From Pyrinomonadaceae bacterium (GTDB lineage: Bacteria > Acidobacteriota > Blastocatellia > Pyrinomonadales > Pyrinomonadaceae), in assembly GCA_022843305.1 (NCBI GenBank), contig JALHNX010000003.1, positions 4,272 through 68,271 on the forward strand: DNA of 64,000 nucleotides. Reading direction: 5' to 3'. The notes below the pieces were generated by a model. It ran no database searches. It was given only the letters and a program-made list of their open reading frames with translations, and was not told the origin of the DNA. Below, one piece after another: positions 1 through 64,000 of this stretch (positions are counted from its first letter, which is position 1; every line of letters starts with the position of its first letter). The position numbers were made by a program, and so were the translations under genes.

Positions 1-171
1 GTTTTTACGCTTCGTTCGATGGCGATTTCAAATCGCATTTTGGAAATCAGCCAGGAACTGATCTTAGCTGAACAGAGCGGAAACAGCGAATTGCTCGGTC
101 ATCTCGTGGCGGAACAAATCGGGCTGGCGCGTCTGAAACGCGATTTGCAGAACCGCGTCAACGCAGGCTGA
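1..171 (+). CDS. 3' end of a CDS entering from the left edge (possibly DNA primase, by dnaG-rpoD synteny)
   Basis: Frame 1 is open from base 1 to TGA at 169-171 (...AEQIGLARLKRDLQNRVNAG*). It lies directly upstream of rpoD, as dnaG does in many bacteria. The 56 aa seen are not diagnostic. Confidence 0.35.
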   Translation, partial: VFTLRSMAISNRILEISQELILAEQSGNSELLGHLVAEQIGLARLKRDLQNRVNAG

Positions 172-342
172 AAGTTTTGAGTCCCGCCTAAGGGCGGCAA
201 AACCGTTTCGCTTCGCTAACGGTTTGAGGCACGCTGAAGCGTGGACTCTGAACGCCTGAAACAATTTATCGTTTTGCGCGTTAAAAAGTTATTTAATAAA
301 CAACGATTTACTAACGAATTTAATCAAAGAACATTTAATAAA

Positions 343-2070
343 ATGGTTATGACAGACTACGACGAAAAGGAAGATTTAATGGACCGGCTGCTTGCCATGG
401 GCAGAGGCAAAAAGTTCTTGAGTTTTGACGATTTAAACCGGGAAATGCCCGACAAAATGATGTCGCCCGAAGACATCGAAGACGTTCTCGAAAGATTGGA
501 AGGCGCGAATATTTCGGTTTCCGATTCGGATTCCGCGCTTCTCGAACAAGCCGCGAGCCTAGCGCTCGACGACGATACCGAAGTTGACGAAGACGATCTG
601 GATTTGGATTTATCCGCCGGAACGCTCGATAAATCGAATGATCCCGTTCGCCTTTACTTGCGCGAAATGGGTATCGTTCCGCTTTTGACGCGTGAAGGCG
701 AAGTAACAATCGCCCAAAGAATCGAACGCGGGCAAATCAAAACGCAGAAATCAATTTCGCGTTCGCCGATTGCGGTCGAAAGACTGATCAAGCTCGGCGA
801 AGACCTTGTCAAAGGTAAAGCGAGCATCCGCGAAACCGTGATGTTTTCCGAGCAAGCCGAGCTGACGGGCGAAGAAGACAAGGTTGACGAATATCTGCGC
901 TGGACGCTCGAAGGCATCGAAAATATCAATTCGAATTTTGCCAAAGCAATGAAATTCTGGAACGATTTGCGCGAAGAACAGGAAAAAACAAAAGGCAAAC
1001 CGTCAAAAAAACTGCTGACGCTGAAACGCCGCACGGCGCGGGCGCGGCTCGAAATTTCGCAGGAAATCAAAAATCTTAATCTGACCGAATACGCGAAACA
1101 GGTTCTGATCGGCGCGATTCGCAAAGTTGATGCCGAGATCAAAAAAGCCGACCGCGAAATTCGCAAAACGGAAGAAAGGCTCGAAGGCAAGGTTTCGCCC
1201 GACGAAAAGAAAGAATTGACGGCAAAAATCGCCGAAGCGCGGACAAAACACGCCGAAATCGAAGCCCGATATTTTCTTCCGACGGTCGAAATCAAACGCT
1301 CTTTACAATCGATTCTGATCGGCGAAACGCAGACCAATCAGGCGAAACGCGAATTGGTCGAAGCCAACTTGCGCCTGGTTGTTTCGATTGCGAAAAAATA
1401 CACGAATCGCGGTTTGCAATTCTTAGATTTGATTCAGGAAGGCAACATCGGTTTGATGAAAGCGGTTGACAAATTCGAATGGCGGCGCGGTTATAAGTTT
1501 TCGACTTACGCGACGTGGTGGATTCGTCAGGCAATCACGCGCGCCATCGCCGACCAAGCGCGAACGATTCGCATTCCCGTCCATATGATCGAAACGATCA
1601 ACAAGCTGATTCGCACCAGCCGCGCTTTGGTTCAGGAATTAGGACGCGAACCGACGAGCGAAGAAATCGCCAAGAAAATGGACATTCCGGTTTCAAAAGT
1701 ACGCAAGGTTTTAAAAATCGCACAGGAACCGATTTCACTCGAAACGCCGATCGGCGAAGAGGAAGATTCACACTTAGGCGATTTTATCGAAGACCGCTCG
1801 ATTATGAATCCGGCAGAATCCGTAACGTTCGGCAACTTGCGCGAAATCACCGACGAAGTTCTCGCAACCTTAACGCCGCGAGAGGAAAAAGTCATCAAGA
1901 TGCGTTTCGGGCTCGGCAATACAGGTTCGGAACACACGCTCGAAGAAGTCGGACAGCATTTCGCAGTAACGCGCGAACGCATTCGCCAGATCGAAGCGAA
2001 AGCCTTGAGAAAACTGCGTCACCCGTCGCGCTCGCGTCGTTTGAAAGCGTTTCTCGAAGGCAAGGCGTAA
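343..2070 (+). CDS. rpoD: RNA polymerase primary sigma factor (sigma-70)
   Basis: Sigma-70 regions are readable: [100 protein letters not shown]. The track start at 241 is GTG. I prefer the first ATG at 343 (MVMTDYDEK), but the start is uncertain. Confidence 0.95.
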
Positions 2071-2111
2071 TTCGATTTTGGATTTTAGATTTTGGATTGA
2101 CGTTTTAATGA

Positions 2112-2160
2112 TTTGCGGTTTGCGATTGCATTTTGCAGTTGCAGACCGCAAAATCTTTTT
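2112..2160 (+). terminator. Putative intrinsic terminator after rpoD
   Basis: TTTGCGGT (2112-2119) pairs with ACCGCAAA (2145-2152) and is followed by ATCTTTTT. The loop is long (25 nt), so this is only moderately convincing. Confidence 0.45.
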
Positions 2161-2162
2161 AA

Positions 2163-2546
2163 ATGGAATTTTCAACCCAAATTTTCTGGCTCGTGATCTT
2201 GTCGATCGTCGTCGCTTCGATCGCGTGGACGGTCACGCAGGAAGAAATTTTCCGCGAACCGCGCGAGTATTGCGAGAAAAAAAGCGAAACCTGCAAATCA
2301 ATTCTCCAGCGCAAATTTTTCTACGTTTTCACCTGCGAATACTGCTTCAGCCACTGGGTGACGATTTTTATTTTGCTGCTCACCGGCTTTCGGCTTTTGC
2401 TCGACGATTGGCGCGGCTACATTTTAGCGTTCTTCGCAATTCCGTGGCTTGCCAACCAATGGATGAGCATCTACCGCCGTCTGCGCGTCGGCATCAAACA
2501 CGAAAATCTTCAGGCGAAAATCGTCGAGGAAAAACTCGACAGATAG
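2163..2546 (+). CDS. Small polytopic membrane protein (DUF1360-like, tentative)
   Basis: ATG start. Hydrophobic segments include IFWLVILSIVVASIAW and VTIFILLLTGF, and there is a CEYCFSHW motif. Family assignment is from memory only. Confidence 0.6.
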   Translation: MEFSTQIFWLVILSIVVASIAWTVTQEEIFREPREYCEKKSETCKSILQRKFFYVFTCEYCFSHWVTIFILLLTGFRLLLDDWRGYILAFFAIPWLANQWMSIYRRLRVGIKHENLQAKIVEEKLDR

Positions 2547-2550
2547 ATTT

Positions 2551-4374
2551 TTAGCGATGTTCGAGTTGGATAAGATAAACCGCCGAATCGCCCTCGAATT
2601 CGATTTTGCTCAGTTTGTTGTCCGCGTCTTTCACAGCGGTTTTCTTTATTTTTCCGCTTTCGAGAAAATCCTTGAGCTTTTTCTCCAGTCCTTTATCAGC
2701 CAGTTTGCCGGTGTTCTGAAAAGCGTTTTCGCGCGATTTTTCCGCCGTTTCCGGTTTTTCCTTGCTCCAGACGACCCAGAAATTTTCCGTTCCGGCAGTG
2801 CCGCTGAATTCGTTCCAGCCGGTCTGATATTTCTGTTTGGCGGAAACATCCGCCGCGCCGTTGTTTTGTTTCGGAGTCGGGAAAATAATGTTGAAAACCC
2901 GTTCGCCTTTTTCGTCCAAGCCTTCGGCAAAAATATACAAAAAGCCATTTTCCGACGGAATGAGGTTCATCATAAATTGATAGCCGTTCTCGAAAATTTC
3001 CTGCCCGCTCGATTCAAAAGGCTCCTGATATTTTTTGCCGTCGCGCATTTTCTGCACGAGAAGCGAATAATCGAGATTCTTTGACGGCTGCGAAGCTGCG
3101 GTTTTCGCCGCGTTTTCGTTTGTGGTCGCGCCGCCCAACGCGCCCGAATTGGTATTCGCCGTTTCGTTTTGCTTTGAATCCGAGTTTGTTTTTTTCGTCG
3201 GATCGCCCGAAAACTTCCAAATGACACCCGCAGCAGATGCGCCGATAACAAGCAGCAAAACCGCGCCTAAACCGATCAGCGAAAACTTTTTGGTGTTTGA
3301 AGCGGGAACGCTTTCATGAGTTTGCGAAACAAAACCGGCTGACTGCTGAAACGTCGGAACAGACGGCGCGTTTTGATTTATTTCAATGATCTGCGCGGCG
3401 TTCTGCGTCGGCGGCGGCTGATAGTGAACTGCCGGATTGACGATTTCGGTTGCCTGCGTCGAGACGGAAGCCGCCTGCGAAAGTTTTAAACTCTGCCGGA
3501 ATTCCGCCGCCGTCTGAAAACGATGTTCGGGCATTACCTGCAAAGCCCGGTGAATCGCGCTTGCCAGCGCGGGCGAAACTTCCGCGTTCAGGGTTTGGAT
3601 GTTCGGCAGAGGGTCGGGTTTGTCAGACCAGAGCGCGTGAGCGCGAACCGTCGCCGTCGCCTGTTCGGGCGAAAATCCCGTCAGCAGATGATAAAGCGTC
3701 GCGCCGAGCGCGTAAATATCGCTGCGCCCGTCGGTTTTACGTTCGGCAAAATCGCGCATTTTTTCTTCATTGAGCGACATTAAAAGCAGATACGAATTCG
3801 GGTCAACCCGCAAAACCTGTTCGAGCGGCGCGTAAAAAGGCGTGTAGCCCGTAATGCTCTGTCCGCCGTAGGCAAGCGTTTTTTCCGCTTCTTCGACATT
3901 TCCTTTCGCCGTGCCGAAATCGAGCAGAAAAATTCGTCCCTTTTCGTCAATTTTGACGTTATGCGGCTTAATGTCGCGGTGATAGATCGGGAACGAATGC
4001 AGATATTCGAGCGCGTCGAGAACCTTATCGGCGATATTTAAAACATCCTGAATCTCGAATTTACGGTGTTTCATCAATCCGTGCGCCAGGTCTTCGCCCG
4101 AGATGTAATCCATCACGATAAAGCTTGCGCCCGATTCCTGAAAACAATTCGTAACCTTCGGCAGATTAGGATGGCTCAGATTATAAAGCAAGTCGGCTTC
4201 GACCTTTGAAGTCTTCGCCACCGCTTCGTTGTCCGAAAGAATTTGTTTGATGGCAACGCGGTTGTTGCCCGAAAAGCGCGTGTCTTCCGCCAGATAAACC
4301 GCGCCGAACCCGCCGCTCCCGATCTTTTCGCGGATCAGATAACGCCCGTCAATGATTTTTCCGTTTTCTAACAT
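2551..4374 (-). CDS. Hanks-type Ser/Thr protein kinase with TM helix and extracytoplasmic DUF4384-like domain
   Basis: Kinase motifs: IGSGGFGAVY (P-loop), VAIK, HRDIKPHNV, DFGTAK. TM helix FSLIGLGAVLLLVIGASAAGVIW. C-terminal NGFLYIFAEGLDEKGERVFNIIFPTP resembles DUF4384. Confidence 0.9.
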   Translation of the reverse strand: MLENGKIIDGRYLIREKIGSGGFGAVYLAEDTRFSGNNRVAIKQILSDNEAVAKTSKVEADLLYNLSHPNLPKVTNCFQESGASFIVMDYISGEDLAHGLMKHRKFEIQDVLNIADKVLDALEYLHSFPIYHRDIKPHNVKIDEKGRIFLLDFGTAKGNVEEAEKTLAYGGQSITGYTPFYAPLEQVLRVDPNSYLLLMSLNEEKMRDFAERKTDGRSDIYALGATLYHLLTGFSPEQATATVRAHALWSDKPDPLPNIQTLNAEVSPALASAIHRALQVMPEHRFQTAAEFRQSLKLSQAASVSTQATEIVNPAVHYQPPPTQNAAQIIEINQNAPSVPTFQQSAGFVSQTHESVPASNTKKFSLIGLGAVLLLVIGASAAGVIWKFSGDPTKKTNSDSKQNETANTNSGALGGATTNENAAKTAASQPSKNLDYSLLVQKMRDGKKYQEPFESSGQEIFENGYQFMMNLIPSENGFLYIFAEGLDEKGERVFNIIFPTPKQNNGAADVSAKQKYQTGWNEFSGTAGTENFWVVWSKEKPETAEKSRENAFQNTGKLADKGLEKKLKDFLESGKIKKTAVKDADNKLSKIEFEGDSAVYLIQLEHR

Positions 4375-4403
4375 AATTTTTAACGCAGAAATTATAAGAA
4401 AAA

Positions 4404-4483
4404 TTAGCCGCGGATTAACGCGGATTACGCGGATTAAATCAAATTATTTAAAATCCGCATAATCCGCGTTAATCCGCGGCTAA
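4404..4483. repeat. Long near-perfect inverted repeat (32-nt arms, 16-nt loop) built from three CGCGGATTA units per arm
   Basis: Left arm TTAGCCGCGGATTAACGCGGATTACGCGGATT (4404-4435). Right arm AATCCGCATAATCCGCGTTAATCCGCGGCTAA (4452-4483). There is one mismatch. It lies between two same-strand genes. Confidence 0.85.
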
Positions 4484-4487
4484 ATTC

Positions 4488-5480
4488 TTAAGGCACAATC
4501 GCCGACATCCGAAACGGCACCAGCAAAGGCAGGTCGGCGCTGATGCGGACTTTGTAGATCGTCTGCGGCAGCGGTTCTTCCTGTTCGAGCGCGCGCGTCG
4601 CGGTCTGCGCGGCGGTCAGTTCCGCGCTCGTCATCGCAATTCCTTCGCCGTCTTCGGCGTCGTAAATATCAACGGTCGCGCCCCAATCGTTTGACCATTT
4701 TTCAAACTGCGCGGTATTCAAAGCAAGTGCCTTCATTCCAATATCGAGCGGTAGTTTTTCCGTCGTGATCAGCACGACGAGTTCTTCGCCCGCGTAATCG
4801 CGGCGTTTCGGTTTGATCGTAAAATACGGCACGGAATCAGTCGAAGCGGGAATATCAACCAGACTTCCCGCCCGAACGCTGTTATCGCCGCCGCGCGTTC
4901 TCAGGGTCGGAAAAATTATATTCGCCGCGCCCGCCGTGCCGTCCGCGTAATATTCGCGGTTGATGATATACAGATAGCCCGAACGCGAAGATTCGATGGT
5001 AAACCGGACGCGGTCGCCTTCCCGAAAACGTGTTGTCGAATTGACGCGTTCCGCCGTCCAATTTTCGCGCCCGTCGCCGATTCTGACCGAGAAAAACGGC
5101 ACGTCGCCGTCGTCCGCAGCAATCGGTCGAAGCCGCCAGAACGTGACGCCGATCTGTTCGCTTTTGACAGCGGTTTTCTGCGGATTCGGTTTGGGCTTAT
5201 TAACATTTGCGACGGTCGTTTTCGGCGGAATACGTTTGACCAGATTGTATCTGCGCCGCGTGTTGGTGATCACGGCGAGATTTTTCCGCTGTTTTTGCGT
5301 TACGTTTTGCTGCGTTGTTTGATTGACGCGTTTGTCGCCGCTCGCGGGTTTCTGACGTTGCTTTTGAAAATCGAGCGACGAAATCTCGCGTGTCGCCACA
5401 TCATCCTGCGCGTAAACGGACGCGCCGCATAACAAAATTATCAGAAACAAACCTCGGGGGATTGTGATTCGTATTTTCAT
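4488..5480 (-). CDS. Secreted DUF4384-domain protein
   Basis: Signal peptide MKIRITIPRGLFLIILLCGASVYAQ, using ATG at 5480 (the track start at 5486 is TTG). DUF4384-like core RVRFTIESSRSGYLYIINREYYADGTAGAANIIFPT. Confidence 0.75.
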   Translation of the reverse strand: MKIRITIPRGLFLIILLCGASVYAQDDVATREISSLDFQKQRQKPASGDKRVNQTTQQNVTQKQRKNLAVITNTRRRYNLVKRIPPKTTVANVNKPKPNPQKTAVKSEQIGVTFWRLRPIAADDGDVPFFSVRIGDGRENWTAERVNSTTRFREGDRVRFTIESSRSGYLYIINREYYADGTAGAANIIFPTLRTRGGDNSVRAGSLVDIPASTDSVPYFTIKPKRRDYAGEELVVLITTEKLPLDIGMKALALNTAQFEKWSNDWGATVDIYDAEDGEGIAMTSAELTAAQTATRALEQEEPLPQTIYKVRISADLPLLVPFRMSAIVP

Positions 5481-5502
5481 ATTCAATTTTTTTCACCGGC
5501 GG

Positions 5503-5802
5503 CTAATAACTCACGTTGCGGCACTTTTCTTCCCTGTAGGTTCTGCCGCCGCGGGTAACCGTGCGGGTCCAACAGAGTTTCCGCCATCTTTTCGCCTTTT
5601 TCTTCTTTTTGGATATTCGGTTCTTTCGAGATATTCGCTTTTTTCCGCCTGCCGTGTTTACCGGCGCGGGTGTTTTGAAATCGTTCGACGTGATAATCGC
5701 TTTCGGATTTCTCGGCTGCTTCGATTTCTGCGCGAAACCGATTGTTCCGAAAGCCAATAATAAACTGACCAAAAGCAAAAACCTAAAATATTTATTTTTC
5801 AT
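5503..5802 (-). CDS. Small secreted, highly basic protein with a C-terminal Cys pair
   Basis: ATG preceded by AGGAG. Signal peptide MKNKYFRFLLLVSLLLAFGTIGFAQ. Lys/Arg-rich mature part ending in CWTRTVTRGGRTYREEKC. Confidence 0.55.
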   Translation of the reverse strand: MKNKYFRFLLLVSLLLAFGTIGFAQKSKQPRNPKAIITSNDFKTPAPVNTAGGKKRISRKNRISKKKKKAKRWRKLCWTRTVTRGGRTYREEKCRNVSY

Positions 5803-5884
5803 TTAACTCCTAAGTTTGCGGAAGGAGCGTACAAAGTAACGGCGCAATTTTACACCAACCTTAACATATATAAAGTTTAATTCA

Positions 5885-5912
5885 CCAAAAAAACGCAGTC
5901 ACGTTGCGTCTT
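5885..5912 (-). terminator. Putative intrinsic terminator after the caspase-FGE gene
   Basis: The minus strand reads GACGCAACGTGACTGCGTTTTTTTGG: a 5-6 bp stem followed by a T7 run, about 60 nt after the stop at 5971. Confidence 0.5.
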
Positions 5913-5970
5913 TTCCTTGAAAACCCGCCCTTGCGCATTAAAACTTATTCGATAAAATCTCTAAGGCAAA

Positions 5971-7605
5971 TTACTGCCTGACAAGGCGAAAACCATAGAA
6001 ATTGGTACGATTCGATGGCGTAACTCCCCATCTTCTCCAAACAACGAAACGGGATGAAAAACTTCCACCACGAGCAACCCGTGCGTTGTAAGGCGACGAA
6101 CCCGGACCTGTCGGGTCTGTTAATATTCCGCCTGTAGTTTTGTCAAACCAATCCTGACACCATTCAATAACATTCCCGTACATATCATACACGCCCCAGG
6201 CGTTTGCCTGCTTGGTCGCCACATCATGCGTCGCTTCGCCAGAATTGTCAGAAATCCACGCTACTTTGTCAGGATTTTTCAGAACGTCCTCTTTCGTTCC
6301 GGCACGCGCCGTATATTCCCATTCCGCCTCGGTCGGCAAACGGTAAAGATAACCGTCGTTGAGCAGGTTCATCTGGTTTACAAACTCTTGCGCGTCGTCC
6401 CAACTGACACAGATTACCGGTTTGTTATCACCGACAAAATTTCCGCTCAAACTGCCGGAATCGCATTTTGACGGTAAATCGCCCATCAAAGCCTTCCACT
6501 GTGCCTGTGTCACTTCCGTGACCTGCATTTCAAAACCCCGAGTTAATCGCACTGTTACAGGCTTATCGTAAGGAGAATCATTTGATCCCATCTGAAATTC
6601 GCCCGGCTGAATATACGAAAAGCGCATCTCGATGCCGCCCGGTAAAACGATCTTGCTGATCGTGCCCGTCGGTTTGACGGGTTTTAGTTTGATTTCACTT
6701 TTCTTTTCAATTTCAGGCTGCGGCTTGACAGGGGTCTGACTGATTGGCAGTTTGTTTACTTGAGCTGTTTGTTGTTCGACTCGTAACGCAAAGTAAAAGT
6801 CCTGCAAAGTATTGCCCTCTTTCCATGGCAATTGCTGTTTGTTCGATTTTTGCCAAACCTCCGCCGAAACCGCTCGTACCATCTTGTCGTATTCGAGATT
6901 CGGCTGTTTGATTTGCTTGAGAAGAGCTTCGGTGAAAAGTCCGTTGCGCCCCGCGCCGTCGGACGCGACTTTGCCGGGTTCGGTCGCGTAGAGAACGAGC
7001 GTTCCGGTCGGCGGTGAGATTTTTGCCAAACCGTCATTGTTTGAACTGTCACGGAACGAACGCCACGAACGGGCGAACGGGTTGTTGCGGCAAGCGTCCA
7101 GAATGACGATGTTCAGATCGTTTTTCGCCGTCTGCATTTTGCCCAAAACCAGCCCGATCGGAACTGCCGAATATGAAACTTCGTCCTCTTCGGGAATATC
7201 GGCATCAACCGGCACGAGATAATTTTCGCCGTTAACCTGCAACCCGTGTCCGGCGTAATAAAAAAGTCCGACTCCGCCCGATACTGTCAACTTCGTGCCG
7301 AATTCGCGGATCAAAGTTTCCATCTGCCGCTTGTTTTGATTAACGCCCGAAATGACTTCAAAACCCAGATCGCGCAAAGTTTTCGCCATATCCGCCGCGT
7401 CGTTCGAAGGGTTCGGGAGCGGTTTCGCCTTCGTATATGCGCCGTTGCCGATAACGAGCGCGACGCGTTTCTGCGACGCTTTTTTATTGTCTTCTTCCTG
7501 CGTCAATTCACGCGTCTTTTGTGCCTTTATGCCGGACGAAGCAATCAGCAACATAAATAAGCTGCTGACAATCAATAGCTGTTGTTTGTCGAACTTAAGT
7601 TTCAT
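5971..7605 (-). CDS. Secreted caspase (peptidase C14) fused to an FGE-sulfatase (SUMF1-like) domain
   Basis: ATG at 7605 gives the signal peptide MKLKFDKQQLLIVSSLFMLLIASSGIKAQ. Caspase His/Cys: YYAGHGLQ and ILDACRNNP. FGE-like: YRLPTEAEWEYTARAG, WGVYDMYGNVIEWCQDW, GGSF, YGFRLVRQ. The track N-terminal extension to 7833 overlaps the upstream gene and is rejected. Confidence 0.85.
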   Translation of the reverse strand: MKLKFDKQQLLIVSSLFMLLIASSGIKAQKTRELTQEEDNKKASQKRVALVIGNGAYTKAKPLPNPSNDAADMAKTLRDLGFEVISGVNQNKRQMETLIREFGTKLTVSGGVGLFYYAGHGLQVNGENYLVPVDADIPEEDEVSYSAVPIGLVLGKMQTAKNDLNIVILDACRNNPFARSWRSFRDSSNNDGLAKISPPTGTLVLYATEPGKVASDGAGRNGLFTEALLKQIKQPNLEYDKMVRAVSAEVWQKSNKQQLPWKEGNTLQDFYFALRVEQQTAQVNKLPISQTPVKPQPEIEKKSEIKLKPVKPTGTISKIVLPGGIEMRFSYIQPGEFQMGSNDSPYDKPVTVRLTRGFEMQVTEVTQAQWKALMGDLPSKCDSGSLSGNFVGDNKPVICVSWDDAQEFVNQMNLLNDGYLYRLPTEAEWEYTARAGTKEDVLKNPDKVAWISDNSGEATHDVATKQANAWGVYDMYGNVIEWCQDWFDKTTGGILTDPTGPGSSPYNARVARGGSFSSRFVVWRRWGVTPSNRTNFYGFRLVRQ

Positions 7606-7628
7606 AATCGCCTCTATTTTACTGCGTT

Positions 7629-8918
7629 TTACTTTGATGTAAAGGCAAGCGTCAGATTCGCGCTCGAACCGGGCAGAGCGCGGGGATTTTGTGCAAAATT
7701 CGTCGCCTTTTGCACCGCGCCCTGCGTGTATTGAAACAATTCGCCCGCCGTGATCAGATTGTCGCCGTTCATATCCGCCTTGCCTTTCAAACCGTCGAGC
7801 AATGCCCACGTAAAAACGCCGTGATTGCCCCATTTGGCGGATTCCTGCGAAACCTCGTTGACATCCGACGAAGTTATAATCGCGCGTCCCGTCTGTTTGA
7901 AAAGCTGATTGGTCAGATAAAAATTCGAGATGTTGTTTTCGTCGTCTTCCTGCACCAAATCTCTGCCCGAGACAAGTGATTTTGTTTTCTGATTTATCCC
8001 TGCGCTGTGGCAGGTGTCAATCAGAGTGATAACGCGTTGGGCGTAAATCTGCGTGTCGAGAATCTGTTTCAGCTCGCTCATCGGAAACGCGGTTTTCGGC
8101 ATATCCACGACCTTTGTATCCGAAAGCAGAAAATAAAGATTCTGCGGCGCGATCGGATCGGGCGCACCGTGTCCGGCGATAAATATAAAAACCAGATCAT
8201 CCGTCTTGGCGCGTTTCGCGGTTTCCGCCAGAGCCGCGCGCACGGCAACCAAGGAAGCGTCGCCGTTGACAAGCAGTTTAACGTCGCCCGCCGCGAAACT
8301 TCCGCCCGCCGGAGTTTTCAGAAAAGCGGCTATCGCCTGCGCGTCGTCGTCGGCAAAGTTCAGATTTTTGAGTCCTGCGTCGTTATATTTATATTCGGAA
8401 ACGCCGATAATGACGGCAAATTTGCGTCCGCGAAAGATTTCAGCCTTGCCGCCCGCGCCGCCCGCTTTTTCGATAACGGCGTTTTTATCGCCCAAAATCA
8501 ACAGATATGAAGCGTAATATTCGCGTCCCGTTTTTTTATCGGTCGCGCGGATTTCGATGACGTTTCTTCCGGGAAGAAGTTCGTACCCGAACGGACGGTC
8601 TTCGCGTCTGCCGCAATGCACGATTTTCCCCTGCGCGTCGAGCTTTTTATCGCACCCGCGATTAATGCCGCTGCCGTTCAAAGTAACGATGATTTTTCCG
8701 TAATCAATATCGGCGGCAAACGGTTCGAGGACGCGGAATTTCAGCGTCGGAACCGTCTTTGAAGGCAGACGAATAATCGGCGCAGTATAACGCGTCGCGG
8801 AAACTTCTGGAATTTCCAGAACAAACGGCGCGCGCGAAGAAAAACTCGTTTGTGCCGAAACTGTGGTTGTCAAAAAAACCAGTAAAAACAGGCTGTTTTG
8901 TAGAATTTGAGATCTCAT
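7629..8918 (-). CDS. Secreted caspase-family (peptidase C14) protein with an N-terminal beta-rich domain
   Basis: Signal peptide MRSQILQNSLFLLVFLTTTVSAQ. Caspase block FAVIIGVSEYKY, catalytic FIFIAGHGAPD and LIDTCHSAG. Confidence 0.85.
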   Translation of the reverse strand: MRSQILQNSLFLLVFLTTTVSAQTSFSSRAPFVLEIPEVSATRYTAPIIRLPSKTVPTLKFRVLEPFAADIDYGKIIVTLNGSGINRGCDKKLDAQGKIVHCGRREDRPFGYELLPGRNVIEIRATDKKTGREYYASYLLILGDKNAVIEKAGGAGGKAEIFRGRKFAVIIGVSEYKYNDAGLKNLNFADDDAQAIAAFLKTPAGGSFAAGDVKLLVNGDASLVAVRAALAETAKRAKTDDLVFIFIAGHGAPDPIAPQNLYFLLSDTKVVDMPKTAFPMSELKQILDTQIYAQRVITLIDTCHSAGINQKTKSLVSGRDLVQEDDENNISNFYLTNQLFKQTGRAIITSSDVNEVSQESAKWGNHGVFTWALLDGLKGKADMNGDNLITAGELFQYTQGAVQKATNFAQNPRALPGSSANLTLAFTSK

Positions 8919-8934
8919 AGTTTGTAAATGAATT

Positions 8935-8977
8935 TATATTTCTCCACGAAAGCGTAATGCCTGCGTGGAGAAATATA
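8935..8977. repeat. 14-bp perfect inverted repeat between the M48 and caspase genes
   Basis: TATATTTCTCCACG (8935-8948) and CGTGGAGAAATATA (8964-8977). No T-run follows on the minus strand. Confidence 0.6.
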
Positions 8978-8998
8978 TCACCGAAAACGAAGTTTTTT

Positions 8999-10717
8999 TT
9001 ATTGTTTTTTGGTTGTCGTTTGTTTGGTTGTCGTTTGTTTAGTCGCCGGTTGGACACTTGCCGGAGTATTATTTACGACCGTCGCTGCGACATTTCTGAC
9101 ATTCGCTACCGGCGCAACGCTCCAGTTGATTTCTCCGGCTTCCTGCATATAGTCGTAAATAATGTTCATATTCGGCGGAAGCGCACCGCCGTTCATCTGC
9201 TGATACATGGCGACATATTCCTTTAAGTCGTTGACAATTTCCGTAATGTTGTTGGTCGAACGTCCGCTCATTTTCGTTAAAGCGTAGTAAAACCTTGCCT
9301 GCGGGTTGGCTCTGCGGTCGTCAAGTTCAATAGCTTTGGCAAACATCCGTAAGGCTTCTTCTCTTTCACCCGCTTTTCGCGCCGTCAGTTTCAAAACTTT
9401 GCCGTAATAAAAATAACTGAGCGCGTCGTCCGAACGAATCGCCAGTGATTGGTCGAGGTTTCGGGCGGCGAGTTTATACATATCGTAATAAAAAGCGGTG
9501 ATGCCGTTGTCGCGTTTGAGAACCGCCATGATATTTTCAAATTCGCCGTCGCCCGCCATTATTTCGCCGTTCTGAATTTTCATTTTAATCTCATCAGCCA
9601 TTTTTTCCTGATTTTTTTTCATTCGGTCCGTCGTGACGGTCGAATTGCGGTCGAGCGAAAGCGCTTTTCCGCGCAGGTTTGTTGCGCCGAAAGTAGTTTT
9701 GGCAATCGTTGAAGAATTGGCTCCGGCAATCCATCCGTTCACGGCTTTGCGACGTTCTTCGGTGCGTTTACGGTCGGCGAAACGGTCGAGTTCGAGACGC
9801 GGATCTTCATTGACGGCAGTTTTCAGCGTTTCGTAAAACGTCTGGGTTTCGCGGACATCGTAATTGCGTCCAAGCATATATTCCATCGCTATTTTGTCGG
9901 CATCGTCCTCTTGCGCGAGCGACCATTCAAACGCCTTCGGGTCAACCAATTTTGCGACCGATTTGCCGAGCGACGAACCGGCTCCGATTAAAAACAGGCT
10001 ATTGCCGCCCAGCAAGCCGGCAGTCATACCGCCCGCAATCGCGCCGAAAATGCTCGCTTTTCTTTCCTGGTCTTTGGTGGCATCCTCAACCCATTTTGCG
10101 ACCATTACATCCTGCCGCCAATGTTCCTTTTCGACGTGCGCGATTTCGTGTGAAAGTATGTAGGCAAGCTGCGCTTCATTATCCACCAGCGAGAGCAGTC
10201 CGGTCGAGATATAGACTGTGCCGGTCGAAAGCGAACGCGCGTCAGGCATCGGATTGAGCGTGATTTTAAAACCGTAAAGTTTATCCGAGTTTTGCGGAAC
10301 GAGCGATTGTCCGACACGGTTAACATAATCCTGTGCCAAAAGATTGTCGTAAAGTGTGTCGTTGTTCTTCGGAATTTTATCGCCCGAATTGGTCATTACC
10401 CAATCATCGTTGTCAAGCGTGTTGTATTTAAATGCAAGCTGCGCGTGATCGCGTTGAAGACGGCGAAATTCATAATCAACATCTTCCTTGAATTCCGCAT
10501 CCCTGTTGTATTTCTCCTGTGCTTTAGCGAGTGTTTCTCCATATTTACGGATTTGTTTATCAACTCGTTTATCGTCTTTCTCGTTTTGTTTGGTTTCCTT
10601 TTTTTCCTCTTTGCTTTTCTCGACTTTTTGCGCCAGCGCGAACATCGGCATCATTAACGACAAAAACACAACTCCCGCAAGGATACGAACTGTAACCTTT
10701 ACTTCTCTTGTTTTCAT
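8999..10717 (-). CDS. Secreted M48-family zinc metallopeptidase with a C-terminal TPR-like region
   Basis: AGGAG followed by ATG. Signal/anchor VFLSLMMPMFALAQ. HEIAHVEKEH (HExxH) plus the downstream EDDADKIAMEYM motif typical of M48. The C-terminus has helical repeats and a TKQTTTKQTTTKKQ tail. Confidence 0.85.
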   Translation of the reverse strand: MKTREVKVTVRILAGVVFLSLMMPMFALAQKVEKSKEEKKETKQNEKDDKRVDKQIRKYGETLAKAQEKYNRDAEFKEDVDYEFRRLQRDHAQLAFKYNTLDNDDWVMTNSGDKIPKNNDTLYDNLLAQDYVNRVGQSLVPQNSDKLYGFKITLNPMPDARSLSTGTVYISTGLLSLVDNEAQLAYILSHEIAHVEKEHWRQDVMVAKWVEDATKDQERKASIFGAIAGGMTAGLLGGNSLFLIGAGSSLGKSVAKLVDPKAFEWSLAQEDDADKIAMEYMLGRNYDVRETQTFYETLKTAVNEDPRLELDRFADRKRTEERRKAVNGWIAGANSSTIAKTTFGATNLRGKALSLDRNSTVTTDRMKKNQEKMADEIKMKIQNGEIMAGDGEFENIMAVLKRDNGITAFYYDMYKLAARNLDQSLAIRSDDALSYFYYGKVLKLTARKAGEREEALRMFAKAIELDDRRANPQARFYYALTKMSGRSTNNITEIVNDLKEYVAMYQQMNGGALPPNMNIIYDYMQEAGEINWSVAPVANVRNVAATVVNNTPASVQPATKQTTTKQTTTKKQ

Positions 10718-10912
10718 TTTTTTTCGGACTCCTATTTCTTAATGTGATTTAAAAGTGTTAAACCTCAACACACAAAATGTATGATGACGAAATTAGTTAA
10801 GTATGAAAGCTTCCCCTTTTCCGAAAAAAACTGCTACTAAAGTATGTATGAATCTTTTACTACTTTTTTGGGATAATTACAAGGTTTTTTTTGAGATTTA
10901 ATGTTTTTGCAG

Positions 10913-11428
10913 TTAATCTTTGAGCCATTTTTGCATTTGCGGAAACGGTGAAACGCCGAGTTCGAGAGCTTTCCTTTCCGAGAAAGCCATTTCGTATTCT
11001 TCCAGACCCTTTAAGCCGACGAAAACGCCGAGGCTGAAATTAAACAACAGACTTTCCGCTTTTCCCTTGTAGCCGCCTTTGTGAAAGACGATGCGCGGGT
11101 CAATTTCGAGATAAACACAAGCCGCGTAAGACCACACAATCGCCTGCGTTTCCAAAGCGTCCGGATTTATGTCGGGCAAGACAACCTCATCGCATAACTG
11201 TCCGCGCAAATGAGCGGGCGCAACCGCCAGATGTCCCGCTTCGTGAAGCAAATCGCCGGGAAACGTGAGTTTTTTCTCGTCAACCAGAAGTTTGCCGTCT
11301 TTGACCAAAATTCCGGGCAGAAATGTTTCCTTATCAAATGTTGCGGGAATAATCCGAATGCCGATTTCCGTGAGAAAATCGGTGATTTTATTGGTCAAAT
11401 CGTTTTTAAAAAGATTGTTTTTCAACAC
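10913..11428 (-). CDS. Hypothetical protein with an HEAGH motif (possible metallo-hydrolase)
   Basis: Long ORF directly after the DUF5989 gene. The track TTG start at 11461 overlaps that gene, so GTG at 11428 is preferred. Contains LLHEAGHLAV. No family recognised. Confidence 0.5.
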   Translation of the reverse strand: MLKNNLFKNDLTNKITDFLTEIGIRIIPATFDKETFLPGILVKDGKLLVDEKKLTFPGDLLHEAGHLAVAPAHLRGQLCDEVVLPDINPDALETQAIVWSYAACVYLEIDPRIVFHKGGYKGKAESLLFNFSLGVFVGLKGLEEYEMAFSERKALELGVSPFPQMQKWLKD

Positions 11429-11432
11429 TTTT

Positions 11433-11591
11433 CTAAAAAATTGAATAAATAAACGGCGCAAGCGCGGAGCTTTGCGCCAGAACCAGAAGCATACTCATCA
11501 AAATCAAAATAATGAGGATCGGAAGCAGCCAGTATTTTTTGTTTTGGCGCATATAAAGCCAGATTTCTTTGACCAAAGACATTTTGCCCAT
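11433..11591 (-). CDS. DUF5989 (SxtK-like) small membrane protein
   Basis: MGKMSLVKEIWLYMRQNKKYWLLPILIILILMSMLLVLAQSSALAPFIYSIF matches the family pattern (K/R-K-(Y/F)-W-L-L-P-I...APFIY(S/T)(I/L)F) as I remember it. It starts 15 nt after the carbamoyltransferase stop. Confidence 0.75.
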   Translation of the reverse strand: MGKMSLVKEIWLYMRQNKKYWLLPILIILILMSMLLVLAQSSALAPFIYSIF

Positions 11592-11605
11592 AATTTTAAT
11601 ATTTT

Positions 11606-13825
11606 TTAGAAAAGCCGTTCGAAACGATCTTTCGTCTGCCGTGTCGCTTTGCGCTGTGTCCAATTACTTTCGCCTTTTTCGCCGCGCCGCCGAAGCGGAT
11701 CGCGCCCGACGATTCTGGAAACAAGATTATACGGCACGAACATCAGATAAAAAAGCAAAGTCAGCAAAATCATACTGTTGATATGCCCCAAAAACATCGC
11801 CAGCTTCATCCAGTAAACGTGAAAATATTTCGCCGCTTTCGGCAAAAAAATTCCAGTCAAACCAAAAATCGCGGTTAAACCCGCAAAAGTAATCGCCAAC
11901 GTTTCGTTTGAACGATAAAAATTATACGCGGCGATGAGCAGAAAAACCGCTGCGACGACCAATGCCGTGTTGCGCGCCTGCTTGTTTGTAACCTGTTCGA
12001 TTGCAGAAAATTTCGGCTTTTGCGGTTCGATGGATTCGAGCGATAAATTGCCGTTTTGCGCCCGTTTATCGAGCAGAATGTCTTCCATCACAAGAAAATC
12101 CATCTCGGTTTTCATAAAACATCGGTAAGCATCTTTAGGAGTGCAGACAATCGGTTCGCCGCGCACGTTGAAGGACGTATTGACAAGAATCGGACAGCCC
12201 GTTAAATCGTCAAACGCCGAAATTAAACCGTGATACGCCGGACTTTCCGCGCTTTCGACAGTCTGAATCCGCGCCGAATAATCAATATGCGTGACCGCCG
12301 GAATCGCCGAACGGCGTAAGTTAAGTTTTTCGATGCCGAAAAGTTTCTGCTCGTCTGCGGTCAACGCGACGCGCAAATTTTCCCTGACCGGCGCGACCAG
12401 CAGCATATACGGCGAATCGGTTTCGAGTTCAAAATATTCGGAAACTTTTTCACGCAGAACCGACGGCGCGAACGGGCGAAACGATTCGCGGAATTTTATC
12501 TTCAAATTCATCTGCGTCTGCATTTTCGGTGAACGCGCATCGCCCAGAATGCTGCGCCCGCCGAGCGCGCGCGGACCGAATTCCATTCGTCCCTGAAACC
12601 AGCCGACAACCTTTTCGTCCGCCAGATGTTTGGCAACGGTTTGATTTATTTCATTGCGCGGCAGTTTTTGAAAATTCGCGCCGACCGAATCGAGAAAATC
12701 TGTTATTTCGTCGTTCGTGAAATTCGGTCCGAGATAATAATTTTTCTTGCCGTTCGTTTGATATTTTGCCGCGTCGCGCTCGTTGCCGAGATATTGATAC
12801 CAAACCGAAAGTGCCGCGCCCAATGCGCCGCCCGCATCGCCCGCCGCCGGTTGAATCCAGATGTTTTCAAAAATCCGCTCACGCAAAATTCGTCCGTTGC
12901 CGACGCAGTTGAGCGCAACACCGCCCGCGAGACAAAGATTTTGTTCGCCGGTTTCTTTCTGAACGTGTCGCGCGATTTTAACCATCGCCATTTCGGTAAC
13001 TTCCTGAACGGAACGCGCTAAATCTAAGTGAATTTGGAGTAATTCGGTTTCGGGTTCGCGGCGCGGTTCGCCGAAAAGTTTCTCAAAATCCGCGTTAGTC
13101 ATCGTCAGTCCGGCGGCGAAATTGAAATATTTCATATTCAGCCGAATCGAGCCGTCTTCGTTAAGCGTGACGAGTTCATCCAAAATCTGCTGCGTATAAC
13201 GCGGTTCGCCGTATGGCGCGAGTCCCATCACTTTATATTCGCCCGAATTGACCCTGAAACCGAGATAATACGTGAACGCCGAATAAAGCAGACCGATTGA
13301 ATGCGGAAAATGCAATTCTTTGAGCAAATGCAGTTCGTTTCCCTGTCCGTAACCGTAACTCGTCGTCGCCCATTCGCCGACACCGTCCAGTGTTATAACG
13401 GCGGCGCGTTCAAACGGCGACGCGAAAAAAGCCGACGCGGCATGCGATTCGTGATGCTCGGTAAAAAGAATCTGCCCTTTGTAATTTAACGCTTTCGCGA
13501 TATTTTCGCGTGTCCAGAGCTTTTCCTTTAACCAAACCGGCATCGCTTTCAAAAACGAGTGCAACCCTTTCGGCGCGTAATCAATGTAAGTTTCCAAAAG
13601 CCGTTCAAACGTCAGCAGCGGTTTATCGTAAAACGCGACAAAATCCAGATCGTCAACCGTAATTCCGGCGTGTTTTAAACAATATTCGACCGCGTTTGAT
13701 GGAAAATTCGCGTCGTGTTTTCGGCGCGTGAAGCGTTCTTCCTGCGCCGCCGCGAGAATTTCGCCGTCGCGCACTAAACACGCGGCTGAATCGTGGTAAA
13801 AAGCTGAGATTCCTAAAATATACAT
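11606..13825 (-). CDS. Carbamoyltransferase (NodU/CmcH family) fused to a C-terminal SxtJ-like membrane domain
   Basis: N-terminus MYILGISAFYHDSAACLV and the long body are typical of NodU/CmcH. The last ~140 aa (VVAAVFLLIAAYNFY...WMKLAMFLGHINSMILLTLLFYLMFVPYNLVSRIVGRDPLRRR) resemble SxtJ. Confidence 0.9.
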   Translation of the reverse strand: MYILGISAFYHDSAACLVRDGEILAAAQEERFTRRKHDANFPSNAVEYCLKHAGITVDDLDFVAFYDKPLLTFERLLETYIDYAPKGLHSFLKAMPVWLKEKLWTRENIAKALNYKGQILFTEHHESHAASAFFASPFERAAVITLDGVGEWATTSYGYGQGNELHLLKELHFPHSIGLLYSAFTYYLGFRVNSGEYKVMGLAPYGEPRYTQQILDELVTLNEDGSIRLNMKYFNFAAGLTMTNADFEKLFGEPRREPETELLQIHLDLARSVQEVTEMAMVKIARHVQKETGEQNLCLAGGVALNCVGNGRILRERIFENIWIQPAAGDAGGALGAALSVWYQYLGNERDAAKYQTNGKKNYYLGPNFTNDEITDFLDSVGANFQKLPRNEINQTVAKHLADEKVVGWFQGRMEFGPRALGGRSILGDARSPKMQTQMNLKIKFRESFRPFAPSVLREKVSEYFELETDSPYMLLVAPVRENLRVALTADEQKLFGIEKLNLRRSAIPAVTHIDYSARIQTVESAESPAYHGLISAFDDLTGCPILVNTSFNVRGEPIVCTPKDAYRCFMKTEMDFLVMEDILLDKRAQNGNLSLESIEPQKPKFSAIEQVTNKQARNTALVVAAVFLLIAAYNFYRSNETLAITFAGLTAIFGLTGIFLPKAAKYFHVYWMKLAMFLGHINSMILLTLLFYLMFVPYNLVSRIVGRDPLRRRGEKGESNWTQRKATRQTKDRFERLF

Positions 13826-13835
13826 TTATAATTTT

Positions 13836-13932
13836 GGTTTTTGGTCTTTGGTTTTCGGTCTTTGATTTGTATTTCATTTAACCAAAATGGTTTATCAGAC
13901 AAAACACAAGCCGAAGACCAAAAACCGAAGAC
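13836..13932. repeat. Imperfect hairpin with arms made of degenerate heptamers (GGTCTTT/GGTTTTT)
   Basis: Left arm GGTTTTTGGTCTTTGGTTTTCGGTCTTTG (13836-13864). Right arm CAAGCCGAAGACCAAAAACCGAAGAC (13907-13932). Confidence 0.7.
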
Positions 13933-15201
13933 CTATTTAAAGAATTCCTCGCAGAGTTTTTGTGAGAGTTTTTCGCCCGCGACGCGATGACCGTCAATAT
14001 TCCAATGCCCATTGCCGATATTTTCGCCGAAACCGTGCAGATAAACTTTATTTTGTTCGGCAAAGAGTTGCAATTCGGGCGCGAGATTATAAACCGTAAA
14101 TTTTTCGCGCGTCCCGAGATTTTTGATGCGCGTGTCGGGATAAAAAATGTCGTTTGCGCCGATTTTTTCGAGAAAAGCGCGGCGCGGCGCGGCATCGGGA
14201 AAAACCTGTATGCCGTTGCTCAACGTGACGACCAGAAATTTCGCGTTTTTACTTTCAACTTCGTTGCGCATTTCGACGAGCAATCCTTCGGTTACGCGCC
14301 ACGCTTCCTGCCAAACCGCATCTGCCGGTTCGCGGTAAATCAAATTATCAATGCCGACATCTTCCGCCCGAACAACCGGGTTTGGTTGTTGCGGTGGTGC
14401 GGTTTCAGTCTTTTGCTGATTTGAAATTTGCTGTGTCGGAGTTTGTGCGCGTCTTTTTGCCAAATAATTTTTGAGCGAATACTGAGCTTGATGTCCGAGC
14501 TGGACAAACCGCAGATTATCTCTGAGCCACGTTCCCGATTTGCTCAGTTTTGATGTTCGCCAGCGAAACGCCGAAGTCGTGCGAAACGAATCGTCCAATT
14601 CGAGTTTGTCGCCGCGATAAACAAAATACGGGATTTCGTCGGTTTTCTTCAAAGCGCGTAAATTATCGGAAATATCGTTGTTCGTCGTTACCGCCAACAG
14701 CACAACGTCGGGCGAATATTCCCAAACCTGACGCTGCAAAGTTATCAATTCCTGCGCCGTGCCGTAACCCGAAACGCCGAAATTTATCACTTCGACCTGA
14801 CGACCGCCGAGCGCGGAACAGTTTTGAAGGCGATTTTCCGCGATTTTCCAAAAAGCGTTTTCAAGCGGAACCTGCAAGGCTTCCGCGTATGAATCGCCGA
14901 TCACCGCGATTCGCAAAGTGTTTGCCGGCTTTTGTTTATTATGTTCGACGTCGCGCAAACCGTCGCTGTTGATTCTGACGTAACTTTCGCCTTCTTTGCG
15001 ATACCAGCCTTCGATTTTCGGCGTTAAAACATAACCGCGATATTCGTCCGGCGAGTAAAACGTCGGGAACGAATAATTGATAATCCGCAAAGCGATTTCG
15101 GTAACGAATAAACCGATAACAAGGCTGATAAAAAGCAATGTAAATTTTACAAAAACCCGCTTTTTTCGGCTCCAATTTTGAGTTAGATTTTTTTGTTCCA
15201 T
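13933..15201 (-). CDS. Membrane-anchored SGNH/GDSL-family hydrolase
   Basis: ATG at 15201 (MEQKNLTQNW). TM helix FVKFTLLFISLVIGLFVTEIAL. Block I motif IAVIGDSYAEA. Confidence 0.8.
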   Translation of the reverse strand: MEQKNLTQNWSRKKRVFVKFTLLFISLVIGLFVTEIALRIINYSFPTFYSPDEYRGYVLTPKIEGWYRKEGESYVRINSDGLRDVEHNKQKPANTLRIAVIGDSYAEALQVPLENAFWKIAENRLQNCSALGGRQVEVINFGVSGYGTAQELITLQRQVWEYSPDVVLLAVTTNNDISDNLRALKKTDEIPYFVYRGDKLELDDSFRTTSAFRWRTSKLSKSGTWLRDNLRFVQLGHQAQYSLKNYLAKRRAQTPTQQISNQQKTETAPPQQPNPVVRAEDVGIDNLIYREPADAVWQEAWRVTEGLLVEMRNEVESKNAKFLVVTLSNGIQVFPDAAPRRAFLEKIGANDIFYPDTRIKNLGTREKFTVYNLAPELQLFAEQNKVYLHGFGENIGNGHWNIDGHRVAGEKLSQKLCEEFFK

Positions 15202-15332
15202 CCGGTGACGAAAAGATTCTAAAAAGTTTTTGAGAAATTGTCCAACTTCTCGAACCTTATCACATCTAAACATCTTTCAATAATTATATTGTCTAAACTT
15301 CGCCTGACAGGTATAATTATCCGTTTGGATTT

Positions 15333-17219
15333 ATGAGCAAAAAAATCATCGAAAGCTACCGGCAGAAACTTACGAACGAGGAAGGCTACGTCATCAAACA
15401 CGGCGCACGGCTTCGCATCGCATTGTGCTATCCGAACACGCACTCGATTGGAATGGCAAACCTCGGAATGCACACGATGTATGAGCTTTTCAACAAAATT
15501 CCCGAAGTTTCCTGCGAGCGGGTTTTTCTGCCGGATGATGCGGAAATGCGCGAATATGAAAAATCGCGCACACCGCTTTTATCTCTGGAAACACAAAAGC
15601 CGATTCGTGATTTTGATGTCGTCGCCTTTTCGATTTCGTTTGAAACCGATTATCTGAATATGGCGAAAATGCTGCAAATGTCGCAAATTCCGGTTTGGGC
15701 AAAAGACCGCAATCATTTTCACCCGCTTGTCGTGATGGGCGGCGCGGCTTCGTTCCTCAATCCCGAACCGATTGCCGATTTTACAGACATTATCGCCGTC
15801 GGCGAAGGCGAAATTCTCGCATTTCAATTAGTTGACGCGATTCTCGAACATAGCAATAAAGAAGATATTTTATTAAATCTCGCTCGCATCGGACGCGGAT
15901 TTTATATTCCTTCGTTTTACGATGTCGTGTATAACGACGACGGTACGGTTTTCGATTATCTGCCGAAAGAAAAAGGCGTTCCGAAGCGCGTCGGACGTGC
16001 GCTGGCGGCGGTTAATCCGAAAGAAGGAACGCTTCGTCGGGCGATCAAACGCGGCGAAAAGGAATTAGCCGATTTTCTCGTTAATCAGGATATTTTCTGC
16101 CCTTCGACAAGCGTTTGGTCACCCGGCGCGGAAATGGGCGACCGTCTTTTAGTCGAGATTTCGCGCGGTTGTTCGCAGGGCTGTCGTTTCTGCTGGGCGG
16201 GCTACAATTATTACCCGCCGCGCGTCGTTCCGGCGAAAGACATTCTGGCAAAAGCGCGTGAATGGCGCGATAAAACCGACAAGATCGGTCTGGTTTCAAC
16301 CGCCGTCTGCGATCATCCCGAAATTTCGACGATTTTGAGCGAACTCCGAAAAATGGAATATCGCATCACGGTTTCGTCGCTGCGGCTCGATCAGATTTCC
16401 GATGAACTGCTCGACGCGTTGGTCGAATCGAACGACCAGCAAATCGCGGTCGCGCCCGAAACCGGTTCGGACAGATTACGGCGAGTAATCAATAAAAATC
16501 TGACGAACGACGAAATCGTTGACATCTGCGGCGCGGTTTTCGACCGCGGAATGCTGACCGTCAAACTTTATATGATGGTCGGACTGCCGACCGAAACGCA
16601 GGAAGATTTAGACGAAATGTTTGTTCTCGTCGAGCGCATTAAAAATAGAATGCTCGAAGCCGGAAAGAAATTCGGTCGTGCCGGAAAAATAATTCCCTCG
16701 CTCAACGGCTTTGTGCCGAAACCGAATACGCCTCTGCAATGGGACGGAATCTGCGACGAGAAGGAATTGAAACAAAAAATAAAATACGTCTGCAAAGGAC
16801 TTTCACGGATTCCGAACGTCGAAGTTCGTTTTATGTCTGCCAAAATCGCGCACGAACAAGCCCTTTTTTCGTCGGGCGACCGAACCGTCGCCAAAGTCAT
16901 CGAAGCAGCGGCGCGAAACGGCAATAATATCAGAGAAACCTTGCGGCAAATGAATTTCGACGATTCATTCCATATCTCGCGTAACCGCAGTTACGACGAA
17001 TTTCTGCCGTGGTCAATCGTTGATTCGGGGCTTTCGTTTGAATTCCTGAAAACCGAAAACGAAAAAGCGCACGAAGCACTTTCCTCAAAGCCGTGTCCGG
17101 CGGTCGAGAAATGCACGACGTGCGGTGTTTGTCCGACAACCTGGCTGGCTGACGCGCCGACCAATCTGATACAAATTCATCACCTAAAAGTTCAGCAAAA
17201 CTTAGCTGCCGGTGTTTGA
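15333..17219 (+). CDS. B12-binding-domain radical SAM protein
   Basis: The N-terminal Rossmann-like region (RIALCYPN...VVAFSISF) precedes EISRGCSQGCRFCWAG (CxxxCxxC). Confidence 0.9.
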   Translation: MSKKIIESYRQKLTNEEGYVIKHGARLRIALCYPNTHSIGMANLGMHTMYELFNKIPEVSCERVFLPDDAEMREYEKSRTPLLSLETQKPIRDFDVVAFSISFETDYLNMAKMLQMSQIPVWAKDRNHFHPLVVMGGAASFLNPEPIADFTDIIAVGEGEILAFQLVDAILEHSNKEDILLNLARIGRGFYIPSFYDVVYNDDGTVFDYLPKEKGVPKRVGRALAAVNPKEGTLRRAIKRGEKELADFLVNQDIFCPSTSVWSPGAEMGDRLLVEISRGCSQGCRFCWAGYNYYPPRVVPAKDILAKAREWRDKTDKIGLVSTAVCDHPEISTILSELRKMEYRITVSSLRLDQISDELLDALVESNDQQIAVAPETGSDRLRRVINKNLTNDEIVDICGAVFDRGMLTVKLYMMVGLPTETQEDLDEMFVLVERIKNRMLEAGKKFGRAGKIIPSLNGFVPKPNTPLQWDGICDEKELKQKIKYVCKGLSRIPNVEVRFMSAKIAHEQALFSSGDRTVAKVIEAAARNGNNIRETLRQMNFDDSFHISRNRSYDEFLPWSIVDSGLSFEFLKTENEKAHEALSSKPCPAVEKCTTCGVCPTTWLADAPTNLIQIHHLKVQQNLAAGV

Positions 17220-17237
17220 TTTCAATCTTTTTCTTCT

Positions 17238-17645
17238 TTATTGTTTGGTCAAAAATCCGGTCGGCGTGGCGGTGTGATCAAATTCATATGGATAATTGTA
17301 AATGCCGAAAGGAAGGATCGGCACATCTTTCGTGTATGCGACATGTGCCTGAATCATATTATTAACCGCTTTAACTTCAACAAATGCGTCCGGCGGAACA
17401 TTATTGCTTTCAATTGAAAGCAGAATTTTATTTTTGATCATATCAGCCGGCGTACCTTTTCCCGGCACGGATATTCCCTGAATTACCGCCGTTTGCATAT
17501 CCTGTTTTAAGCTTTCGCCCGCATACGCTACCGGAATAAAATGGTAGCCGGCATTTCCAATTAAGTACAAAACCAGCAGAACCATCAATAATTTAACGCC
17601 TGCTCCGCCGTGTTCGGAACTACTTTTTTTTACAGCTTTTTTCAT
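17238..17645 (-). CDS. Membrane-anchored hypothetical protein
   Basis: AGGAG lies 10 nt upstream of ATG at 17645. Single TM helix VKLLMVLLVLYLIGNAGY. No family recognised. Confidence 0.6.
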   Translation of the reverse strand: MKKAVKKSSSEHGGAGVKLLMVLLVLYLIGNAGYHFIPVAYAGESLKQDMQTAVIQGISVPGKGTPADMIKNKILLSIESNNVPPDAFVEVKAVNNMIQAHVAYTKDVPILPFGIYNYPYEFDHTATPTGFLTKQ

Positions 17646-17685
17646 TTTGGACAATCTCCTCGAAAATGGATTTTTCAGGATAAAC

Positions 17686-18846
17686 TTATGTTTGCAGAAA
17701 TTTTTTGAGAGTTTTTTGAAAAGATTTTGGGGAAATCTCTTCGCTTGACAAAATTACCGGCTCGCCGATTCGTTTCAATAAAATCCATTGCAGCGTCTGA
17801 CCGATGTTTTTTTTGTCAAAAGAAAATGCTTGAACAACTTTTTCAATTTCGATGTTTTTCACGCTTGGCAATTTGCCGAGATTGTGAAAAACATCGTTCA
17901 ACAATCTTACTTCATTTTCATCCAAAATTTCAAGCGTTTTTGAAAGTTCTGCAGCAAATAAAATTCCGTAGCCGACGGCTTCTCCGTGTTTGAAATACTC
18001 GTAATCGGTAACTTTTTCGAGCGCGTGTCCGAGCGTATGCCCGAAGTTCAATATTTTGCGTGATTTAGCATCGGTTCGGTCAGCCGATTCGCGTTCATCG
18101 TTCATCACTATTTCAGCCTTGAAACTAACCTGCGCGGCAAGCAGATTTTCGAGTTTTGAGAGAAAGTTTTCATCCGAAAAATAATTCCTGAAATTTTTCG
18201 GCGGATAATTCATTAAAAAATCTGCTGTTTTATCAAAAAGCTGCCGGTTTGAAATCGCGCCGTGTTTGATTGCTTCGCAAAATCCGGCGACGAGTTCGCG
18301 GTGCGGCAGAGTTTTCAAAGTTTCGATGTCAATCAAAACGCCGTTCGGCTGATGAAACGCGCCGATCAGATTTTTACCCAAATCGGAATTAATGCCCGTT
18401 TTGCCGCCGACCGATGAATCAATCATCGCCAGAAGCGTCGTCGGAATCTGCAATAAAGCGATTCCGCGCAGATAAACGGCGGCGGCAAACCCCGCCAAAT
18501 CGCCGACCACGCCGCCGCCGAGCGCGACAATCGCATCGGTTCGCGCCAATTTATTTTCCGAGATAAATTTCAGAAGGTTTTCGAGCGACCGCAGATTTTT
18601 ATGTTTTTCGCCGTCCTTCATCAGAAACACAAAAACTTCAAAGCCCGCTTTTTCAAAGCTTTTTTGCACTATTGAGCCGTAAAGACGAAAGATTTTGGCG
18701 TTCGAGACAATAACAATCTTCGCAGTTTTTTCTGAAAGCCGGGAGATTGCCCATTCACCACAAAATTTCAATCTGTTATGTCCGATTTGAATAGTATATT
18801 TATGCGAAGAATCGGTTAGTTTTACAGAAACGGATTTATCTCTCAT
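17686..18846 (-). CDS. aroB: 3-dehydroquinate synthase
   Basis: LGGGVVGDLAGFAAAVYLRGI, DSSVGGKTGIN and GHTLGHALE are as expected for AroB. ATG at 18846 (MRDKSVSV) is preferred over the longer track start. Confidence 0.9.
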   Translation of the reverse strand: MRDKSVSVKLTDSSHKYTIQIGHNRLKFCGEWAISRLSEKTAKIVIVSNAKIFRLYGSIVQKSFEKAGFEVFVFLMKDGEKHKNLRSLENLLKFISENKLARTDAIVALGGGVVGDLAGFAAAVYLRGIALLQIPTTLLAMIDSSVGGKTGINSDLGKNLIGAFHQPNGVLIDIETLKTLPHRELVAGFCEAIKHGAISNRQLFDKTADFLMNYPPKNFRNYFSDENFLSKLENLLAAQVSFKAEIVMNDERESADRTDAKSRKILNFGHTLGHALEKVTDYEYFKHGEAVGYGILFAAELSKTLEILDENEVRLLNDVFHNLGKLPSVKNIEIEKVVQAFSFDKKNIGQTLQWILLKRIGEPVILSSEEISPKSFQKTLKKFLQT

Positions 18847-18871
18847 TCTGATAAAAATTTTGCGGTTTTCG

Positions 18872-18924
18872 GCAAAAAAAAGCAAAAAGAAAAGCCGTAA
18901 GTTTCATAGTCCACTTACGGCTTT
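18872..18924 (-). terminator. Intrinsic terminator immediately upstream of aroB
   Basis: The minus strand reads AAGCCGTAAGT-GGACTATGAA-ACTTACGGCTT (11-bp stem), then TTCTTTTTGCTTTTTTTT. It ends about 25 nt before the aroB ATG. Confidence 0.75.
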
Positions 18925-19104
18925 GATTTCTTTTATAAAGCAGGCGAAGCAACATGGAAGTGTACCGCACCTGCCAATGCGTAGTAACTGTCCTCACCCC
19001 AGCTACCACTAGAGACGGAGGCTCCACCAACCGTCTCGATTGAATTGAATATACACCCATCAAGCGGTGTTTGGCAAGCGGCGAAACTATAACCTTTATT
19101 AATT
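18925..19104 (-). ncRNA. Candidate structured RNA, long 3' UTR or leader between the ABM gene and the aroB-proximal terminator
   Basis: About 180 nt non-coding with several stems: GAGACGG/CCGTCTC, UGGUAGC/GUUACUA, GCAGGUG/CGCCUGC, ACACC/GGUGU. It ends in the strong terminator. No known family recognised. Confidence 0.3.
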
Positions 19105-19404
19105 TTATTTTTGAATTAAATAATCCGAAAGAATTTCGAGCCGCACTTCGGTAAAACTTTCTTCAATCGCTTCACGCATTTTCGTTCGGGCGACGAAATC
19201 CGGCGAACCGGCAAAAGCATTTTCGCGTTGTTCGGCGGATTTCCACTGCGCGTAAGCGTAGAAAATCCCGTCATCGCCGCGATGCAGACGCGATCCCAAA
19301 GAATCGAAATTTTCTCGGTAAAAAGCCGTAACTTCCGACCACGCTTCGATAAATTGCGATTCCTTTTCGGGTTTGATACGCCAGCGGTAAAGAATTATAA
19401 ACAT
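19105..19404 (-). CDS. ABM-domain (antibiotic biosynthesis monooxygenase-like) small protein
   Basis: 99 aa. MFIILYRWRIKPEKESQFIEAWSEVT...YAYAQWKSAEQ fits the ferredoxin-like ABM pattern. Confidence 0.7.
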   Translation of the reverse strand: MFIILYRWRIKPEKESQFIEAWSEVTAFYRENFDSLGSRLHRGDDGIFYAYAQWKSAEQRENAFAGSPDFVARTKMREAIEESFTEVRLEILSDYLIQK

Positions 19405-19411
19405 AAAAAAT

Positions 19412-19500
19412 GTGAAAATGTGGAAATATGAAAATGTGAAAAAGTTAGTTGATTAAAATAGCAAAAACTTTTTCACTTTTAGTCTTTTTCACTTTTTCAC
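19412..19500. repeat. Hairpin with arms made of four octamer units (TGTGAAAA-like)
   Basis: Left arm GTGAAAATGTGGAAATATGAAAATGTGAAAAAG (19412-19444). Right arm CTTTTTCACTTTTAGTCTTTTTCACTTTTTCAC (19468-19500). Confidence 0.7.
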
Positions 19501-19502
19501 GT

Positions 19503-20849
19503 TCATCCCAAACTCGTGCGAATCACGTCCGCCAGGCGGTTTGCCTGCGATTCGATCTGCATTTGATTTTCGCCTTCGATCATCACGCGGGCAAGATTTT
19601 CCGTGCCTGAATAACGAAGCAGAAGCCGTCCTTTGCCGTCGAGTTCTGTTTCGAGCAGTTTCGAGGCTTCGGCAATCTCGATAACTTCTTCAAACGGGCG
19701 TTTTTCCTTGACTTTGACATTGACCAGAATCTGCGGATAGCGCGTAAAGCCCTTTATCATTTCCGAAAAACTTTTGCCTTTTTCATAAAGCGATTCGAGC
19801 AGAAAAAGCGTCGTCATCATTCCGTCGCCGACCAGACTCTTTTGGGGAAAAATGATATGCCCCGACTGTTCGCCGCCGACCGACGCGCCTGTTTTTAAGA
19901 GTTCTTCCAAAACGTATTTGTCGCCGACGGCGGTTCGCAAGAGCTTGAAATTTCTCGCGCCTAACGCGATTTCCAAACCGATGTTGCTCATCACGGTCGC
20001 CACGACGGTTTGATTATCGAGCCGTCCGTGTTCGGACAAAAATTGCGCCATAATCCAAAGCACCGCGTCGCCGTCAACCAGATTTCCCTGTTCGTCAACA
20101 AAGAGCGAGCGGTCGGCATCGCCGTCAAACGCGACCCCGAAATCGGCTTTTTCTTCCAAAACCTTCGCCTGCAATTTTTCCAGATGAAGCGAACCGCAAT
20201 CCTTATTGATATTTTTGCCGTCCGGCGCACAGTTTATGACGACGACTTCCGCGCCGAATCTTGAAAAAAGACGCGGCGCAAGCGTCGAAGCCGCGCCATT
20301 TGCGCAATCAACGATCATTTTGAAATTTTCGAGCCGCAAATCCTTGAATTCTTCCGCCAGATAATCCAGATAAGCCGTTTGGTATTCGGCGGCTTTTGAA
20401 GAATCAACTTCTGACTCTCGACTCTCGACTCTCGACTCTTGACTCTCAAAAATATCGCTTTCGATTCGGCGTTCGGTTTCGCCGTCGAATTTTTTGCCGG
20501 TCGGGGCAAAAATCTTGATCCCGTTGTCTTCAAACGGATTGTGCGACGCGCTGATGACGATTCCGGCATCGAATGCGAACTTTTTCGTCAAAAAAGCAAC
20601 GCCCGGCGTAGTGATAATTTCCGCCGATTCGCATTCCGCGCCTTCCGATCTTGCGCCCGCGTGAAAGGCTTTTTCGATCCAAGCGCCGGATTCGCGCGTG
20701 TCGCGTCCGGTGATAAAACGCGGCGTTCGCGCAAGTTTTTCCGCGAACTGCCGCGCCAGTGACCGCCCGACCGTTTCGATAGTTTTTTCGTCCAAGGGAA
20801 ACACGCCCGCAAGCCCTCGCATTCCGTCTGTTCCAAAAAGTTTTTTCAT
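19503..20849 (-). CDS. glmM: Phosphoglucosamine mutase
   Basis: MKKLFGTDGMRG, the phosphoserine loop SASHNPFEDNGIK, FDGDADR and GGEQSGH. Confidence 0.95.
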   Translation of the reverse strand: MKKLFGTDGMRGLAGVFPLDEKTIETVGRSLARQFAEKLARTPRFITGRDTRESGAWIEKAFHAGARSEGAECESAEIITTPGVAFLTKKFAFDAGIVISASHNPFEDNGIKIFAPTGKKFDGETERRIESDIFESQESRVESRESEVDSSKAAEYQTAYLDYLAEEFKDLRLENFKMIVDCANGAASTLAPRLFSRFGAEVVVINCAPDGKNINKDCGSLHLEKLQAKVLEEKADFGVAFDGDADRSLFVDEQGNLVDGDAVLWIMAQFLSEHGRLDNQTVVATVMSNIGLEIALGARNFKLLRTAVGDKYVLEELLKTGASVGGEQSGHIIFPQKSLVGDGMMTTLFLLESLYEKGKSFSEMIKGFTRYPQILVNVKVKEKRPFEEVIEIAEASKLLETELDGKGRLLLRYSGTENLARVMIEGENQMQIESQANRLADVIRTSLG

Positions 20850-21105
20850 AATTTTCTACTTCACCAAACGACAAATTAACGCTTGCTTTCAGATTTTACA
20901 AATGCAAAATACGTTTTCGGTGTCGTCAATCGGCATTATGAAAGTTATAACATTTTTTTGTGGTTTATATAAAATATTAGGAATATATTTGACAACCTTT
21001 TGCCTTTTGAGCGAATCTATAATCGCGCACGCGAAAAATCGCGTATCGAAATTGGATCACATTAAGAATAATTTCCATAAACTATTCTCCCCAGAGGATG
21101 CCTTG

Positions 21106-22389
21106 ATGAAGTATTTGTCTATATTTGCGTTTTTACTCATTTTATCAACTAATCTGCTTTCCCAAACCGTTCAGCCGGACACCACACAAACACGCGCCCG
21201 CGTTGTCGGCGTAACGCCAACGCCGTCAAAAAACGTGGTTGTCACCAACAATTTGCCGCCGACACCCGCGCCGACTCCGAAATCCGTCGTTGTCGCATCG
21301 CCGACACCCGCGCCGGTTATTGTCAGCAGAACGCCGACTCCGGCAACAAACACGACCAATACGACGAGCCAAATTCTTTCGTTTGGTCAAATCAAAGCGA
21401 GGCTTGAAGAAGCAAAACGCGCAATGACGGCGCGACCGATCACGATTGCCGATACGGACGGCACATTTACGATGAGTTCGGTGCGGATCGCTTTTTACGA
21501 TTGGGACACGAAACAGCTCGATTACGTCGTCATGACAAAAGATGCGTTTCTGACCAAAAATGGCGAATTTTTCCTGACTTCGGCAAATAATAAATCGCTC
21601 AAGGTCAGAATCATCCGCCCGAACGGCGTCAACACGCCGGTCGTGATTTCCGATTACACGAACAAAAATCACCTGCCCTTGATGGTGCAGTATCCGGTCG
21701 AGCGCGGCGGAAAATATTACGAAACGGCTTATTATATGTCCACGCATCCCGGACTTGTCACGCCCGAAGTCGTCAACGCCGGAAAACTTTACGTCCGTAA
21801 CACGATCGACATCGCGCGCGAAAAACTTCGCCAGAAAGGTTTCACCATCGCGCCGCACATCGCCGATATGGGCGAAAAACTTTCGATTGTCGAACACGTT
21901 GACCATTATCGCTTCCGCACCGAATATCATCCGAATATCTACAACGACATTTTCACGCTTTTCGCGCTGAACGAAGGACAAACCTATCGTTATGCCGTCA
22001 GTTCGGCAGGCGCGGGCGGAATGGTGCAGATGATTCCCTCGACCTACGCGATGATGCGGCGGCTTTATCCCGGAGCGAATTTAATGCCCGATTTTGTCGA
22101 AGGAATGCGCGACCACGTCAACGCTTCGCAGGCAATGTTGCTTTATATTCAAATGACTTATAACGATCTGGTCGCCAGCCCGACCGTTGCCAACGCGCTG
22201 CAAACCGGCATTGCGACCGAAGCCGAACTGATGTCGGCAGGTTACAATTCAAATCCCGCAAGACTTCCCGGCTATATCAAACGCGGCGGCGCGAACTGGC
22301 GCAATCTGATTCCGCGCGAAACGCAGATTTACCTGCAGATCAATGCTTCGATTGATCGTTTCGCACCGTTTGCAAAACGCACAAAATAA
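21106..22389 (+). CDS. Secreted protein with a C-terminal lytic-transglycosylase (SLT)-like region
   Basis: ATG at 21106 gives the signal MKYLSIFAFLLILSTNLLSQ. A TP-rich linker follows. AGAGGMVQMIPSTYAMM is SLT-like. The track extension back to 20698 overlaps glmM and is rejected. Confidence 0.65.
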   Translation: MKYLSIFAFLLILSTNLLSQTVQPDTTQTRARVVGVTPTPSKNVVVTNNLPPTPAPTPKSVVVASPTPAPVIVSRTPTPATNTTNTTSQILSFGQIKARLEEAKRAMTARPITIADTDGTFTMSSVRIAFYDWDTKQLDYVVMTKDAFLTKNGEFFLTSANNKSLKVRIIRPNGVNTPVVISDYTNKNHLPLMVQYPVERGGKYYETAYYMSTHPGLVTPEVVNAGKLYVRNTIDIAREKLRQKGFTIAPHIADMGEKLSIVEHVDHYRFRTEYHPNIYNDIFTLFALNEGQTYRYAVSSAGAGGMVQMIPSTYAMMRRLYPGANLMPDFVEGMRDHVNASQAMLLYIQMTYNDLVASPTVANALQTGIATEAELMSAGYNSNPARLPGYIKRGGANWRNLIPRETQIYLQINASIDRFAPFAKRTK

Positions 22390-22409
22390 AATTCATTTTC
22401 GGTAAAATA

Positions 22410-22450
22410 AAAAAAAGCGAAGCAGAAAGTTTGCTTCGCTTTTTTGTTTT
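22410..22450. terminator. Bidirectional intrinsic terminator between convergent genes
   Basis: A-run, then AGCGAAGCA-GAAAGTT-TGCTTCGCT, then TTTTTGTTTT. Confidence 0.8.
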
Positions 22451-22464
22451 GATCGGGAAAAGTT

Positions 22465-23685
22465 TTAGCTCGCCGCTTTCGCGTCCGTCTTGTAAGCCGG
22501 AAGACTGACCCGCGCTTTCGGTTCTTTCTTCAAGCCCAAAGCCCAATCCGCTTGCATCAGCGTGTGTATGTCGCGCGTTCCTTCATAAATGACGGCGGCT
22601 TTGCAGTTTCGCAAATAACGCTCGACCGGATAATCGTTCGTGTAACCGTTTGCGCCGTGAATTTCAATCGCCATCGAAGCGGCTGTTTCACTGCGAACGG
22701 TCGCTTGCCATTTTGCCAAACTCGCGGCTTTTGCCGAAGATGCGCCGATATTTTTCAGATAACCGCATTTCAGCCAGAGCAGATGCGACATTTCATAATC
22801 GGCTTCCATATTAGCAATTTTTTGCTTGACGAGTTGGAAATTGGCGATTTTTTGCCCTTGCACTTCGCGTGTGTTTGCATATGAAACAGAAGCATCCCGC
22901 GAAGCGCGAATCACACCGGTTGCGCCTGCCGCGACCGTGTAGCGTCCGTTTTCAAGCGAAAACATCGCAATTTTGAAGCCTTCGCCTTCGTTCCCAAGCA
23001 TATTTTCGTTGGATACGCGCACGTCTTGAAGCGAAAAATAACCCGTATTTCCGGCTTTAATTCCCAATTTTCCGTGCAGCGTCCCGGAAGAAAAACCTTC
23101 CATCGTGCGCTCGACAATAAAACAACTGATGCCCGAATGGTCGCGCACTTTTTGTTTTTCCAAATCCGTCCAACAGAAAAACAGGAAATGATCGGCAACG
23201 TCGCCTAAAGAAATCCACATCTTTTCGCCGTTCAAAATCCATCCCGCGCCGTCGCGTTTGGCATACGAACGCATCCCGACGACATCGCTTCCCGCGTTCG
23301 GTTCGGTCAATCCGAACGTCGCCAATTTTTCGCCCTTCGCCTGCGGCACGAGATATTTTTGCTTTTGTTCTTCTGTTCCCCAAGTCAATAAAGACAAAGA
23401 GTTCAGCCCAACGTGAACGCTCATTGCGACGCGCAAAAACGTATCACACGCTTCGAGTTCTTCGCAGACAAGCCCAAGCGAAATATAATCAAACCCCGCG
23501 CCGCCGTATTCTTCGGGAATACAAACACCAAGAAGCCCAAGCTCCGCCATTTTGTCAAAAATGCTCCGCTCAAAATGCGCCTTCTCATCCCATTCCTTTA
23601 TAAACGGCGCAACTTCCCCATCGCAAAATTCCTTAACGGTTTTCTTTAACGCAATATGTTCTTCCGATAATTCAAAATCAATCAC
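22465..23685 (-). CDS. Acyl-CoA dehydrogenase family protein
   Basis: GTG start. FELSEEHIALKKTVKEF, GLTEPNAGSD, the C-terminal YEGTRDIHTLM-type motif, and typical length. Confidence 0.9.
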   Translation of the reverse strand: MIDFELSEEHIALKKTVKEFCDGEVAPFIKEWDEKAHFERSIFDKMAELGLLGVCIPEEYGGAGFDYISLGLVCEELEACDTFLRVAMSVHVGLNSLSLLTWGTEEQKQKYLVPQAKGEKLATFGLTEPNAGSDVVGMRSYAKRDGAGWILNGEKMWISLGDVADHFLFFCWTDLEKQKVRDHSGISCFIVERTMEGFSSGTLHGKLGIKAGNTGYFSLQDVRVSNENMLGNEGEGFKIAMFSLENGRYTVAAGATGVIRASRDASVSYANTREVQGQKIANFQLVKQKIANMEADYEMSHLLWLKCGYLKNIGASSAKAASLAKWQATVRSETAASMAIEIHGANGYTNDYPVERYLRNCKAAVIYEGTRDIHTLMQADWALGLKKEPKARVSLPAYKTDAKAAS

Positions 23686-23767
23686 AGTTTTATAAATTTC
23701 CTTTTAATTTTAAGAAAGTAAATACCGAAATTATTCTATCATTTTGCCGAAAACCTTAGTCAAACCG

Positions 23768-23810
23768 CAAAACAAAAAAGGTGCAGAAAGTAATTCGCTT
23801 TCCACCTTTG
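23768..23810 (-). terminator. Putative intrinsic terminator after the M23-vWA gene
   Basis: The minus strand reads AAGGTG-(19 nt)-CACCTT, then TTTTTGTTTTG. Confidence 0.55.
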
Positions 23811-23837
23811 AGGTTTATGAAACCGTGAATTGATCAG

Positions 23838-25814
23838 TTATAAATTTTTCGTTTTATAATCATCGAGCCGTTCAATCAATTCTTCGAGATGTCCGATTGG
23901 AATGGTCAGCAAACTGAGAGCGTCGCGGTCGAATGAAGGTGAATTGACGCGGCGGTTTAGAAAATCAAGAGAATCAGCCAAATCTGTTGTGTTTCGTTCG
24001 ATTCTTGGCGAGCGGATTTCTAAAATTGTCATCAAATTTCGATAGAATATTCCTTTTTCCGCAACAAATCCGGCAAACTCTGCCGCTAATTCCGCATTTT
24101 TTAAGCTGGTCAAACGTTTGTAATATTCTTTCAAATACGCCAAATCGCTTCGTAAAACATCAATGTAATAGATAAATTGACTTCGATAATCTACTTCTAA
24201 TGTTGTAACTTTTCGCCCGACCTCACTTGAATCGGGCGCGTTTGCCAACAATTTTAAATATTGCAGATAATTTTCCGTCGCGCATTTCGGGCGTTCCAAC
24301 GCTTCGCAAACCATCGCCAGATTGTAGTATCCAATCGGGTCGGACGGATTGTTTTTGACGTAAATCGTCCAAATCTGCAAGGCGTTTCCAAAATCCCGAT
24401 TGACGATTGCCCGTGTGCCGCTTTCGTTGTTTGAAACTTTCGGCTGATAAACGCGAATTACTTTTTGAAAAGCGCGTCTGAGTTGTTCCGAATCCCGCGC
24501 CGGAAAATATTTTCCGCCCGAACTCGATGCCAAATATTGCAAATCGCGCTCTTCTTGCGAACCGGGTTTAATGTCAAACCCGATGCACAAAAACTTGATT
24601 TTTTGATAGACGATGTTTTGACTTTGGCTATACACGCCGCGAGGTCGAATCTTGTCATTACAAGTGTTCATTCCGTCCGTTAAAACAACAATTCGACCTT
24701 CGCCAAGTTGCGGACGAGCCGCGAGATAATCGGTCATCCGGTCAACCGATAAATTTATCGCCGTAAAAAGCGGCGTTGCGCCCGCCGGCGGCGTAATTCC
24801 GCGCAGAAATATATTTTCGGCTTGGCTCAAATTATTAGTAAAAGGCAATAATTGTTTGACATCCCGCGGAGTGCATTCGCCGCCGAAAGTCCAAATCGAA
24901 ACAGTCGAATTATCCTGTTTCCGCCGCCGATTTTCCTGCATCTCGCGCACTGCCTCCAATCCCGCATTTTTCGCCTGCAAAATCTTTCCGTTTTCTTCCA
25001 TACTTCCCGAAACGTCAAGCAAAAACATCGTCGGAAGTTCGGCAGCCGTTACGGGCGGCACGATTGTTCCGCCTTTAATGCGGACATTTGAGAGAAAACT
25101 TATCGGATCAATAACCGGGTTTTTTAAAACATTTTTCAGTCTTCCGTCCGGTTCATAACCATTGAGTTCGGAGTTTGAACAAACTGACCAAATCTCAAAA
25201 TGAAGATGCGGAACGTAAGTATATTTTTTGTTTTGCTTATCGTAAAGTTCGGCAATTTTTCCGCCTGCGTCAATATTATCGCCTGTTTTAACGAGAATTT
25301 TACTTTCATCTAAATGCAGATAGTAAGAAAAAATTTCTTCGGTTTCAAATTCTTCGTAGCTTCCGGCTTTGCCGTTGTATCTGAAAGCGATAAATTTACT
25401 TCCGCGTGGTGCAAGGTGTTTGATAATCACTAATCCGCCGCGAGTCGGAAGAGGATTCGGATTCGATTTTGTTGAAAAGATTACAATCCCGTTTCCAATC
25501 GAATAAATCGGCTGATTTTGGCTTGCTGAACTGCTTCCGCCAAGCAAATAATCAACTCCCGTATGTTGCCAAAATCCGCCCGGCAGCCCCGGAATGTCTT
25601 TATTTGTTACACGGTTTCCAAAATCATTTGTGATTTGCCAAGAATTTCCGCCCGTATCCAGTACTGGCATTTTAAAAAAATCTGCCCTTTTTGAAGGTTC
25701 AAGTCCGCATTGGACTCCGCTTAGTTTTGTTTGTGCCTGCGTAATAAAAACAAAAAAACACAGTAAAAACGGGGCAAGACGGAAAATCCTAAAGTTTTGC
25801 TGTAAAATTCTCAT
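23838..25814 (-). CDS. Secreted M23 (LytM-type) peptidase fused to a vWA domain and a C-terminal helical-repeat region
   Basis: M23 motifs HTGVDY (HxxxD) and PHLHFEI (HxH). vWA MIDAS motif LLDVSGSMEENG. The C-terminus is TPR-like (ALQIWTIYVKNNPSDPIGYYNLAMVCEAL). Confidence 0.85.
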   Translation of the reverse strand: MRILQQNFRIFRLAPFLLCFFVFITQAQTKLSGVQCGLEPSKRADFFKMPVLDTGGNSWQITNDFGNRVTNKDIPGLPGGFWQHTGVDYLLGGSSSASQNQPIYSIGNGIVIFSTKSNPNPLPTRGGLVIIKHLAPRGSKFIAFRYNGKAGSYEEFETEEIFSYYLHLDESKILVKTGDNIDAGGKIAELYDKQNKKYTYVPHLHFEIWSVCSNSELNGYEPDGRLKNVLKNPVIDPISFLSNVRIKGGTIVPPVTAAELPTMFLLDVSGSMEENGKILQAKNAGLEAVREMQENRRRKQDNSTVSIWTFGGECTPRDVKQLLPFTNNLSQAENIFLRGITPPAGATPLFTAINLSVDRMTDYLAARPQLGEGRIVVLTDGMNTCNDKIRPRGVYSQSQNIVYQKIKFLCIGFDIKPGSQEERDLQYLASSSGGKYFPARDSEQLRRAFQKVIRVYQPKVSNNESGTRAIVNRDFGNALQIWTIYVKNNPSDPIGYYNLAMVCEALERPKCATENYLQYLKLLANAPDSSEVGRKVTTLEVDYRSQFIYYIDVLRSDLAYLKEYYKRLTSLKNAELAAEFAGFVAEKGIFYRNLMTILEIRSPRIERNTTDLADSLDFLNRRVNSPSFDRDALSLLTIPIGHLEELIERLDDYKTKNL

Positions 25815-25826
25815 TATTCAATAGGC

Positions 25827-26120
25827 TTAATAACAACTGATAAATTCACGGAAAACCCAACCGAGAATCACATAATTTCTGCCGCGATAAACACCGATTC
25901 GCACCCATTCGCGCCCGCGGTTATCCGACGAATATTTTTCGATATAAACCACCGTTCCATTGCGGATTTTTCCGACAATTCGACCATTCGGCGAAGCCCG
26001 AATATTTAACGGCGTTCCCGTCGGATCAGTTACTTTACATCTCTGTGCGCTTGCTTCCTGAACACCTACAAAAGCAAATACTCCAACCAAAAATAATATG
26101 CAAAATATTGAACTTTTCAT
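25827..26120 (-). CDS. Small secreted SH3b-domain protein
   Basis: AGGAG followed by ATG, with a signal peptide. CKVTDPTGTPLNIRASPNGRIVGKIRNGTVVYI is a typical bacterial SH3 pattern. Confidence 0.7.
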   Translation of the reverse strand: MKSSIFCILFLVGVFAFVGVQEASAQRCKVTDPTGTPLNIRASPNGRIVGKIRNGTVVYIEKYSSDNRGREWVRIGVYRGRNYVILGWVFREFISCY

Positions 26121-26135
26121 TTTCTTCTCCTATTT

Positions 26136-26858
26136 TTATTTGATCTCCGAAAACTGAACATCTAAAATTCCGGTTTCGGGACAATTTTGAAAATCGTAAT
26201 GCCACCATTCCGCCGCATAAACCTTAAAACCGTCCGACTCCATCGCTTTTCGCAAAATCTCGCGGTTTTTCTTTTGCGCTTCGGTTGCTCTTGCGTAATC
26301 AATCGCGGCTTTGGCTGTAAAATCATCGTATTCGGTCGGCAGATCCAAATTTTCGCCTGTTTTTAAGTCAAAAAGACTCAAATCAACCGCGCAACCGCGA
26401 TTGTGGCGCGAGCCGTTTTTCGGGTTGGCAACGAATTTTTTCTTGCTTGCGGGCGTAACTTCCCAGAAAAGTTTGGTTGCCGAAAGCGGACGATAGCCGT
26501 CAAAAATTACCAAGCCAAGATTGTCTTTTTTCAATTTTTGGTGAATCCTGACAACCGCATCTGCCGCCGGACGCTGTAAAAAAGCCCGCGCTTCTTTGTA
26601 AACTGCTTTACCGACAAAATTGTTTGCCGTCGCATAGCGAATGTCGAGTTTTAGCGTGTCGTCCAACTTTATCAACTCGACCAAGCCGTCTTTGGAAACT
26701 TCTTTTTTCGCCGTTGCCGACGGAGTCGGGCTTGGCGTTAAATTTGTTTCGGCAATTTTAGGCTTCGGCGTTTCAATTTCAGTTTTCGCCGTTGTCGCCG
26801 CCGGATTTTGACAAGCTAAGCTGACCGCAAAAATTAAAAATATAAATACGATTTTCAT
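26136..26858 (-). CDS. Exported D-alanyl-D-alanine dipeptidase (M15D, VanX/DdpX-like)
   Basis: FDGYRP, SRHNRGCAVDLSL (SxHxxGxAxD) and AEWWHYD. Signal or lipobox-like N-terminus IFAVSLAC. Confidence 0.85.
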   Translation of the reverse strand: MKIVFIFLIFAVSLACQNPAATTAKTEIETPKPKIAETNLTPSPTPSATAKKEVSKDGLVELIKLDDTLKLDIRYATANNFVGKAVYKEARAFLQRPAADAVVRIHQKLKKDNLGLVIFDGYRPLSATKLFWEVTPASKKKFVANPKNGSRHNRGCAVDLSLFDLKTGENLDLPTEYDDFTAKAAIDYARATEAQKKNREILRKAMESDGFKVYAAEWWHYDFQNCPETGILDVQFSEIK

Positions 26859-26878
26859 ATTTCCGATAATATTCCGAG

Positions 26879-27442
26879 CTAATCGCTCGAAGTCGCGGCA
26901 TCAACTCCAAAACAAAATCCGTCTTGTGTGCCTTTTCCGCTCAAACAATATTCGCCCGGCGACAGAGTGTTTGCCGGAACGACTTTGAACGAAGATTCGC
27001 CGTATTTGGCGACATTAAATTGAATAGCGTATTGATTGACGGTAGTTTTTGAGCTGATTCCAATTGAACCGACTTTGGCAACCGTTAGTTGACGATAGCC
27101 TTTTTTGGAATCAAACCGAAAAAATTCGATAACGCTCATCGGGTCAATCGCTTGCGAAGCTACGCGCACAACAAACGCTAATTTTTGGTCGGCTTTGAAT
27201 CTGACGTTTGATTTTTCACCTTTAATCCTCAAAAGACTTTCGCCGCCGCCATAACCCAAGGCTTTAATTTTAACTTTTGATTCCGGCGTTTGCCGTTCAA
27301 GCGCAACTAAGTTTCCGTTTTCTTCCAAATTAAAGTAAACGCCGATGTATTCGGGTTCGGTTACGGTTTTCTTTTCTTGCGCCAAGACCGTTTGGCAAAG
27401 CAAAATTACCAAAACAAAAAATGATAGTTTCATAATTTTCAT
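26879..27442 (-). CDS. Secreted hypothetical protein
   Basis: Signal peptide MKLSFFVLVILLCQTVLAQ. It is packed 13-20 nt from both neighbours. No family recognised. Confidence 0.6.
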   Translation of the reverse strand: MKIMKLSFFVLVILLCQTVLAQEKKTVTEPEYIGVYFNLEENGNLVALERQTPESKVKIKALGYGGGESLLRIKGEKSNVRFKADQKLAFVVRVASQAIDPMSVIEFFRFDSKKGYRQLTVAKVGSIGISSKTTVNQYAIQFNVAKYGESSFKVVPANTLSPGEYCLSGKGTQDGFCFGVDAATSSD

Positions 27443-27455
27443 ATTTTTTTCTCCA

Positions 27456-29288
27456 TTACGAACATTGAATTTTAAGAGTTTGCCGCACAGATTGCGGAAC
27501 GGATTTTAGTTCATCGCATTGATAATCGCCGCCTTCGTCCATTCCGACTGATGTCCAAGTATTGCCGTTTTGTTTGAGAAGCCAAGTTCCGCCTTGTCCG
27601 GTAGTCTGCATTTTACTATTCATCGTATTCACACCGATTTCGGCGTAATCGTCGGCAAAACTCTTTATTTGCGACTTTGTTTTTTTAATAATTCGCCCCG
27701 TTTTTATCGCCGCCACATAATTAAAACCTTCCAGCGCAATCCAAACATATACATCTTGCGAACTCGCGCCCTGTTTGGTTTCTTTGACGACAAAAGCAAT
27801 GAGCGATGAGATTTTCTTTTGAAGCGCGGCGGCTTCGGCTCTTTTGATTTGCGCCGGTGTTTGCGGTTTGATTTTTGTGGTTTTCGGCGTAGTTTTGGCA
27901 ACATTCGGTTTTGGCTTCGGTTGAATCCAGCCGAAATATACGCCCACGCCTTCGACAAATTTTTCACGCCCGACGGTATGTTCGCTGAAATCGGCGTTTG
28001 AATAATTTAAAATCATTTCGCGCCGCGTGTCTTTCAGACGTTCCAACAACGAATTATTGTCAACATAAAGCACAACGCCGGTTGAAACTTCGCGGTAAAT
28101 CCCCATCATCCGCCGCCAGACGTTTGCGCCTTCGCGGACATCGTAACCGGCATCGTAAGCGTAATAAAGTCCAACGCGGTCGGCTTGTTCTTCCATATCT
28201 TTGGAAAATTTGCCGGACATCAGTTTATAAGACAGTTGCGCCATTAAAAGTCCCGTATTTTGTCCCAAAACGGACGCACCGATACCAATGAGTGCCGCCC
28301 AACGCGCTTGATCTTGTTGGGCTTCAAAACGTCGGCGGGCGTGTTCATTGGTAACGTGCGCGATTTCGTGTCCGAGAACGAAGGCTAGTTCCGCTTCGCT
28401 TTGCAGACGTTTTAAAAGTCCCGTATGAATAAAAACCGAACCGTCCGAAAATGCTACGGCATTCGGCACATCGTCTTCGAGAACATAAAAACGGAATAAA
28501 ACCCTATTCGGATCTTCTTCGGGCAACATTTTCAAATATTTCGGCACAATCCGCATTCCGATTTTTGTAACGTAAGTGTTAAGTTCCAAATCATCAACTA
28601 CTTTGAAAGTGCGTCCGTTGATTATCACGCCCGCGCCGGTTGTTCCGGGCGGCGGCAAGGTCAAACCTTTTTTGACGGTTTCCAATAATTTTGTTTCAAG
28701 CGGCGTAAAAAGATTCGGGCGAACTTCGCCGGACGTAACTCTAACTACCCGATTTGTCTGCCGAATGCCTTTCAAATCGAGAAGCGAACCGAGCGGAATA
28801 TCTTTGAATGTGTTAAAGGTTTTGCCTTTCCATTCTTTAACTCCGGTCAAAATCGCATTCGGCGCAAGCTCGACTACTCTGCCGTTGACTAACGCCCGCG
28901 GAACTTCAACGCGGTCGAGATAACCGTCAATATTCTCTTTCTGTTCTTCAGGATTCGTTTTTACATTGATTTGAACAGCTTTTAATTGGGTCGTTTCGAT
29001 TTTATCGAGTTCGATTTCAACTTCTATTCCGGCACGAATGTAATCCGCCGTAATCGCTTTGCCTTTGTGATTTTTGAGTTTGGTCTGCCCGCTAATCACA
29101 ATTTCCGCAAAATCCCGATTCGGCAAATTTTTCTCGTCCGTCTGAATAATAAGCCGATTAAATGGCGCGGCAAACTCCAAAACAAAACCGTCCTCAATTT
29201 TTGAAGGCAACTTTTTCTGCGCCGAAACTGATAAATTGACGGCTGCAAACATAAATAGCAGCAATGAAGTTAAATGTTTTTTATTCAT
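27456..29288 (-). CDS. Secreted M48-family zinc metallopeptidase (second paralog)
   Basis: Signal LLLFMFAAVNLSVSAQ. LGHEIAHVTNEH (HExxH) and EEQADRVGLYYAYDAG. N- and C-terminal extra domains of unknown type. Confidence 0.85.
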   Translation of the reverse strand: MNKKHLTSLLLFMFAAVNLSVSAQKKLPSKIEDGFVLEFAAPFNRLIIQTDEKNLPNRDFAEIVISGQTKLKNHKGKAITADYIRAGIEVEIELDKIETTQLKAVQINVKTNPEEQKENIDGYLDRVEVPRALVNGRVVELAPNAILTGVKEWKGKTFNTFKDIPLGSLLDLKGIRQTNRVVRVTSGEVRPNLFTPLETKLLETVKKGLTLPPPGTTGAGVIINGRTFKVVDDLELNTYVTKIGMRIVPKYLKMLPEEDPNRVLFRFYVLEDDVPNAVAFSDGSVFIHTGLLKRLQSEAELAFVLGHEIAHVTNEHARRRFEAQQDQARWAALIGIGASVLGQNTGLLMAQLSYKLMSGKFSKDMEEQADRVGLYYAYDAGYDVREGANVWRRMMGIYREVSTGVVLYVDNNSLLERLKDTRREMILNYSNADFSEHTVGREKFVEGVGVYFGWIQPKPKPNVAKTTPKTTKIKPQTPAQIKRAEAAALQKKISSLIAFVVKETKQGASSQDVYVWIALEGFNYVAAIKTGRIIKKTKSQIKSFADDYAEIGVNTMNSKMQTTGQGGTWLLKQNGNTWTSVGMDEGGDYQCDELKSVPQSVRQTLKIQCS

Positions 29289-29304
29289 ACAGTCCGCAAA
29301 GTAG

Positions 29305-29622
29305 CTATGGTTCCGGAACAGGGTCTAACGTTCCTTTCCTGACACATTTTTTACACGAGTTGATACGGCGATAAGTCAGCACTAACCCGTATCTGATACC
29401 GTGTTTTTGGACGGCTTCAATCGAATATTCGGAGCAAGTCGGGTGATAGCGACATTCAATTTTGCCTTCCAGCATCGGTCGCCCGATATACTGATAAATA
29501 CGCACACCACCAACATAGAACCAACCCGTGATTTGCTTTTCGGGATTACGATAAGTGTCTGCAATTGCCAAAGTTATCAGCAAAAAAAGTACAATTAAAT
29601 ATGTTTCGGGTTTTTTAAGCAT
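29305..29622 (-). CDS. yidD: YidD-family membrane protein insertion efficiency factor-like protein
   Basis: CRYHPTCSEYSIEAVQKHGIRYGLVLTYRRINSC matches the YidD signature. ATG at 29622 overlaps the upstream stop by 8 nt. Confidence 0.8.
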   Translation of the reverse strand: MLKKPETYLIVLFLLITLAIADTYRNPEKQITGWFYVGGVRIYQYIGRPMLEGKIECRYHPTCSEYSIEAVQKHGIRYGLVLTYRRINSCKKCVRKGTLDPVPEP

Positions 29623-30034
29623 TTCCACACGTTGGACATTTAACAATCGATTGAAGCCTTTTATTGTTGCAATGCGGACAATTTATCAAATCACCTTGCG
29701 GGCGGGAATAATAATAAATTGCAAAACCTATCAGCCCGGTAAAGAAAACAAGAAGCATCCACATTACAGAATTATCCAGTCCCCGGGCTTTTGCGTCTTT
29801 AGCAACCCAAACTAAAAGCGCGATGTTAAGCCCGATGACTGCGACAATTGCCACAATCGGCAAAATTATCATCGCCCCTGCCCCTGCGCCGCAAGTTCCG
29901 CAAGCCGCGCAAACCTCGGCATCATTCGGTTGATTCGTTCTGCTTTGAGCAAGCACTGAAACTATTTGCAGCAAAATCATCATTAAAGAAAACGCTGTTT
30001 TTTTTATTTTTTTCACCTTTATTCTTCTCTCCAT
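29615..30034 (-). CDS. Membrane protein with a PLD-nuclease-N-like two-TM module and a C-terminal zinc ribbon
   Basis: Signal/anchor, CAACGTCG, two TM helices flanking WVAKDAKARG, and a C-terminal CPHC...CPTC. Confidence 0.65.
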   Translation of the reverse strand: MERRIKVKKIKKTAFSLMMILLQIVSVLAQSRTNQPNDAEVCAACGTCGAGAGAMIILPIVAIVAVIGLNIALLVWVAKDAKARGLDNSVMWMLLVFFTGLIGFAIYYYSRPQGDLINCPHCNNKRLQSIVKCPTCGNA

Positions 30035-30142
30035 TTTTCAGCTAATTTATAAATACTTTGATTATTATTGTGAGGATGTGAGGTAACAAATGCCTGTGAA
30101 ATAATCCAAGTGCGATTATTTTTGCTATCTGCCGGTTTGTCA

Positions 30143-30415
30143 TTACTTTTGAACCGATTTTCTCAAATCTTGCCAATAACTTCGCTCTCCGATCAAATAA
30201 CTCCAGCCCTCGTTTTTTGAAACAGCCCCGTCCAAAGCCCATTCAAAACTCGAAGACATCATATTTTTCACGGCAGTTTTGTAGTTATTCAAAACATTTT
30301 GCTTTAACTTTGCGAAAAATGTCTGAAAACTTTGGTCTTGAGCATTGGCTAGCAGACTGCCGGCAATGTTCAGCAGAATTACCGTTAATATTGAAATGAT
30401 TTTTATTCGGTTCAT
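30143..30415 (-). CDS. Small secreted hypothetical protein
   Basis: ATG at 30415 gives the signal MNRIKIISILTVILLNIAGSLLANAQ. The longer track start was not used. Confidence 0.55.
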   Translation of the reverse strand: MNRIKIISILTVILLNIAGSLLANAQDQSFQTFFAKLKQNVLNNYKTAVKNMMSSSFEWALDGAVSKNEGWSYLIGERSYWQDLRKSVQK

Positions 30416-30492
30416 TTTTCTCCTTTTGAAGAGTTCGACAAAGTTCTGGAAACAGTTATCGAACTCTTCAAATTTGTGCCGGACAAACCGGC

Positions 30493-30879
30493 TTACCATT
30501 CCTCGTAATGCCAATCACCATTTCCCTTTTGACTCGGTTCGCCGCCCTGATAAATTCTTTCGATTCTTGCGTCAGAAGTCGTGGTTACGGTCAACGGAAT
30601 AGAATCGTTTTTCTTATGGTCAAGCCGAATAACAAAACCTTTTTTTGGAGTTCTGCCGCCGCCCGAATGAAATGTTCCGCTTTTTTGCCATCCGCCCCAT
30701 TTGATATTGACTTTGACATTCTTCGGAACAATTCCGGATGTTTGCCCAAATCGCACAATCACATAAATCTTTCCCTTCTCCGCCGGCGGTGTCCAAGTTT
30801 GCGTATCTGCCCGCACGGTTGTCGGAATCGCCAGCAAACAAAACAATATCCCGAATATCGCAATTAGTTTTCTTTTCAT
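30493..30879 (-). CDS. Small secreted hypothetical protein
   Basis: AGGAG followed by ATG. Signal MKRKLIAIFGILFCLLAIPTTVRA. Confidence 0.6.
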   Translation of the reverse strand: MKRKLIAIFGILFCLLAIPTTVRADTQTWTPPAEKGKIYVIVRFGQTSGIVPKNVKVNIKWGGWQKSGTFHSGGGRTPKKGFVIRLDHKKNDSIPLTVTTTSDARIERIYQGGEPSQKGNGDWHYEEW

Positions 30880-30920
30880 TTTTTCTCCTGATTTTGTTAC
30901 TTTCGCTAATCTTCTTCACT

Positions 30921-31097
30921 TCAACTCGATTTTTCGTATTGTAAATACGATTGTTTCCCAGAACCTTTACAAACCGTGCAGTTGCCCGAACCGCGACATT
31001 TTGAGCAGTTAGTTTTGCCGAGTAATCCGTAAGTTCCGCCTTTTCCGCCGCATTGCGCACAATTTCCCGTGCCTTTGCACCCTTTACATTCAGCCAT
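30921..31097 (-). CDS. 58-aa protein consisting of four DnaJ-type CxxCxGxG zinc-finger repeats (absent from the ORF track)
   Basis: My own translation is MAECKGCKGTGNCAQCGGKGGTYGLLGKTNCSKCRGSGNCTVCKGSGKQSYLQYEKSS*. GAGAGGA lies 5-11 nt upstream of ATG at 31097. The stop is 41 nt before the next gene. Confidence 0.65.
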   Translation of the reverse strand: MAECKGCKGTGNCAQCGGKGGTYGLLGKTNCSKCRGSGNCTVCKGSGKQSYLQYEKSS

Positions 31098-31540
31098 CTT
31101 AATCCTCTCTTTTCGTTTGTTTTCGATAAATGTTGTTTTATCCTGTTCATGCTCTCAATATCCACTCAATTTTTTTATTTTCGCTCAAAATTCTTTGAGA
31201 ACAGTTTTTTAACCGCTTTCGAGCGAAAAATCCTTGATTTTGGTTTGCGCCGGTGTTATGATTTGCGCTGTAAAATATAAAAACCGAGTTCCTTTGGGAT
31301 AAAACCTTTTTCCGTAATTCTGCCCGACGGATTTATTTTGTTTGTATTCGGACAGCGGTGAATTTTTGAATGTTTTATAAACCGCTTTAACTACAAAAAT
31401 TGAATTTTGTTTTGCACTATCTACCGTATCTCCAAATGACATTTTGACAATGAATTTATCTTGAAATTTTCGTGAAATAATCGTGAACCGGCTTTTCATT
31501 TTTACGATTTGCGCTGATTTGCGAAATTCAGGAAAGCATT

Positions 31541-32785
31541 ATGAACAAACTCTCAAAAATTTATACATTCGACGATTTTCAGTTTGATACCGACCGTCTC
31601 GCCCTTTATCACCGCACTAATCTGGTCAAAAACAGCGATAAAAAAACGATGCAGGTGTTGGCGGTTTTATTGCTTAATCCGAACAGATTAACGACGCACG
31701 AAGAGATTATCGAAAAGGTTTGGCAGGATAATCCGCTCGGTGTAACTTCCGGGCATATCGGGCAATACATCAGCCGGCTGCGAAAGATTTTTGCCGAACT
31801 CGCGCCTGAAAAACAATTTATCGAAACGGTCAAAGGACGCGGTTATTCATTTAAGGGCAATATATTTTTAGATGACGCGCAAATTGAAGAGAGTGTTGAA
31901 ACCGCGTTGCCGACTGACGCGGCAAATATTCCCGAATCCGTCCAAATTAGCGGAGAAAAATCCGCTTTGCGTTTCAACCTTCGTCAAGCGACAATCGCTT
32001 TTTCGCTTTTGATCTTGGCTTTACTGACGATTTTCGCGGCTTGGACGCGGTTTGCCAAAAATGATGAAGAAGAAATACGGCGCGTGGTTAAAGAGTCGCA
32101 ATTATACGAGTCGTTGGTGTTATACAAAAATCCGGCAATGTTCGATGAAACGCAGCTGGATAAATATTGGATGGCGGAACTCGACCATACTCTGAACGCC
32201 GACCGCCGCCGCATCCGCGAAGCCGTCAAAAAACTCGACAACGAAGGCAGGCGATACGGCGATGAAACACGATGCGAACAGTTCGAGTTTCAATCTGTCG
32301 AAATCAATCAAAACCGCGATTTTGCCGTTGTCAAAACTCTGGAAAAATGGTTTATTGCCGTCTATTTCAACGATGGAACTCTGCAAAGAAATAAATATGT
32401 CGGTCCTTATTTTGTCAGTTATCTCGTCCGCAAATCGAACGGACGCTGGTTGATTGAAAAATCGAATACGGCGCGGGTTAATCGTCCGATACCGCGGCTG
32501 TCCGGCATCGAAACTCTTTCCGAAATCAAGCCGGAACAGCAGTTTTTCGTTAAACTGAACGGACAGGATTTTGAAGCGGAAACCGTTCACATCGAGATTT
32601 TCGGCGAAGGCTGCCCGGAAAGCAACCCGTGCCGAATTTCAAATATAACCTTGCGGGAAAATTCAAAAATCTCGGAAACATTTTTAGAGAATGTTCCGCT
32701 CACGTTGTCGTCCGGCATTTTCAGAATTACCGTTCGCAACGGCGATTCGCGGGGATCGAATTCGGTTGATCTGGAAGTTCCGTAA
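31541..32785 (+). CDS. CadC/ToxR-like membrane-bound transcriptional regulator (N-terminal OmpR-type winged helix)
   Basis: FDDFQFDTDRLALY...MQVLAVLLLNPNRLTTHEEIIEKVW...YISRLRKIF...ETVKGRGYSF, then the TM helix IAFSLLILALLTIFAAW and an extracytoplasmic domain. Confidence 0.8.
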   Translation: MNKLSKIYTFDDFQFDTDRLALYHRTNLVKNSDKKTMQVLAVLLLNPNRLTTHEEIIEKVWQDNPLGVTSGHIGQYISRLRKIFAELAPEKQFIETVKGRGYSFKGNIFLDDAQIEESVETALPTDAANIPESVQISGEKSALRFNLRQATIAFSLLILALLTIFAAWTRFAKNDEEEIRRVVKESQLYESLVLYKNPAMFDETQLDKYWMAELDHTLNADRRRIREAVKKLDNEGRRYGDETRCEQFEFQSVEINQNRDFAVVKTLEKWFIAVYFNDGTLQRNKYVGPYFVSYLVRKSNGRWLIEKSNTARVNRPIPRLSGIETLSEIKPEQQFFVKLNGQDFEAETVHIEIFGEGCPESNPCRISNITLRENSKISETFLENVPLTLSSGIFRITVRNGDSRGSNSVDLEVP

Positions 32786-32807
32786 ATAGATTTGTGATTT
32801 TTGCTGT

Positions 32808-33056
32808 ATGACAAATGAATTTATCATTTACGAATTTGCCGGTTTGCGCTTTTCTGCATTCGATTCGATTTTGGAAAATACGGCGACGGGAAAAAGAATC
32901 AAACTGTCGCAAACGCATTGTCATTTTCTGCTTGCGGTCGTGCGAAAATCTCCCGAAATTGTCGCGTATAACGATTTGCGTCAAAAAGTTTGGGTGCATT
33001 ACAGAGAAATGTCAGAATCGCTCAAACAGCGGATTTTTCTTCCGCTTTTCTGTTAA
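32808..33056 (+). pseudogene. Truncated winged-helix (CadC-like) fragment
   Basis: 82-aa ORF with [55 protein letters not shown]. It lacks the wing (xGxGY), TM and sensor parts, and lies 22 nt after the full-length paralog. Confidence 0.4.
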
Positions 33057-33093
33057 AATAAAAATATTTCAACTCGTCTTGTCGCCAAAATTT

Positions 33094-34446
33094 ATGAAAA
33101 ATCTATTCCGTTTGACGTTTCTTTTCAGCACGTTGTTAATGTCTTTAAGTTTTGCTTTTGCCCAAAATAAATCTAACGAACCGCTTCCGAAAATGCCGAA
33201 ACTTCTTTCACAGCGCGAGCAGGCGGAGGTGCGCGAGATGTGGCTCGGAAAACGGCTCGACACGCTGCTTTTGCCGATGATGCGAAAGCATAATGTTTCG
33301 ATGTGGATTGTTGTCAACGAAGAATTTAACAGCGATCCGGCGACGGAATATCTGGTGCCTCCGATGCCGATTGTCGGAAGCCGCGATTTTTTTATTTTTG
33401 TTGACACAGGCGAAAAAAAATTGGAAAAGATTGCGATTGTCCGTTATGCCGAAGAACGCCTGAAAAATCATTACGAGATGATAAGCGTTTCGCGTGATAA
33501 ATTGGGCGAAACTCTGCGCTCGACAATTGAGAAATACAATCCGAAAACAATTGCTTTGAACATCGGCGGAACGCGCGGACAGCAAAACGGTCTTTCACAC
33601 GCTTCGTATAAAATGCTGGCGGAAACTTTGGGTGCGGATGCGGAGAAAAAATTCGTTTCGGCGGCAAATTTTCTGACCGAATTTTTCGATACACGCATTG
33701 CGGAAGAACTCGAACATTACCGCACGGCGGTTCTGGTAACGGATATTTTGACGCGCCGTGCATTTTCAAACGAAGTTATTATACCGGGAAAAACAACTGT
33801 CGGCGATGTTCGTTGGTGGTTGATTCAGCAAGTCAATAATTTAGGTTTGACGATTTGGTTTCAGCCCGATTTGCGCGTTCAAAGACAAGCAAAATCAACC
33901 GCTGTGAATCAGCAATTTTTGTCGGTTGCCGATGAATCAACGGTTTTGGAACGCGGCGATTTGATTCACGTTGATTTCGGTTTGAACTATATGGGACTTT
34001 CAACCGATTGGCAGAAACACGCTTATATTCTGAAAAAAGGCGAGCGCGATGCGCCGCAAGGTTTGAAAAACGCGCTAAAAAATACGAATCGTTTGCAAGA
34101 CGTTCTCTTCGGCATTGCGCGTGTCGGAATGACCGGCGCAGAAGTTTACGACGCGACGATGGCGCAGATGAAAAAGGAAAATATCGAAGCGATGATTTAT
34201 TCGCATCCGATCGGCACACACGGACACGGACTCGGTGCTTCGATTGATTTCCGCCGCGCCATCGGCGTTTCGCCCGATAGAATCCGGCTCGATTCATATA
34301 TGTCAATTGAATTGAATACTTCGACTGTTATTCCCGAATGGAACAATCAAAAAGTAACGATTATGGCTGAAGACGATGCGTTTATGACCGAAAAAGGCTA
34401 CGAATTTTTCCGCCCGCGCCAGACCGAATTTTATTTGATCAGGTAA
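33094..34446 (+). CDS. Secreted M24-family metallopeptidase (Xaa-Pro peptidase-like)
   Basis: ATG at 33094 gives the signal [24 protein letters not shown]. Pita-bread motifs [20 protein letters not shown] and MAEDDAF. Confidence 0.85.
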
Positions 34447-34447
34447 A

Positions 34448-34560
34448 GGAACGCCGTCATCCTGACGGCTAAGGTCGTGTAAACGACGTATAAAATTTGA
34501 ATATTATAAACGCTTGTATGAACGCTTGGGCGTTCATTGCCGTCAGGATGACGGCGTTCC
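34448..34560. repeat. Palindromic intergenic element, family B copy 1 (22-nt terminal inverted repeats)
   Basis: GGAACGCCGTCATCCTGACGGC (34448-34469) and GCCGTCAGGATGACGGCGTTCC (34539-34560) are perfect complements. Internal small hairpins are present. The second copy is at 45765-45895. Confidence 0.85.
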
Positions 34561-34564
34561 GAAA

Positions 34565-35830
34565 ATGATACCGATTTCCGAAGCCATAAAAATCATTGAG
34601 CGCGAAAGTTTCGTGCTTCCGCCGGAAACGATTGATTTAGAAGATTCGATCGGGCGCGTTCTGGCGGAAAATATCAAAGCCGATATGGATTTGCCGCCGT
34701 TCGACCGTTCGCAGATGGACGGTTTCGCGGTGCGTTCGGACGACACGAAAAACGCGCCTGTTAATTTAAGAATTATCGGCGAATCGGTGGCGGGCAAAGG
34801 TTTCGACCAAAAAATGAAATCGGGCGAAGCCGTGCGAATTATGACCGGCGCACGCGTTCCCGACGGCGCGGACACAGTGCAAAAAGTTGAAGTAACAACA
34901 GAAAAAGACGGTTTTGTCGAGATTTTAGAAACTGCGAAACCGGCACAGAACATCAATAAATTCGCGTCGGAAATCAAAATAGGAACGAAAGTTTTTGCGA
35001 AAGGTGAGATTATCAACGAGCAGATGATTGCCGCGTTCGCATCGTTCGGTTATGCGAAATTGAAAGTTTTTCAAAAACCGCAGGTTTCGATATTTTCGAC
35101 CGGCAGCGAGATCGTCGAAATCGGCGAAACGCCGCAGAAAGACCAGATTCGCAATTCAAATTCGATGATGCTCAAAATTTTAGCCGAACGCGCGGGCGCC
35201 AATGCTGAAATTCTGCCGCAGGTTCACGACGATTTTAAAACGCTCAAAACAGCAATCGCCAAAGCTGTCGGTATTAAGGCAAAAGGCAAAAGGCAAAAGG
35301 CAAAATCTGATGAAAAGCAATCGCAAATCAAAAATCGCAAATCGCAAATCCTCATCATCACGGGCGGCGTTTCCGTGGGCGATTACGATTTTACGAAACC
35401 CGTTCTGCGCGAACTCGGCGCGGAGATTTTCTTTGAAAAAGTTTCATTAAAACCCGGCAAACCGGCGGTTTTTGCGCGATTAAATGACGTTTTGATTTTC
35501 GGTCTGCCCGGAAATCCGGTTTCGGTCGCGGTAACATTTTATCTTTTTGCGAGATACGCGATCTGGCGGGCGCAAGCGGCGAAAAACTGCGAGTTAAAAC
35601 GCGGTTTTGCGGTTTGTTCGGACAAAATAAAAGGCGCGAAAGAGCGCGATTGTTATCTGCCGGTTTCGCTTTCAACCAATAAAAAAGGTGAATTAATTAT
35701 CGAATCCCTGCGCTTTTCGGGTTCGTCGAATTTCATCGCCTTTTCCCGCGCCGACGCACTGGTTTTCATTCCGCAGGGCAAAAATCTGGAGAAAGACGAC
35801 GTTGCCGAGATTTTATTTCTTTTAAATTAG
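34565..35830 (+). CDS. moeA: Molybdopterin molybdotransferase
   Basis: ATG at 34565 (MIPISEAIKII). MoeA blocks PPFDRSQMDGFAV, RIMTGARVP, ITGGVSVGDYDF, KPGKP, GLPGNPVS. Confidence 0.9.
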   Translation: MIPISEAIKIIERESFVLPPETIDLEDSIGRVLAENIKADMDLPPFDRSQMDGFAVRSDDTKNAPVNLRIIGESVAGKGFDQKMKSGEAVRIMTGARVPDGADTVQKVEVTTEKDGFVEILETAKPAQNINKFASEIKIGTKVFAKGEIINEQMIAAFASFGYAKLKVFQKPQVSIFSTGSEIVEIGETPQKDQIRNSNSMMLKILAERAGANAEILPQVHDDFKTLKTAIAKAVGIKAKGKRQKAKSDEKQSQIKNRKSQILIITGGVSVGDYDFTKPVLRELGAEIFFEKVSLKPGKPAVFARLNDVLIFGLPGNPVSVAVTFYLFARYAIWRAQAAKNCELKRGFAVCSDKIKGAKERDCYLPVSLSTNKKGELIIESLRFSGSSNFIAFSRADALVFIPQGKNLEKDDVAEILFLLN

Positions 35831-35831
35831 T

Positions 35832-35900
35832 CCACGAAACACACAAAATATACAAAAATTATTATTCTGACTTTTTCGTTTCTTTCGTGTGTTTCGTGGG
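35832..35900. repeat. Palindromic intergenic element, family A copy 1
   Basis: CCACGAAACACACAAAATATACAAAAA...TTTTTCGTTTCTTTCGTGTGTTTCGTGGG, directly after the moeA stop. Confidence 0.8.
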
Positions 35901-35942
35901 CAAACTTCTTTTTTTATCCGTTATGTTGTAATTTCATAACTT

Positions 35943-36677
35943 ATGCAAAGTCCCGTCGCGCTGGCGCACGAAGCGATTCACGAAACGGTCGAAAACATTC
36001 TGAAATCGGCAGAACGCGGAAAAATTCTCGACGTTCCGGCGGGCGAAGGCGCGCTGGCTTTGCGTCTGAAAAATCTCGGTTTTACAGTTTTTTGCTGTGA
36101 TCTATACACCGAAATTTTCAAACTTTCGGAGACGGAAATAAAACGCGGGAATCTGGACGCGAAACTTCCTTATGACGATAAATCTTTCGATTATCTGGTT
36201 TGCGTCGAAGGATTGGAACATATCGAAAATCCGGCGAACGCGATGCGCGAATTTGCGCGGATCTTAAAAGAAAACGGCACATTGATCGTCAGCGTGCCGA
36301 ACATTATGAATATCGAAGAGCGTCTGAAATGGCTTTTTAACGGCTACACGTCGCATTTCAAACCTTTGTCGAGCGAGGCTTTGGCGGAAATTTCCAAAGA
36401 ATTCGGCGGAATGGAAGAAATCGCGCTCCACGTTAATCCGATCGGCTATTCGGAAGTTCGCTATTTGCTGGAGAAAAACGGTTTTTCATTGCAAAAAACA
36501 TATCTCGACAAACCGAAAAAAAATTCGTGGGCGTATTTTCCGCTCGCCGCTTTGATCAAGCTCGCGGCGCGTTTCAGTTCCGCGAACAAAAAAAAGTCGC
36601 GCTGGACAGATGAACTCAATTCCGACGAGGTTTTGCTCGGCGGAAACACTTTGATTTTTGAAGCAAAGAAGAATTAA
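35943..36677 (+). CDS. Class I SAM-dependent methyltransferase
   Basis: Motif I ILDVPAGEGALALRL, post-I CCDL, FDYLVCVEGLEHIENP. Confidence 0.85.
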   Translation: MQSPVALAHEAIHETVENILKSAERGKILDVPAGEGALALRLKNLGFTVFCCDLYTEIFKLSETEIKRGNLDAKLPYDDKSFDYLVCVEGLEHIENPANAMREFARILKENGTLIVSVPNIMNIEERLKWLFNGYTSHFKPLSSEALAEISKEFGGMEEIALHVNPIGYSEVRYLLEKNGFSLQKTYLDKPKKNSWAYFPLAALIKLAARFSSANKKKSRWTDELNSDEVLLGGNTLIFEAKKN

Positions 36678-36686
36678 ATTTTTCTG

Positions 36687-36765
36687 CCCACGAAACACAC
36701 GAAAGATACGAAAATAAGACTAAAGATTGCTTTGATTTTTTGTTTATTTCGTGTGTTTCGTGGGC
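36687..36765. repeat. Palindromic intergenic element, family A copy 2
   Basis: GCCCACGAAACACACGAAA (36687-36705) and TTTCGTGTGTTTCGTGGGC (36747-36765) are perfect 19-nt arms. Confidence 0.85.
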
Positions 36766-36776
36766 AAAAAACAAAT

Positions 36777-37247
36777 ATGAAAAAACTTTCGCATTTTGAC
36801 GAACAGGGCAAGATAAAAATGGTTGACGTTTCGGAAAAAGAAACGAGCGCGCGCCGCGCGGTCGCGTCCGCCAGTGTTTTGCTGAATAAAGAAACGATTG
36901 AAATTCTGCGGTCGAACGAAAACCCCAAAGGCAATCCCCTCGAAATTGCGCGAATCGCCGGAATTATGGCGGCAAAACGGACTTCCGAACTGATTCCTTT
37001 ATGTCATCAGATCAATCTTTCAAAGGTTGACGTGAAAACCGAAATTACGGACGCGGGCGTTTATCTCGAAGCCGAAGCGAAAACCGCGTCGCAAACCGGC
37101 GTTGAAATGGAAGCCTTGACGGCGGTGTCGGTCGCCGCGCTGACGATCTACGACATGTGCAAAGCCGTGCAGAAAGACATCGTCATCACGGAAATCCGGC
37201 TCGAATCGAAACAAGGTGGCAAAAGCGGTGATTTTAGGCGTAACTAA
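36777..37247 (+). CDS. moaC: Cyclic pyranopterin monophosphate synthase
   Basis: LSHFDEQGKIKMVDVSEKETSARRAVA..., IAGIMAAKRTSELIPLCH and TGVEMEALTAVSVAALTIYDMCKA. Confidence 0.92.
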   Translation: MKKLSHFDEQGKIKMVDVSEKETSARRAVASASVLLNKETIEILRSNENPKGNPLEIARIAGIMAAKRTSELIPLCHQINLSKVDVKTEITDAGVYLEAEAKTASQTGVEMEALTAVSVAALTIYDMCKAVQKDIVITEIRLESKQGGKSGDFRRN

Positions 37248-37387
37248 TATGCTTTGAAATTCATCAAACTTATGAAATCGGGCAAATGATTTTACTCAAC
37301 GGAGAATTTTCTTTTGCTTTAACGAACTTTAAGGTAGAATAGAACGTAAAGTTTACCTGAGATTTGAAAAGGAGTTATACAGAAAAC

Positions 37388-38182
37388 ATGAGATATAAAG
37401 TAGCCGAAGATTCACGCCCGCAGTTGACGCTTTTGATCGTCGCGACGCTTATCAGCATCGGTTTGTGGCTGATTTCACAGTATTTATTACCGTCGCTGAA
37501 TTATCTGGTTTATCCGCTTCAGCTTTTTGCGACGTTTATTCACGAAGGCAGTCACGTTCTGGCGACCGTTCTGACGGGAAATTCGGTGCAGAGTCTGACG
37601 GTTTCGCCCGATACGAGCGGCGTTGTCTGGTCTGAAACTTCGGGCTGGTTTTCACAGCTTTTGATTTCGAGTGCCGGTTATATCGGCACGACGGCTTTCG
37701 GCACGATGCTTCTCGTCTGGATGCGCTATAACTTTTCGTCGCGCAACGCGCTTTATTTTTCGTCTGCGTTTGTCGGCATTATGACGGTTCTTTTCGGGCT
37801 TTTGATGCCGCTTTGGAACGTTCTTTCGCTTCAGGTAACTTTGGGAAGCGTTGTTTTCACCGTCTTTTCGGGCGCGGTTCTGACCGCCGGACTTTTCGCT
37901 CTGGCGCGTTACGGAAGCTTGAAATGGGTCAATTTCGGACTCGCGTTTCTTGCCGTCCAGTGTTTGCTCAACGCGCTTTTCAGTCTGATCAGTCTGTTCT
38001 TTATCACGGCGACGACCGACGCGCATTCGGATGCCGTGAATATGGCAAAAGTAACTGCCATTCCCTCGATCGTCTGGGTTTTTCTGTGGATGGGCATCTC
38101 GATCCTGATGATTTCCGTCGGTCTGCGGCTCTACGCGGTCAGCCAGAAAGCAAAACAAAACGATCTGCCGTTTGAAGATTAA
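37388..38182 (+). CDS. Polytopic membrane protein, M50B-like metallopeptidase family
   Basis: ATG at 37388. FIHEGSHVLATVLTG (HExxH) lies within a TM segment. About 7 hydrophobic helices. Confidence 0.7.
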   Translation: MRYKVAEDSRPQLTLLIVATLISIGLWLISQYLLPSLNYLVYPLQLFATFIHEGSHVLATVLTGNSVQSLTVSPDTSGVVWSETSGWFSQLLISSAGYIGTTAFGTMLLVWMRYNFSSRNALYFSSAFVGIMTVLFGLLMPLWNVLSLQVTLGSVVFTVFSGAVLTAGLFALARYGSLKWVNFGLAFLAVQCLLNALFSLISLFFITATTDAHSDAVNMAKVTAIPSIVWVFLWMGISILMISVGLRLYAVSQKAKQNDLPFED

Positions 38183-38207
38183 AAGCCGCAAGAAAACGAA
38201 TTTAAAA

Positions 38208-38242
38208 AGCCGTCTGTGATAAGATTACAGACGGCTTTTTTT
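38208..38242 (+). terminator. Intrinsic terminator
   Basis: AGCCGTCTGT-GATAAGATT-ACAGACGGCT followed by TTTTTT. Confidence 0.8.
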
Positions 38243-38344
38243 AGAAATGAACGGCATACGCGGAACGCACTTTGCCGACCGCCGTTTTTGTTATCGTGTC
38301 TGAGCAACAAAGGGCGTTCCGCGTTTGTTTGACATCAAAAATAT

Positions 38345-39115
38345 ATGAGATTTATCGTTTTCGTTTCGCTCGTTTTATTCAGCGTTTTCAGCGTTTTCGG
38401 ACAAATCAAAAAACCGATTCCGCCGAAACCGTCCGTTCCCTATGCAAAATCTTTGCAGGCGGTTGTCGTGACGACCAAAGACTGGTCGGCGCTGCAGGGC
38501 AAAGCACAGCTTTTCGAGCGCAAATCCACAAAATCGAAATGGAAAGCGGTCGGCGAATCTTTTGCAATCGTCGTCGGCAAAAACGGATTGGCGTGGGGCG
38601 CGGGACTCAACGAACTGCCTTCGGATACGGGCAGACTTTTGATGAAAACCGAAGGCGACGGCAAAGCCCCGGCGGGAATTTTTTCTTTGACGGAAAGTTT
38701 CGGCACGAAGGAAAAACCCGATTTTATCAAACTTCCCTTTCTGCGGCTCGGTGAATATACCGAATGCGTGGACGACGTAAAATCAACACATTACAACCGG
38801 ATCGTTGACCGGATGAAGGTCGGCATTTTCGATTGGAACAGCTCGGAAAAAATGCTCGCCGTCGGCGCGGAATACGATCTCGGCATCACGGTCGCGCATA
38901 ATACGAATCCCGTGAACGCGGGCGGCGGTTCGTGCATTTTTCTGCATATCTGGAAAACGGCGGAAAATGGCACGGCGGGCTGCACGGCGATGGCGCGCGA
39001 AAATCTGGAAACGATCCTGAAATGGGCTGAGGCGACGAAAAATCCCGTTTTGATTCAGCTTCCCGAAGATTCCTACCAACAATTTCAAACAACGTGGAAA
39101 CTACCGAAACTCTAA
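38345..39115 (+). CDS. Secreted L,D-transpeptidase-fold (YkuD/YafK-like) protein
   Basis: Signal [41 protein letters not shown] resembles the H...G-x-G-C catalytic motif. Confidence 0.7.
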
Positions 39116-39366
39116 TCACACTGCGCGAACTGCCGATCGGTGCGCGGCTTTTGGTGCGCTCGAAAACCGACTGGCGGAGCGCCGTCATTGCGCGGTTCGA
39201 TCCGGAAAAAGCCGTTCTCTCGGTTTGTTCTCCTTCAGGCAGAACTTATCGCCTGCGCCGCGCTCTGGAAGCCGAATTGATCTTCGACGGCGGAATTCCG
39301 GTTCTCAAGATCGATGCGGACGAAAACTGGCGCGAAAATTTCACAAAATACGATTTTCGCTGGTGA
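39094..39366 (+). CDS. Hypothetical 90-aa protein
   Basis: GTG-start ORF overlapping the previous gene end by 22 nt. Ordinary amino-acid composition. No family recognised. Confidence 0.4.
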
Positions 39367-39423
39367 TTGGCAAAATTGATTTTTGGTATCATGTTAAGTT
39401 AGCTTATAAATTGGCTCAAAAAC

Positions 39424-40293
39424 ATGGCGCAAGATCTTTCGGCGGAAAACAAAAAAATCAAACAAATCTCAAACAGAATCAGAAAAAGTGATTTCAAATA
39501 TCATTTTCACATCGAATCTTTCGGCGTAAAAATCGGTTTTTCGACAAATTCGGTGGAAGCTCTCGAAGCCGTCAAACAAGCCGTCGGAATTTATCTTCCC
39601 GATTGTTTCAAGGAAATTGAAAAGACCGAAACCGAACATAATTTTTTATTCGTCTGGAACAAAAGCGAACGCGACTCGCTTTATAAAAACGGCGAGCGGA
39701 TTTTCAGCCGCGAACGGCGCGAAACTTCGGTTGAAAGCGCGGCTTCGCGGATTCGCCTGACGGTTGCCGAATTTGCCGCCAAACGCGTTTTTATTCACGC
39801 GGGCGTCATCGCAAGGAAAGGTAAAGCGGTCATAATTCCGGGCAGAAGTTTTTATGGAAAAACGGCTTTGACCGTCGCACTGGTCAAACGCGGCGCGATT
39901 TATTATTCGGACGAATACGCGATTTTGGACGCCGAGGGTTTTCTGCACCCGTTTCCGAAAATGCTTTCGGTGCGCGGCGAAATTGACGATCATAAACAAA
40001 TTGACTATCCGGTCGAAAAATTCGGCGGCACGGCGGGAACCGAGAAAATACCTGTCGGAATGGTGTTGATTACCCAGTACAAAGCAAGAGCGCGGTGGAA
40101 TCCGAAGATTTTAAGCCCGGCGAACGGCGTGATTGAAATGCTTCAGCATACGATTCCGATTCGGCAAAACCCGCAATTCACACTTGAAGTCATCAATAAA
40201 ATCGCGAAAGAATCCGTTTTTGTAAAATCGAAACGCGGCGATGTTTCAAAAATCGCTGACTTGGTTCTGCATTTTATTGATAATAATCTTTAA
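39424..40293 (+). CDS. HPr-kinase-related (HprK-like) P-loop kinase
   Basis: VFIHAGVIARKGKAVIIPGRSFYGKTALTVALVKRGAIYYSDEYAILD shows a Walker-A-like GxxxxGKT in the context typical of HprK C-terminal-like kinases. Family assignment is from memory. Confidence 0.65.
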   Translation: MAQDLSAENKKIKQISNRIRKSDFKYHFHIESFGVKIGFSTNSVEALEAVKQAVGIYLPDCFKEIEKTETEHNFLFVWNKSERDSLYKNGERIFSRERRETSVESAASRIRLTVAEFAAKRVFIHAGVIARKGKAVIIPGRSFYGKTALTVALVKRGAIYYSDEYAILDAEGFLHPFPKMLSVRGEIDDHKQIDYPVEKFGGTAGTEKIPVGMVLITQYKARARWNPKILSPANGVIEMLQHTIPIRQNPQFTLEVINKIAKESVFVKSKRGDVSKIADLVLHFIDNNL

Positions 40294-40479
40294 CTTTTTT
40301 TCAGTCCCCAAAATATATTTATCTTAATATAGATTGAAGTTAAGGTTAAAATTGCTTTTTATTACAATGGTATTAAAAAATAAAAAACTTGATCGAGGAT
40401 TCGCACTAAATAATTTTTACGAAAACCCGACCAAGTTTTTTTGTTCGATTCTTAAACCGATAAATTTCTAATTAGAACA

Positions 40480-41034
40480 TTAAGGTACGCAATTACCGCT
40501 GCCTGCCCCGCCACTATTATTAGCCTTAAAACACCGGCAATTCGCATTGGCACACGGCGTTGTCACATTAGTGCATAATTGACCATTTGGACCGCTTCCA
40601 GCAGCACAAGCGCAACCGCCTGTTACAGGAATGCAGGTGCTCGCGGATTGTGCCGCAACCGGTGCGGTCAAAGAAGCAATCACAGGTAGTGCAATTAACG
40701 ATGCAAGTCCAACTTTTCTAACAGCTTCACGGCGCGACATACCGGCAAATTTATTTTTAATTTCTTCTTTGTTTTCAACCAATTTTTCTTTGCTTAACTG
40801 ATCGAGCGCCAGCCAAACAATGTCTTCATTGATCTGTGAGTTGAGTTGTTTGCCGACGACTTCGCTGATTTCCGCAATCGTTCGGCTGCCGTCGCAGGAT
40901 TGCCAAACCAGAGCCGATGTCTGATTTAAACAAAATGCTTTATTTTTTTCTAAATCGTATATTAACACTTCACCTTCAAGCTCTTGCACGACAAGGTTTT
41001 CCTTGCGGCTTTTCGGTGTAAAATCATTATTCAT
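40480..41034 (-). CDS. Tripartite protein: PqqD-like domain, internal twin-arginine-type signal or TM segment, and a 54-aa 8-Cys tail
   Basis: ATG at 41034 (MNNDFTPK). LVVQELEGEVLIYDLEKNKAFCLNQTSALVWQSCDGSRTIAEISEVV is PqqD-like. It is followed by MSRREAVRKVGLASLIALPVIASLTAPVAAQSA and then STCIPVTGGCACAAGSGPNGQLCTNVTTPCANANCRCFKANNSGGAGSGNCVP. Confidence 0.75.
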   Translation of the reverse strand: MNNDFTPKSRKENLVVQELEGEVLIYDLEKNKAFCLNQTSALVWQSCDGSRTIAEISEVVGKQLNSQINEDIVWLALDQLSKEKLVENKEEIKNKFAGMSRREAVRKVGLASLIALPVIASLTAPVAAQSASTCIPVTGGCACAAGSGPNGQLCTNVTTPCANANCRCFKANNSGGAGSGNCVP

Positions 41035-41060
41035 TTTTATTCTTTCCTCAAATGTTCCAT

Positions 41061-41112
41061 TAGGAACCAATCAATACAGTTTAGTGTAGGAACCAATTAA
41101 TACAGTTTAGTG
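41061..41112. promoter_or_regulatory. Tandem 26-bp direct repeat immediately upstream of the PqqD-fusion gene
   Basis: TAGGAACCAATCAATACAGTTTAGTG (41061-41086) is followed directly by TAGGAACCAATTAATACAGTTTAGTG (41087-41112), with 1 mismatch. It begins 27 nt upstream of the ATG. Confidence 0.6.
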
Positions 41113-41204
41113 AGAGTTCTCTTTTATCTAATCTATGATTAATCAATAGCAAGCGAAAGTCAATAGTTTTCTGTTTTGTTCTGCTTTTGAAAAACTTATT
41201 TATT

Positions 41205-41480
41205 TTATCTGAGTTCGCCGTATAAGAAGTAAACGATCAGCGGAACGCCGATTATATAAGCGATCAGCGCAAGTCGGTATAACTTTTGTCCGATCGGAGT
41301 CATATCGGTAAATCCGTTGGTCGCCCCGAAAAGAATATTGCCGATGCCGGTGAAAAAAAATCCGACGGCGTATAAACGCCCGGATGAATTTAGCGCGAGC
41401 CAGACGGCGAAAATTATCAGTGCCAGCCCGATGAGGATCATCACAATCGAATTAAAAGTCGGTTGAAAAGGTAAATTCAT
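41205..41480 (-). CDS. Small three-TM membrane protein, hypothetical
   Basis: ATG at 41480. Hydrophobic helices IVMILIGLALIIFAVWLAL, YAVGFFFTGIGNILFGA and LALIAYIIGVPLIVYFL. Confidence 0.55.
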   Translation of the reverse strand: MNLPFQPTFNSIVMILIGLALIIFAVWLALNSSGRLYAVGFFFTGIGNILFGATNGFTDMTPIGQKLYRLALIAYIIGVPLIVYFLYGELR

Positions 41481-41681
41481 TTTCAGCGACAAATTTTAAT
41501 TCAAATAGCTTTGCGAAACAAGTTTACATTATAAAAAAAACAGGCATCAAACAACGATTTGGTTAAATTAATTGGAAACTTCCGGGTTTTTAGTTCCGCA
41601 ACCCGATTTGCCGCTACCCTTTTTACTTTTCGCTTGATTTGGTAAAATTAAATTTTGCTCAAACGACAGAATTTTTCATCT

Positions 41682-44513
41682 ATGCAAGCAGTAAAGTCAA
41701 AAGAAGAATCAATCGAAGTTCGCGGAGCGCGGGTTCACAATCTGAAGAACATCTCGTTTCGCCTTCCGCTCAATAAATTAACAGTCGTCACGGGCGTTTC
41801 CGGTTCGGGAAAATCATCTCTCGCGTTCGATACGATTTACGCCGAAGGGCAAAGAAGATACGTCGAATCGCTTTCGGCATATGCGCGGCAGTTTCTTGAA
41901 CGAATGGACAAACCCGACGTTGACGAGATTTTGGGAATCGCGCCGGCAATTGCGATTCGACAAAAAAATTCGACGCGCAATCCGCGCTCGACCGTCGCCA
42001 CACAAACCGAAATTTACGATTATCTGCGCCTGCTTTTTGCGCGTGTCGGGCAGACGTTTTGTTATGTCTGCTCGCGGGAAGTAAAAAAGGATTCGCCCGA
42101 ATCGGCGGCTGACGAAATTCTTGAAAATCTGGCGGAAGGAACGCGGTTTTACGTCCTTTTTCCCGCCGAACACGATTTTGAAATCAAACCCCAAAAGACC
42201 AAAACCAAAGACCAAAACCCGATTCCGCATCTGATGAGCCTGATGCAGCAAGGTTTTACGCGACTTTTCCGCGACGGCAAAACGATCGAACTTCAAAAAC
42301 CCGAAGATTATCCGTTTAAGGATTTTGAAAACACGTTCGTGATGATTGACCGCCTGAAAGCCGACAAATCAATTCGTCAAAGATTAGTTGATTCGCTCGA
42401 AATCTGTTTCCGCGAAAGCGGCGCGGGCGTGATTAAAACGGCAGAACCGTCTGCGGTAGCGGATGGTTTACGCGTCGGAACATTCAACTTTTCGGAAAAA
42501 TTTATCTGCAAATACGACGGCACGCTTTACGAAGAACCCGAACCGCGTCTTTTCAGTTTTAATTCGCCGTTCGGGGCGTGTCCGCTTTGTCAGGGTTTCG
42601 GCAACACGATTGACATTGATTTCGAGTTGGTTGTGCCGAACGCGAATCTTTCCATCGAAGACGACGCGGTCGAGCCTTTTTCGCGCCCGCAATACGATTG
42701 GGCGAAAAAGGAACTTTTGCGATTTGCGCGAAACGAAGGAATTGACACGAAAATTCCTTTTGCCGATTTAGCGGGCGAAGAAAAACGCGTAATTTTTGAA
42801 GGCAAGCGCGGTTGGCGCGGTGTGCGCGGATTTTTCAACTGGCTCGAAACGAAAAAATACAAACTCCACGTCCGCGTTTTTATGGCAAAATATCGCGGCT
42901 ACACGACTTGCCCGGAATGCAAAAGCGGAAGATTGCGGAAGGAAGCGCAAGCCGTGCGGGTCGGCGGAAAATCGTTGCCCGAAGTCGTTAATTTTGCGAT
43001 CAACGACGCGCAAAACTTTTTTGATACGCTGGAATTATCCGAAGAACGCGAAAAGATTGCCGAAAAACTTCTTTTGGAAGTCCGCCGCCGTTTGAAATTT
43101 CTGGTTGATGTCGGGTTGGATTATTTAACGCTAAACCGGCTTGCTTCAACGCTGTCGGGCGGCGAAGCACAGCGCATTCAACTGGCGACAAACCTCGGTT
43201 CGCTGCTCGTCGGCGCACTTTACGTTTTGGACGAACCTTCAATCGGACTTCATCCGCGAGACAATTCAAGATTGGTAAAAATTCTCGAAAACCTGCGCGA
43301 CATCGGCAACACGGTGCTGGTTGTCGAACACGACGAAGAAATGATGCGCTCGGCTGACCATATTCTCGACATCGGGCTTTACGCGGGCGAACTCGGCGGA
43401 AATCTGGTTTACGAAGGCGATTTTGTCGGGCTGATTCAGGACGATATTTCGCTGACTGCCAAATATTTGCGCGGTGATCTGGAAATCAAAGTTCCGCAGA
43501 AACGAAAAGAGCCGACCAAGCAAAAAATCGAAATCAAAGGCGCGCGCGAAAACAATCTGAAAAACATTTCGGTCGAAATTCCGCTCGATATGTTGGTTTG
43601 CGTAACCGGCGTTTCGGGTAGTGGAAAATCAACGCTCGTGCATGACATTCTTTACGCCGGAATCAAGAAACAACGCGGCGAATGGCAGGGTCAGGTCGGA
43701 CATTTCAAGGAAATCAAAGGCGCGGAGCTGGTTGACGACATCATTCTGGTTGACCAATCGCCGATTGGCAGAACGCCGCGCTCGAATCCCGTGACATACA
43801 TCAAGGCTTACGATGCGATCCGCGAAGTTCTCGCTTCGACCAACGCTTCAAAAGCAAAAGGCTTTAACGCTTCGCATTTTTCGTTCAACGTTCCGGGCGG
43901 ACGCTGCGAAACCTGTCAGGGAAGCGGAACGGTAACGGTCGAAATGCAGTTTTTGGCGGACATCGAACTGACCTGCGAAGACTGTCGCGGAACGCGTTTC
44001 CGCGACGAAATCCTCGATGTCAAATACAAGGGCAAAAACATCGCCGAAGTTTTGCAGTTGACCGTCCGTGAAGCGATTTTGTTTTTCAAGGAAACCGCAA
44101 AATTAGTCAATAAATTAAAAGTCATTGAAGCCGTCGGACTCGGTTATTTAAGATTAGGACAATCGGCAACGACACTTTCGGGCGGCGAAGCGCAGCGCGT
44201 CAAATTGGCGGCGCATTTAGCGACGAAAACAAAATCGAAAACGCTTTTTATCTTTGACGAACCGACAACCGGCTTGCATTTCGACGACATCAACAAACTG
44301 CTGACCGCGTTTCGCGCATTGATCGAAAACGGCGGAAGTCTGCTCGTCATCGAACACAATCCGGACGTCATAAAAACCGCCGATTACGTCATTGATCTCG
44401 GACCCGAAGGCGGCACAGGCGGCGGCGAAATCGTCGCCACGGGAACGCCTGAAGAAATTGTCAAAGTAGAAAATTCGCACACCGGACAATACTTAATGGA
44501 ATATTTGAATTAG
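41682..44513 (+). CDS. uvrA: Excinuclease ABC subunit A
   Basis: ATG at 41682. [14 protein letters not shown], two Walker A motifs ([12 protein letters not shown] and [11 protein letters not shown]), ABC signatures LSGGEAQR (twice), and zinc-finger Cys pairs. Confidence 0.97.
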
Positions 44514-44518
44514 ATTCC

Positions 44519-44591
44519 GCCCACGAAACACACGAAAAATACGAAATAATTTTTGACTTTATTTTTCGTTTCTTTCGTGTGTTTCGTGGGC
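44519..44591. repeat. Palindromic intergenic element, family A copy 3
   Basis: GCCCACGAAACACACGAAAAATACGAAA...TTTCGTTTCTTTCGTGTGTTTCGTGGGC. It starts 6 nt after the uvrA stop and ends 10 nt before the next ATG. Confidence 0.85.
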
Positions 44592-44601
44592 AAAAATAAA
44601 T

Positions 44602-45723
44602 ATGGATTTAGAAACCATCAAAACACCGTCGCTGATCGTTGATTTTCAAAGAATGAAACGCAATGCCGGGCAAATTACAGCTCGCGCCAAAGCGTTAAAT
44701 GTCGCTTTGCGTCCGCACGTTAAAACGCATCGCTGTCTTGAGATTGCGCGGCTTCAAACCGAAAACAACTTCGGCGGAATTATGGTTTCGACGCTTTCGG
44801 AAGCGCATTTTTTCGCTGAAAACGGGTTTTCGGATATAACTTACGGTGTGCCAATCGAGCGCGGAAAATTTGCGGAAGTAATTGCGATTTCCAAAACTAT
44901 TGAACGTTTTGCAGTTTTGACGACGGACGCGGAAACGATTGAAGGATTAAACAACGCGGCGAAACACGAAAACGCGAAACTCGGTGTTTTTCTGAAAGTT
45001 GATGTCGGTTATCATCGCTGCGGAGTCGAACCGCACACGAACGAAGCGTTTGAAATTCCCCGAAAAATCAGCGATTCGACAAACCTCGATTTCGCCGGAA
45101 TTCTGACACACGCCGGACATTCCTATCACGCCGACACGCCCGAAAAACTGCTTGCGGTCGCGCAAGAAGAAAGAAATAAAATGCGCGATCTGGCGGAAGA
45201 ACTTCGCCGAAAAGGAGTTGAAGTTCCAACCGTCAGCATCGGTTCAACGCCGACGATGAGCGCGATTGACAACACGGAAGGCATCACCGAACTGCGCTGC
45301 GGAAACTATATTTTTTACGACGCTTTTCAGGCGACTTTGGGAAGCTGTAATGTTTCCGATTGCGCTTTAACCGTTCTCGCGGCGGTCGTTCACCGGGATT
45401 CGACGCGCCGAAAAATCGTCGTTGACGCAGGCGCGGTCGCCCTTTCCAAAGATCGCGGCGCGGTCGAATTCGACGCGCATTGCGGTTATGGGCGCGTTTA
45501 CGATTTGGCGGGAAACGATTTAGCTTTGCGCGTCGGTTCGCTTTCGCAGGAACACGGCGAGATTTTTGTTGAAGATGAAAAGATTTTTAATAGTTTAAAA
45601 GTCGGCTCGCGCGTTCGAATCTTAGCAAATCATTCTTGTTTAACTGCCTTGCAGCATTCGCATTATCACATTCTCAACGGCGGAAAAATCGTTGACCGCT
45701 GGGAAATCAATCGCGGTTGGTAA
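44602..45723 (+). CDS. PLP-dependent D-threonine aldolase / D-serine dehydratase-like (DSD1 family, alanine-racemase fold)
   Basis: TPSLIVDFQRMKRN, the PLP-lysine context LRPHVKTHRC, and the C-terminal SQEHG...ANHSCLT. Confidence 0.8.
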   Translation: MDLETIKTPSLIVDFQRMKRNAGQITARAKALNVALRPHVKTHRCLEIARLQTENNFGGIMVSTLSEAHFFAENGFSDITYGVPIERGKFAEVIAISKTIERFAVLTTDAETIEGLNNAAKHENAKLGVFLKVDVGYHRCGVEPHTNEAFEIPRKISDSTNLDFAGILTHAGHSYHADTPEKLLAVAQEERNKMRDLAEELRRKGVEVPTVSIGSTPTMSAIDNTEGITELRCGNYIFYDAFQATLGSCNVSDCALTVLAAVVHRDSTRRKIVVDAGAVALSKDRGAVEFDAHCGYGRVYDLAGNDLALRVGSLSQEHGEIFVEDEKIFNSLKVGSRVRILANHSCLTALQHSHYHILNGGKIVDRWEINRGW

Positions 45724-45734
45724 AGAGCTGAAAA

Positions 45735-45916
45735 CGTGAGTATTGGATAAGAAATTTGTCTGACGGAACGCCGTCATCTTGACGGCACACGCCGCGCCGA
45801 GCGGCGTAAAAGCGTTTCATTCAACTTAAAACTTGAAATTAGAGCGAGGATTTTAGCGTTTTTCAAACGCTGTGCCGTCAAGATGACGGCGTTCCTTGCT
45901 TATCCAATACTGACGT
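45735..45916. mobile_element. MITE-like element: 17-bp terminal inverted repeats enclosing family B copy 2, flanked by a 9-bp direct repeat
   Basis: Outer TIRs CGTGAGTATTGGATAAG (45735-45751) and CTTATCCAATACTGACG (45899-45915). Inner arms GGAACGCCGTCATCTTGACGGCACA (45765-45789) and TGTGCCGTCAAGATGACGGCGTTCC (45871-45895). Flanking AGCTGAAAA at 45726-45734 and 45917-45925. No ORF inside. Confidence 0.7.
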
Positions 45917-45927
45917 AGCTGAAAAGT

Positions 45928-46413
45928 TTATTCTCCCGCTTTTTGTTTAATTAATTCGATTATTTCATCCGACAGCCAAAGTCTTTCCTTCTGAACTCTG
46001 GTTAATGTTTCGGAAACTGACCCGATTAAACCTTTTTGTTTAGCTAAAATTAATGCGCCGCCGGTTCCCAAAAACGGAATTTTCAGAACCTTAGCGCATT
46101 TTCCGGCGGCAAAATCATCAAGCATGACAACTGAATCTGAACTTGCCCGCGCGAGATTAAGGACGGCTGATTCACCATCACCGAGATTATAACTTTTGAC
46201 GGTTTCGTCTGAATTTTCAACTAAAATTTGTTTAAAAGTAATGAGTAAAGGAAGTTTTTTTCTGGCAGTATCGTATTTTCTTCCTGCTAAAACTTCTTGC
46301 CAAACGGCATCAGGAACAAGAACTTCTTCAAAGAGTTCGGACAGAATATGTTCTAAATCGCTTTTCAGCAGAATAATTAAAGGCGACGAATCAACGATAA
46401 TTTTCTTAACCAA
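45928..46413 (-). CDS. DUF3368-family PIN-like toxin candidate
   Basis: KKIIVDSSPLIILLKSDLEHIL...VLVPDAVWQEV fits the DUF3368/PIN-like pattern. It overlaps the upstream small gene by 8 nt. Confidence 0.7.
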   Translation of the reverse strand: MVKKIIVDSSPLIILLKSDLEHILSELFEEVLVPDAVWQEVLAGRKYDTARKKLPLLITFKQILVENSDETVKSYNLGDGESAVLNLARASSDSVVMLDDFAAGKCAKVLKIPFLGTGGALILAKQKGLIGSVSETLTRVQKERLWLSDEIIELIKQKAGE

Positions 46414-46657
46414 GACTCAATTCCTCGTCCAATTCTTCTTTCGAATACTGCCACGCCGAAACACGATAGCGGGATAAAACATCAAGAAATTCGGCGCGTG
46501 AAAGTCCGAGAATTTCCGCCGCTTTCCCCTGCGAAAGAATGCCGAGTTCAAACCATTTGACAACCGCCGCGACCAATATTTCGCGTCCCAATTTATCCTG
46601 CGTCGTCCCCAAAGCCGTCAACGCCGTTTCCGGTAAATCTATTGATGCAGTATTCAT
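46406..46657 (-). CDS. UPF0175-family antitoxin candidate
   Basis: ATG at 46657. LGILSQGKAAEILGLSRAEFLDVLSRYRVS is the typical UPF0175 C-terminal HTH. Confidence 0.7.
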   Translation of the reverse strand: MNTASIDLPETALTALGTTQDKLGREILVAAVVKWFELGILSQGKAAEILGLSRAEFLDVLSRYRVSAWQYSKEELDEELSLG

Positions 46658-46736
46658 ATTTTTATCCTTTCGCAATCTTGATAACAAATCGAATCGCCGA
46701 CCGGACTCTTAAATTAAATCAAAGCCGAAAAACTTG

Positions 46737-47054
46737 TCAAGAAAAATCTTCGCCGTCGCCGAACACTTTGCGCCATGCGGGGGCGATCTGTTCGAGGACT
46801 TTGCAGTCGCAGTAGCCGCCGTTTTGCTGGAGCCACGAGCTGACTTTCGGGAAATTCAGGCGGTTTTCCATCATAAACTGCATCGCAAATCTCAGGGAAT
46901 GATTGCATTCTTCGCGTTCGAGTTTGTCTTCGAGATATTCGAAAAGGTCTTCGACATCGTATTGTCCGGCGGGAAAACTTTCCAGAAACTCTTCGAGTTC
47001 TTCGCCGCTCATTTGTTCCAGATTATCTATTTCACGTTTTTTTAATATCGCCAT
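46737..47054 (-). CDS. DUF2695-like small cytoplasmic protein
   Basis: CNHSLRFAMQFM...VSSWLQQNGGYCDCKVL. The Cys/His pattern matches what I recall for DUF2695. Confidence 0.6.
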   Translation of the reverse strand: MAILKKREIDNLEQMSGEELEEFLESFPAGQYDVEDLFEYLEDKLEREECNHSLRFAMQFMMENRLNFPKVSSWLQQNGGYCDCKVLEQIAPAWRKVFGDGEDFS

Positions 47055-47091
47055 AGATTGATTTTCGGTTAAATCCGCAGTTTTTTCAATT

Positions 47092-47439
47092 TCACGCTTT
47101 TTCGCGCGTTATGGATTCGATGAACGCGTAAAACAAAAACCACAATAAACTGCAAATTCCGAGACACGGAAGCAGAAACATTTTGAAGAATGTCCAGAAA
47201 ACCTTATTTCCCAGATTATATGAACTTGCCGTCGAGGTGTAGCAGAAATAGCTTCTTTGCAGACTCATAAAAACCATCTTTCCTTCGCAGACGAAACTTC
47301 CCGCCCAATCGGTGAAAATGACAGGCACGAAAAATCCTGCCATAACGGCGAAGAATGTTCCCGTCAAAACGCCTAAGATCAGCGAATAGATGACGGCTTT
47401 AATTATTTTCCTGTTCGACTTCGGTTTTATTTCCTTCAT
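47092..47439 (-). CDS. Small membrane protein, hypothetical
   Basis: Three hydrophobic helices. The ATG at 47439 overlaps the MFS gene end by 41 nt, so the start is uncertain. Confidence 0.45.
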   Translation of the reverse strand: MKEIKPKSNRKIIKAVIYSLILGVLTGTFFAVMAGFFVPVIFTDWAGSFVCEGKMVFMSLQRSYFCYTSTASSYNLGNKVFWTFFKMFLLPCLGICSLLWFLFYAFIESITREKA

Positions 47440-48682
47440 TTCTGAGTTTTTCTTCTTCCAGTTTACGCTTCAAGCCTTCGCGCCCGTCGTATTTTATAAA
47501 TTTCGGTAAAAGTATGGCTAAAATTATCGTCCCGACAACCGTCAGAACGCCGCCCGAGATGATCGAGGTTTTGACGTCGGTAAAATACGCGACGACGCCC
47601 GATTCGGCATCGCCGAGCATCGGTCCCGTTAAGAAACTTATCATCTCGATTCCGGCGAGCCGCCCGCGAAAATGTTCCGGCACGGTCTGATTCCAGATCG
47701 TCTGGCGAAAAATTCCCGAAATCATATCGAAATATCCCGCCAGCCCGAGAAAAAACAGCGCGAGATATAGGCTGTTCGAAAATCCGAACGCGGTGATCGC
47801 CAATCCCCAACCGGCGGCGGCGAGCGTGACCATCAAACCGTGCCGGTGAACCCATTGCGCCCAGCCCGATGTCAGCGTAGCGACGAGCGAGCCGACGGCG
47901 ATTGCCGAATAGAAAAATCCGACCGACGCGCCCGCGCCGAAGCTCACGGCAAGTGCCGGAAAAAGCGCTTTCGGCATTCCGAAAAACATCGCGTTGATGT
48001 CAACGAGATAAGTTCCCAGAAGTTCCTGACGACTTAAAGCGTAGCGGAAACCTTTGACGATTGACTGCAAATTCGGTCGGTCGGCATTCGCGGGCGGCGG
48101 CACGGCGCGAATCATCCAGACGGCGGCGAGCGAACCGGCAAACGTCAGTAAATCAATCAAATAAGCGATTGACGCGCCGTATTTGGCGATAATCACGCCG
48201 CCGATGATCGGGCTGATGATAAACCCGACTTCAAATCGAAGCGCGTTCAGCGAAGCAACCGCCGACATATATTCGAGCGGCACGATTTTCGGAATTAAGG
48301 CTTCAAACGAAGGTCTCTGCAAACCTGCAAGACCGGCGTGAATCGCCACCGCGACGAACAAAACCCAAACTTTCGGATTCGGCAAAAGCGCGTTTCCAAG
48401 CAAAATCGCGGTCGTTATCAGTTGCCCGATTTCCGTCAGACGCAGCATTTTACGGCGGTCAACTGAATCTGCCAGCGCGCCGCCGATAAACGCCAGAAAA
48501 AACATCGGCACAAATTCCGCCGCGCCGAGCAAGCCGACAAAAAGGCTCGATTCCGTCAGCTGATACATCTGCACGGGAACGACGATAAACGTCATCATCG
48601 TCCCAAAAAACGAAATCAACTGCCCGAAAAACAGCAGACGATAATCACGTGAGATTTTGAGCGGCGTGATGTCTAAAAGCAT
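47399..48682 (-). CDS. MFS transporter (EntS/MFS_3-like)
   Basis: About 12 predicted TM helices. The D-R-x-x-R-type loop GGALADSVDRRKML lies after TM2. Confidence 0.85.
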   Translation of the reverse strand: MLLDITPLKISRDYRLLFFGQLISFFGTMMTFIVVPVQMYQLTESSLFVGLLGAAEFVPMFFLAFIGGALADSVDRRKMLRLTEIGQLITTAILLGNALLPNPKVWVLFVAVAIHAGLAGLQRPSFEALIPKIVPLEYMSAVASLNALRFEVGFIISPIIGGVIIAKYGASIAYLIDLLTFAGSLAAVWMIRAVPPPANADRPNLQSIVKGFRYALSRQELLGTYLVDINAMFFGMPKALFPALAVSFGAGASVGFFYSAIAVGSLVATLTSGWAQWVHRHGLMVTLAAAGWGLAITAFGFSNSLYLALFFLGLAGYFDMISGIFRQTIWNQTVPEHFRGRLAGIEMISFLTGPMLGDAESGVVAYFTDVKTSIISGGVLTVVGTIILAILLPKFIKYDGREGLKRKLEEEKLRNEGNKTEVEQENN

Positions 48683-48757
48683 AGTTGGCAGTTGCAGTTA
48701 GCAGATTAAATCTTACACCAAAGCCCTGCCAACTGCCGACTGCCGCTGCCAACTGCT
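48683..48757. repeat. Hairpin with arms made of 6-7 nt units (AGTTGGC / CTGCCAA)
   Basis: Left arm AGTTGGCAGTTGCAGTTAGCAG (48683-48704). Right arm CTGCCAACTGCCGACTGCCGCTGCCAACTGCTG (48726-48757). Confidence 0.7.
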
Positions 48758-48764
48758 GTCCGAA

Positions 48765-50042
48765 TTAAGGCTTGACGTAATCCGTCCAAAAGAAAAGATA
48801 AGTCGCATAGAGATTGACGGCGAAGGAAATTATGTAGGCGAGCCATTCATACCATTGAATCTTTTTCGGACTGTTTTCGAGCAGAATGATAAACATCCAA
48901 GGCAAAAGAATCATCGCGTAGCGATAGCCGAATTGCCAGCCGCCGGGATTTCCGTGAATCCATAACACAAATGTCTGCAAGCAAATCGCCGCCCAAGCCG
49001 TATATTTCAGGACTTTATCGCGCCAACCGAAGCGGAATAAAAATAAAAGAAACGGACTACTCCACCAGATCGCGCCGCCGAATCCGCCGGGAACAAGATA
49101 CGGATAATGCGCCAATCTCTGCCACGGCGTGATGAGCATTTCTTTGACATTCAGCGGAATATACCGGATCGAAAAAATTCCGTGGGCGTACCACGGTTCC
49201 TGCAAAACGCCCGGACTCCGCGCATAGCCGAAATCCGTGAACGAATGAAAACGAATGTAATTGTAAACAAGAGTCGAAACCCCGAGAACGAACGGAACGG
49301 CGCAAAACTGTGCGAGATTTGCGATTTGGTGTTCGGTCTTTGGTTTTTGGTCTTCGGTCTTTGCAAGATTTTCCCATTCTCCTTTTCTCCCTTTATCCGC
49401 TTCTTTTTCACGCAAAAGCAGCCACATAAAAATCGGCGCGGTCAATAAAACTTCCGTGCGGTTGCCGAAAGCGAGCGCGAAAAATAGTCCGGCGAGAACG
49501 GGTCGGCGGTTGAAAACCGTGAAATAGATCGCGCCGAGTTCGCCCAAAACGGCAAAGCCCAACGCCAGTTGCCACGCACCCGCCATCGTCAGATTTGTCC
49601 ACATCCACGTGCCGAACAGGACGGCACAAACGAGCAAAACGCGTTTTTTCCGCTCCAGATCGTAATGTTCGGAAATCAAAAACAGAAACCGACAAATCGC
49701 GCCGGCAGTCAGCGCGGCAATCACGGATGCGGGCATTTCTTTGATCGCGCCGGCGAGCTTGAAAAAAGCGAACGGAATCATCGTCAAGACGCTGCCCAAA
49801 GGAAAAACCGAATACCAGTTTCCTTCAAACGGCACGAATTCATTCAGCCAGCTCGGCGGTTTTTCCTGAAAAGCGACCGCGCCGCGCAGGAAATTATCGG
49901 CGACGCGGAAAGTGTAATCATAATAATGCTGCGGCTTCGGATTGCTGTAATAATAAATCCAGAACGTGCCGACGACGAAGATAAAAATCAGTATTTTTCG
50001 ATTTTGAGATTTTCCTTCGTTCATTCCCGAAAAGTTTTCCAT
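48765..50042 (-). CDS. Polytopic membrane protein, GT-C-type glycosyltransferase-like (ArnT/PMT-like, tentative)
   Basis: More than 10 hydrophobic helices. ATG at 50042 lies 30 nt after the cca stop. The general architecture resembles GT39/GT83-type enzymes, but no motif was confirmed. Confidence 0.6.
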   Translation of the reverse strand: MENFSGMNEGKSQNRKILIFIFVVGTFWIYYYSNPKPQHYYDYTFRVADNFLRGAVAFQEKPPSWLNEFVPFEGNWYSVFPLGSVLTMIPFAFFKLAGAIKEMPASVIAALTAGAICRFLFLISEHYDLERKKRVLLVCAVLFGTWMWTNLTMAGAWQLALGFAVLGELGAIYFTVFNRRPVLAGLFFALAFGNRTEVLLTAPIFMWLLLREKEADKGRKGEWENLAKTEDQKPKTEHQIANLAQFCAVPFVLGVSTLVYNYIRFHSFTDFGYARSPGVLQEPWYAHGIFSIRYIPLNVKEMLITPWQRLAHYPYLVPGGFGGAIWWSSPFLLFLFRFGWRDKVLKYTAWAAICLQTFVLWIHGNPGGWQFGYRYAMILLPWMFIILLENSPKKIQWYEWLAYIISFAVNLYATYLFFWTDYVKP

Positions 50043-50071
50043 CGCTTTCGACGGTGCGGATTTTAGCCGAA

Positions 50072-51448
50072 TCAAAACATCTTTTTCGCTTCGTCAATCG
50101 CTTCGTCTAAATTCGTAATTTGCCCGTCGAGCTGTTTTTCGTAAACCGCATCGAGAATTGTCTTAAACTGCGGCGACGGTTTTAAGCCGAGTTCGATCAA
50201 ATATCTGCCCATCAAAATCGGTTGCGGAGCTTCGTGTTCGACATTTAATTCGCGCATTCGTTCGATAAACCATTCCTGCGCTTCCGCTTTGAACCATTTT
50301 TCCTTCGGCAGCCATTCGGGATTGCGTCCGAGACTGTCGGCTTTCGCCACGCGGTAAAGCAGATCCGGTTCGACTTTGCGCGCAAGGCGGCGAAACGCGC
50401 CGTCGCCGGGTTTCGATTTATAAAACATTCCGGGTGTCAGATGATAACGCACGAGTTGGACGATCTGACTGCGGACGTCGTAACCGTCAAGCGTGAAAAT
50501 CCCGAGTTTGTCCAAAAAAGAAAGCGTCGGCTCAACGCCCGCTTCGTCGTGCGCGTGCGAACGCCAGCGACCGTCGAAAAACTGCGTCGTCGCCGGTTTC
50601 CCGAAATCGTGACAAAGTGCGCCGAGCATCACCGTCACCTGCTTTGCAAACTCCAGATCGCCGATCAGCTTTCGCGCCTCGTCAACAACCATCAAAGTAT
50701 GTGTGTCAACCGGTCCCTCGGGATGCCATTCCGGCTCTTGCGGCACGCCGACAAGCGCGACGAGTTCGGGAAACAACTGATTTGCGATGCCTAGATCGTA
50801 AAAATACCGCAAACCGATCGAAGGTTTTTCGGATTTTAAAAGCAGTTTTTCAAGCTCGCCCCAGATTCTTTCTTTCGGTAAATCCGTTAAATCAATCGCG
50901 CGGCAGATTTCTCGCGTTTCGGCTTCGATTTCAAACTCGAACCGCGCGGCAAACTGCGCGGCACGCAAAACCCGCAAAGAATCTTCGGCAAAAGTTTCGC
51001 GTGAGACGACGCGCAGGAGTTTGTTTTTTATGTCTGCCTGTCCGCCAAAGCAGTCAATAATCTCGCCCGTCACCGCGTCCTGCATTATCGCGTTGATCGT
51101 AAAATCGCGCCTTTTGGCGGCTTCTTCAAACGGCATATCCTTGTCGCCTTCGACGACGAAACCGCGATGCCCGCGCCCGGTTTTGCGCTCGCGGCGCGGC
51201 AGTGAAACGTCCAGCTCCTGACCGATCTTATAAACCGTGAAGGCTTCGCCGACGGCGTTGACTTCGCCGAAATCGCTCAAAATTTCAAGCAACCGCGCCG
51301 GTTCGATACCGTAAATTTCCAAATCCCAATCCTTTGGTTCGATACCCATTAATTCGTCGCGCACACAACCACCGACGAGCATTGCGCGACCGCCGTCTTT
51401 ATCAATAATTTTAGCAAGTTCGATAACTTTGTTCGGAGGTTTTGTCAT
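50072..51448 (-). CDS. cca: CCA tRNA nucleotidyltransferase with HD domain
   Basis: ATG at 51448. GGCVRDELMG, DWDLE, RRDFTINA and HD-domain HDFGKP. Confidence 0.85.
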   Translation of the reverse strand: MTKPPNKVIELAKIIDKDGGRAMLVGGCVRDELMGIEPKDWDLEIYGIEPARLLEILSDFGEVNAVGEAFTVYKIGQELDVSLPRRERKTGRGHRGFVVEGDKDMPFEEAAKRRDFTINAIMQDAVTGEIIDCFGGQADIKNKLLRVVSRETFAEDSLRVLRAAQFAARFEFEIEAETREICRAIDLTDLPKERIWGELEKLLLKSEKPSIGLRYFYDLGIANQLFPELVALVGVPQEPEWHPEGPVDTHTLMVVDEARKLIGDLEFAKQVTVMLGALCHDFGKPATTQFFDGRWRSHAHDEAGVEPTLSFLDKLGIFTLDGYDVRSQIVQLVRYHLTPGMFYKSKPGDGAFRRLARKVEPDLLYRVAKADSLGRNPEWLPKEKWFKAEAQEWFIERMRELNVEHEAPQPILMGRYLIELGLKPSPQFKTILDAVYEKQLDGQITNLDEAIDEAKKMF

Positions 51449-51492
51449 AATGTCCAAATTCAAAAGTTATAGTTTAGAGCAATTACAGACAA

Positions 51493-51532
51493 AATAAAAA
51501 GACGAGTCCGATTATCGAAGCTCATCTTTTTA
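51493..51532 (-). terminator. Putative intrinsic terminator after the lipoprotein gene
   Basis: The minus strand reads AGATGAG-(14 nt)-CTCGTCT, including one G-U pair, followed by TTTTTATTTT. Confidence 0.5.
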
Positions 51533-51552
51533 TTTGAAATATTTTTTTCGTT

Positions 51553-52197
51553 TTAATTTTCGTTGAGGCTGTTTTGCTGAATTGCGGGGTTTTCGCCGTT
51601 GCTGTTCTTTTCAGGTTGGACGGTTTCGACCGGTTGATTATTCTGAACCGCCGGATTTTGAAATGCCGAACTCGGAAGCGGCTTAAGCGATGATTCTTTA
51701 TTCCCGCGTTTCATATAATTCATCTTCTTCCCATAATTCGGCGCGGCGGGCAATTGAGCGATTCTGGTAATTTCATCGGCTGAAGCCGTTAGTGCCTTAT
51801 CGTTTAATTCCGCAACCACTTTCGTTTTCCCGCCGCGAGCATAAACTGCCGCTTCCGTTTTTCCGTCAACCGAAGTTCGCAGGATAATAAGGCGTAACCG
51901 CGGATGTCCGGGAAAATAACGGGTTTCGGTCTTATTACCGAAACCGTCAATCAATGTTTCGACTTCCGATTTATCCTCCAAAATTCTTTTTGCCGGTTGA
52001 GTGGTTTCCTGCGTGGTCGGGATTTGTTTGCTTTCGTCGCGCAAATCGGAGTGGGTGATAATAACTTCGTTGCCTGAATCGCTTGAACTGCTTTCAATTA
52101 CGACTTCTTCCGCATTTTTGCTTTCCACGCCGGAACAGGCGGAAAATGCCGCGGCACAGACGGCAAACAAAAGTATTTTAATGAGCTTGAGATTCAT
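51553..52197 (-). CDS. Lipoprotein, hypothetical
   Basis: Lipobox LFAVCAAAFSAC-SG. No family recognised. Confidence 0.65.
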   Translation of the reverse strand: MNLKLIKILLFAVCAAAFSACSGVESKNAEEVVIESSSSDSGNEVIITHSDLRDESKQIPTTQETTQPAKRILEDKSEVETLIDGFGNKTETRYFPGHPRLRLIILRTSVDGKTEAAVYARGGKTKVVAELNDKALTASADEITRIAQLPAAPNYGKKMNYMKRGNKESSLKPLPSSAFQNPAVQNNQPVETVQPEKNSNGENPAIQQNSLNEN

Positions 52198-52290
52198 ATT
52201 GAACTTTTAAAAAGGTATTTGAACGTAAGACTTCAAAAACGAGACATTGCCGATTAATCAAAACCGGCAACGTCTTTTGAAATGCATAAT

Positions 52291-53973
52291 TTATTTTTCG
52301 GCAACGCCGAGAACAAAATTACTGACCGCGGTCATTCCGTTAGCGACACTGCTCGAGTTGTAAATGATTTCGGAAGTGCCGCCACCGGAAATATCATATT
52401 TCGGCGCGAGAAATCCTGCCGCCAGATTGTTTGGATTATACGGCGCAATGACCGTATTGCCCTGCAGAATACCGTTGCCGCCGCCTTTGCGGTCAAGTCC
52501 TGCCGCGCCGGTAACGATAATTAACCCGTTAAAATCAACTCCGCCGCGCAGAGTCAGTTTTCCCGTAACGATCAGTATTCCGCCGCCGCTGCCCGAAAAG
52601 CTGGCATCACCATCAACAAAAGTTATCCCCGTCGCGTTGGCGTTGTTTCCCCAATTGGAAGGTGCTTGTCCGCTCGGGAAATAACGACCTGAGGCTTTGG
52701 CGACCGTCTTCAGCGATTCAATCGTCATATTGAGATTAGTCGCCGATTCAAGCCAAAAAGGTATTTCGGCGGCAACGTTCGCGGGCGGTCCGAAAATATC
52801 CGCCTTCCGGCTTCGCCCGTCGAGCATATCAAAAACCGAAGTCAGATTGTCGTCATTATCCGTGCCGATTGAGGGAATAACAACGTTTGAATGAACATCG
52901 TCGCCCGAATAAGTAACGTTCTGCGATGATCCGGCATTAAACACAAAACCGTCTTTTTTGCCGATCAGCGTCAAGGTCGCCGGCGCGGATAATCCGTTAA
53001 AGAAATTTTTCTGGACGGTGGCTTCGAGAACTTTTTTCGCGCCGCGCGGTCCGTAGCCGGTAGCGCGAACGACTACCCGATACGGCTCGGCTTGCGTCAG
53101 GTTTGCAGAAATAGTTCCGTCTGAACCCCGGCTAATTTTCATCGGATTGCTGCCCAGAGTTATCCTACTGCCCATTAATTGATAAACCGGCGAATCGAAA
53201 TCAAACTGAATCTGGGCTGACGTGGAATAGCTTCCGTATTTTATCCAACCGCGAATTTCCTTCGTCGCCGTATAAGGCGCAATCATCTTGACTGTAATCT
53301 TAAATCGGATGTCTTCCGTAATATTTATCGTTCCGTTACCCGATGTAACGGAAAATCTGCCGAAGTTACTATTTGCCGAACCGCTCGAAACATCCAAATT
53401 ATTAACCGGATTTGTCGCCGGCGGATTGTAAGTAACGGTTGCCGTGTTTGGAGCAGTGCCGATTGTAATAGAATTTCTCCATTGAGACGGCGTAACACTA
53501 CCATCGTAGAATACCCCGCCGGTTGTGGGAATTTGAAAGGAAATAATTTCCCCGGTATTATCCGGATCGGTAACTTCAACCGCGAAGGCATAACCCGATT
53601 TCGGCTGGTATCCTGAATTTAATGTAATTCGATCAGCCCTTGGCGCACCGCTTGGCGTGTAATTATAATTCATCCAACGCGAAAGCCGCGCGACCGGTGT
53701 TGTATCGCCGTCGGCATTTGAAGTTGAAAGTGTAACCGCTTTACGAAAATTTGTCTGATTAGCAGGATCGCGCAAAACATTAATTGCCGATTGAATTCCG
53801 CTTTCCGCCGCGTTATAGGCTTGCAATTCGGCGGTGGCATCGGTAACGTTTGCCGTGTTCATCGTAACCTCTAACAAAAGTCCGCCGACTGCCGCCAAAA
53901 GCAGCAGCGTTATCATTACGACCATAACCAGTGCCGCGCCTTTTTCGCCTTTCCGATTTTTTTCTTTCCGCAT
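52291..53973 (-). CDS. PilX-like type IV pilus minor component
   Basis: N-terminus KGAALVMVVMITLLLLAAVGGLLLEV is PilX_N-like. It is last in a fimT-pilV-pilW-pilX ordered operon. Confidence 0.6.
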   Translation of the reverse strand: MRKEKNRKGEKGAALVMVVMITLLLLAAVGGLLLEVTMNTANVTDATAELQAYNAAESGIQSAINVLRDPANQTNFRKAVTLSTSNADGDTTPVARLSRWMNYNYTPSGAPRADRITLNSGYQPKSGYAFAVEVTDPDNTGEIISFQIPTTGGVFYDGSVTPSQWRNSITIGTAPNTATVTYNPPATNPVNNLDVSSGSANSNFGRFSVTSGNGTINITEDIRFKITVKMIAPYTATKEIRGWIKYGSYSTSAQIQFDFDSPVYQLMGSRITLGSNPMKISRGSDGTISANLTQAEPYRVVVRATGYGPRGAKKVLEATVQKNFFNGLSAPATLTLIGKKDGFVFNAGSSQNVTYSGDDVHSNVVIPSIGTDNDDNLTSVFDMLDGRSRKADIFGPPANVAAEIPFWLESATNLNMTIESLKTVAKASGRYFPSGQAPSNWGNNANATGITFVDGDASFSGSGGGILIVTGKLTLRGGVDFNGLIIVTGAAGLDRKGGGNGILQGNTVIAPYNPNNLAAGFLAPKYDISGGGTSEIIYNSSSVANGMTAVSNFVLGVAEK

Positions 53974-54011
53974 AATTTTGCTCTCTTTTTTAGACTCGCT
54001 AAAATGGTTCT

Positions 54012-54632
54012 TTAATACTGATTCAACATATAGGTCGAATTACGAAGCGTTACATCCGAAGTAAAAGTAACCGTTTGATTTCTGGGTTGTCCGACAACCT
54101 CTTCAAGTCTAACCGTAACAGTAATCCTGACGCGTCCCGTGTTATTTGTCGGAGTTGTTGAAGTGGTCGGAGTCGAACTGTTGCCGACATAGTCGAAATA
54201 TGAAAAAGTTACGTTACTGATGCGATTAACGACAACCGATGTAGTCGGAGTATTATTCGGGTCGTAACGGACGATTGACTGCGTTGCCGAATCAAAAAAA
54301 TATGTAACATCTTCGCCAATGCCGTCCGTCGTGTAATCCTCGTTTTCCAAGTTTGCCCGAAAATGAATTTTCTGTGCGCCCGAATCAGCCGTGACGATTC
54401 CGTTCGTCGTCAAACCATAACCGGAATTGCTGATTTCCCGCGAAATTGCGCTTAAAGCCGCGCGCGCCGAGGTTAAGGCATCCGTCTTGCGGCTTTCGCG
54501 GGTGCGCGTTCCTAAAGCTCCCGCAAAAAGAGTTGTCGCCAATCCCATCAAAATTAAAGTAATTGACATAGCGATGATCAGCTCAATCAGCGAAAAACCT
54601 TTATCGTGTTTGGTATTACTTTCCTTTTTCAT
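54012..54632 (-). CDS. Prepilin-type minor pilin (PilW-like)
   Basis: ATG at 54632. The cleavage/methylation motif KGFSLIELIIAMSITLILMG. Confidence 0.75.
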   Translation of the reverse strand: MKKESNTKHDKGFSLIELIIAMSITLILMGLATTLFAGALGTRTRESRKTDALTSARAALSAISREISNSGYGLTTNGIVTADSGAQKIHFRANLENEDYTTDGIGEDVTYFFDSATQSIVRYDPNNTPTTSVVVNRISNVTFSYFDYVGNSSTPTTSTTPTNNTGRVRITVTVRLEEVVGQPRNQTVTFTSDVTLRNSTYMLNQY

Positions 54633-54646
54633 CTTTAAAGTCCTTT

Positions 54647-55162
54647 TTAGTTGCCCCTGACGCGCCGCAAAACAACCGTCGCCGGAACGGATGTCTGCCA
54701 ACCCGGAGTCGGTCTTTCCAAACTGACGGTTACGCTGATTTGCTTAAACTTTGTCGCCGAATTAATTTGCACGCCTGCCGTAAACGGATCGTCGTCAATT
54801 ATTACATCAATGCGATAAGGATTATTATCCTGCCCGTTCACTATGTCCGGGGATTTTGTCCCGCCGGTTAAAGCCGAATCGGTTGCCGTCGGAACGAATT
54901 TCGCGCTTCGCAGTTGTTCGACCTTTTGCTGCAGAAGAGCTAACGCCTGCGCACGCGAAGTATTGCCGGAGTTGTAGCTAACGGCATATGTGAATGAAAT
55001 AAAGACTCCGAGAACGGCGATTAGAAAAACCACCATTGCAATCGTAACTTCAACCAAAGAAAATCCGCCTTGAACGGATTTTTTCTTTTTGCAAGGCGCT
55101 GAAAATAGAAAGTGTTCAGACTTTTTTGCAGTGTTTCGATAATTTTTGAGATTCAAATTCAT
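54647..55162 (-). CDS. Prepilin-type minor pilin (PilV-like)
   Basis: QGGFSLVEVTIAMVVFLIAVLG N-terminal methylation motif. Confidence 0.75.
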   Translation of the reverse strand: MNLNLKNYRNTAKKSEHFLFSAPCKKKKSVQGGFSLVEVTIAMVVFLIAVLGVFISFTYAVSYNSGNTSRAQALALLQQKVEQLRSAKFVPTATDSALTGGTKSPDIVNGQDNNPYRIDVIIDDDPFTAGVQINSATKFKQISVTVSLERPTPGWQTSVPATVVLRRVRGN

Positions 55163-55204
55163 TTTTTATGCTGAAAATCTTAGCCGCCTATTTTATCGGT
55201 TTTC

Positions 55205-56116
55205 TTACTGGCATTTCTTATTTGGTCTAACCGTCATCGGTAATTTACAAGTGCATCCGGTTTGATCCGGTCTTTGACCGCTCGTGCAGTAAACAACATT
55301 CGGTGTCGGCGTTGGCGTTGCAGTCGGTGTCGGTGTTGCGGTTGGTGTCGGTGTCGGTGTCGAAGATGGAGTTGCAGTCGGTGTCGGTGTTGCGGTCGGT
55401 GTCGGCGTTGCGGTCGGTGTTACCGTTGCGGTCGGAACCGGATACGGTGTCGGCGTTCCGGTCGGAATCGGCAACGGAGCATCGTCCTCTCGAACGACTA
55501 TCCAACTATTTATGCCTGTCTCGGCTCCGACAGTTGTAACGGTCGGATTTTCAAATGTCGGCAAGGTTTCGCCGCCACTGAGCATTGCCACAGTTCCGGT
55601 CGAAGAAAGCGAGATTATATTGGAATTAGCCACAGTTGCCGTTTCAAGCGTACAGTCGGCACCTTCACAAAAAGTAAAGACCGGCTCAATTGACTCACCG
55701 ATTCCGTTAATTGTCGTGGTATTTCCGAAACGGTCGAATCTTATAGTTACCGGAAAAACAAGATTTGCGCCGAGAATTTTTATGTTGCCCCGGCTGGATA
55801 AACCGATGGTGCGCTCTTCCGAAGTTTCAAGTGCACCGTTTTGGTTTAAATCAAGCAAAACTTTATAAGCGGTCGCGCTCGTTATCGTAATTCGCGTCAT
55901 ATCCGTCAGATTCACTGCACGTCTTTTTACCGCATCAAATCTCGCACGTTCCAAATTTATCTTAAATTCACGGGCAAGAGTTTGCCTTTCCATACTAGTC
56001 TGGGCATTGGTCATTTTCGTAACCGCCATTGCCACAAGTATGCCGCCGACGGCTAAAACCAGTAACATTTCAATTAAAGATTTTCCACTTTGAGTGTTAA
56101 ATTCATTTTTTTTCAT
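55205..56116 (-). CDS. Prepilin-type protein (FimT/GspH-like) with a Thr/Pro-rich linker and a Cys-containing C-terminal module
   Basis: ATG at 56116. [30 protein letters not shown] repeat block precedes [30 protein letters not shown]. Confidence 0.7.
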
Positions 56117-56319
56117 TAACTTTCGGTCTCCCAAAGGCAGTCGTTTCAGGTTAAATGGTCGGTACTACGCCATCTAATGTTTTAGCAGATGTGTTTGAGT
56201 TTGTCAAAGATTTTTTAATAATGTTTAACATACTGGAAAAAAAGAAGTTAAATCGTTCATTTTGATTTAACAATCGGTCAAAATGAATGATATAACTTCT
56301 CTTTTCGCAGGCTGAATTT

Positions 56320-57720
56320 CTATTTAGACAATCGTTCCTGCAAATATTTCTTTAATTCAGAGATACTCACTCTTTCCTGCGCCCAAGTGTCGCGGTCGCG
56401 GACTGTGACGGCGTTATCTTCGAGCGATTCGTGGTCAACCGTGACGCAGAAAGGCGTGCCGATTTCGTCCTGTCGGGCATAGAGTTTGCCGATGCCGCCC
56501 GTATCGTCGTAAACGGTGCGCATCGCCGGCAGTAAATCCTTTTTAAGCTGTTTTGCCAGTGCGACGATTTCGGGTTTGTTTTTCGCTAAAGGCAAAACGG
56601 CGACTTTGATTGGCGCGAGTTCGGGTTTTAATTTCAAAATCACGCGGACTTCGCCTTTTTCGTTTGTTTTTTCGGTGTAAGCGTCCATCAAAACCGCCAA
56701 TATAGTGCGGTTGACACCGGCGGCGGGTTCGATCACGTAAGGGTAAAAACGCTCGTTTGTCGCCGGATCGAAATACGATAGATCGTCGGTCGAATCGGAA
56801 TTGAGACGTTTGCCTTCGCGGTCTTCGGGTTTCTTTGAATGTGTTCTGAGATCAAAATCCGTGCGGTTGGCTATTCCCATCAATTCGTCGAATTGTTTGT
56901 CCTCGTCATCGCGTTCGGGAAAATAGCGGTAAAGAATGTCAACTGTTCGCTGCGCGTAATGCGCGAGTTCTTCGGGCGATTGCTCATAAAGTTTGAGATT
57001 TTCGCGCGAAATTCCTAAACTGTCGAACCATTCGAGAAAACCGTCAATAAATTCCTGATGAATACGCGGCGCGTCTTCCGGTCGGCAGAAATATTCCATT
57101 TCCATCTGCTCGAATTCGCGCGTGCGAAAAATGAAATTTCCGGGCGTAACTTCGTTGCGGAAGGCTTTGCCGATCTGCGCGATGCCAAACGGCAATTTGC
57201 GGCGCGAAGTGTTCAAAACATTCCCGAAATTGATAAAAATCCCCTGCGCCGTTTCAGGTCTGAGATATGCCAACGCCGATTCGTCTTCGTCGCTTGAAAC
57301 CGCGCCGACCGTCGTGCGGAACATTAAATTAAACTCACGCGGTTCGGTCAGATCGCATTCCTTGCCGCTTCCGGCGTGATGCGCATTATCCTTCGGACAA
57401 TTCACGTCCTGCAGTTTATCAAGGCGGAATCTGCCTTTGCACGTTCGGCAATCAACCAAAGGGTCGCTGAACGTTGCTTCGTGACCGCTGTATTTCCAGA
57501 CCAGACGGTTTTGGATGATCGAAGAATCCAAGCCTTCGATGTCGTCGCGTTCGTGAACCAGCCAACGCCACCAGCTTTGCTTGATGTTATTCGCCAATTC
57601 GACTCCGAGCGAGCCGTAATCCCAACTGCTTCCCAATCCGCCGTAAATTTCCGACGCGGGAAAAACAAAGCCCCGACGTTTTGCAAGGCTGACGATCGTT
57701 TCAATATTCGGTGCTGACAT
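56320..57720 (-). CDS. glyQS: Glycine--tRNA ligase (single-chain class II)
   Basis: [44 protein letters not shown] and an anticodon-binding C-terminus. Confidence 0.95.
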
Positions 57721-57804
57721 AAATTATTTGCGATTTGCAATTGTGTGTTAATCGGTAAAATCAAACTTTAGATTTTACAACGGACAAGCGGCAAGGACAA
57801 CGGA

Positions 57805-57850
57805 CAAAACAAAAAAGAAAGGGAAACTCCGTCGGAATTTCCCTTTCTCT
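57805..57850 (-). terminator. Intrinsic terminator after the PEGA-domain gene
   Basis: The minus strand reads AGAAAGGGAAA-(11 nt)-TTTCCCTTTCT, then TTTTTGTTTTG. Confidence 0.75.
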
Positions 57851-57873
57851 TTAACTCTCTGCTCCCTTTCCGC

Positions 57874-58827
57874 TTATTGCGGCACAGGCAGCGGAGCGCC
57901 GGGGGGAACAAACCATATTTCGTAGCTCGTTTTCAGACGATTGCTGCTACCCTTGACGATTGATATTCGACGCGGGTCAACGCCGCGCGTTTTGACGAGA
58001 TAATCCAGCGTACGTTTGCTGAGTTTATCGTAAGTATTGCTCGTCATACTGATTCTGTCGGTGCCTTGATAAATGATGATGTAAAGCTGCGCGTCGGGAT
58101 TTCCCTGCAATTGCAGAACGCAGTTGTCGAAACGCGCTTTGTCGTCGTCAAAGGCTCTCGATTCGAAATTATCGCACTGATTTGCCGAAATTACGGGTTT
58201 TCTTTCGACTTCGGTCGGCACGGAATTTTTCTGGAAACAGGTCGCGCCGTAAACATCGTCGGTCACGTCGAGTTCGGCGGTAATGCGCTGTCCGCCCATG
58301 CCGTTCGTGTCAACCGTGATTGCCGACGTGCCGAGTCCGCTCGTGACGCGCACCGTGTCGGGCGAAACCGTCCAGCGGTAATTGAGCGGTGTCGTCGAGC
58401 CGGTAACGCTGTTAAACGCCGCAAAAGTAATCAAATCGCCTTCCAAAACTCTTTCGGGCGCACTGACCGAAACGTCATACGGGCAAGGTCGTTTGAGGGT
58501 TTCTTCGATGTATCGCAGACAGATGCAGTTTTTGCGGTCTTTGACGATTTCGACATCTTTGGTGTAAACCTTGCCGTTCGGAAATTCGATTTCGAGCTTG
58601 TGAATGCCCGGTTCGAGATAAAATTCCGCCGGCGTGTCCGTTCCGCTCATTCCTTTATAAACACCGTCAATCTTGACCGCGTAAGCGACAGGCGTGGTTT
58701 TGACGGTTAAAGTTCCCGTGTTCTTCGGTCGTTTGTTTTTATCATTACCGAATCCGAACGCCGAAGTCATTCCCAAAGTGAGCATCAGCCCGATAACAAA
58801 CAAAAAATTGTAACTGATCTTTCGCAT
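57874..58827 (-). CDS. Secreted protein with a PEGA-like N-terminal domain
   Basis: Signal FLFVIGLMLTLGMTSAFG. GTLTVKTTPVAYAVKIDGVYKG...LEPGIHKLEIEF is PEGA-like. Confidence 0.6.
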   Translation of the reverse strand: MRKISYNFLFVIGLMLTLGMTSAFGFGNDKNKRPKNTGTLTVKTTPVAYAVKIDGVYKGMSGTDTPAEFYLEPGIHKLEIEFPNGKVYTKDVEIVKDRKNCICLRYIEETLKRPCPYDVSVSAPERVLEGDLITFAAFNSVTGSTTPLNYRWTVSPDTVRVTSGLGTSAITVDTNGMGGQRITAELDVTDDVYGATCFQKNSVPTEVERKPVISANQCDNFESRAFDDDKARFDNCVLQLQGNPDAQLYIIIYQGTDRISMTSNTYDKLSKRTLDYLVKTRGVDPRRISIVKGSSNRLKTSYEIWFVPPGAPLPVPQ

Positions 58828-58900
58828 TTTTTTATCCTCTAAATTTTTGATAAAAGCGGCTTTTGTTCAAAGACCGCTTTCATCAAACAAATTCAAATCC

Positions 58901-59578
58901 TTATTCCTCGCTCTTTTCCTCGTTCTTTTTACCGAACTTGCGGCGCGCCGCCAGACCGATTCCCGCCAGTCCGGTTCCGAACAAAAGAATCGTCATCGGT
59001 TCCGGCACGGGTTCGGGCGGCGGTGTCGGTGTCGGTGTCATGGTCGGCGTCGGCGTTGTCGTCGGTGTTGGTGTCGGTGTTATGGTCGGTGTCGGCGTTG
59101 TCGTCGGTGTTGTCGTCGGTGTTGTCGTCGGTGTTGTCGTCGGTGTTGTCGTCGGCGTTGTCGGCGGCGTTGGTGTCGGCGTATTGTCCTTATCGCGTGT
59201 AATTAGAAAAACGATCGGAATCGCCGCCAAACCTAACAAAGCCCATTTCGGAAAACTGCGGGTTCTAATATCAGCATCAACACAATCGCAAACTTCGTCT
59301 TCGACAATATCGGTTTTGATTTCCGTAATCACGCGATCGTCCTGCTGCGGGGTTTTGGTTTTGGTTTCGTCGCCGTCGTCATCATTGCTGAATACGATTA
59401 AATCGTTTGCCAAACGTAAATGCGAAAACGAGCCGGTTTTCGCATTACCCGGTTTAACGTTAACGACCTGCACGACCTGATTGAATTTAACGGGCGCGGC
59501 ATTTGCCGAAAAGTTTAATATCAAAACAGACATTAAACTGAATACCGCAAGAAAAAATCTGAATTTATGGTTTTTCAT
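58901..59578 (-). CDS. PEP-CTERM sorting-domain protein with a long Thr/Pro linker
   Basis: Signal peptide. The C-terminus VPEPMTILLFGTGLAGIGLAARRKF is the PEP motif plus TM helix plus basic cluster. Confidence 0.8.
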   Translation of the reverse strand: MKNHKFRFFLAVFSLMSVLILNFSANAAPVKFNQVVQVVNVKPGNAKTGSFSHLRLANDLIVFSNDDDGDETKTKTPQQDDRVITEIKTDIVEDEVCDCVDADIRTRSFPKWALLGLAAIPIVFLITRDKDNTPTPTPPTTPTTTPTTTPTTTPTTTPTTTPTPTITPTPTPTTTPTPTMTPTPTPPPEPVPEPMTILLFGTGLAGIGLAARRKFGKKNEEKSEE

Positions 59579-59849
59579 TAGTTTTTACCTAGCCGAATTT
59601 TTATTCGTGTAAGAAAACACAGCTTTACCGGTCTTTTTCAACGCGGAGATTTTATGAATTTTCAGAATGCTTGTGGCACAGACTATACCAAAAAATCAAA
59701 TGAAATGCACCACACGTGGGGCAAATCGTCTTAATTTTTTCCTCTGAAATTTCTTTATCTCCAGCTGTTCAACTCAGAAAACGCCCAATCTCAAAACATT
59801 TCCACAATTTTTTAAGTTTTTTAAGTTTTTTTCGGAAAATCGGTTTAAA

Positions 59850-59912
59850 ACGAAAAAAGGCAAAAGCCGAAGGTGAACTTTGAGAGATTGTTCACCTTCG
59901 GCTTTTGCCTTT
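59850..59912 (-). terminator. Strong intrinsic terminator after pnp (22-bp stem)
   Basis: AAGGCAAAAGCCGAAGGTGAAC (59856-59877) pairs perfectly with GTTCACCTTCGGCTTTTGCCTT (59889-59910). On the minus strand it is followed by TTTTTTCGTTTT. Confidence 0.85.
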
Positions 59913-59930
59913 TAACTTTTTACTTTCGGC

Positions 59931-62045
59931 TTACTGCGCTTGCGCTTTTTCTTGTTGGAGAACGGCTTTGCGCGAAAGTTTTATTTTGTTGCCTTCCTTG
60001 CCGATGCACTTGACCATCACCTGCTGACCTTCTTTCAGTTCGTCGCGCACGTCGCGGATTCTCCGTTCGGAAATTTCCGAAATATGGAGAAGCCCTTCAA
60101 CACCCGGAAAGATTTCGACAAACGCGCCGAAGTCAACGATTCTCTGGACAGTTCCGAGATAGGTTTCACCGATTTCAGCTTCGGCAGTGAGTGCTCTGAT
60201 GCGGTCAATCGCCGCCTGCGCCGCTTCGCCGTCGTGTGTTGCAATCGAGATCGTGCCGTCGTCGGCGATGTCAATCTTCGCGCCCGTCTCTTCTGTAATC
60301 GCACGAATTGTGACCCCGCCTTTGCCGATAACATCACGAATTTTGTCCGGGTGAATATTGATGGTGATAATGCGCGGCGCGTAGGGCGAAATATCCTCAC
60401 GCGGTTCGGCAATCGCTTCCTTCATAATGTTGAGAATATGAAGCCGACCTTTGCGGGCTTGCTCTAATGCTTCCTGCAAAATCATCGCGTTGATGCCGCC
60501 GATTTTAATATCCATCTGCAAAGCCGTGATGCCTTCTTCGGTTCCGGTAACCTTGAAGTCCATATCGCCGTAATGGTCTTCTGCGCCCGCGATGTCCGAA
60601 AGAATCGCGTAGCGGTTGCCTTCCATCACCAAGCCCATCGCCACGCCCGCCACGGGACGTTTAATCGGCACGCCGGCATCCATCAAGGACAAACAGCCGC
60701 CGCAGACCGAAGCCATCGAACTCGAACCGTTTGACTCGGTAATATCGGAAACGATACGAATCGTGTAAGGAAATTCTGCTTCAGTCGGCAAAATTGATTC
60801 GATAGCGCGCCGCGCCAGATTTCCGTGTCCGATTTCGCGCCGCGACGAGCCGCCGACTCTGCCCGTTTCGCCGACCGAATACGGCGGGAAATTGTAATGC
60901 AGTAAAAAGCGTCGTTTGATGTCGCCTTTTTCCAGATCGTCCATAAACTGCTCGTCGTCCTTCGTGCCGAGCGTCGTCGTGACAATCGCCTGCGTTTCGC
61001 CGCGGGTGAAAAGCGATGAACCGTGTACACGCGGAAGCCAGCCGACTTCGCACGTAATCGGGCGAATTTCCGAGAATTTGCGCCCGTCGGGACGGCGGCG
61101 ATTGCCCAAAATATCTTCGCGGAAGATTTTTTCCTTCAAATACGAGAAAACTTTGCCCGCCTTCTGGCGTTTTTCCGGTTCTTCTTCGGGATAGCTTTCG
61201 ACGACTTCTTTTTTCAAAGCATCGAGTCCGGCATATGTGCTTATTTTGTCTCTGCCCGTTGAATCGAGTGCTTCACGCAATTTATCGGTGTAATTTTTTT
61301 CGATTTCAGCAACCAGCGTTTCATCAAGCGGTGCCGCAACAAATTCGCGTTTCGTGATTTCGAGCGCTTTGAAAAGCTCTTTCTGCCACAAACAAAGTCG
61401 TTTGATTTCCTTGTGCGCGAGCATCAGTGCCTCGACCATAATCTTTTCCGAAACTTCCTTCGCTTCGGATTCGACCATCACGATGGCTTCTTCCGTTCCC
61501 GCGACAACCAAATTCAACGATGAATCGCGGCGTTCGTCATAGCTCGGATTGATGATATATTTTTCGTCAACCAAACCGATGCGAACTCCGGCAATCGGAG
61601 TTTCAAACGGAATGTCCGAAAGATACATCGCGCACGATGCGCCGGTAATTGCGAAAACATCCGGATCGTTTTCGGTATCGGCGGAAATGACGGTGCAGAT
61701 GATCTGCGTTTCAAAACGGTAGCCGTCCGGAAAAAGCGGGCGCACCGGACGGTCAATTAAGCGGCAGGTTAAAGTTTCCTTTTCGCTCGGACGACCTTCA
61801 CGGCGAAAATAATTCCCCGGAATTCGTCCGGCGGAATAAGTTGATTCACGGTATTCGACCGTCAGCGGAAAGAAATCGAGTCCTTCCCTGGCATTGTGCG
61901 CACTGACGGCGGTGACTAAGATCATTGTGTCGCCGTATTGGATAATAACCGCTCCGTCAGCTTGTTTGGCGACTTTCCCTGTTTCAACCGTTAATTCCCC
62001 GTTGCCGAGTTTGATTGATTCTTTTAAGTATTTTCTATTTATCAT
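59931..62045 (-). CDS. pnp: Polyribonucleotide nucleotidyltransferase (PNPase)
   Basis: Two RNase PH domains, KH (IRDVIGKGG) and S1 (GTVQRIVDFGAFVEI). Length 704 aa. Confidence 0.97.
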   Translation of the reverse strand: MINRKYLKESIKLGNGELTVETGKVAKQADGAVIIQYGDTMILVTAVSAHNAREGLDFFPLTVEYRESTYSAGRIPGNYFRREGRPSEKETLTCRLIDRPVRPLFPDGYRFETQIICTVISADTENDPDVFAITGASCAMYLSDIPFETPIAGVRIGLVDEKYIINPSYDERRDSSLNLVVAGTEEAIVMVESEAKEVSEKIMVEALMLAHKEIKRLCLWQKELFKALEITKREFVAAPLDETLVAEIEKNYTDKLREALDSTGRDKISTYAGLDALKKEVVESYPEEEPEKRQKAGKVFSYLKEKIFREDILGNRRRPDGRKFSEIRPITCEVGWLPRVHGSSLFTRGETQAIVTTTLGTKDDEQFMDDLEKGDIKRRFLLHYNFPPYSVGETGRVGGSSRREIGHGNLARRAIESILPTEAEFPYTIRIVSDITESNGSSSMASVCGGCLSLMDAGVPIKRPVAGVAMGLVMEGNRYAILSDIAGAEDHYGDMDFKVTGTEEGITALQMDIKIGGINAMILQEALEQARKGRLHILNIMKEAIAEPREDISPYAPRIITINIHPDKIRDVIGKGGVTIRAITEETGAKIDIADDGTISIATHDGEAAQAAIDRIRALTAEAEIGETYLGTVQRIVDFGAFVEIFPGVEGLLHISEISERRIRDVRDELKEGQQVMVKCIGKEGNKIKLSRKAVLQQEKAQAQ

Positions 62046-62227
62046 CTTGTGATTTCCTCTTAAACAAAAAGCGGCAGAAAAGCTCGCCGTGATGCTTTTT
62101 CCGCCGCTTTTGAATTATTCAACGACTGTTCTCTTTTATTAAAAGCTAATTCGCTGTCACGTTCAGCAAACCTTTAATAAATTCTTCGAGAGAACCTGTT
62201 CTGACAATGACTCGAAGCCGTCAATTC

Positions 62228-62311
62228 CAGTTGATAGTTGATAACTGATAGTGAATAGTTTTTATATTTTACTTTTCACTATCAACTTTCCACTATCAAC
62301 TTTTCACTATC
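62228..62311. repeat. Heptamer-unit hairpin in the rpsO-pnp intergenic region
   Basis: Left arm CAGTTGATAGTTGATAACTGATAGTGAATAG (62228-62258). Right arm CTTTTCACTATCAACTTTCCACTATCAACTTTTCACTATC (62272-62311). The ends pair and there is an internal bubble. Confidence 0.65.
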
Positions 62312-62576
62312 TTCTCAGTTTTAATTTCTCAATAATCGTGTGATATTCGTTAATATCTTTTCGTTTGAGATAATCAAGCAATTTTCTTCTGCGCGAGACC
62401 ATTTTTAATAAACCTCTGCGAGAATGATTATCTTTTTTGTGAATTTTAAAGTGTTCGGTCAATTCATTAATACGCTGTGTCAAAAGCGCGATCTGCACCT
62501 GTGACGAACCCGTATCCGATGTGTGTATTTTATAATCGCCAACGATTTTTTCTTTTAGTTCAGTAGCTGTTGCCAT
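62307..62576 (-). CDS. rpsO: 30S ribosomal protein S15
   Basis: 89 aa. [48 protein letters not shown]. Confidence 0.95.
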
Positions 62577-62729
62577 AAATATTATTTACTAAAAATAGCC
62601 TCTCCTTTTGCTCGCAGTAACTCCGTTAATCAAAAACGGTAACCACGAAAATTTTTATTTATCTTTTAAGTTGTTAGGTTAAAGACCTATTCAAATTAAC
62701 ACAATTAACCCGAAACAAGCAACGTTCGG

Positions 62730-64000
62730 CTAGTGTTTGAATTCTTCCATAAACTTTGTCGAAAAATCTCCCTTCTGAAATTTTTCGTCATTCATAATCT
62801 TTAGATGAAGCGGGATTGTCGTTTTAATGCCTTCGACGACCATTGCTTCGAGCGCACGGCGCATCCGCGCAATCGCCGATTCCCGCGTGCGGGCGTGAAC
62901 GATGAGCTTGGCAATCATCGAATCGTAAAAAGGCGGCACGACATAGCCCGGATAAACCGCCGTGTCAACGCGCACGCCGGGACCGCCGGGCAGATTCAAA
63001 GCCGTGATTTTCCCCGGTGAAGGCGTAAACTTTTCAGGGTCTTCGGCATTGATGCGGCATTCGATTGAATGACCGAAAAGCTGTAAATCATCTTGCCCGA
63101 AGCCGAGTTCTTCGCCCATCGCAACCCGAATCTGGTTGCGGACAATATCCACGAGCGTGACCATTTCCGTTACCGGATGTTCGACCTGCACACGCGTGTT
63201 CATTTCCATAAAATAGAAAGAACCGTCTTCGTCCAATAAAAATTCAAAAGTTCCCGCGTTCGTATAGCCGATTTCCCGACACGCTTTGACCGCCACCGCG
63301 CCCATTCGTTCGCGCTGTTCGGGCGTGATAACGGGCGAGGGTGCTTCTTCCAATAATTTCTGATGCCGCCGCTGAATCGAACATTCGCGCTCGAAAAGAT
63401 GAATGCAGTTTCCGTGTTCATCCGCCAAAACCTGAATTTCGATATGGCGCGGGCGTTCGATGTATCGTTCGATATAAACCGAACCGTTTTTGAAAGCCGC
63501 GAGTGCTTCCGTCTGCGCGAGTTCGAGATTCGTCGCCAGATCTTCTTCTTTGCGGACGATCCGCATTCCGCGTCCGCCGCCGCCCGCCGCCGCTTTGATG
63601 ATGACGGGAAAACCGATTTCTTTCGCTAATCTTATCGCTTCGTCAGCGTTTTCAATCGGCTCGGGCGAACCGGGCAAGATCGGTACTCCGGCGGCTTTCA
63701 TCGTCCGCCGCGCTTCGACCTTATCGCCCATCATGCCGATGACTTCCGGTCGCGGTCCGATGAATTTGATGTTGCAGTCTTCGCAGATCTTCGCAAAAGT
63801 TTCCGATTCCGCCAGAAAACCGTAGCCCGGATGAATCGCGTCAACGTTCGTGATCTCCGCTGCGCTGATGATCGCCGGAATGTTCAGATAGCTTTGCGCC
63901 GACGGCGGCGCGCCGATGCAGACGGCTTCGTCGGCAAAACGCACGTGCAGCGCCTCGCGGTCGGCTTCCGAATGCACGGCGACCGTCTTGATGCCCATTT
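62730..64000 (-). CDS. accC: Acetyl-CoA carboxylase biotin carboxylase subunit (N-terminus beyond the window edge)
   Basis: ATP-grasp motifs: [32 protein letters not shown]. The reading frame is open to base 64000. Confidence 0.95.

Follow-up and report, generated by a model that had tools for sequence, protein, structure and literature searches.

Several of the domain combinations considered here have been described before. Fusions of caspase and FGE domains have been documented (PMC3501461), as have combinations of kinase with DUF4384 and of kinase with FGE (bioRxiv 10.1101/2025.01.12.632604) and of protease with DUF4384 (PMC6426788). A sequence-only reading of the DNA studied here had stated that caspase, FGE, DUF4384 and kinase domains recombine with one another, and these sources document it. 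The TPR-CHAT protease Craspase has Csx30 as its substrate, and one subgroup of Csx30 has been reported to carry a DUF4384 C-terminal domain (bioRxiv 10.1101/2022.08.17.504292). No functional study of a cluster such as the one described below turned up in literature searches, in agreement with the earlier statement that no function has been shown for an extracytoplasmic set of this kind.

The locus lies in a 64,000-nt stretch of DNA (the window) from a soil acidobacterium of the Pyrinomonadaceae (Acidobacteriota). It consists of six co-oriented genes on the minus strand (2551-10717; Table 1), whose ORFs match exactly the coordinates first stated and agree with the six consecutive genes first proposed. 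The listed start of g3 at 7833, which overlaps g2, was dropped; the real start is taken as MKLKF at 7605, because homologues and the signal peptide point there. Matches to PF00656, PF03781, PF14326, PF01435 and PF00069 were all found in the cluster. The label "death-fold" given to the set was wrong: the caspases have the caspase-hemoglobinase fold, and no Death/CARD/DED-type domain is present in the six proteins.

Table 1. Genes, motifs and hairpins of the cluster, in window coordinates
Feature	Position	Strand	Description	Motifs (nt) or folding
g1	8999-10717	-	M48 zinc metallopeptidase, 572 aa, exported by heuristic	HEIAH, aa 190-194 (10136-10150)
g2 (casp2)	7629-8918	-	caspase-like protease, 429 aa, exported by heuristic	AGHG with H250 (8166-8177); DTCHS with C303 (8004-8018)
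g3 (casp3-FGE)	5971-7605	-	paracaspase-like caspase + TvpA-like C-type-lectin-fold domain, exported by heuristic	TRELTQEE (7492-7515); AGHG, aa 118-121 (7243-7254); DACR, aa 170-173 (7087-7098)
g4	5503-5802	-	very basic 99-aa protein, exported by heuristic	ITSNDFK (5674-5694)
g5 (DUF4384p)	4488-5486	-	DUF4384 protein, 332 aa, exported by heuristic	ISSLDFQ (5364-5384); TR298ALEQEEPLPQ (4563-4598)
g6	2551-4374	-	Hanks-type Ser/Thr kinase, 607 aa, membrane	HRDIKPHN (3958-3981); DFG (3913-3921); TM segment, aa 364-386 (3217-3285)
Hairpin g1/g2	8939-8973	-		-27.8 kcal/mol for 91-nt 8915-9005, z -6.6
Terminator-like hairpin 3' of g3	5885-5912	-		stem GACGCA...UGCGUU, then UUUUUU
Near-perfect hairpin g5/g6	4404-4483	-		~30-bp stem, -63.6 kcal/mol, z -12.35

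Conservation of the Gene Cluster

The same order of genes is seen in L001, L003 and L004. Two more (L080, L082) hold a core of M48, casp2, DUF4384p and kinase genes without g3 and g4, and L081 has this four-gene core plus extra, fragmented caspase ORFs. The core form leaves a gap of 5-11 nt between casp2 and DUF4384p, and in L080 it sits between different flanking genes. Relatives with as little as ~50% protein identity still keep the gene order, the position of the cluster beside rpoD and dnaG is stable, and the number of extra caspases per cluster ranges from 0 to 3. Conservation of the order in relatives was seen, but not for all six genes alike: the conserved unit is a set of four (M48, caspase, DUF4384 protein, kinase), and the caspase-FGE fusion and 99-aa peptide are a lineage-specific insert.

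DUF4384-module genes are almost always found beside a gene for a caspase-fold protease (C14/CHAT). As raw adjacency, uncorrected for how densely caspase and CHAT genes occur in these genomes, 66 of 76 loci have a clan-CD protease gene (C14 or CHAT) <=6 kb from the DUF4384p gene; in a second set, 64 of 71 loci have one <=6 kb from the DUF4384 gene. The second set includes Terriglobales and Vicinamibacterales, where the order is kinase, DUF4384p, TPR-CHAT. A kinase gene lies <=6 kb from the DUF4384p gene in 50/76 loci. Loci were taken one per species but are clustered in Blastocatellia, and the counts overstate independence. Paralogous cluster types combine TPR-caspase, kinase, caspases and DUF4384p, or TPR-CHAT with DUF4384p. 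On a Gemmatimonadales contig, only 10 nt separate a TIR-TM-DUF4384 gene from the WD40-caspase gene that comes after it, whose product has a lipoprotein-like signal. That the genes are real, conserved and functionally linked is well supported.

Predicted Export of the Proteins

All six proteins had been proposed to carry a signal peptide or TM segment. Signal peptides were called with our own heuristic (n-region, h-region, A-x-A↓Q site) rather than a trained predictor; by this measure g1 to g5 have all three elements, and g6 has a single TM segment. The same heuristic gave positive calls in relatives of DUF4384p (91/99), M48 (23/26), casp2 (33/40) and casp3 (32/40), and in none of 65 kinase and 12 RpoD controls. 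By this heuristic, export is conserved across each family of exported proteins.

The Exported Proteases

The M48 assignment of g1 holds (PF01435, E 3e-13), with a signal-peptide site placed heuristically at ALA↓QK. The TPR-like repeats ascribed to it are marginal: the C-terminal region reaches Pfam E values of 0.03-0.3 only, and residues 448-475 match a consensus TPR in the PDB (E 3.6e-5). Among solved structures, g1 comes closest to 3c37 (3e-8), followed by BepA (6ait, 2e-6). M48 adjoins casp2 in the orthologous clusters where both were seen; 26 M48 ORFs were classified overall. A second M48 paralogue is encoded within the window at 27456-29288.

Both caspases have intact His/Cys dyads, as first read. 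The g2 protein matches PF00656 (E 7.6e-17), and all of 23 homologues keep its H250 and C303. Its N-terminal beta-sandwich spans aa 30-142 and includes two invariant residues, C89 and C102. The linker loop reads SLVSGR319DLVQEDDENN; of its residues, R319 and L321 do not vary among casp2 proteins. Its AF2 model (pLDDT 75) was matched by Foldseek to Yca1 (6e-10), and also to MALT1 and GSU0716. The g3 protein matches PF00656 (E 6.6e-41) and PF03781 (E 6.2e-40), and both dyad motifs are kept in 30 of 36 casp3-type relatives. PDB searches with g3 returned TvpA (2y3c, 6e-29), MALT1 (1e-16) and a true FGE (4e-12). The lectin-fold protein TvpA is the closest solved relative of its FGE domain. The fusion to an FGE-sulfatase/C-type-lectin-fold domain stands as regards PF03781 and the lectin fold, but not as regards catalysis: the alignment has a gap at the FGE "lchdsyc" segment, and an FGE enzyme was rejected, the catalytic Cys pair being missing.

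The DUF4384 Module

The g5 protein was correctly recognised as a DUF4384 protein, with 33.7 bits on PF14326 against a cut-off of 27. It has 1,202 representative relatives. A disordered basic N-terminal tail, with the ISSLDFQ motif, leads into a core that is mostly beta; TR298ALEQEEPLPQ forms an exposed, conserved loop with invariant residues. The AF2 model (pLDDT 74, pTM 0.69, core >85) matched no PDB fold (best E 0.017), and the sequence had no match in the PDB either.

The basic peptide g4 was confirmed as such: its mature form of 74 aa has 26 K+R, 3 D+E and 2 Cys (pI 11.6). Pfam and NCBIfam searches returned no match to it. Close relatives keep the ORF at four loci (L085, on the same contig as L003, and L086, L087 and L098), where the signal peptide, the I.S.DF motif and both Cys are retained. 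It aligns collinearly with the N-terminal ~100 aa of DUF4384 proteins and is a small basic paralogue of the tail of the DUF4384 protein.

The kinase domain of g6 (PF00069, E 8e-35) is cytoplasmic and has a G-loop, VAIK, HRDIKPHN, DFG and APLE. A divergent ectodomain starts at ~aa 430. The proposal that it is DUF4384-like holds by profile and by homologues, although the g6 ectodomain itself misses PF14326 even at E <= 1: PF14326 is matched by 13 of 16 ectodomain homologues, and the ectodomain profile matches the g5 family with 96% probability (E 2.6e-9). That the soluble protein and the kinase ectodomain share the module, as claimed earlier, is supported, with the likeness of the g6 ectodomain seen only at the profile level. 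Elsewhere, kinase-TM and TIR-TM receptors carry the full DUF4384p module as ectodomain.

The R-x-L-(T/V)-Q-E Motif

Three places share the motif R-x-L-(T/V)-Q-E: the linker loop that follows the catalytic Cys in casp2, the N-terminus of mature casp3-type proteins, and the exposed DUF4384p loop. The pattern R.L[TVI]Q[EDST], which was defined post hoc, is present in 40/99 DUF4384p, 21/40 casp3 and 14/23 casp2 proteins, and in 8 of 843 other ORFs. RpoD carries the motif as one conserved site (11/12). In the AF2 models of g2 and g5 the motif lies in loops of low confidence, and the motif loop of DUF4384p is missing from the kinase ectodomain of the window lineage. With respect to the proposed scissile bond, it is mostly the P' side that is conserved, which is unusual for caspase-family recognition, and the motif could instead mark a docking site.

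Intergenic Hairpins

The three hairpins claimed earlier are all real by folding. The z score of -2.0 for the g3 hairpin refers to 5830-5975, the whole 146-nt g3/g4 intergenic stretch. The g5/g6 hairpin is made of CGCGGATTA-type repeats, then U5. Neither this hairpin nor the one at g1/g2 has a second copy in the window. Hairpins of other sequence are found at the g1/g2 junction of five related loci (L085, L090, L094, L096, L097), and repeat-built hairpins of different sequence at the g5/g6 junction of seven (L085, L086, L089, L091, L093, L082, L080). A generic terminator scan of the region showed no enrichment (21 found, 19.1 expected from shuffles). Because the hairpins lie between genes, more than one transcript from the cluster is plausible.

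Discussion

The linkage of the cluster is well supported; the mechanism proposed here is inferred. We tentatively favour, at somewhat less than even confidence, the reading of a protease-sensor-kinase module that acts outside the cytoplasm and is passed on vertically in Pyrinomonadaceae, in which the caspases would have the DUF4384 protein as their substrate. The exported caspases would be Arg-specific, both having the D-x-C pocket residue as in meta- and paracaspases. They would autoprocess and cut the DUF4384 protein at (small)-R↓x-L-(T/V)-Q-E. The cut would alter how the soluble protein or its fragment engages the DUF4384 ectodomain of the kinase, and altered engagement would switch cytoplasmic phosphorylation. 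Input would come from accessory domains of the proteases, here the beta-sandwich and lectin fold, elsewhere TPR, WD40 or TonB_C. As a guess, M48 would trim or clear products. The comparisons point to DUF4384 as a partner or substrate of caspase-like proteases because of the tight caspase/CHAT pairing, the shared Arg motif and the Csx30 report. No sign was found of a "common ligand" of the two DUF4384 modules, once suggested to couple the periplasmic proteases to kinase signalling.

The same pairing, one caspase/CHAT gene to one DUF4384p gene and often a few nt apart, would also suit self-protection. The exported caspases would then be degradative or offensive and the DUF4384 protein a periplasmic inhibitor or immunity partner with a substrate-mimic bait loop; the kinase ectodomain would report free protease or envelope damage. 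An invariant exposed loop with the caspase linker/N-terminus motif is what a pseudo-substrate would have, and a single DUF4384p is retained as caspase number varies. We consider this unlikely: a module that serves as kinase and TIR receptor ectodomain suits a sensor better than an inhibitor, the g5 fold is unlike known protease inhibitors, and there is no sign of caspase action on foreign cells.

Caspase, CHAT, TIR, kinase, TPR, WD40 and TvpA-like FGS domains belong to the vocabulary of prokaryotic conflict systems already described (PMC7159879; PMC10907252). The cluster could accordingly be read as extracytoplasmic surveillance against phage, predators or competitors, in which lectin-fold, TPR or WD40 domains on caspases recognise foreign surface molecules and proteolysis leads, via kinase or TIR, to dormancy or death. 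Several divergent paralogous clusters per genome (such as L108 with L162 and L153 with L161), variable caspase number, IS200-like genes inserted in L003 and L005, and the TIR-TM-DUF4384 receptors fit such a role. However, searches of the six proteins brought up no NTPase (STAND or MoxR), vWA or EAD adaptor, PADLOC gave generic kinase and caspase domain matches only, and no DGR template repeat was found. The orthologous cluster has been passed on vertically at one fixed position and does not sit in a mobile defence island, and this reading is rather improbable.

The likeness of g1 to BepA and its TPR-like segment bring envelope biogenesis or quality control into view, with a BepA-like M48-TPR and periplasmic proteases handling misassembled outer-membrane or surface proteins and the kinase reporting envelope stress. 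The stable chromosomal place is consistent with it, and in L002 and L005 a caspase-FGE and DUF4384 pair adjoins SurA-like and BamA (Omp85, five POTRA) genes, though in these two loci only. This role is improbable: g1 scores 52.9 bits on the NCBIfam BepA model (cut-off 570), the M48 paralogue could equally be the housekeeping enzyme, and the obligate DUF4384 partner and TIR output elsewhere are left unexplained. That the cluster is no functional unit, its exported proteins and kinase being unrelated and adjacent by phylogenetic inertia or shared secretion-related regulation, was already disfavoured and is very improbable: strong hairpins split g1/g2, g3/g4 and g5/g6, so that several transcripts are likely, and a single class of one phylum supplies most of the loci, but the core persists at ~50% protein identity and in one case with other genes on its flanks, paralogous clusters repeat the family combination in different order, the pairing recurs in Gemmatimonadota, and the families have motifs in common.

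As a theme for the cluster, surveillance of the envelope or surface is most likely. If the protease-sensor-kinase reading is true, these bacteria would use proteases to control a signalling device outside the cytoplasm, one that has not previously been studied.

Gene content and conserved core

A cluster of six co-oriented genes at 2551-10717 had been proposed from a sequence-only reading, and the ORF list gives six consecutive minus-strand ORFs with these limits (Table). Its domain assignments were borne out by Pfam and NCBIfam searches: g1 is an M48 peptidase, g2 and g3 are caspases (g3 fused to an FGE-sulfatase-family domain), g5 is a DUF4384 protein and g6 is a Hanks kinase. The remaining gene, g4, encodes a basic peptide of 99 aa. 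The ORF list starts g3 at 7833, within g2, and homologues start at MKLKF, 23 nt past the g2 stop, where the signal peptide of g3 is located. Caspases of related loci are called casp2-type or casp3-type after g2 and g3, and L numbers denote loci from other genomes.

Table. Coordinates of the cluster genes, their predicted signal-peptide regions and other features of the window.
Feature	Coordinates	Strand	Description
g1	8999-10717	minus	M48 peptidase, HEIAH
g2	7629-8918	minus	C14 caspase
g3	start 7605 (MKLKF)	minus	C14 caspase with FGE-sulfatase-family domain
g4	5503-5802	minus	no family match (Pfam, NCBIfam)
g5	4488-5486	minus	DUF4384 protein, above Pfam cut-off
g6	2551-4374	minus	Hanks kinase, all catalytic motifs present
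g1 N-terminus	10630-10717		predicted signal peptide, ALA↓QK
g2 N-terminus	8855-8918		predicted signal peptide, VSA↓QT
g3 N-terminus	7520-7605		predicted signal peptide, IKA↓QK
g4 N-terminus	5728-5802		predicted signal peptide, GFA↓QK
g5 N-terminus	5408-5486		predicted signal peptide, VYA↓QD
g5-g6 junction hairpin	4404-4483		long near-perfect palindrome
Second M48-family gene	27456-29288	minus	610 aa
Stretch common to both M48 genes	28342-28397; 10122-10177		56 nt
TTTCGTGTGTTTCGTGGGCAAA-core element	35808-35906; 36681-36787; 44536-44600		~44-61 nt, direct and inverted orientation
Direct-repeat segments	55282-55489; 58990-59197		3.6 kb apart

No further copy of the cluster was found in the window, just one more M48 paralogue. 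This protein is 32% identical to g1 around HEXXH, and the stretch that the two genes have in common is 75% identical in DNA. The element with the core TTTCGTGTGTTTCGTGGGCAAA corresponds to repeat families D2, I1, I2 and I4 of the repeat scan of the window. The two direct-repeat segments carry 11 overlapping copies with a 12/18/24-nt periodicity and are probably a repetitive coding segment common to two neighbouring genes.

Synteny in related genomes had been suggested as a check on the sequence-only reading. Gene order is kept, with a conserved core of four genes rather than six. The related loci are all from Acidobacteriota, the closest being from Pyrinomonadaceae, and in the close relatives L001, L003 and L004 both the order and the flanking genes are retained. 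Relatives whose DUF4384 protein is 52-56% identical to g5 have the core of M48, casp2, DUF4384 and kinase genes without g3 and g4, and the gap between the casp2 and DUF4384 genes is then 5-11 nt. One such locus, on a 5.3-Mb contig, has different neighbours. Since the core is kept without g3 and g4 in these more distant relatives, the conserved unit is the four genes, into which the lineage of the window has inserted a casp3-type caspase (here with an FGE-family domain) and the small peptide. In 83 loci there are 0 to 3 casp3-type genes in the gaps of the core or following it, and only some of them encode the FGE-family domain. At L003 9881-11200 the lectin-fold domain of a casp3-type caspase is replaced by a TonB C-terminal domain (PF03544, E 9e-14). 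In L003 (12815-13558) and L005 (12956-13552) the caspase genes are separated from the DUF4384 gene by IS200-like transposase genes (Y1_Tnp, possibly REP-associated), and the casp3-type gene beside the one in L003 is without an FGE-family domain.

Pairing of DUF4384 genes with caspase-fold proteases

Paralogous cluster types were found in the class as well, at times within one genome. One consists of a TPR-caspase, a kinase, 0-2 casp3-type genes and a DUF4384 protein; its kinase is ~42% identical to g6 in the ectodomain and ~27% in the kinase domain. In the other, an exported TPR-CHAT protein adjoins the DUF4384 protein. Among 76 loci whose flanks reach 3 kb or more, a C14 or CHAT gene lies within 6 kb of the DUF4384 gene in 66 and a kinase gene in 50; these are raw counts, uncorrected for the genome-wide density of caspase genes and taken over one locus per species from related species. 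Most exceptions are contig ends beside the DUF4384 gene. In a second set, retrieved by a different pattern, a C14/CHAT gene was within 6 kb of the DUF4384 gene in 64 of 71 loci, among them loci of Terriglobales and Vicinamibacterales in which the order is kinase, DUF4384 protein, TPR-CHAT. Other Blastocatellia have a variant neighbourhood (L108 2649-12041, also L153 and L103), and its order in L108 is Peptidase_C70-like protein, exported TPR-CHAT (~1,100 aa), DUF4384 protein and Sortilin/BNR-repeat protein (~1,090 aa).

The pairing reaches another phylum, with another cytoplasmic output, in a single example. Locus L165 (Gemmatimonadales contig JBQTHV010000091.1, 1-5089) was the sole genome match for a TIR receptor. 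It carries a TIR-TM-DUF4384 gene; the next gene begins 10 nt on, and its 1,179-aa product combines a lipoprotein-like signal and WD40 repeats with a caspase domain at the C-terminus (YFAGHG, IDACNSG). A second TIR-TM-DUF4384 protein, P0371, was also found. That DUF4384 modules work together with caspase-fold proteases is well supported, and the genes of the cluster probably form a functional unit. Chance adjacency is disfavoured, the comparative data being against it.

The two caspases and the M48 peptidase

Both g2 and g3 belong to peptidase family C14 (PF00656, 62.2 and 140.9 bits against a cut-off of 21.4). Their catalytic dyads, which the sequence-only reading had described as intact, are intact and conserved in relatives. 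H250 and C303 of g2 are invariant in 23 homologues, the motifs of g3 are AGHG (118-121) and DACR (170-173), and both motifs are kept in 32/35 casp2-type and 30/36 casp3-type relatives. The AF2 model of g2 matched Yca1 (6e-10), MALT1, GSU0716 and procaspase-7, which gives it a caspase-hemoglobinase fold, and the caspase part of g3 matched MALT1 by sequence (E 1e-16). An Asp lies two residues ahead of the catalytic Cys in both enzymes (D-x-C; D301 in g2, D170 in g3). An Asp at this position is a feature of the S1 pockets of Arg/Lys-specific metacaspases and MALT1, and this motif, the only pointer to specificity, hints that g2 and g3 may be Arg/Lys-specific. The two proteins are like orthocaspases, metacaspases and MALT1 in their PF00656 domain, His/Cys dyad and D-x-C pocket residue; they differ in their signal-peptide-like N-termini and in their conserved cluster with a DUF4384 protein and a receptor kinase. 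The recombination of these domains with one another, which the sequence-only reading had mentioned, is already catalogued for caspase-FGE, kinase-DUF4384 and protease-DUF4384 architectures. The caspase-FGE architecture accounts for 33 of 671 prokaryotic metacaspases, and N-terminal helices or signal peptides have been noted, without follow-up, in ~15% of these enzymes (PMC3501461). The literature searched contained no functional work on exported C14 enzymes of the g2/g3 kind.

Two related readings of the caspases were rejected. An EACC1-associated caspase two-gene system was discarded because g2 (101.9 bits) and g3 (68.6 bits) fall below the NF047832 cut-off of 140 bits and no EACC1-type partner was matched among the six proteins. 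The N-terminal beta-sandwich of casp2 was tried as a DUF4384 homologue and given up at an hhalign probability of 6%; the same alignment first drew attention to a shared R-x-L-V-Q-E motif.

The C-terminal domain of g3 is a member of the FGE-sulfatase family (PF03781, 137.9 bits against a cut-off of 23.3). Its closest solved relative is TvpA (2y3c, E 6e-29), matched over two stretches that include the N-terminal beta extension, and true FGEs follow at E 4e-12. In the alignment, the 'lchdsyc' segment of Streptomyces FGE 6muj falls in a gap of g3 and no g3 Cys is found there. An FGE/SUMF1 enzyme was rejected because this segment holds the pair of catalytic (copper-binding) Cys, and its absence points to a binding domain rather than an enzyme. 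The reading of 'FGS' domains as binding domains in conflict systems agrees with this (PMC7159879). The domain is like TvpA and the variable proteins of DGRs in having a C-type-lectin fold of the TvpA subtype. It is like the FGS domains of conflict systems in its place C-terminal to a caspase, and kinase and TIR domains are served in the same way (PMC7159879). It differs from both in having no template repeat and no MoxR, vWA or STAND partner, and in being apparently exported. Scans for a template-like repeat, made with the g3 3' end across the 64-kb window and near the FGE 3' ends in nine related loci, gave none, so that nothing suggests DGR-driven variation in g3, and DGR targeting of its lectin-fold domain was rejected at this locus.

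For g1, the sequence-only reading of an M48 peptidase with TPR-like repeats held for the M48 part with its HEIAH motif, and the TPR part is marginal (Pfam E 0.03-0.3; one consensus-TPR match in the PDB, 3.6e-5). The protein resembles BepA, the M48-TPR periplasmic protease of the BAM pathway, in its predicted periplasmic M48 domain with HEXXH and perhaps in the marginal TPR-like region that comes after it, and BepA structures are among its nearest solved relatives. It differs in always being encoded with a caspase and a DUF4384 protein and in scoring 52.9 bits against the cut-off of 570 of the NCBIfam equivalog NF052400 (BepA), a failure for which BepA identity was rejected.

The DUF4384 protein g5 and its probable relatives, g4 and the kinase ectodomain

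The g5 protein matches PF14326 at 33.7 bits (cut-off 27) and belongs to a family of stand-alone exported proteins of ~300-350 aa. In 1.84 billion representative proteins, a profile search retrieved 1,202 relatives, 424 of them below E 1e-30, and profile searches of PDB sequences retrieved none. The AlphaFold model of g5 (pLDDT 74, pTM 0.69, core above 85) begins with a basic, disordered N-terminal tail and has a mostly beta core; residues 296-308 form an exposed loop that connects a helix to the final beta-hairpin. Foldseek against the PDB gave only weak matches (TM ~0.2), almost all of them antibody Fab fragments. A few members of the family are fusions, including receptor-like kinase-TM-module and TIR-TM-module proteins, a TPR-module protein and a WD40 protein. 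Such architectures suggest that the DUF4384 module can serve as a receptor ectodomain.

The kinase g6 matches PF00069 at 120.9 bits, has the G-loop, VAIK, HRD, DFG and APLE motifs and is predicted to span the membrane once (364-386), a topology that would make it a receptor-type Hanks kinase with an extracytoplasmic C-terminal domain. The sequence-only reading had called this ectodomain DUF4384-like. It has no direct PF14326 match of its own (E <= 1), and the resemblance holds at the profile level: PF14326 matched 13 of 16 homologues of the ectodomain (best 2e-6), and the ectodomain profile aligned with the DUF4384 region of the g5 family at 96% probability (hhalign, E 2.6e-9). BLASTP of g6 against g5 gave E 0.001. 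These comparisons support homology of the ectodomain to DUF4384 at that level. A PASTA kinase (PknB/Stk1) was rejected, since g6 reaches 188.6 bits against the NF033483 cut-off of 450, through its kinase domain alone, and has no Pfam match to PASTA repeats. With PknB/Stk1 and the 'Proteo1' STK family, whose ectodomains are DUF4384 or FGE, g6 has in common a Hanks kinase, a single TM helix and an extracytoplasmic sensor domain. It differs from them in being without PASTA and in being encoded alongside a soluble paralogue of its ectodomain and dedicated proteases. Kinase-DUF4384 architectures have been catalogued previously (bioRxiv 10.1101/2025.01.12.632604).

The small peptide g4 is confined to close relatives. 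An I-[ST]-S-x-D-F motif directly after the signal peptide occurs in DUF4384 proteins and in all six ORFs classified as g4 homologues, and g4 is collinear with the first ~100 residues of DUF4384 proteins (KRCRYxxFKR against KRRYNLVKR). From this collinear alignment, g4 is best read as a stand-alone copy of the DUF4384 protein's N-terminal tail with two added Cys.

Predicted export and transcription units

The export of the cluster proteins proposed in the sequence-only reading was supported by a heuristic, a simple scan for an n-region, an h-region and A-x-A rather than a trained predictor. The scan was positive in g1-g5, each with an A↓Q site, and gave a single TM helix in g6. It was positive in 80-92% of relatives for each exported family and negative in 65/65 kinases and 12/12 RpoD controls. 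The N-terminal domain of g2 has two invariant Cys, which would also fit an oxidising compartment. All parts of the cluster other than the kinase domain are thus predicted to be extracytoplasmic. The A↓Q sites also occur in many homologues of g1-g5 and might be common to this acidobacterial lineage as a whole. They recall the 'Q-rule' (N-terminal pyroglutamate) of Bacteroidetes.

Three hairpins had been read as a sign of more than one transcript. They are real, and two of them are far more stable than shuffled sequence. Hairpins recur in many relatives at the M48-casp2 and DUF4384-kinase junctions with unrelated sequences, often short tandem repeats. At the DUF4384-kinase junction, the hairpins of the window, L085 (8994-9075), L086, L089, L091, L093 and L082 are long near-perfect palindromes built from differing 6-9-nt tandem repeats (CGCGGATTA, GGAATCT, ACGAATT and others), and L087 and L088 have one-armed GTGAAAAA repeats instead. 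Position and structure are conserved here and sequence is not, which suggests a conserved punctuation that may divide the cluster into three units: M48; caspases and DUF4384 protein; kinase. A REP/MITE origin was rejected, since the two strong hairpins are each unique in the window and those of relatives are made of unrelated short repeats; the hairpins are therefore not copies of one mobile element. No Rfam families or tRNAs were found in the window. A promoter/terminator consensus scan showed no enrichment over shuffles, and its individual matches carry little weight.

A shared Arg motif and a possible mechanism

The motif R-x-L-(T/V/I)-Q-(E/D/S/T) was found at three sites in the cluster. 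The first is the invariant exposed loop of the DUF4384 protein (TR298ALEQEEPLPQ in g5), the second is the mature N-terminus of casp3-type enzymes (AQKTR32ELTQEED in g3), and the third is in casp2 (SLVSGR319DLVQEDDENN), in a low-confidence loop of the model 16 residues past the catalytic Cys. This last position is that of the intersubunit linker where caspase-family enzymes autoprocess. The strict motif, a pattern defined after the data were seen, occurs in 40/99 DUF4384 proteins, 21/40 casp3-type and 14/23 casp2 proteins and 8/843 other ORFs. RpoD has one conserved copy, and the residues conserved in the motif lie mainly to the P' side of the putative scissile bond. The strong pairing of caspase and DUF4384 genes would call for an explanation even if the motif were no cleavage site. 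The TPR-caspases of L124 (1832-4381), L128 and L131 (~820-850 aa), which head paralogous kinase-DUF4384 clusters, have SRQLQQLPP in a linker ~45 residues ahead of the caspase domain.

A cleavage-gated kinase would fit these features. The caspases would be Arg-specific, would autoprocess and would cut the DUF4384 protein at the shared motif, and this cleavage would control the kinase through its DUF4384 ectodomain. Input would come from the accessory domains on the proteases, and the M48 peptidase would trim or clear the products. We regard this mechanism as doubtful, if possible, and the overall explanation, linkage and mechanism together, as tentative, at slightly short of an even chance.

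Several other roles for the same genes were considered. The DUF4384 protein may inhibit the caspases, with its exposed loop as bait. The BepA-like M48 peptidase suggests a role in envelope quality control, and two loci lend it support: a caspase-FGE and DUF4384 pair adjoins a SurA-like PPIase gene in L002 (2058-6797) and BamA (Omp85, five POTRA) and ClpB-type ATPase genes in L005 (7171-18130). The same hardware could also serve immune-type surveillance.

Comparison with known systems

A published parallel to the cluster is Craspase (type III-E CRISPR), in which the TPR-CHAT protease Csx29 cleaves Csx30 and frees a signalling fragment that controls a regulator. Craspase and the cluster each have a caspase-fold (clan CD) protease, in Craspase one with a TPR scaffold, encoded beside a dedicated partner, in Craspase its substrate, and gene pairs of TPR-CHAT and DUF4384 proteins are common among relatives of the cluster. 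One Csx30 subgroup has been reported with a DUF4384 C-terminal domain (bioRxiv 10.1101/2022.08.17.504292), by analogy a published precedent for DUF4384 as a substrate of CHAT proteases. Craspase differs in being cytoplasmic and RNA-guided and in acting on a sigma-factor/anti-sigma module. In the cluster, all parts except the kinase domain are apparently exported, the output is a Ser/Thr kinase (TIR in Gemmatimonadota) and cleavage is putative. No Cas-related or CHAT domain above threshold was found in the six proteins, and the repeat scan of the window lists no regularly spaced array.

Two classes of conflict system were also rejected. An NTP-dependent system (VMAP, iSTAND/STAND ternary; Kaur et al. 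2020) was dismissed because no MoxR/STAND NTPase or vWA component was found in the six proteins or the flanking RpoD, which was also scanned; a flanking 182-aa protein was scanned without matches. The PADLOC 2.0 matches were confined to generic domains, kinase (PD-T4-6, mad6) and caspase, and g4 and g5 had none. A known anti-phage defence system was set aside, as no system-specific protein model of PADLOC 2.0 was matched.

In Spaetzle-Toll signalling of Drosophila and in protease-activated receptors, secreted proteases with recognition modules cleave a soluble pro-ligand or a receptor loop, and the signal is then carried on by a membrane receptor whose cytoplasmic part is a kinase or TIR domain. 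The likeness of the cluster to these systems is one of logic, an analogy, and the extracellular parts differ in having no homology. The TIR-TM-DUF4384 and WD40-caspase pair of L165 has the Spaetzle-Toll outline and looks like a bacterial 'Toll-like' receptor paired with an exported caspase of its own. A broader reading, which we consider unlikely, is that bacteria own an extracytoplasmic, caspase-driven proteolytic relay from an external or envelope cue to receptors with DUF4384 ectodomains. Exported caspase-fold proteases with recognition domains (lectin fold, TPR, WD40) would be triggered by the cue and would cut at (small)-R↓xL(T/V)QE in a soluble DUF4384 'pro-ligand' or in the receptor's own DUF4384 loop. 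The product would activate receptors with a DUF4384 ectodomain and a cytoplasmic Ser/Thr kinase or TIR domain. If true, the relay would be a periplasmic counterpart of the logic of Spaetzle-Toll and protease-activated receptors, and would give a first function for exported orthocaspases and DUF4384.

Significance

The literature found describes neither the conserved extracytoplasmic gene cluster nor the near-obligate pairing of DUF4384 genes with caspase/CHAT genes, nor kinase- or TIR-output receptors adjoining exported caspases, the shared Arg motif or the origin of the small peptide. We rate the cluster as putative protease-coupled transmembrane signalling built from known domain families. 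To our knowledge, few of the numerous prokaryotic caspase homologues have a known role, those that do are cytoplasmic, and the signal peptide or N-terminal helix of ~15% of them has never been explained. The DUF4384 family (~1,200 representative clusters) has no solved structure. The linkage of the genes is solid, the function is one that we infer, and the host lineage is difficult in the laboratory. The cluster provides exported caspases with a concrete, conserved set of partners: a DUF4384 protein, a receptor kinase and a candidate cleavage motif. If confirmed, it would represent a new route by which bacteria pass signals through the inner membrane, with caspase-type proteolysis taking place outside the cell. 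DUF4384 would gain a function and a connection with TIR-bearing receptors and with Csx30, the substrate of Craspase.

Follow-up and report, generated by a model that had tools for sequence, protein, structure and literature searches.

Architecture of the Locus

The window, the whole 64,000-nt stretch of DNA analyzed here, comes from a Pyrinomonadaceae bacterium, a soil acidobacterium of the Blastocatellia, and the minus strand of positions 23838-30034 carries seven open reading frames, g1 to g7, just where the initial annotation had set them (Table 1). Its picture of tight packing also holds: from g1 to g7 the successive gaps are -8, 16, 13, 20, 15, and 12 nt (taking the YidD ATG at 29622), and a terminator-like hairpin and U-run follow the last gene. 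Pfam HMMs uphold the YidD, M48, M15 (VanX/DdpX-like), SH3b, M23, and vWA assignments, and an M48 paralog does head the window's caspase cluster, as had been proposed.

The translations show a signal peptide or lipobox in each of g3-g7 and transmembrane (TM) segments in g1 and g2; every product of the block is predicted, from such features read off the sequence, to be exported or membrane-bound. The seven genes are probably co-transcribed. Matches resembling promoters and terminators inside the block are as frequent as expected by chance, and they argue neither for nor against sub-transcripts. Rfam detected no RNA family within 22000-33000, a repeat search returned no flanking inverted or direct repeats marking a mobile element, and no PADLOC anti-phage defence model matches g1-g7 at E ≤0.01.

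Table 1. Features of the seven-gene block and its surroundings (window coordinates)
Feature	Position	Strand	Description
M48 paralog	8999-10717		Heads caspase cluster
Terminator	23783..23805	-	Intrinsic-terminator-like hairpin and U-run, 33 nt past g7 stop (terminator scan and RNA fold)
g7	23838..25814	-	Exported 658-aa protein: M23 head, vWA, TPR-like region and helical bundle
g6	25827..26120	-	Secreted single-domain SH3b protein, 97 aa
g5	26136..26858	-	VanX/DdpX-type M15 D-Ala-D-Ala dipeptidase-like enzyme, 240 aa
g4	26879..27442	-	Secreted, 187 aa, Ig-like beta-sandwich; no assigned family
g3	27456..29288	-	Exported M48 zinc metalloprotease, 610 aa
g2	29305-29622/29646	-	YidD paralog ("YidD2"), 105/113 aa (105 aa from ATG 29622)
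g1	29615..30034	-	139-aa membrane protein; partner of YidD paralog
u1	30143..30415	-	Small secreted protein, signal peptide from M34 of ORF; 108 nt upstream of g1
u2	30493..30879	-	Small secreted protein, 128 aa; co-directional with block
u3	30921..31097	-	58 aa, four CxxCxGxG zinc-finger repeats; first gene of co-directional run
Regulator	31541..32785	+	Divergent ToxR/CadC-like one-component regulator; Trans_reg_C winged helix (59.8 bits), one TM, periplasmic domain

The M48 Protease and Its vWA-TPR Neighbor

The protease g3 comprises a signal peptide, a beta-rich N-terminal domain of ~230 aa, a BepA-like catalytic core, and a variable C-terminal domain. It scores 87.7 bits against Pfam M48, retains intact catalytic motifs (HEIAH and EEQAD), and finds its best PDB sequence matches in 3c37 and BepA, the latter also ranking among its top NCBIfam matches; against the M48_BAM_BepA equivalog it reaches 104.5 bits vs a cut-off of 570, with only the core, residues 229-405, aligning.

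After its signal peptide, g7 has an M23 head (residues ~87-209), which a disordered linker (209-256) joins to a vWA domain (262-455); residues 464-657 form a TPR-like region with a helical bundle. Pfam scores are 44.9 bits for M23 (cut-off 28.7) and 40.5 bits for VWA. The head aligns with LytM (2b0p) through QHTGVD, YLH, and PHLHF, corresponding to HxxxD, the H260 equivalent, and HxH; its catalytic residues are complete, and by this alignment we call it active. The vWA domain has a full MIDAS, whose DVSGS (267-271) and T347 do not vary among homologs. The TPR assignment made initially survives as a structural resemblance rather than as a domain call: Pfam makes no call in g7 itself, but makes a weak one at the same position in homologs, and the AF2 model places helical hairpins and a bundle at 464-657. 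In that model (pLDDT 77, and >85 for the tail), the stretch joining head and vWA is disordered; Foldseek matched the model to generic vWA folds and one M23 lysin only, and to nothing resembling the helical tail. GC3 is lower in the head (0.345) than in the tail (0.453).

We searched for related loci (designated here by L numbers) with a 16-sequence alignment. The M48 gene lies directly upstream of a vWA-TPR gene in all 12 loci of this type: the window, L007, L008, L009, L010, L011, L012, L014, L023, L024, L025, and L028. In each of the 12, the exported vWA-TPR protein beside M48 acts as what we term a chassis, bearing a variable N-terminal head that falls into at least four classes overall. 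An M23 head occurs in the window, L007, L010, and L011, and a DUF676/PGAP1-type lipase head in L009, L024, and L028; the head of L012, L023, and L025 belongs to no recognized class, with no match in the PDB or NCBIfam, and P0009 carries a PD40 propeller. Most relatives of g7 thus have a lipase or unclassified head. The tails tell a different story, one group comprising the window, L011, and L023 (79-84% identical) and another L010, L025, and L028 (74-78%); since closely related tails can carry different heads, heads have been swapped repeatedly. The PD40 head is not an enzyme. A toxin-immunity pairing was rejected, since small neighbor genes do not co-vary with head class; a 102-107-aa neighbor protein follows the lipase head in L009 and the unclassified head in L023.

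The secreted product of g4 has a conserved C-terminal Cys pair and an AF2 model of pLDDT 82. Neither Pfam nor NCBIfam has a family that matches it, and Foldseek gave nothing significant, only weak Ig-like matches. Only 15 homologs were found, and L007, L011, and L023 are the only related loci with this gene between M48 and the chassis. A 186-aa gene upstream of an off-chassis M23 protein in L039, looked at in the search for an immunity gene, is unrelated to g4.

Two Further Cassettes

The membrane protein g1 starts with a signal/TM segment and ends with a zinc ribbon (CPHC...CPTC); between them lie a loop with Cys and a PLDc_N hairpin of two TM segments (WVAKDAKARG). Its PLDc_N score of 22.3 bits falls just below the 23.3 cut-off; the WVxxDAKxRG motif is invariant in homologs, as are W76, D80, K82, R84, R111, P112, and the four ribbon Cys, and the family spans 938 clusters at 50% identity. 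The adjoining g2, which overlaps g1 by 8 nt, is a true YidD paralog, scoring above the cut-offs of both PF01809 (68 bits vs 27) and TIGR00278 (54.6 bits vs 40). Its YidD2 subfamily (~50 clusters at 90% identity) aligns with a ~30-aa N-terminal TM extension and three invariant Cys. Both this extension and a neighbor other than rnpA/yidC set g2 apart from canonical YidD; a second, canonical yidD, which the initial annotation had suggested looking for, encodes an 82-aa copy (106 bits) between rnpA and yidC on contig C129.

Ten of 11 loci have the PLDc_N/Zn-ribbon gene and the YidD paralog side by side. This pair stands next to M48-vWA in only two of the 11, the window and L028 (where it lies upstream of M48-vWA), and alone in L015-L021 and L030; it has no conserved neighbors beyond within-genus synteny. 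The suggestion of a YidD factor dedicated to these hydrolases is at odds with the nine other loci, in which the pair occurs without M48, M15, or vWA genes. Adjacency in two lineages, those of the window and L028, leaves room for a functional link with M48-vWA, and any role of the pair within the block is one we can only infer.

The third cassette pairs g5 with g6. Although g5 scores 114.9 bits against Peptidase_M15, it stays below the NCBIfam equivalog cut-offs for DdpX (NF007557, 148.6 vs 176) and VanX (NF033115, 97 vs 320). Aligned to 1R44, it retains equivalents of VanX R71, H116, D123, E181, and H184 (dgyRP, sH, vD, and EwwH). A lipoprotein-type signal (…VSLAC), its lipobox read from the sequence, is followed by a Pro/Thr-rich linker of ~45 aa. 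The SH3b protein g6 scores 28.3 bits against SH3_3. The two genes are again adjacent in genome G010 (74-75% identity), there without M48-vWA. Because nearly every genome of the genus encodes an exported M15 protein of ~480 aa, the source genome included at another site, an exported VanX-like enzyme is not unusual for the lineage.

Chromosomal Site and Distribution

The complete seven-gene unit is absent from all other genomes and contigs examined. Among the 11 related M48-vWA loci, M15 and SH3 genes are absent throughout and the YidD pair is present just once, so the seven genes do not form the conserved unit that the initial annotation implied. Rather, the block consists of three cassettes, namely M48 with [head]-vWA-TPR, PLDc_N/Zn-ribbon with TM-YidD, and the M15 lipoprotein with SH3b, and is a recent assembly of them. 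The lesson is that close spacing of genes is not in itself enough for a conserved operon.

The site lies between the ToxR-like regulator and an acyl-CoA dehydrogenase gene, and its cargo differs among close relatives: CHAP genes in L009, L011, and L023; WG-repeat/SH3 proteins in L007, L024, and L040; and Zn-ribbon membrane proteins in L007, L024, L028, and L040. At the same site, L040 encodes an M23 protein with neither chassis nor M48. Zn-ribbon membrane proteins occur in seven of the 12 M48-chassis loci, and CHAT/caspase, kinase-FGE-sulfatase, and FHA-ABC genes lie near L010, L012, and L014. Identity runs at 55-83% for island genes, against 87-96% for the flanking dehydrogenase. Occurrence of the vWA gene is patchy: 17 same-genus genomes yield two clear homologs (68% and 55%) and one marginal M23-only match (E 2.4e-6), and the 100 other sampled genomes of the phylum yield none.

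A Proposed Mechanism and Its Alternatives

We read the block as a lineage-specific mosaic operon at a hypervariable site, one that would furnish an accessory, Sec-exported envelope-lysis toolkit in which M48 controls the hydrolase; we put the probability of this reading at about 0.45. Its core is a periplasmic, BepA-like M48 and an exported vWA-TPR-helical chassis with an exchangeable N-terminal head, here M23. The M15 and SH3b cassette has been inserted between the beta-sandwich gene (g4) and the chassis gene (g7), and the PLDc_N/Zn-ribbon and TM-YidD cassette just upstream of M48. All products would be exported via Sec or placed in the inner membrane. M48 would then act on the chassis protein, its likely substrate, most simply by cutting a low-confidence pro-region or linker such that a latent head is released or activated. 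Other M23 proenzymes are activated by proteolytic cleavage. M48 could equally degrade the chassis rather than activate it, or act on something else. The vWA-TPR part may dock a partner or target, while M23 would cut peptide cross-links, M15 would remove or split D-Ala-D-Ala, and SH3b would bind the wall. Targets of this lysis are more likely to be other cells or debris than the producer's routine wall metabolism. Against this reading, the locus encodes no secretion apparatus beyond Sec that would carry products past the outer membrane, the PD40 head is non-enzymatic, and no small neighbor gene tracks head type.

The view of the initial annotation was that a single operon serves to edit the peptidoglycan of the cell itself and includes a dedicated YidD-like factor that aids insertion or export. 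In its favor, M23, M15, and SH3b act on or bind peptidoglycan, with active sites intact by alignment; the genes are tightly packed; and L028 likewise has the YidD2 pair ahead of M48-vWA. The domain calls hold and a role in peptidoglycan editing is possible, but patchy occurrence of the vWA gene, exchange of heads on the chassis, and variable locus content favor an accessory, diversifying lytic module over routine wall upkeep. That the seven-gene unit recurs in no other genome examined, that most relatives carry a lipase or unclassified head, that nine of 11 YidD2-pair loci lack these genes, that most congeners lack the chassis gene, and that the genome already possesses a core exported M15 elsewhere together make own-wall editing the least probable of the readings weighed here. 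A more skeptical interpretation holds that cassettes have simply piled up at a recombination hotspot, co-transcribed at most by accident and unrelated in function. Each cassette is indeed found alone elsewhere, and very different cargo, including the solitary M23 protein of L040, occupies the site in close relatives. Yet gaps of 12-20 nt leave no room for promoters, the M15 and SH3 genes are inserted precisely within the core cassette, and a theme of envelope hydrolases (M23, CHAP, M15, SH3b, lipase) recurs across loci; mere accumulation strikes us as unlikely.

A self-directed lysis or conflict module deserves similar attention and, in our estimation, is similarly improbable. Here the chassis would be a latent periplasmic suicide effector and M48 its trigger, with Zn-ribbon membrane proteins, g1 among them, relaying a cytoplasmic signal through the membrane. 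Head exchange of the effector type without an immunity gene would fit such a scheme, as would export by Sec only, which makes the producer's own periplasm the default location. So too would the frequency of Zn-ribbon membrane proteins (7/12 loci), the CHAT/caspase, kinase-FGE-sulfatase, and FHA-ABC genes near L010, L012, and L014, and the M48 gene at the head of the window's caspase cluster. Weighing against it, neither an NTPase nor a known sensor is present, PADLOC gave no match, the g1 zinc ribbon is of uncertain topology, and the CHAP, M15, and SH3b accessories would also suit the digestion of wall material. Moreover, Kaur et al. 2020 (PMC7159879) mention neither M48 nor M23, and neither forms part of their vWA-based conflict systems. 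Going beyond our preferred reading of a mosaic lysis toolkit, it is conceivable, if something of a long shot, that M48 with [head]-vWA-TPR constitutes an undescribed protease-gated, Sec-dependent envelope effector system, in which a constant vWA-TPR carrier bears a latent, swappable lytic head (M23, lipase, or others) that M48 would set free upon a signal, so as to kill neighbors or lyse the producer, and PLDc_N/Zn-ribbon with TM-YidD a second undescribed, recruitable module.

Relation to Known Systems

A literature search found nothing relevant on M48+vWA+M23 neighborhoods, YidD paralogs, or PLDc_N, and comparisons must be drawn with the nearest known systems. BepA (YfgC) of E. coli is a periplasmic M48 protease with a TPR domain. 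Like it, g3 is a Sec-exported M48 with HExxH and a downstream Glu, and each of the two proteases is associated with a TPR scaffold; here, however, the TPR lies on a separate protein that also bears vWA and a hydrolase head, the N- and C-terminal domains of g3 are unrelated, and g3 is an accessory gene of patchy occurrence.

Latent secreted M23 enzymes with SH3b targeting, as in LytM, lysostaphin, and LasA, offer another parallel. The LytM Zn ligands and catalytic His align with g7, which is secreted, shares its operon with SH3b, and in its model has a low-confidence N-terminal region and linker that may be a pro-segment. The differences are that SH3b is a separate 97-aa protein, that the C-terminus of g7 is vWA-TPR-helical, and that proteolytic activation of g7 is our supposition. 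For g5, the M15D enzymes VanX and DdpX share its family and the catalytic residues of 1R44, but its lipoprotein signal and long linker imply action outside the cytoplasm, its scores are sub-equivalog, and no van or ddp transporter genes lie nearby.

The Bat (Bacteroides aerotolerance) operon has the order MoxR-DUF58-BatA/B (vWA)-BatC (TPR)-BatD-BatE (TPR+SH3). Envelope vWA, TPR, and SH3 elements within one operon are common to both, and there is a weak NCBIfam BatA match here; the vWA protein of the block is instead soluble, carries a hydrolase head, and is partnered by an M48 protease. Identity with Bat was rejected: none of the run's ten genes belongs to the MoxR, DUF58, or membrane BatA/BatB families, and BatD is lacking too. 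With polymorphic effector systems (T6SS Tae/Tle-type effectors) and the vWA-based conflict systems reported in PMC7159879 (Kaur et al. 2020), the block shares wall- or lipid-attacking modules swapped on a constant carrier, a hypervariable locus, and nearby caspase, kinase, and FGE-sulfatase genes. It differs in that the variable module is N-terminal, and that immunity gene, secretion apparatus, and NTPase are lacking. Were the M48-chassis pair a protease-controlled carrier of exchangeable heads that degrade wall and lipid, it would represent a simple means of diversifying lytic enzymes for diderm soil bacteria without a dedicated secretion machine, and could serve as a source of modular peptidoglycan hydrolases.

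Canonical YidD has in common with g2 the PF01809 domain and its CR(F/Y)xPTCS motif, but g2 differs by an additional TM helix at its N-terminus, two inserted residues, and the loss of one Cys, and its translation is coupled to that of the PLDc_N/Zn-ribbon gene, away from yidC. The conserved pair provides a handle on YidD, a family of poorly defined function, in a setting apart from yidC where a paralog keeps a constant partner.

Upstream Genes and the Divergent Regulator

The small genes upstream of the block are themselves shared unevenly. Relatives of u1 occur in L007, L011, L023, and L024, and u2 is kept in genome G011 (84% identity) and in L028 (52%), where the u3 copy is 68% identical. Orthologs of the divergent regulator flank the variable locus in L007, L009, L011, L023, and L028.

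Layout and domain content of the block

Seven co-directional minus-strand ORFs (g1 to g7) were recovered where the initial annotation had placed them, separated from g1 to g7 by gaps of -8, 16, 13, 20, 15 and 12 nt and followed by a hairpin detected by terminator scan and RNA folding. Within the block, promoter-like and terminator-like matches are as frequent as expected by chance. The co-directional run truly starts upstream of g1, with three further small genes (u1 to u3); a 108-nt gap between u1 and g1 contains promoter-like hexamers, and a copy of u3, 68% identical, sits at the equivalent position in the metagenome contig L028. The divergent ToxR-like Trans_reg_C membrane regulator has at least eight other paralogs, scattered across several contigs of the genome. 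A 20-nt sequence, TTTTGrTTTGCGCCGGTGTT, is shared (95% identical) by the M48 gene and the intergenic region before the regulator, probably by chance.

Features of the locus and of related sites (ORF-list coordinates for g1 to g7; positions in the window unless a contig is named)
Feature	Position	Strand	Description
Caspase cluster	2551-10717	-	second M48 (572 aa) first, then caspase, caspase-FGE-sulfatase, DUF4384 and Ser/Thr kinase genes
Terminator	23805-23783		stem-loop then UUUUUUGUUUU, just past g7 stop codon
g7	23838-25814	-	M23-vWA-TPR, 658 aa
g6	25827-26120	-	SH3b, 97 aa
g5	26136-26858	-	VanX/DdpX-type M15, 240 aa
g4	26879-27442	-	187 aa
g3	27456-29288	-	M48, 610 aa
g2	29305-29622	-	YidD paralog, 105 aa counted from ATG at 29622; ORF opens with TTG at 29646
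g1	29615-30034	-	PLDc_N/Zn-ribbon membrane protein, 139 aa
u1	30143-30415	-	small secreted protein
u2	30493-30879	-	small secreted protein
u3	30921-31097	-	CxxCxGxG zinc finger, 58 aa, four repeats; first gene of run
Regulator	31541-32785		ToxR/CadC-like, divergent from run; Trans_reg_C 59.8 bits
20-nt repeat	27842-27861; 31238-31257		in M48 gene; before regulator
Long M15 protein	C55:13837-15255	+	472 aa, signal peptide, 60% identical to g5
Zn-ribbon array	L038 (G001:C16) 4459-7410		four tandem paralogous genes
Split M48 gene	L025 3735-5129		several frames, long-read MAG

The proposed YidD, M48, M15, SH3b, M23 and vWA assignments were borne out by family matches and, for the M48, M15, M23 and vWA domains, by intact motifs. 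In Pfam, g2 matches YidD (68 bits; TIGR00278 in NCBIfam, 54.6 bits), g3 Peptidase_M48 (87.7 bits), g5 Peptidase_M15 (114.9 bits), g6 SH3_3 (28.3 bits) and g7 both M23 (44.9 bits) and VWA (40.5 bits), while the PLDc_N match of g1, at 22.3 bits, falls just short of the cut-off of 23.3. In NCBIfam, the top match of g3, BepA, reaches 104 bits, far under its cut-off of 570, and g5 falls below those of DdpX (NF007557, 148.6 against 176) and VanX (97 against 320). The g5 active site is intact, with R71, H116, D123, E181 and H184 of VanX 1R44 all aligned, as are those of g3 (HEIAH and EEQAD) and of the M23 head of g7, where HxxxD, the catalytic His and HxH align with LytM; the g7 vWA domain carries DVSGS, and its T347 is invariant across homologs. 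Direct reading of the sequences gives Sec signal peptides for g3, g4, g6 and g7, a lipoprotein-type signal (…VSLAC) ahead of a Pro/Thr-rich linker for g5, and a membrane location for g1 and g2.

The AlphaFold2 (AF2) model of g7 (pLDDT 77; tail above 85) comprises an M23 head (about 87-209), a disordered linker (209-256), a vWA domain (262-455), and TPR-like hairpins with a helical bundle (464-657); Foldseek returned generic vWA folds and an M23 phage lysin. Of the M23-vWA-TPR fusion proposed initially, Pfam calls the first two parts in g7 and TPR in homologs only, at the position equivalent to the TPR-like region of g7. For g4, which matches no family in Pfam or NCBIfam, AF2 predicts a beta-sandwich of Ig-like type (pLDDT 82), for which Foldseek gave no significant structural neighbor.

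An M48-chassis cassette with exchangeable heads

The main interest of the locus lies in its M48-chassis cassette with swappable heads, the chassis being an exported vWA-TPR protein such as g7, and in a PLDc_N/Zn-ribbon-YidD2 pair, previously undescribed. Eleven related loci were compared (L007=L022, L008=L026, L009, L010, L011, L012, L014, L023, L024, L025 and L028). In all 12 loci, the window included, a same-strand M48 gene lies directly upstream of the vWA-TPR gene, with at most a g4 homolog intervening. The M48 gene of L025 is split across several frames, reflecting a pseudogene or sequencing error.

Whereas the tail is shared, the head varies: M23 (window, L007, L010, L011), a DUF676/PGAP1-type alpha/beta-hydrolase (L009, L024, L028 and most of the ~800-aa database homologs), an uncharacterized ~390-aa domain (L012, L023, L025), a further uncharacterized domain (L014) or a PD40 propeller (database homolog P0009). 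The window, L011 and L023 share tails at 79-84% identity but have M23, M23 and the ~390-aa domain as heads; likewise, L010, L025 and L028 have tails 74-78% identical, yet carry M23, the ~390-aa domain and the lipase. Pairwise identities thus give heads and tails different histories: heads have been exchanged repeatedly, and the chassis has followed the host lineage. In g7 itself, GC3 is lower in the head (0.345) than in the tail (0.453). An M23 head of the same kind also occurs on chassis-less proteins (P0024-P0027), one of which, at L040, occupies the same chromosomal site without an M48 gene, with the dehydrogenase and moeA present. At this site in L007, L024, L028 and L040, a conserved pair encoding a Zn-ribbon membrane protein (262-274 aa) and a 144-146-aa protein lies downstream of the chassis gene or replaces it, often with WG-repeat/SH3 proteins next.

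The distribution of the family is patchy. Among 40 relatives searched, g7 has clear matches in two same-genus genomes, G011 (68% identity) and G015 (55%), and a marginal match in G002 to its M23 part alone; a search of 100 other sampled genomes from the phylum, at E 1e-12 or better, did not recover its tail. A search of 5.8 billion proteins gave 29 relatives, the named ones all from Acidobacteriota or Pyrinomonadaceae, and a genome-collection scan confined matches to Blastocatellia-type MAGs. The surroundings are steadier than the contents: a flanking acyl-CoA dehydrogenase is common to six loci (L007, L009, L011, L023, L024, L025) and the ToxR-like regulator to L007, L009, L011, L023 and L028, and across these loci the dehydrogenase is 87-96% identical against 55-83% for island genes, with differing gene content. 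The base composition of the island is shifted slightly towards AT (0.40-0.45) relative to the whole genome (0.471).

Two further cassettes

The seven genes were not upheld as a conserved operon: no M15 or SH3 gene was found at any of the 11 related M48-vWA loci, and g1 with g2 at L028 alone. That g2 is a paralog did hold. Of the two PF01809 matches in the genome (322 contigs, 94.8% complete), one (68 bits) lies in the window and the other (106 bits) on contig C129, where an 82-aa canonical copy is flanked by an rnpA-like gene and yidC. A second YidD match occurs in 11 of 150 other genomes of the class. Seven genomes encode a homolog of the window's paralog (42-63% identical across almost all of its length), and in each the next gene upstream is a g1 homolog, mostly abutting or overlapping; this adjacency recurs in metagenome contigs L028 and L030, and is absent in L029 (Terriglobia). 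Members of the YidD2 subfamily, which comprises about 50 clusters at 90% identity, have in common an N-terminal extension of about 30 residues that includes a TM helix, along with an insertion of two residues and three invariant cysteines. The g1 family (938 clusters at 50% identity) is marked by WVxxDAKxR, RPxG and a C-terminal CxxC…CPxC ribbon. A literature search found no description of the pair. Apart from within-genus synteny, its loci have no other common neighbors, and it precedes M48-vWA genes in the window and L028 only. A YidD dedicated to these hydrolases, as once proposed, is thus not supported, the pair mostly occurring without M48-vWA behind it, although its recurrence in L028 may reflect an optional functional link.

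The M15 and SH3b genes form a third cassette. With few exceptions, genomes of the genus carry a single exported M15 protein of ~480 aa, and exported VanX-like enzymes therefore seem, from this distribution, to be core equipment in the lineage; the copy on C55 joins an M15 (VanX-like) domain to a C-terminal extension of ~230 aa. Among genus genomes, a second, short copy occurs only in that of the window, G010 and G001. The G010 copy is 74% identical to g5, with an SH3b gene next (75% identical to g6), and its neighbors are not M48-vWA but a Zn-ribbon membrane protein and a large protein whose FHA-like N-terminus was read by eye, without HMM confirmation. In the window, the pair sits exactly between g4 and g7, genes that abut in L011. 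The G001 array encodes N-terminal zinc-ribbon membrane proteins of 213-273 aa, and directly downstream come genes for an M15 protein, for a large protein with an FHA-like N-terminus and for a Zn-ribbon-kinase-FGE-sulfatase protein.

Possible function of the locus

All recurrent accessory genes at these loci are predicted to encode exported, envelope-directed enzymes or binders (M23, CHAP, M15, SH3b, lipase). Taken with patchy distribution, fast divergence and head exchange, such products make an accessory, diversifying lytic toolkit the most likely role, as judged from sequence, rather than housekeeping wall maintenance. In essence, the initial annotation was right about domains and YidD paralogy; its peptidoglycan editing by a conserved operon with a dedicated YidD was not borne out. 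That M48 is the constant partner suggests that proteolysis controls the chassis protein. In the simplest model, cleavage by M48 would activate a latent head, by analogy with latent M23 enzymes and in view of the disordered pro-region and linker in the AF2 model.

Several points count against M48-chassis loci encoding interbacterial toxins: no immunity gene co-varies with head class among the loci, no secretion system is encoded at the locus, and one head, the propeller, is a non-enzyme. A module for self-lysis or conflict is a serious rival to the lytic toolkit, given the Zn-ribbon membrane proteins recurrent at these loci, the CHAT/caspase and kinase-FGE-sulfatase genes near related loci, and the second M48 that, as initially noted, heads the caspase cluster in the window. 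However, g1-g7 had no PADLOC match at E 0.01 or better, and the vWA-based conflict systems described by Kaur et al. 2020 (PMC7159879) are NTPase-dependent, with neither M48 nor M23 among their components.

The caspase cluster and the g1-g7 block share a layout, with M48 first and effector-like proteins following.

Follow-up and report, generated by a model that had tools for sequence, protein, structure and literature searches.

Does a 58-codon reading frame that is masked by a longer one encode a protein, and what might a protein with four CxxCxGxG zinc knuckles and neither J nor C-terminal domains do by itself? Both questions are raised by a locus in a 64,000-nucleotide stretch of Pyrinomonadaceae DNA (hereafter the window), where a free-standing DnaJ-type zinc-finger gene had been predicted at the head of a run of genes for secreted proteins.

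The 58-codon frame as a gene

On the minus strand, the frame runs from an ATG at 31097-31095 to a TGA at 30923-30921, and its conceptual product is MAECKGCKGTGNCAQCGGKGGTYGLLGKTNCSKCRGSGNCTVCKGSGKQSYLQYEKSS. This is exactly the translation given in the original prediction, with CxxCxGxG motifs starting at C4, C13, C31 and C40 (Cys pairs 4/7, 13/16, 31/34 and 40/43). The ribosome-binding site and the next gene, which encodes a secreted protein and starts 41 nt downstream of the stop behind an AGGAG of its own, were also found where they had been described (Table 1). In the six-frame translation of the whole 5.72-Mb genome the CxxCxGxG motif occurs 52 times, and only four open frames contain four copies: two DnaJ paralogues, the frame studied here (the mini-gene, encoding the mini-protein) and a mini-protein on contig C118. 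The four-motif cluster of the mini-gene is not a product of chance. The overlapping 181-aa frame had been called spurious, and it gave no significant family match and also overlaps the 128-aa gene downstream. When relatives were compared, a check that had been proposed with the original prediction, the mini-gene frame was conserved, while the 181-aa frame was cut by stops at the homologous loci L013 and L015. The longer frame is spurious.

Table 1. Features of the mini-gene locus (positions in the window).
Feature	Position	Strand	Basis or remark
Mini-protein gene, 58 codons and stop, four CxxCxGxG knuckles	30921..31097	-	Sequence check
Shine-Dalgarno-like GAGAGGA	31103..31109	-	5 nt before the mini-gene ATG
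Window-specific C-terminal extension, YLQYEKSS and stop	30921..30947	-	DNA alignment with L035 and L013
Overlapping 181-aa ORF in another frame, masking the mini-gene	30620..31165	-	ORF scan
128-aa protein, signal-peptide-like N-terminus, no family match	30493..30879	-	Translation
~90-aa secreted-looking protein, MNRIKIISILTV..., no family match	30143..30415	-	Translation
139-aa membrane protein, PLDc_N-like TM region and C-terminal zinc ribbon	29615..30034	-	Domain search
YidD-family paralogue, N-terminal membrane anchor	29305..29646	-	Pfam YidD, E=6e-19
Distal array, tightly packed	23838..29288	-	Gene and domain calls
M48 peptidase	27456..29288	-	Distal array
187-aa secreted protein	26879..27442	-	Distal array
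M15 D-Ala-D-Ala dipeptidase	26136..26858	-	Distal array
SH3_3 protein	25827..26120	-	Distal array
M23 peptidase with vWA domain	23838..25814	-	Distal array
Divergent membrane-anchored winged-helix regulator, Trans_reg_C, CadC/ToxR-like	31541..32785	+	Pfam, E=2.7e-16
Two direct repeats TG(G/A)TTTGCGC(C/T)G, 18 nt apart	31241..31270		140-170 nt upstream of the mini-gene start
~9-kb block holding the whole array and the regulator	23704..33096		Missing at the syntenic site of two congeners

Pattern-based scans reported more than 90 relatives of the mini-gene, with species genomes contributing 19 loci and metagenomes 75. Those in species genomes belong mostly to Pyrinomonadaceae and other Acidobacteriota, with single MAGs of Planctomycetia, Calditrichaceae and Deltaproteobacteria. 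Essentially all family members share the start M-(A/S/G)-E-C-K-G-C, and almost all homologues carry GGAGG or AAGGAG 5-10 nt upstream of the ATG. The closest relatives of the window protein are 88% and 80% identical to it. For L013, one of the two closest loci, we obtained a dN of 0.139 and a dS of 2.06 (dN/dS ~0.07), and of the 39 differences 24 fall on third codon positions. The stretch that the window shares with L035 and L013 at the DNA level is bounded by the SD/ATG at one end and by the stop at the other; in this alignment the TAA stop of the closest relatives reads TAT in the window, which accounts for the final eight residues, YLQYEKSS, of the window protein. A decayed copy from a genome of the same family (L112, G043:C297:122256-122384), in which Cys codons have turned into Tyr, Trp or stop codons and which reads MSAYKGWEGKGKCSRYKGSGRNGIV*G*SRYSGIGNCTAC... 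(asterisks, stop codons), is direct evidence of turnover of the mini-gene. All ten family members that were tested, the window's included, were missing from a collection of 15 billion proteins; the mini-gene is systematically overlooked by gene callers and almost never annotated. Selection, the similarity bounded by SD and stop, the decayed copy and the absence from this collection together show it to be a real gene under purifying selection that has escaped annotation, as had been predicted.

The reverse reading would be that no functional protein is made, and that the frame is a Cys-codon-rich leader or regulatory uORF of the downstream operon, or a chance ORF. The gene callers' silence could be taken in its favor, as could the position of the frame, first in an operon-like array and 41 nt ahead of the next gene. 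That position is not a family trait, however: in 25 of 74 loci, about a third, the gene that comes next runs toward the mini-gene, which is then the last of its unit, and in many others the mini-gene lies behind unrelated genes. Since, furthermore, purifying selection acts on the amino-acid sequence, a conserved fold is confidently predicted, the same module is a domain within larger proteins, and four motifs in one frame are far beyond chance, we regard this reading as close to excluded. An Rfam search over the whole window gave no match, and hence no riboswitch or leader RNA upstream of the mini-gene; a promoter and terminator scan found nothing convincing upstream and no terminator between the mini-gene and the next gene.

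Of 61 related genomes searched with a profile, two, G000 and G054, contained bona fide members, and the 17 congeners searched contained none. The mini-gene is sporadic and accessory and, as it did not turn up in these congeners, does not belong to a core pathway. When 1.84 billion cluster representatives were searched exhaustively with the profile, 202 clusters were returned at E<=0.001, many of them free-standing proteins of 46-70 residues; the ~46-residue double-knuckle unit was also seen in long tandem arrays and as the C-terminal part of proteins that carry a signal peptide. These profile-based searches superseded a word-indexed homologue search, which had retrieved two proteins only, and a single-sequence search, which had retrieved mostly unrelated CxxC proteins. 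A scan of viral contigs yielded no relative of the mini-protein, and NCBIfam, PHROGs and PADLOC yielded no match.

Architecture, predicted fold and kinship

We derived the architecture of the family from 68 distinct members. Their usual length is 46-51 aa with a fixed start and stop, and the window protein has 58 aa, so that the claim of a protein devoid of J and C-terminal domains stands. Exactly eight cysteines are found in 66 of the 68, and the pattern C..C.G.G.C..C.G.G-linker-C..C.G...C..C.G.G fits 65, in which the linker between knuckles 2 and 3 measures 7, 8, 10 or 12 residues; linkers with at least two hydrophobic residues are present in 61 of the 68 members. Glycine makes up ~24% of the residues and cysteine 14-17%. 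Net charge lies between +3 and +11; the median, +7, is also the value of the window protein, whose core comprises ~49 residues. Besides the ligands, positions E3, K5, T10, N39, T41 and V42 are conserved at 80-98%, and conserved lysines occupy positions 5, 12 and 33. No signal or leader peptide was seen, and the conserved fold begins at residue 2.

An AF2 run with the 68-sequence alignment modeled the mini-protein at a pLDDT of 86.6, with values >90 for most of residues 1-50 and the lowest confidence in the C-terminal extension YLQYEKSS (block mean pLDDT 62); it was used instead of an earlier run with 3 sequences, which was uninformative (pLDDT 46.8). Short strands were placed at residues 2-3, 12, 21-23, 28-30, 39 and 48-49, and the paired strand positions satisfy i+j=51, the register of a single antiparallel hairpin. 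According to this model, the mini-protein is probably a single hairpin that two zinc ions hold together. AF2 does not place the metal, and the pairing of the ligands was read from the strand register: knuckles 2 and 3 would form one Zn(Cys)4 site by the loop and knuckles 1 and 4 the other at the termini. The leading Foldseek matches of the model were BSD2 and the DnaJ cysteine-rich domain, with BSD2 first (E=0.055, TM 0.37), while a fold search of BFVD gave no significant match.

The original prediction had taken the four motifs for the complete two-zinc module of DnaJ. The kinship itself was supported, since DnaJ-type cysteine-rich domains are the only kin that could be detected: the family profile matched those of 1EXK (E=3e-5) and 2CTT (E=7e-5) best in the PDB, where a single-sequence search with the mini-protein gave motif-level matches only (E>0.4). 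The completeness was not. Pfam DnaJ_CXXCXGXG (PF00684) scored the window protein at 12.4 bits (E=0.2) against a gathering cutoff of 32.7, and its matches in 17 of 20 members (best E=0.0027) were all below that cutoff. The DnaJ domain (PF00684; E. coli 1EXK, human DNAJA3 2CTT) shares with the mini-protein the four CxxCxGxG knuckles and, with its predicted hairpin, their pairing as 1+4 and 2+3; however, knuckles 1-2 and 3-4 are one residue apart in the mini-protein and separated by long spacers in DnaJ, and the DnaJ domain is embedded between the G/F region and the C-terminal substrate-binding domains of a J-domain protein, whereas the mini-protein is free-standing. Because of the one-residue spacing, we do not consider the mini-protein to be the DnaJ zinc module itself.

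The chloroplast protein BSD2/ZnJ2 (PDB 6EKB, 6EKC) is likewise J-less and essentially a four-knuckle zinc module, in contrast to which the mini-protein family is bacterial, cytoplasmic and shorter, has another knuckle spacing and lies in no Rubisco context. Matches to BSD2_CRD (PF25436) in two of 20 members only (best E=0.13) do not make the family part of it. By sequence, the mini-protein thus appears to be a distant, compact, free-standing relative of the DnaJ/BSD2 cysteine-rich domain. Anti-TRAP (RtpA of Bacillus; 3LCZ/3LD0) resembles it in being bacterial, free-standing, ~53 aa long and built with CxxCxGxG knuckles, but it has two knuckles instead of four, binds one zinc and forms trimers and dodecamers, and the mini-gene loci are without trp or TRAP context. 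Anti-TRAP acts purely by binding another protein. The Anti-TRAP model (PF15777) matched two of 20 members (best E=0.0023) and the profile met 3LCZ at E=0.27, too little for membership. All 20 members matched DUF7895 (PF25433) in its first ~20-30 positions, in each case below the cutoff (best E=9.6e-6); for the window protein the score was 17.1 bits against a cutoff of 27, over model positions 3-21 of 75, about a quarter of the model. Two larger proteins with the double-knuckle module do exceed the DUF7895 cutoff (P0007 with 44.9 bits and P0010 with 32.8 bits). DUF5351 (PF17302) was touched by 13 of 20 members. These two scored highest of all curated families, but they contribute nothing on mechanism. 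Metallothioneins, which have a very high Cys content with CxC/CC clusters and multi-metal thiolate clusters, differ from the mini-protein, whose eight cysteines in 49-58 residues are all spaced as CxxC, with no CC or CxC.

The family comprises proteins of ~49 residues, forms hundreds of clusters in public data and falls below the cutoff of every curated family. It shows that bacteria possess the DnaJ-type zinc knuckle in a minimal, free-standing form with a compact geometry of its own, and the mini-protein offers a simple, tractable object for learning what such knuckles do alone.

In addition, some large proteins (P0022, P0031, P0009 and L103) contain long tandem CxxCxGxG arrays with a 9-residue period. 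The C-terminal region that follows the array in P0031 has an R-x4-H motif and, judged by eye, may be HEPN-like. In P0068 two modules follow an FGE-sulfatase domain. No hint at a function came from the domains to which the module is fused in the larger proteins (FGE-sulfatase, WG repeats, DUF7895).

Gene context in the window and across the family

In the window, the mini-gene does head a run of secreted-protein genes, as had been noted. It is the first of ten co-directional genes for exported or membrane proteins, followed in order by the 128-aa secreted protein, the ~90-aa secreted protein, the TM zinc-ribbon protein, the YidD paralogue, the M48 peptidase, the 187-aa secreted protein, the M15 and SH3 proteins and the M23 peptidase with vWA domain, with gaps of 12-20 nt from the YidD paralogue onward. 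A 123-aa version of the ~90-aa gene, beginning at a TTG, is probably over-extended, a choice of start that we infer. The YidD paralogue is the second copy in this genome, the canonical YidD being encoded on contig C129. Elsewhere, a homologue of the 139-aa protein lies directly downstream of the mini-gene in L065. For the 128-aa gene, whose linkage the original prediction had proposed to check, the sole homologue among 87 loci is in L025 and there upstream of the mini-gene.

Homologues of the divergent CadC/ToxR-like regulator are present in seven of the 87 loci, in six of them divergently upstream of the mini-gene and in four directly adjacent to it. The GCGCAAA-type direct repeats between the two genes may be sites for this regulator, judging from their sequence and position; the motif TG(G/A)TTTGCGC(C/T)G has three exact matches in the window against 0.31 expected. 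A third similar copy adjoins the start of the regulator gene (~31502-31516), and a 19/20-identical copy lies within the M48 peptidase gene (27842-27861). Just past the full-length regulator gene there is a second match to the regulator-family HMM (32808-33056), whose sequence would fit a truncated tandem copy of the DNA-binding domain at the edge of the block described below.

The whole array and the regulator form a ~9-kb block that is an indel polymorphism among congeners, since the genes that flank it adjoin in two of them: in G005 and G001 the orthologues of window 22465-23685 and ~33097-34446, encoding an acyl-CoA dehydrogenase and an M24 peptidase, are only 130-160 nt apart. A synteny search at the DNA level had recovered only the M24 peptidase gene, and the comparison was redone at the protein level. 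The GC content of the block is 0.40-0.45, compared with ~0.50 in the left flank, and no integrase, tRNA or terminal repeats were seen.

Across the family, the neighborhoods of the mini-gene vary widely, even in the closest relatives (88% and 80% identical). Most neighbors have no known function and many are small cytoplasmic proteins. Three contexts recur. In the first (18-19 loci), AraC regulators or a lipoprotein gene precede the mini-gene, which is followed by genes for a lipoprotein, a membrane protein and a Tubulin_2-like protein. In the second, the mini-gene lies <=30 nt downstream of a gene for one of several unrelated, unannotated small cytoplasmic proteins. In the third, seen in 10 of 87 loci and with six or more different arrangements, a YidD-like gene lies within 2.3 kb on the same strand. 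Chance alone would give 0.15 in the 435 kb examined, and the enrichment of YidD-like genes near the mini-gene is clear.

The operon of the first context, which is conserved within one clade, encodes 3′ of the mini-gene a lipoprotein of ~450-510 aa, then a small membrane protein, a Tubulin_2-like protein of ~550 aa (E=2e-5 to PF13809, below its cutoff) and another conserved protein, and two to three AraC-type regulator genes precede it (L020, L021, L029, L037-L039, L042-L044, L046, L047, L050, L051, L056, L057, L060, L061 and L063). As to the third context, the mini-gene is adjoined in L016, L017, L048-L050, L077, L079 and L084 by members of a separate YidD-like subfamily (MKWLL..YR.LP...KR.CLF.ETCS...), which are extended at the C-terminus by ~50 residues ending in ADFV..PY and are unlike both YidD copies of the window genome.

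The original prediction had further envisaged a general functional link to secreted proteins. Immediate downstream neighbors looked exported in 61% of cases against a background of 23% (p=4e-6), an enrichment that we rejected as it was driven by one clade (family F2). When each neighbor family was counted once, signal or anchor-like N-termini were present in 10 of 24 downstream families, compared with 24% in the background (p=0.08). With contexts as variable as these and a convergent downstream gene in about a third of loci, the general link did not hold, and the family-wide connection of the mini-gene to exported proteins is weak.

Among the 127 immediate neighbors, the top 25 of 38 Pfam families listed held no DnaK, GrpE, protease, metal-homeostasis or RiPP genes. 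Readings of the mini-gene as part of a defense system, a toxin-antitoxin pair or a RiPP pathway were dropped, as no neighbor supported them. The RiPP reading, which would make the mini-protein a precursor or a secreted Cys-rich peptide, owes its appeal to the cysimiditides (type II pamtides), whose small precursors fall in a similar size range and form a hairpin anchored by a Zn-tetracysteine of CXXCXGXG motifs, modified by a neighboring methyltransferase (bioRxiv 10.1101/2024.10.02.616296). Their precursors have two motifs, however, compared with four in the mini-protein, and an obligatory PIMT-type methyltransferase neighbor; no such enzyme, radical-SAM protein, peptidase-transporter or other maturation enzyme was among the 25 families listed for the mini-gene. 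The conserved loop Asp of cysimiditides is lacking in the mini-protein family, as is any signal or leader peptide ahead of a fold conserved from residue 2, and cysimiditides have been reported only in Actinomycetota (bioRxiv 10.1101/2024.10.02.616296). This reading, too, is close to excluded.

Possible functions of the mini-protein

We infer zinc binding, the pairing of the ligands, a protein-binding mode of action and a connection to the envelope, and our analysis offers a zinc-stabilized protein-binding adaptor or holdase as the best guess at function. In its full form this proposal is tentative, and we give it somewhat less than an even chance: the mini-protein would be a strongly basic, cytoplasmic, zinc-stapled hairpin that binds proteins, with envelope proteins as the suggested clients. 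One long beta-hairpin would be shut by two Zn(Cys)4 sites, of which that of knuckles 1 and 4 (C4/C7 with C40/C43) would tie the two termini together, and that of knuckles 2 and 3 (C13/C16 with C31/C34) would hold together, at its base, a short variable loop with at least two hydrophobic residues. The tip of this loop and the conserved non-ligand surface (E3, K5, T10, N39, T41, V42) would contact other proteins, which would make the mini-protein an adaptor or a holdase-type factor that serves envelope proteins on the inner side of the membrane. Binding is the most likely mode of action since there is no room for a catalytic site. The envelope clients are suggested by the YidD-like linkage and by the exported-protein array of the window, which the divergent CadC/ToxR-like regulator would control. 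In ZnJ2/BSD2, J-less proteins with four CxxCxGxG motifs, both zinc binding and holding-chaperone activity have been described (PMC5818400).

A narrower version, which strikes us as rather improbable, makes the mini-protein the dedicated cytoplasmic partner of a divergent YidD-like membrane factor, the two forming a so far unrecognized, horizontally mobile two-part helper that inserts or exports particular sets of envelope proteins. Docking of the zinc-stapled hairpin, either to the YidD-like protein or to nascent envelope proteins, would take place at the inner face of the membrane, and the set so helped would be the cell-wall-hydrolase array here and the lipoprotein/Tubulin_2 system elsewhere. 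Through its YidD-like linkage, the mini-gene gives a concrete starting point, open to testing, for work on YidD proteins, which are poorly understood, and on the accessory modules of envelope biogenesis in Acidobacteriota, a phylum that is dominant in soil but has been little studied.

The composition of the mini-protein, with 14-17% Cys and 24% Gly and the strongest conservation at the metal ligands, could instead point to a metal or redox buffer, that is, a metallothionein-like store of Zn (or Cu/Cd) or a zinc-thiolate redox switch giving up its metal upon oxidation, in either case with no specific protein partner. A sporadic, accessory gene in variable contexts is what would be expected of a stress add-on, and in the window three genes for zinc metallopeptidases share the locus with the mini-gene. 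Oxidants are known to target Zn(Cys)4 sites (PMC6021785). We find such a buffer unlikely, however: regular CxxCxGxG knuckles with a confident, defined fold characterize structural sites of high affinity rather than exchangeable stores, and the hydrophobic loop is conserved, as are several residues that are not ligands. The top 25 of the 38 Pfam families listed for the neighbors included no recurrent genes for metal resistance or efflux or of Zur type, and the linked peptidases are exported and would therefore not receive metal in the cytoplasm. Were the mini-protein only a generic zinc mini-protein, the practical value of our findings would be a correction of annotation.

Small zinc-ribbon ribosomal proteins sit on the ribosome, and a median net charge of +7 in 49 residues together with the conserved lysines 5, 12 and 33 raises the thought that the mini-protein might be a zinc knuckle binding RNA or DNA, the ribosome or an anionic membrane. 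A likeness to the zinc finger of antiterminator Q, at motif level only (E ~0.5-3), goes in the same direction. We judge this very improbable, as the mini-protein resembled no family of ribosomal or nucleic-acid-binding proteins in the family searches, the top 25 of 38 Pfam families listed for the neighbors showed no linkage to translation or transcription genes beyond neighboring regulators, and a patchy distribution is at odds with a core ribosomal role.

Two other small CxxCxGxG proteins came up in the course of the analysis. The four-motif protein on contig C118 of G000 (C118:15731-16117) is a second, unrelated free-standing one of ~85 aa with DnaJ-like long spacers, which has homologues in L003 and L006 and is conserved in the congeners G002 and G004. 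Contig C39 (28106-28393) encodes a two-knuckle mini-protein of Anti-TRAP size.
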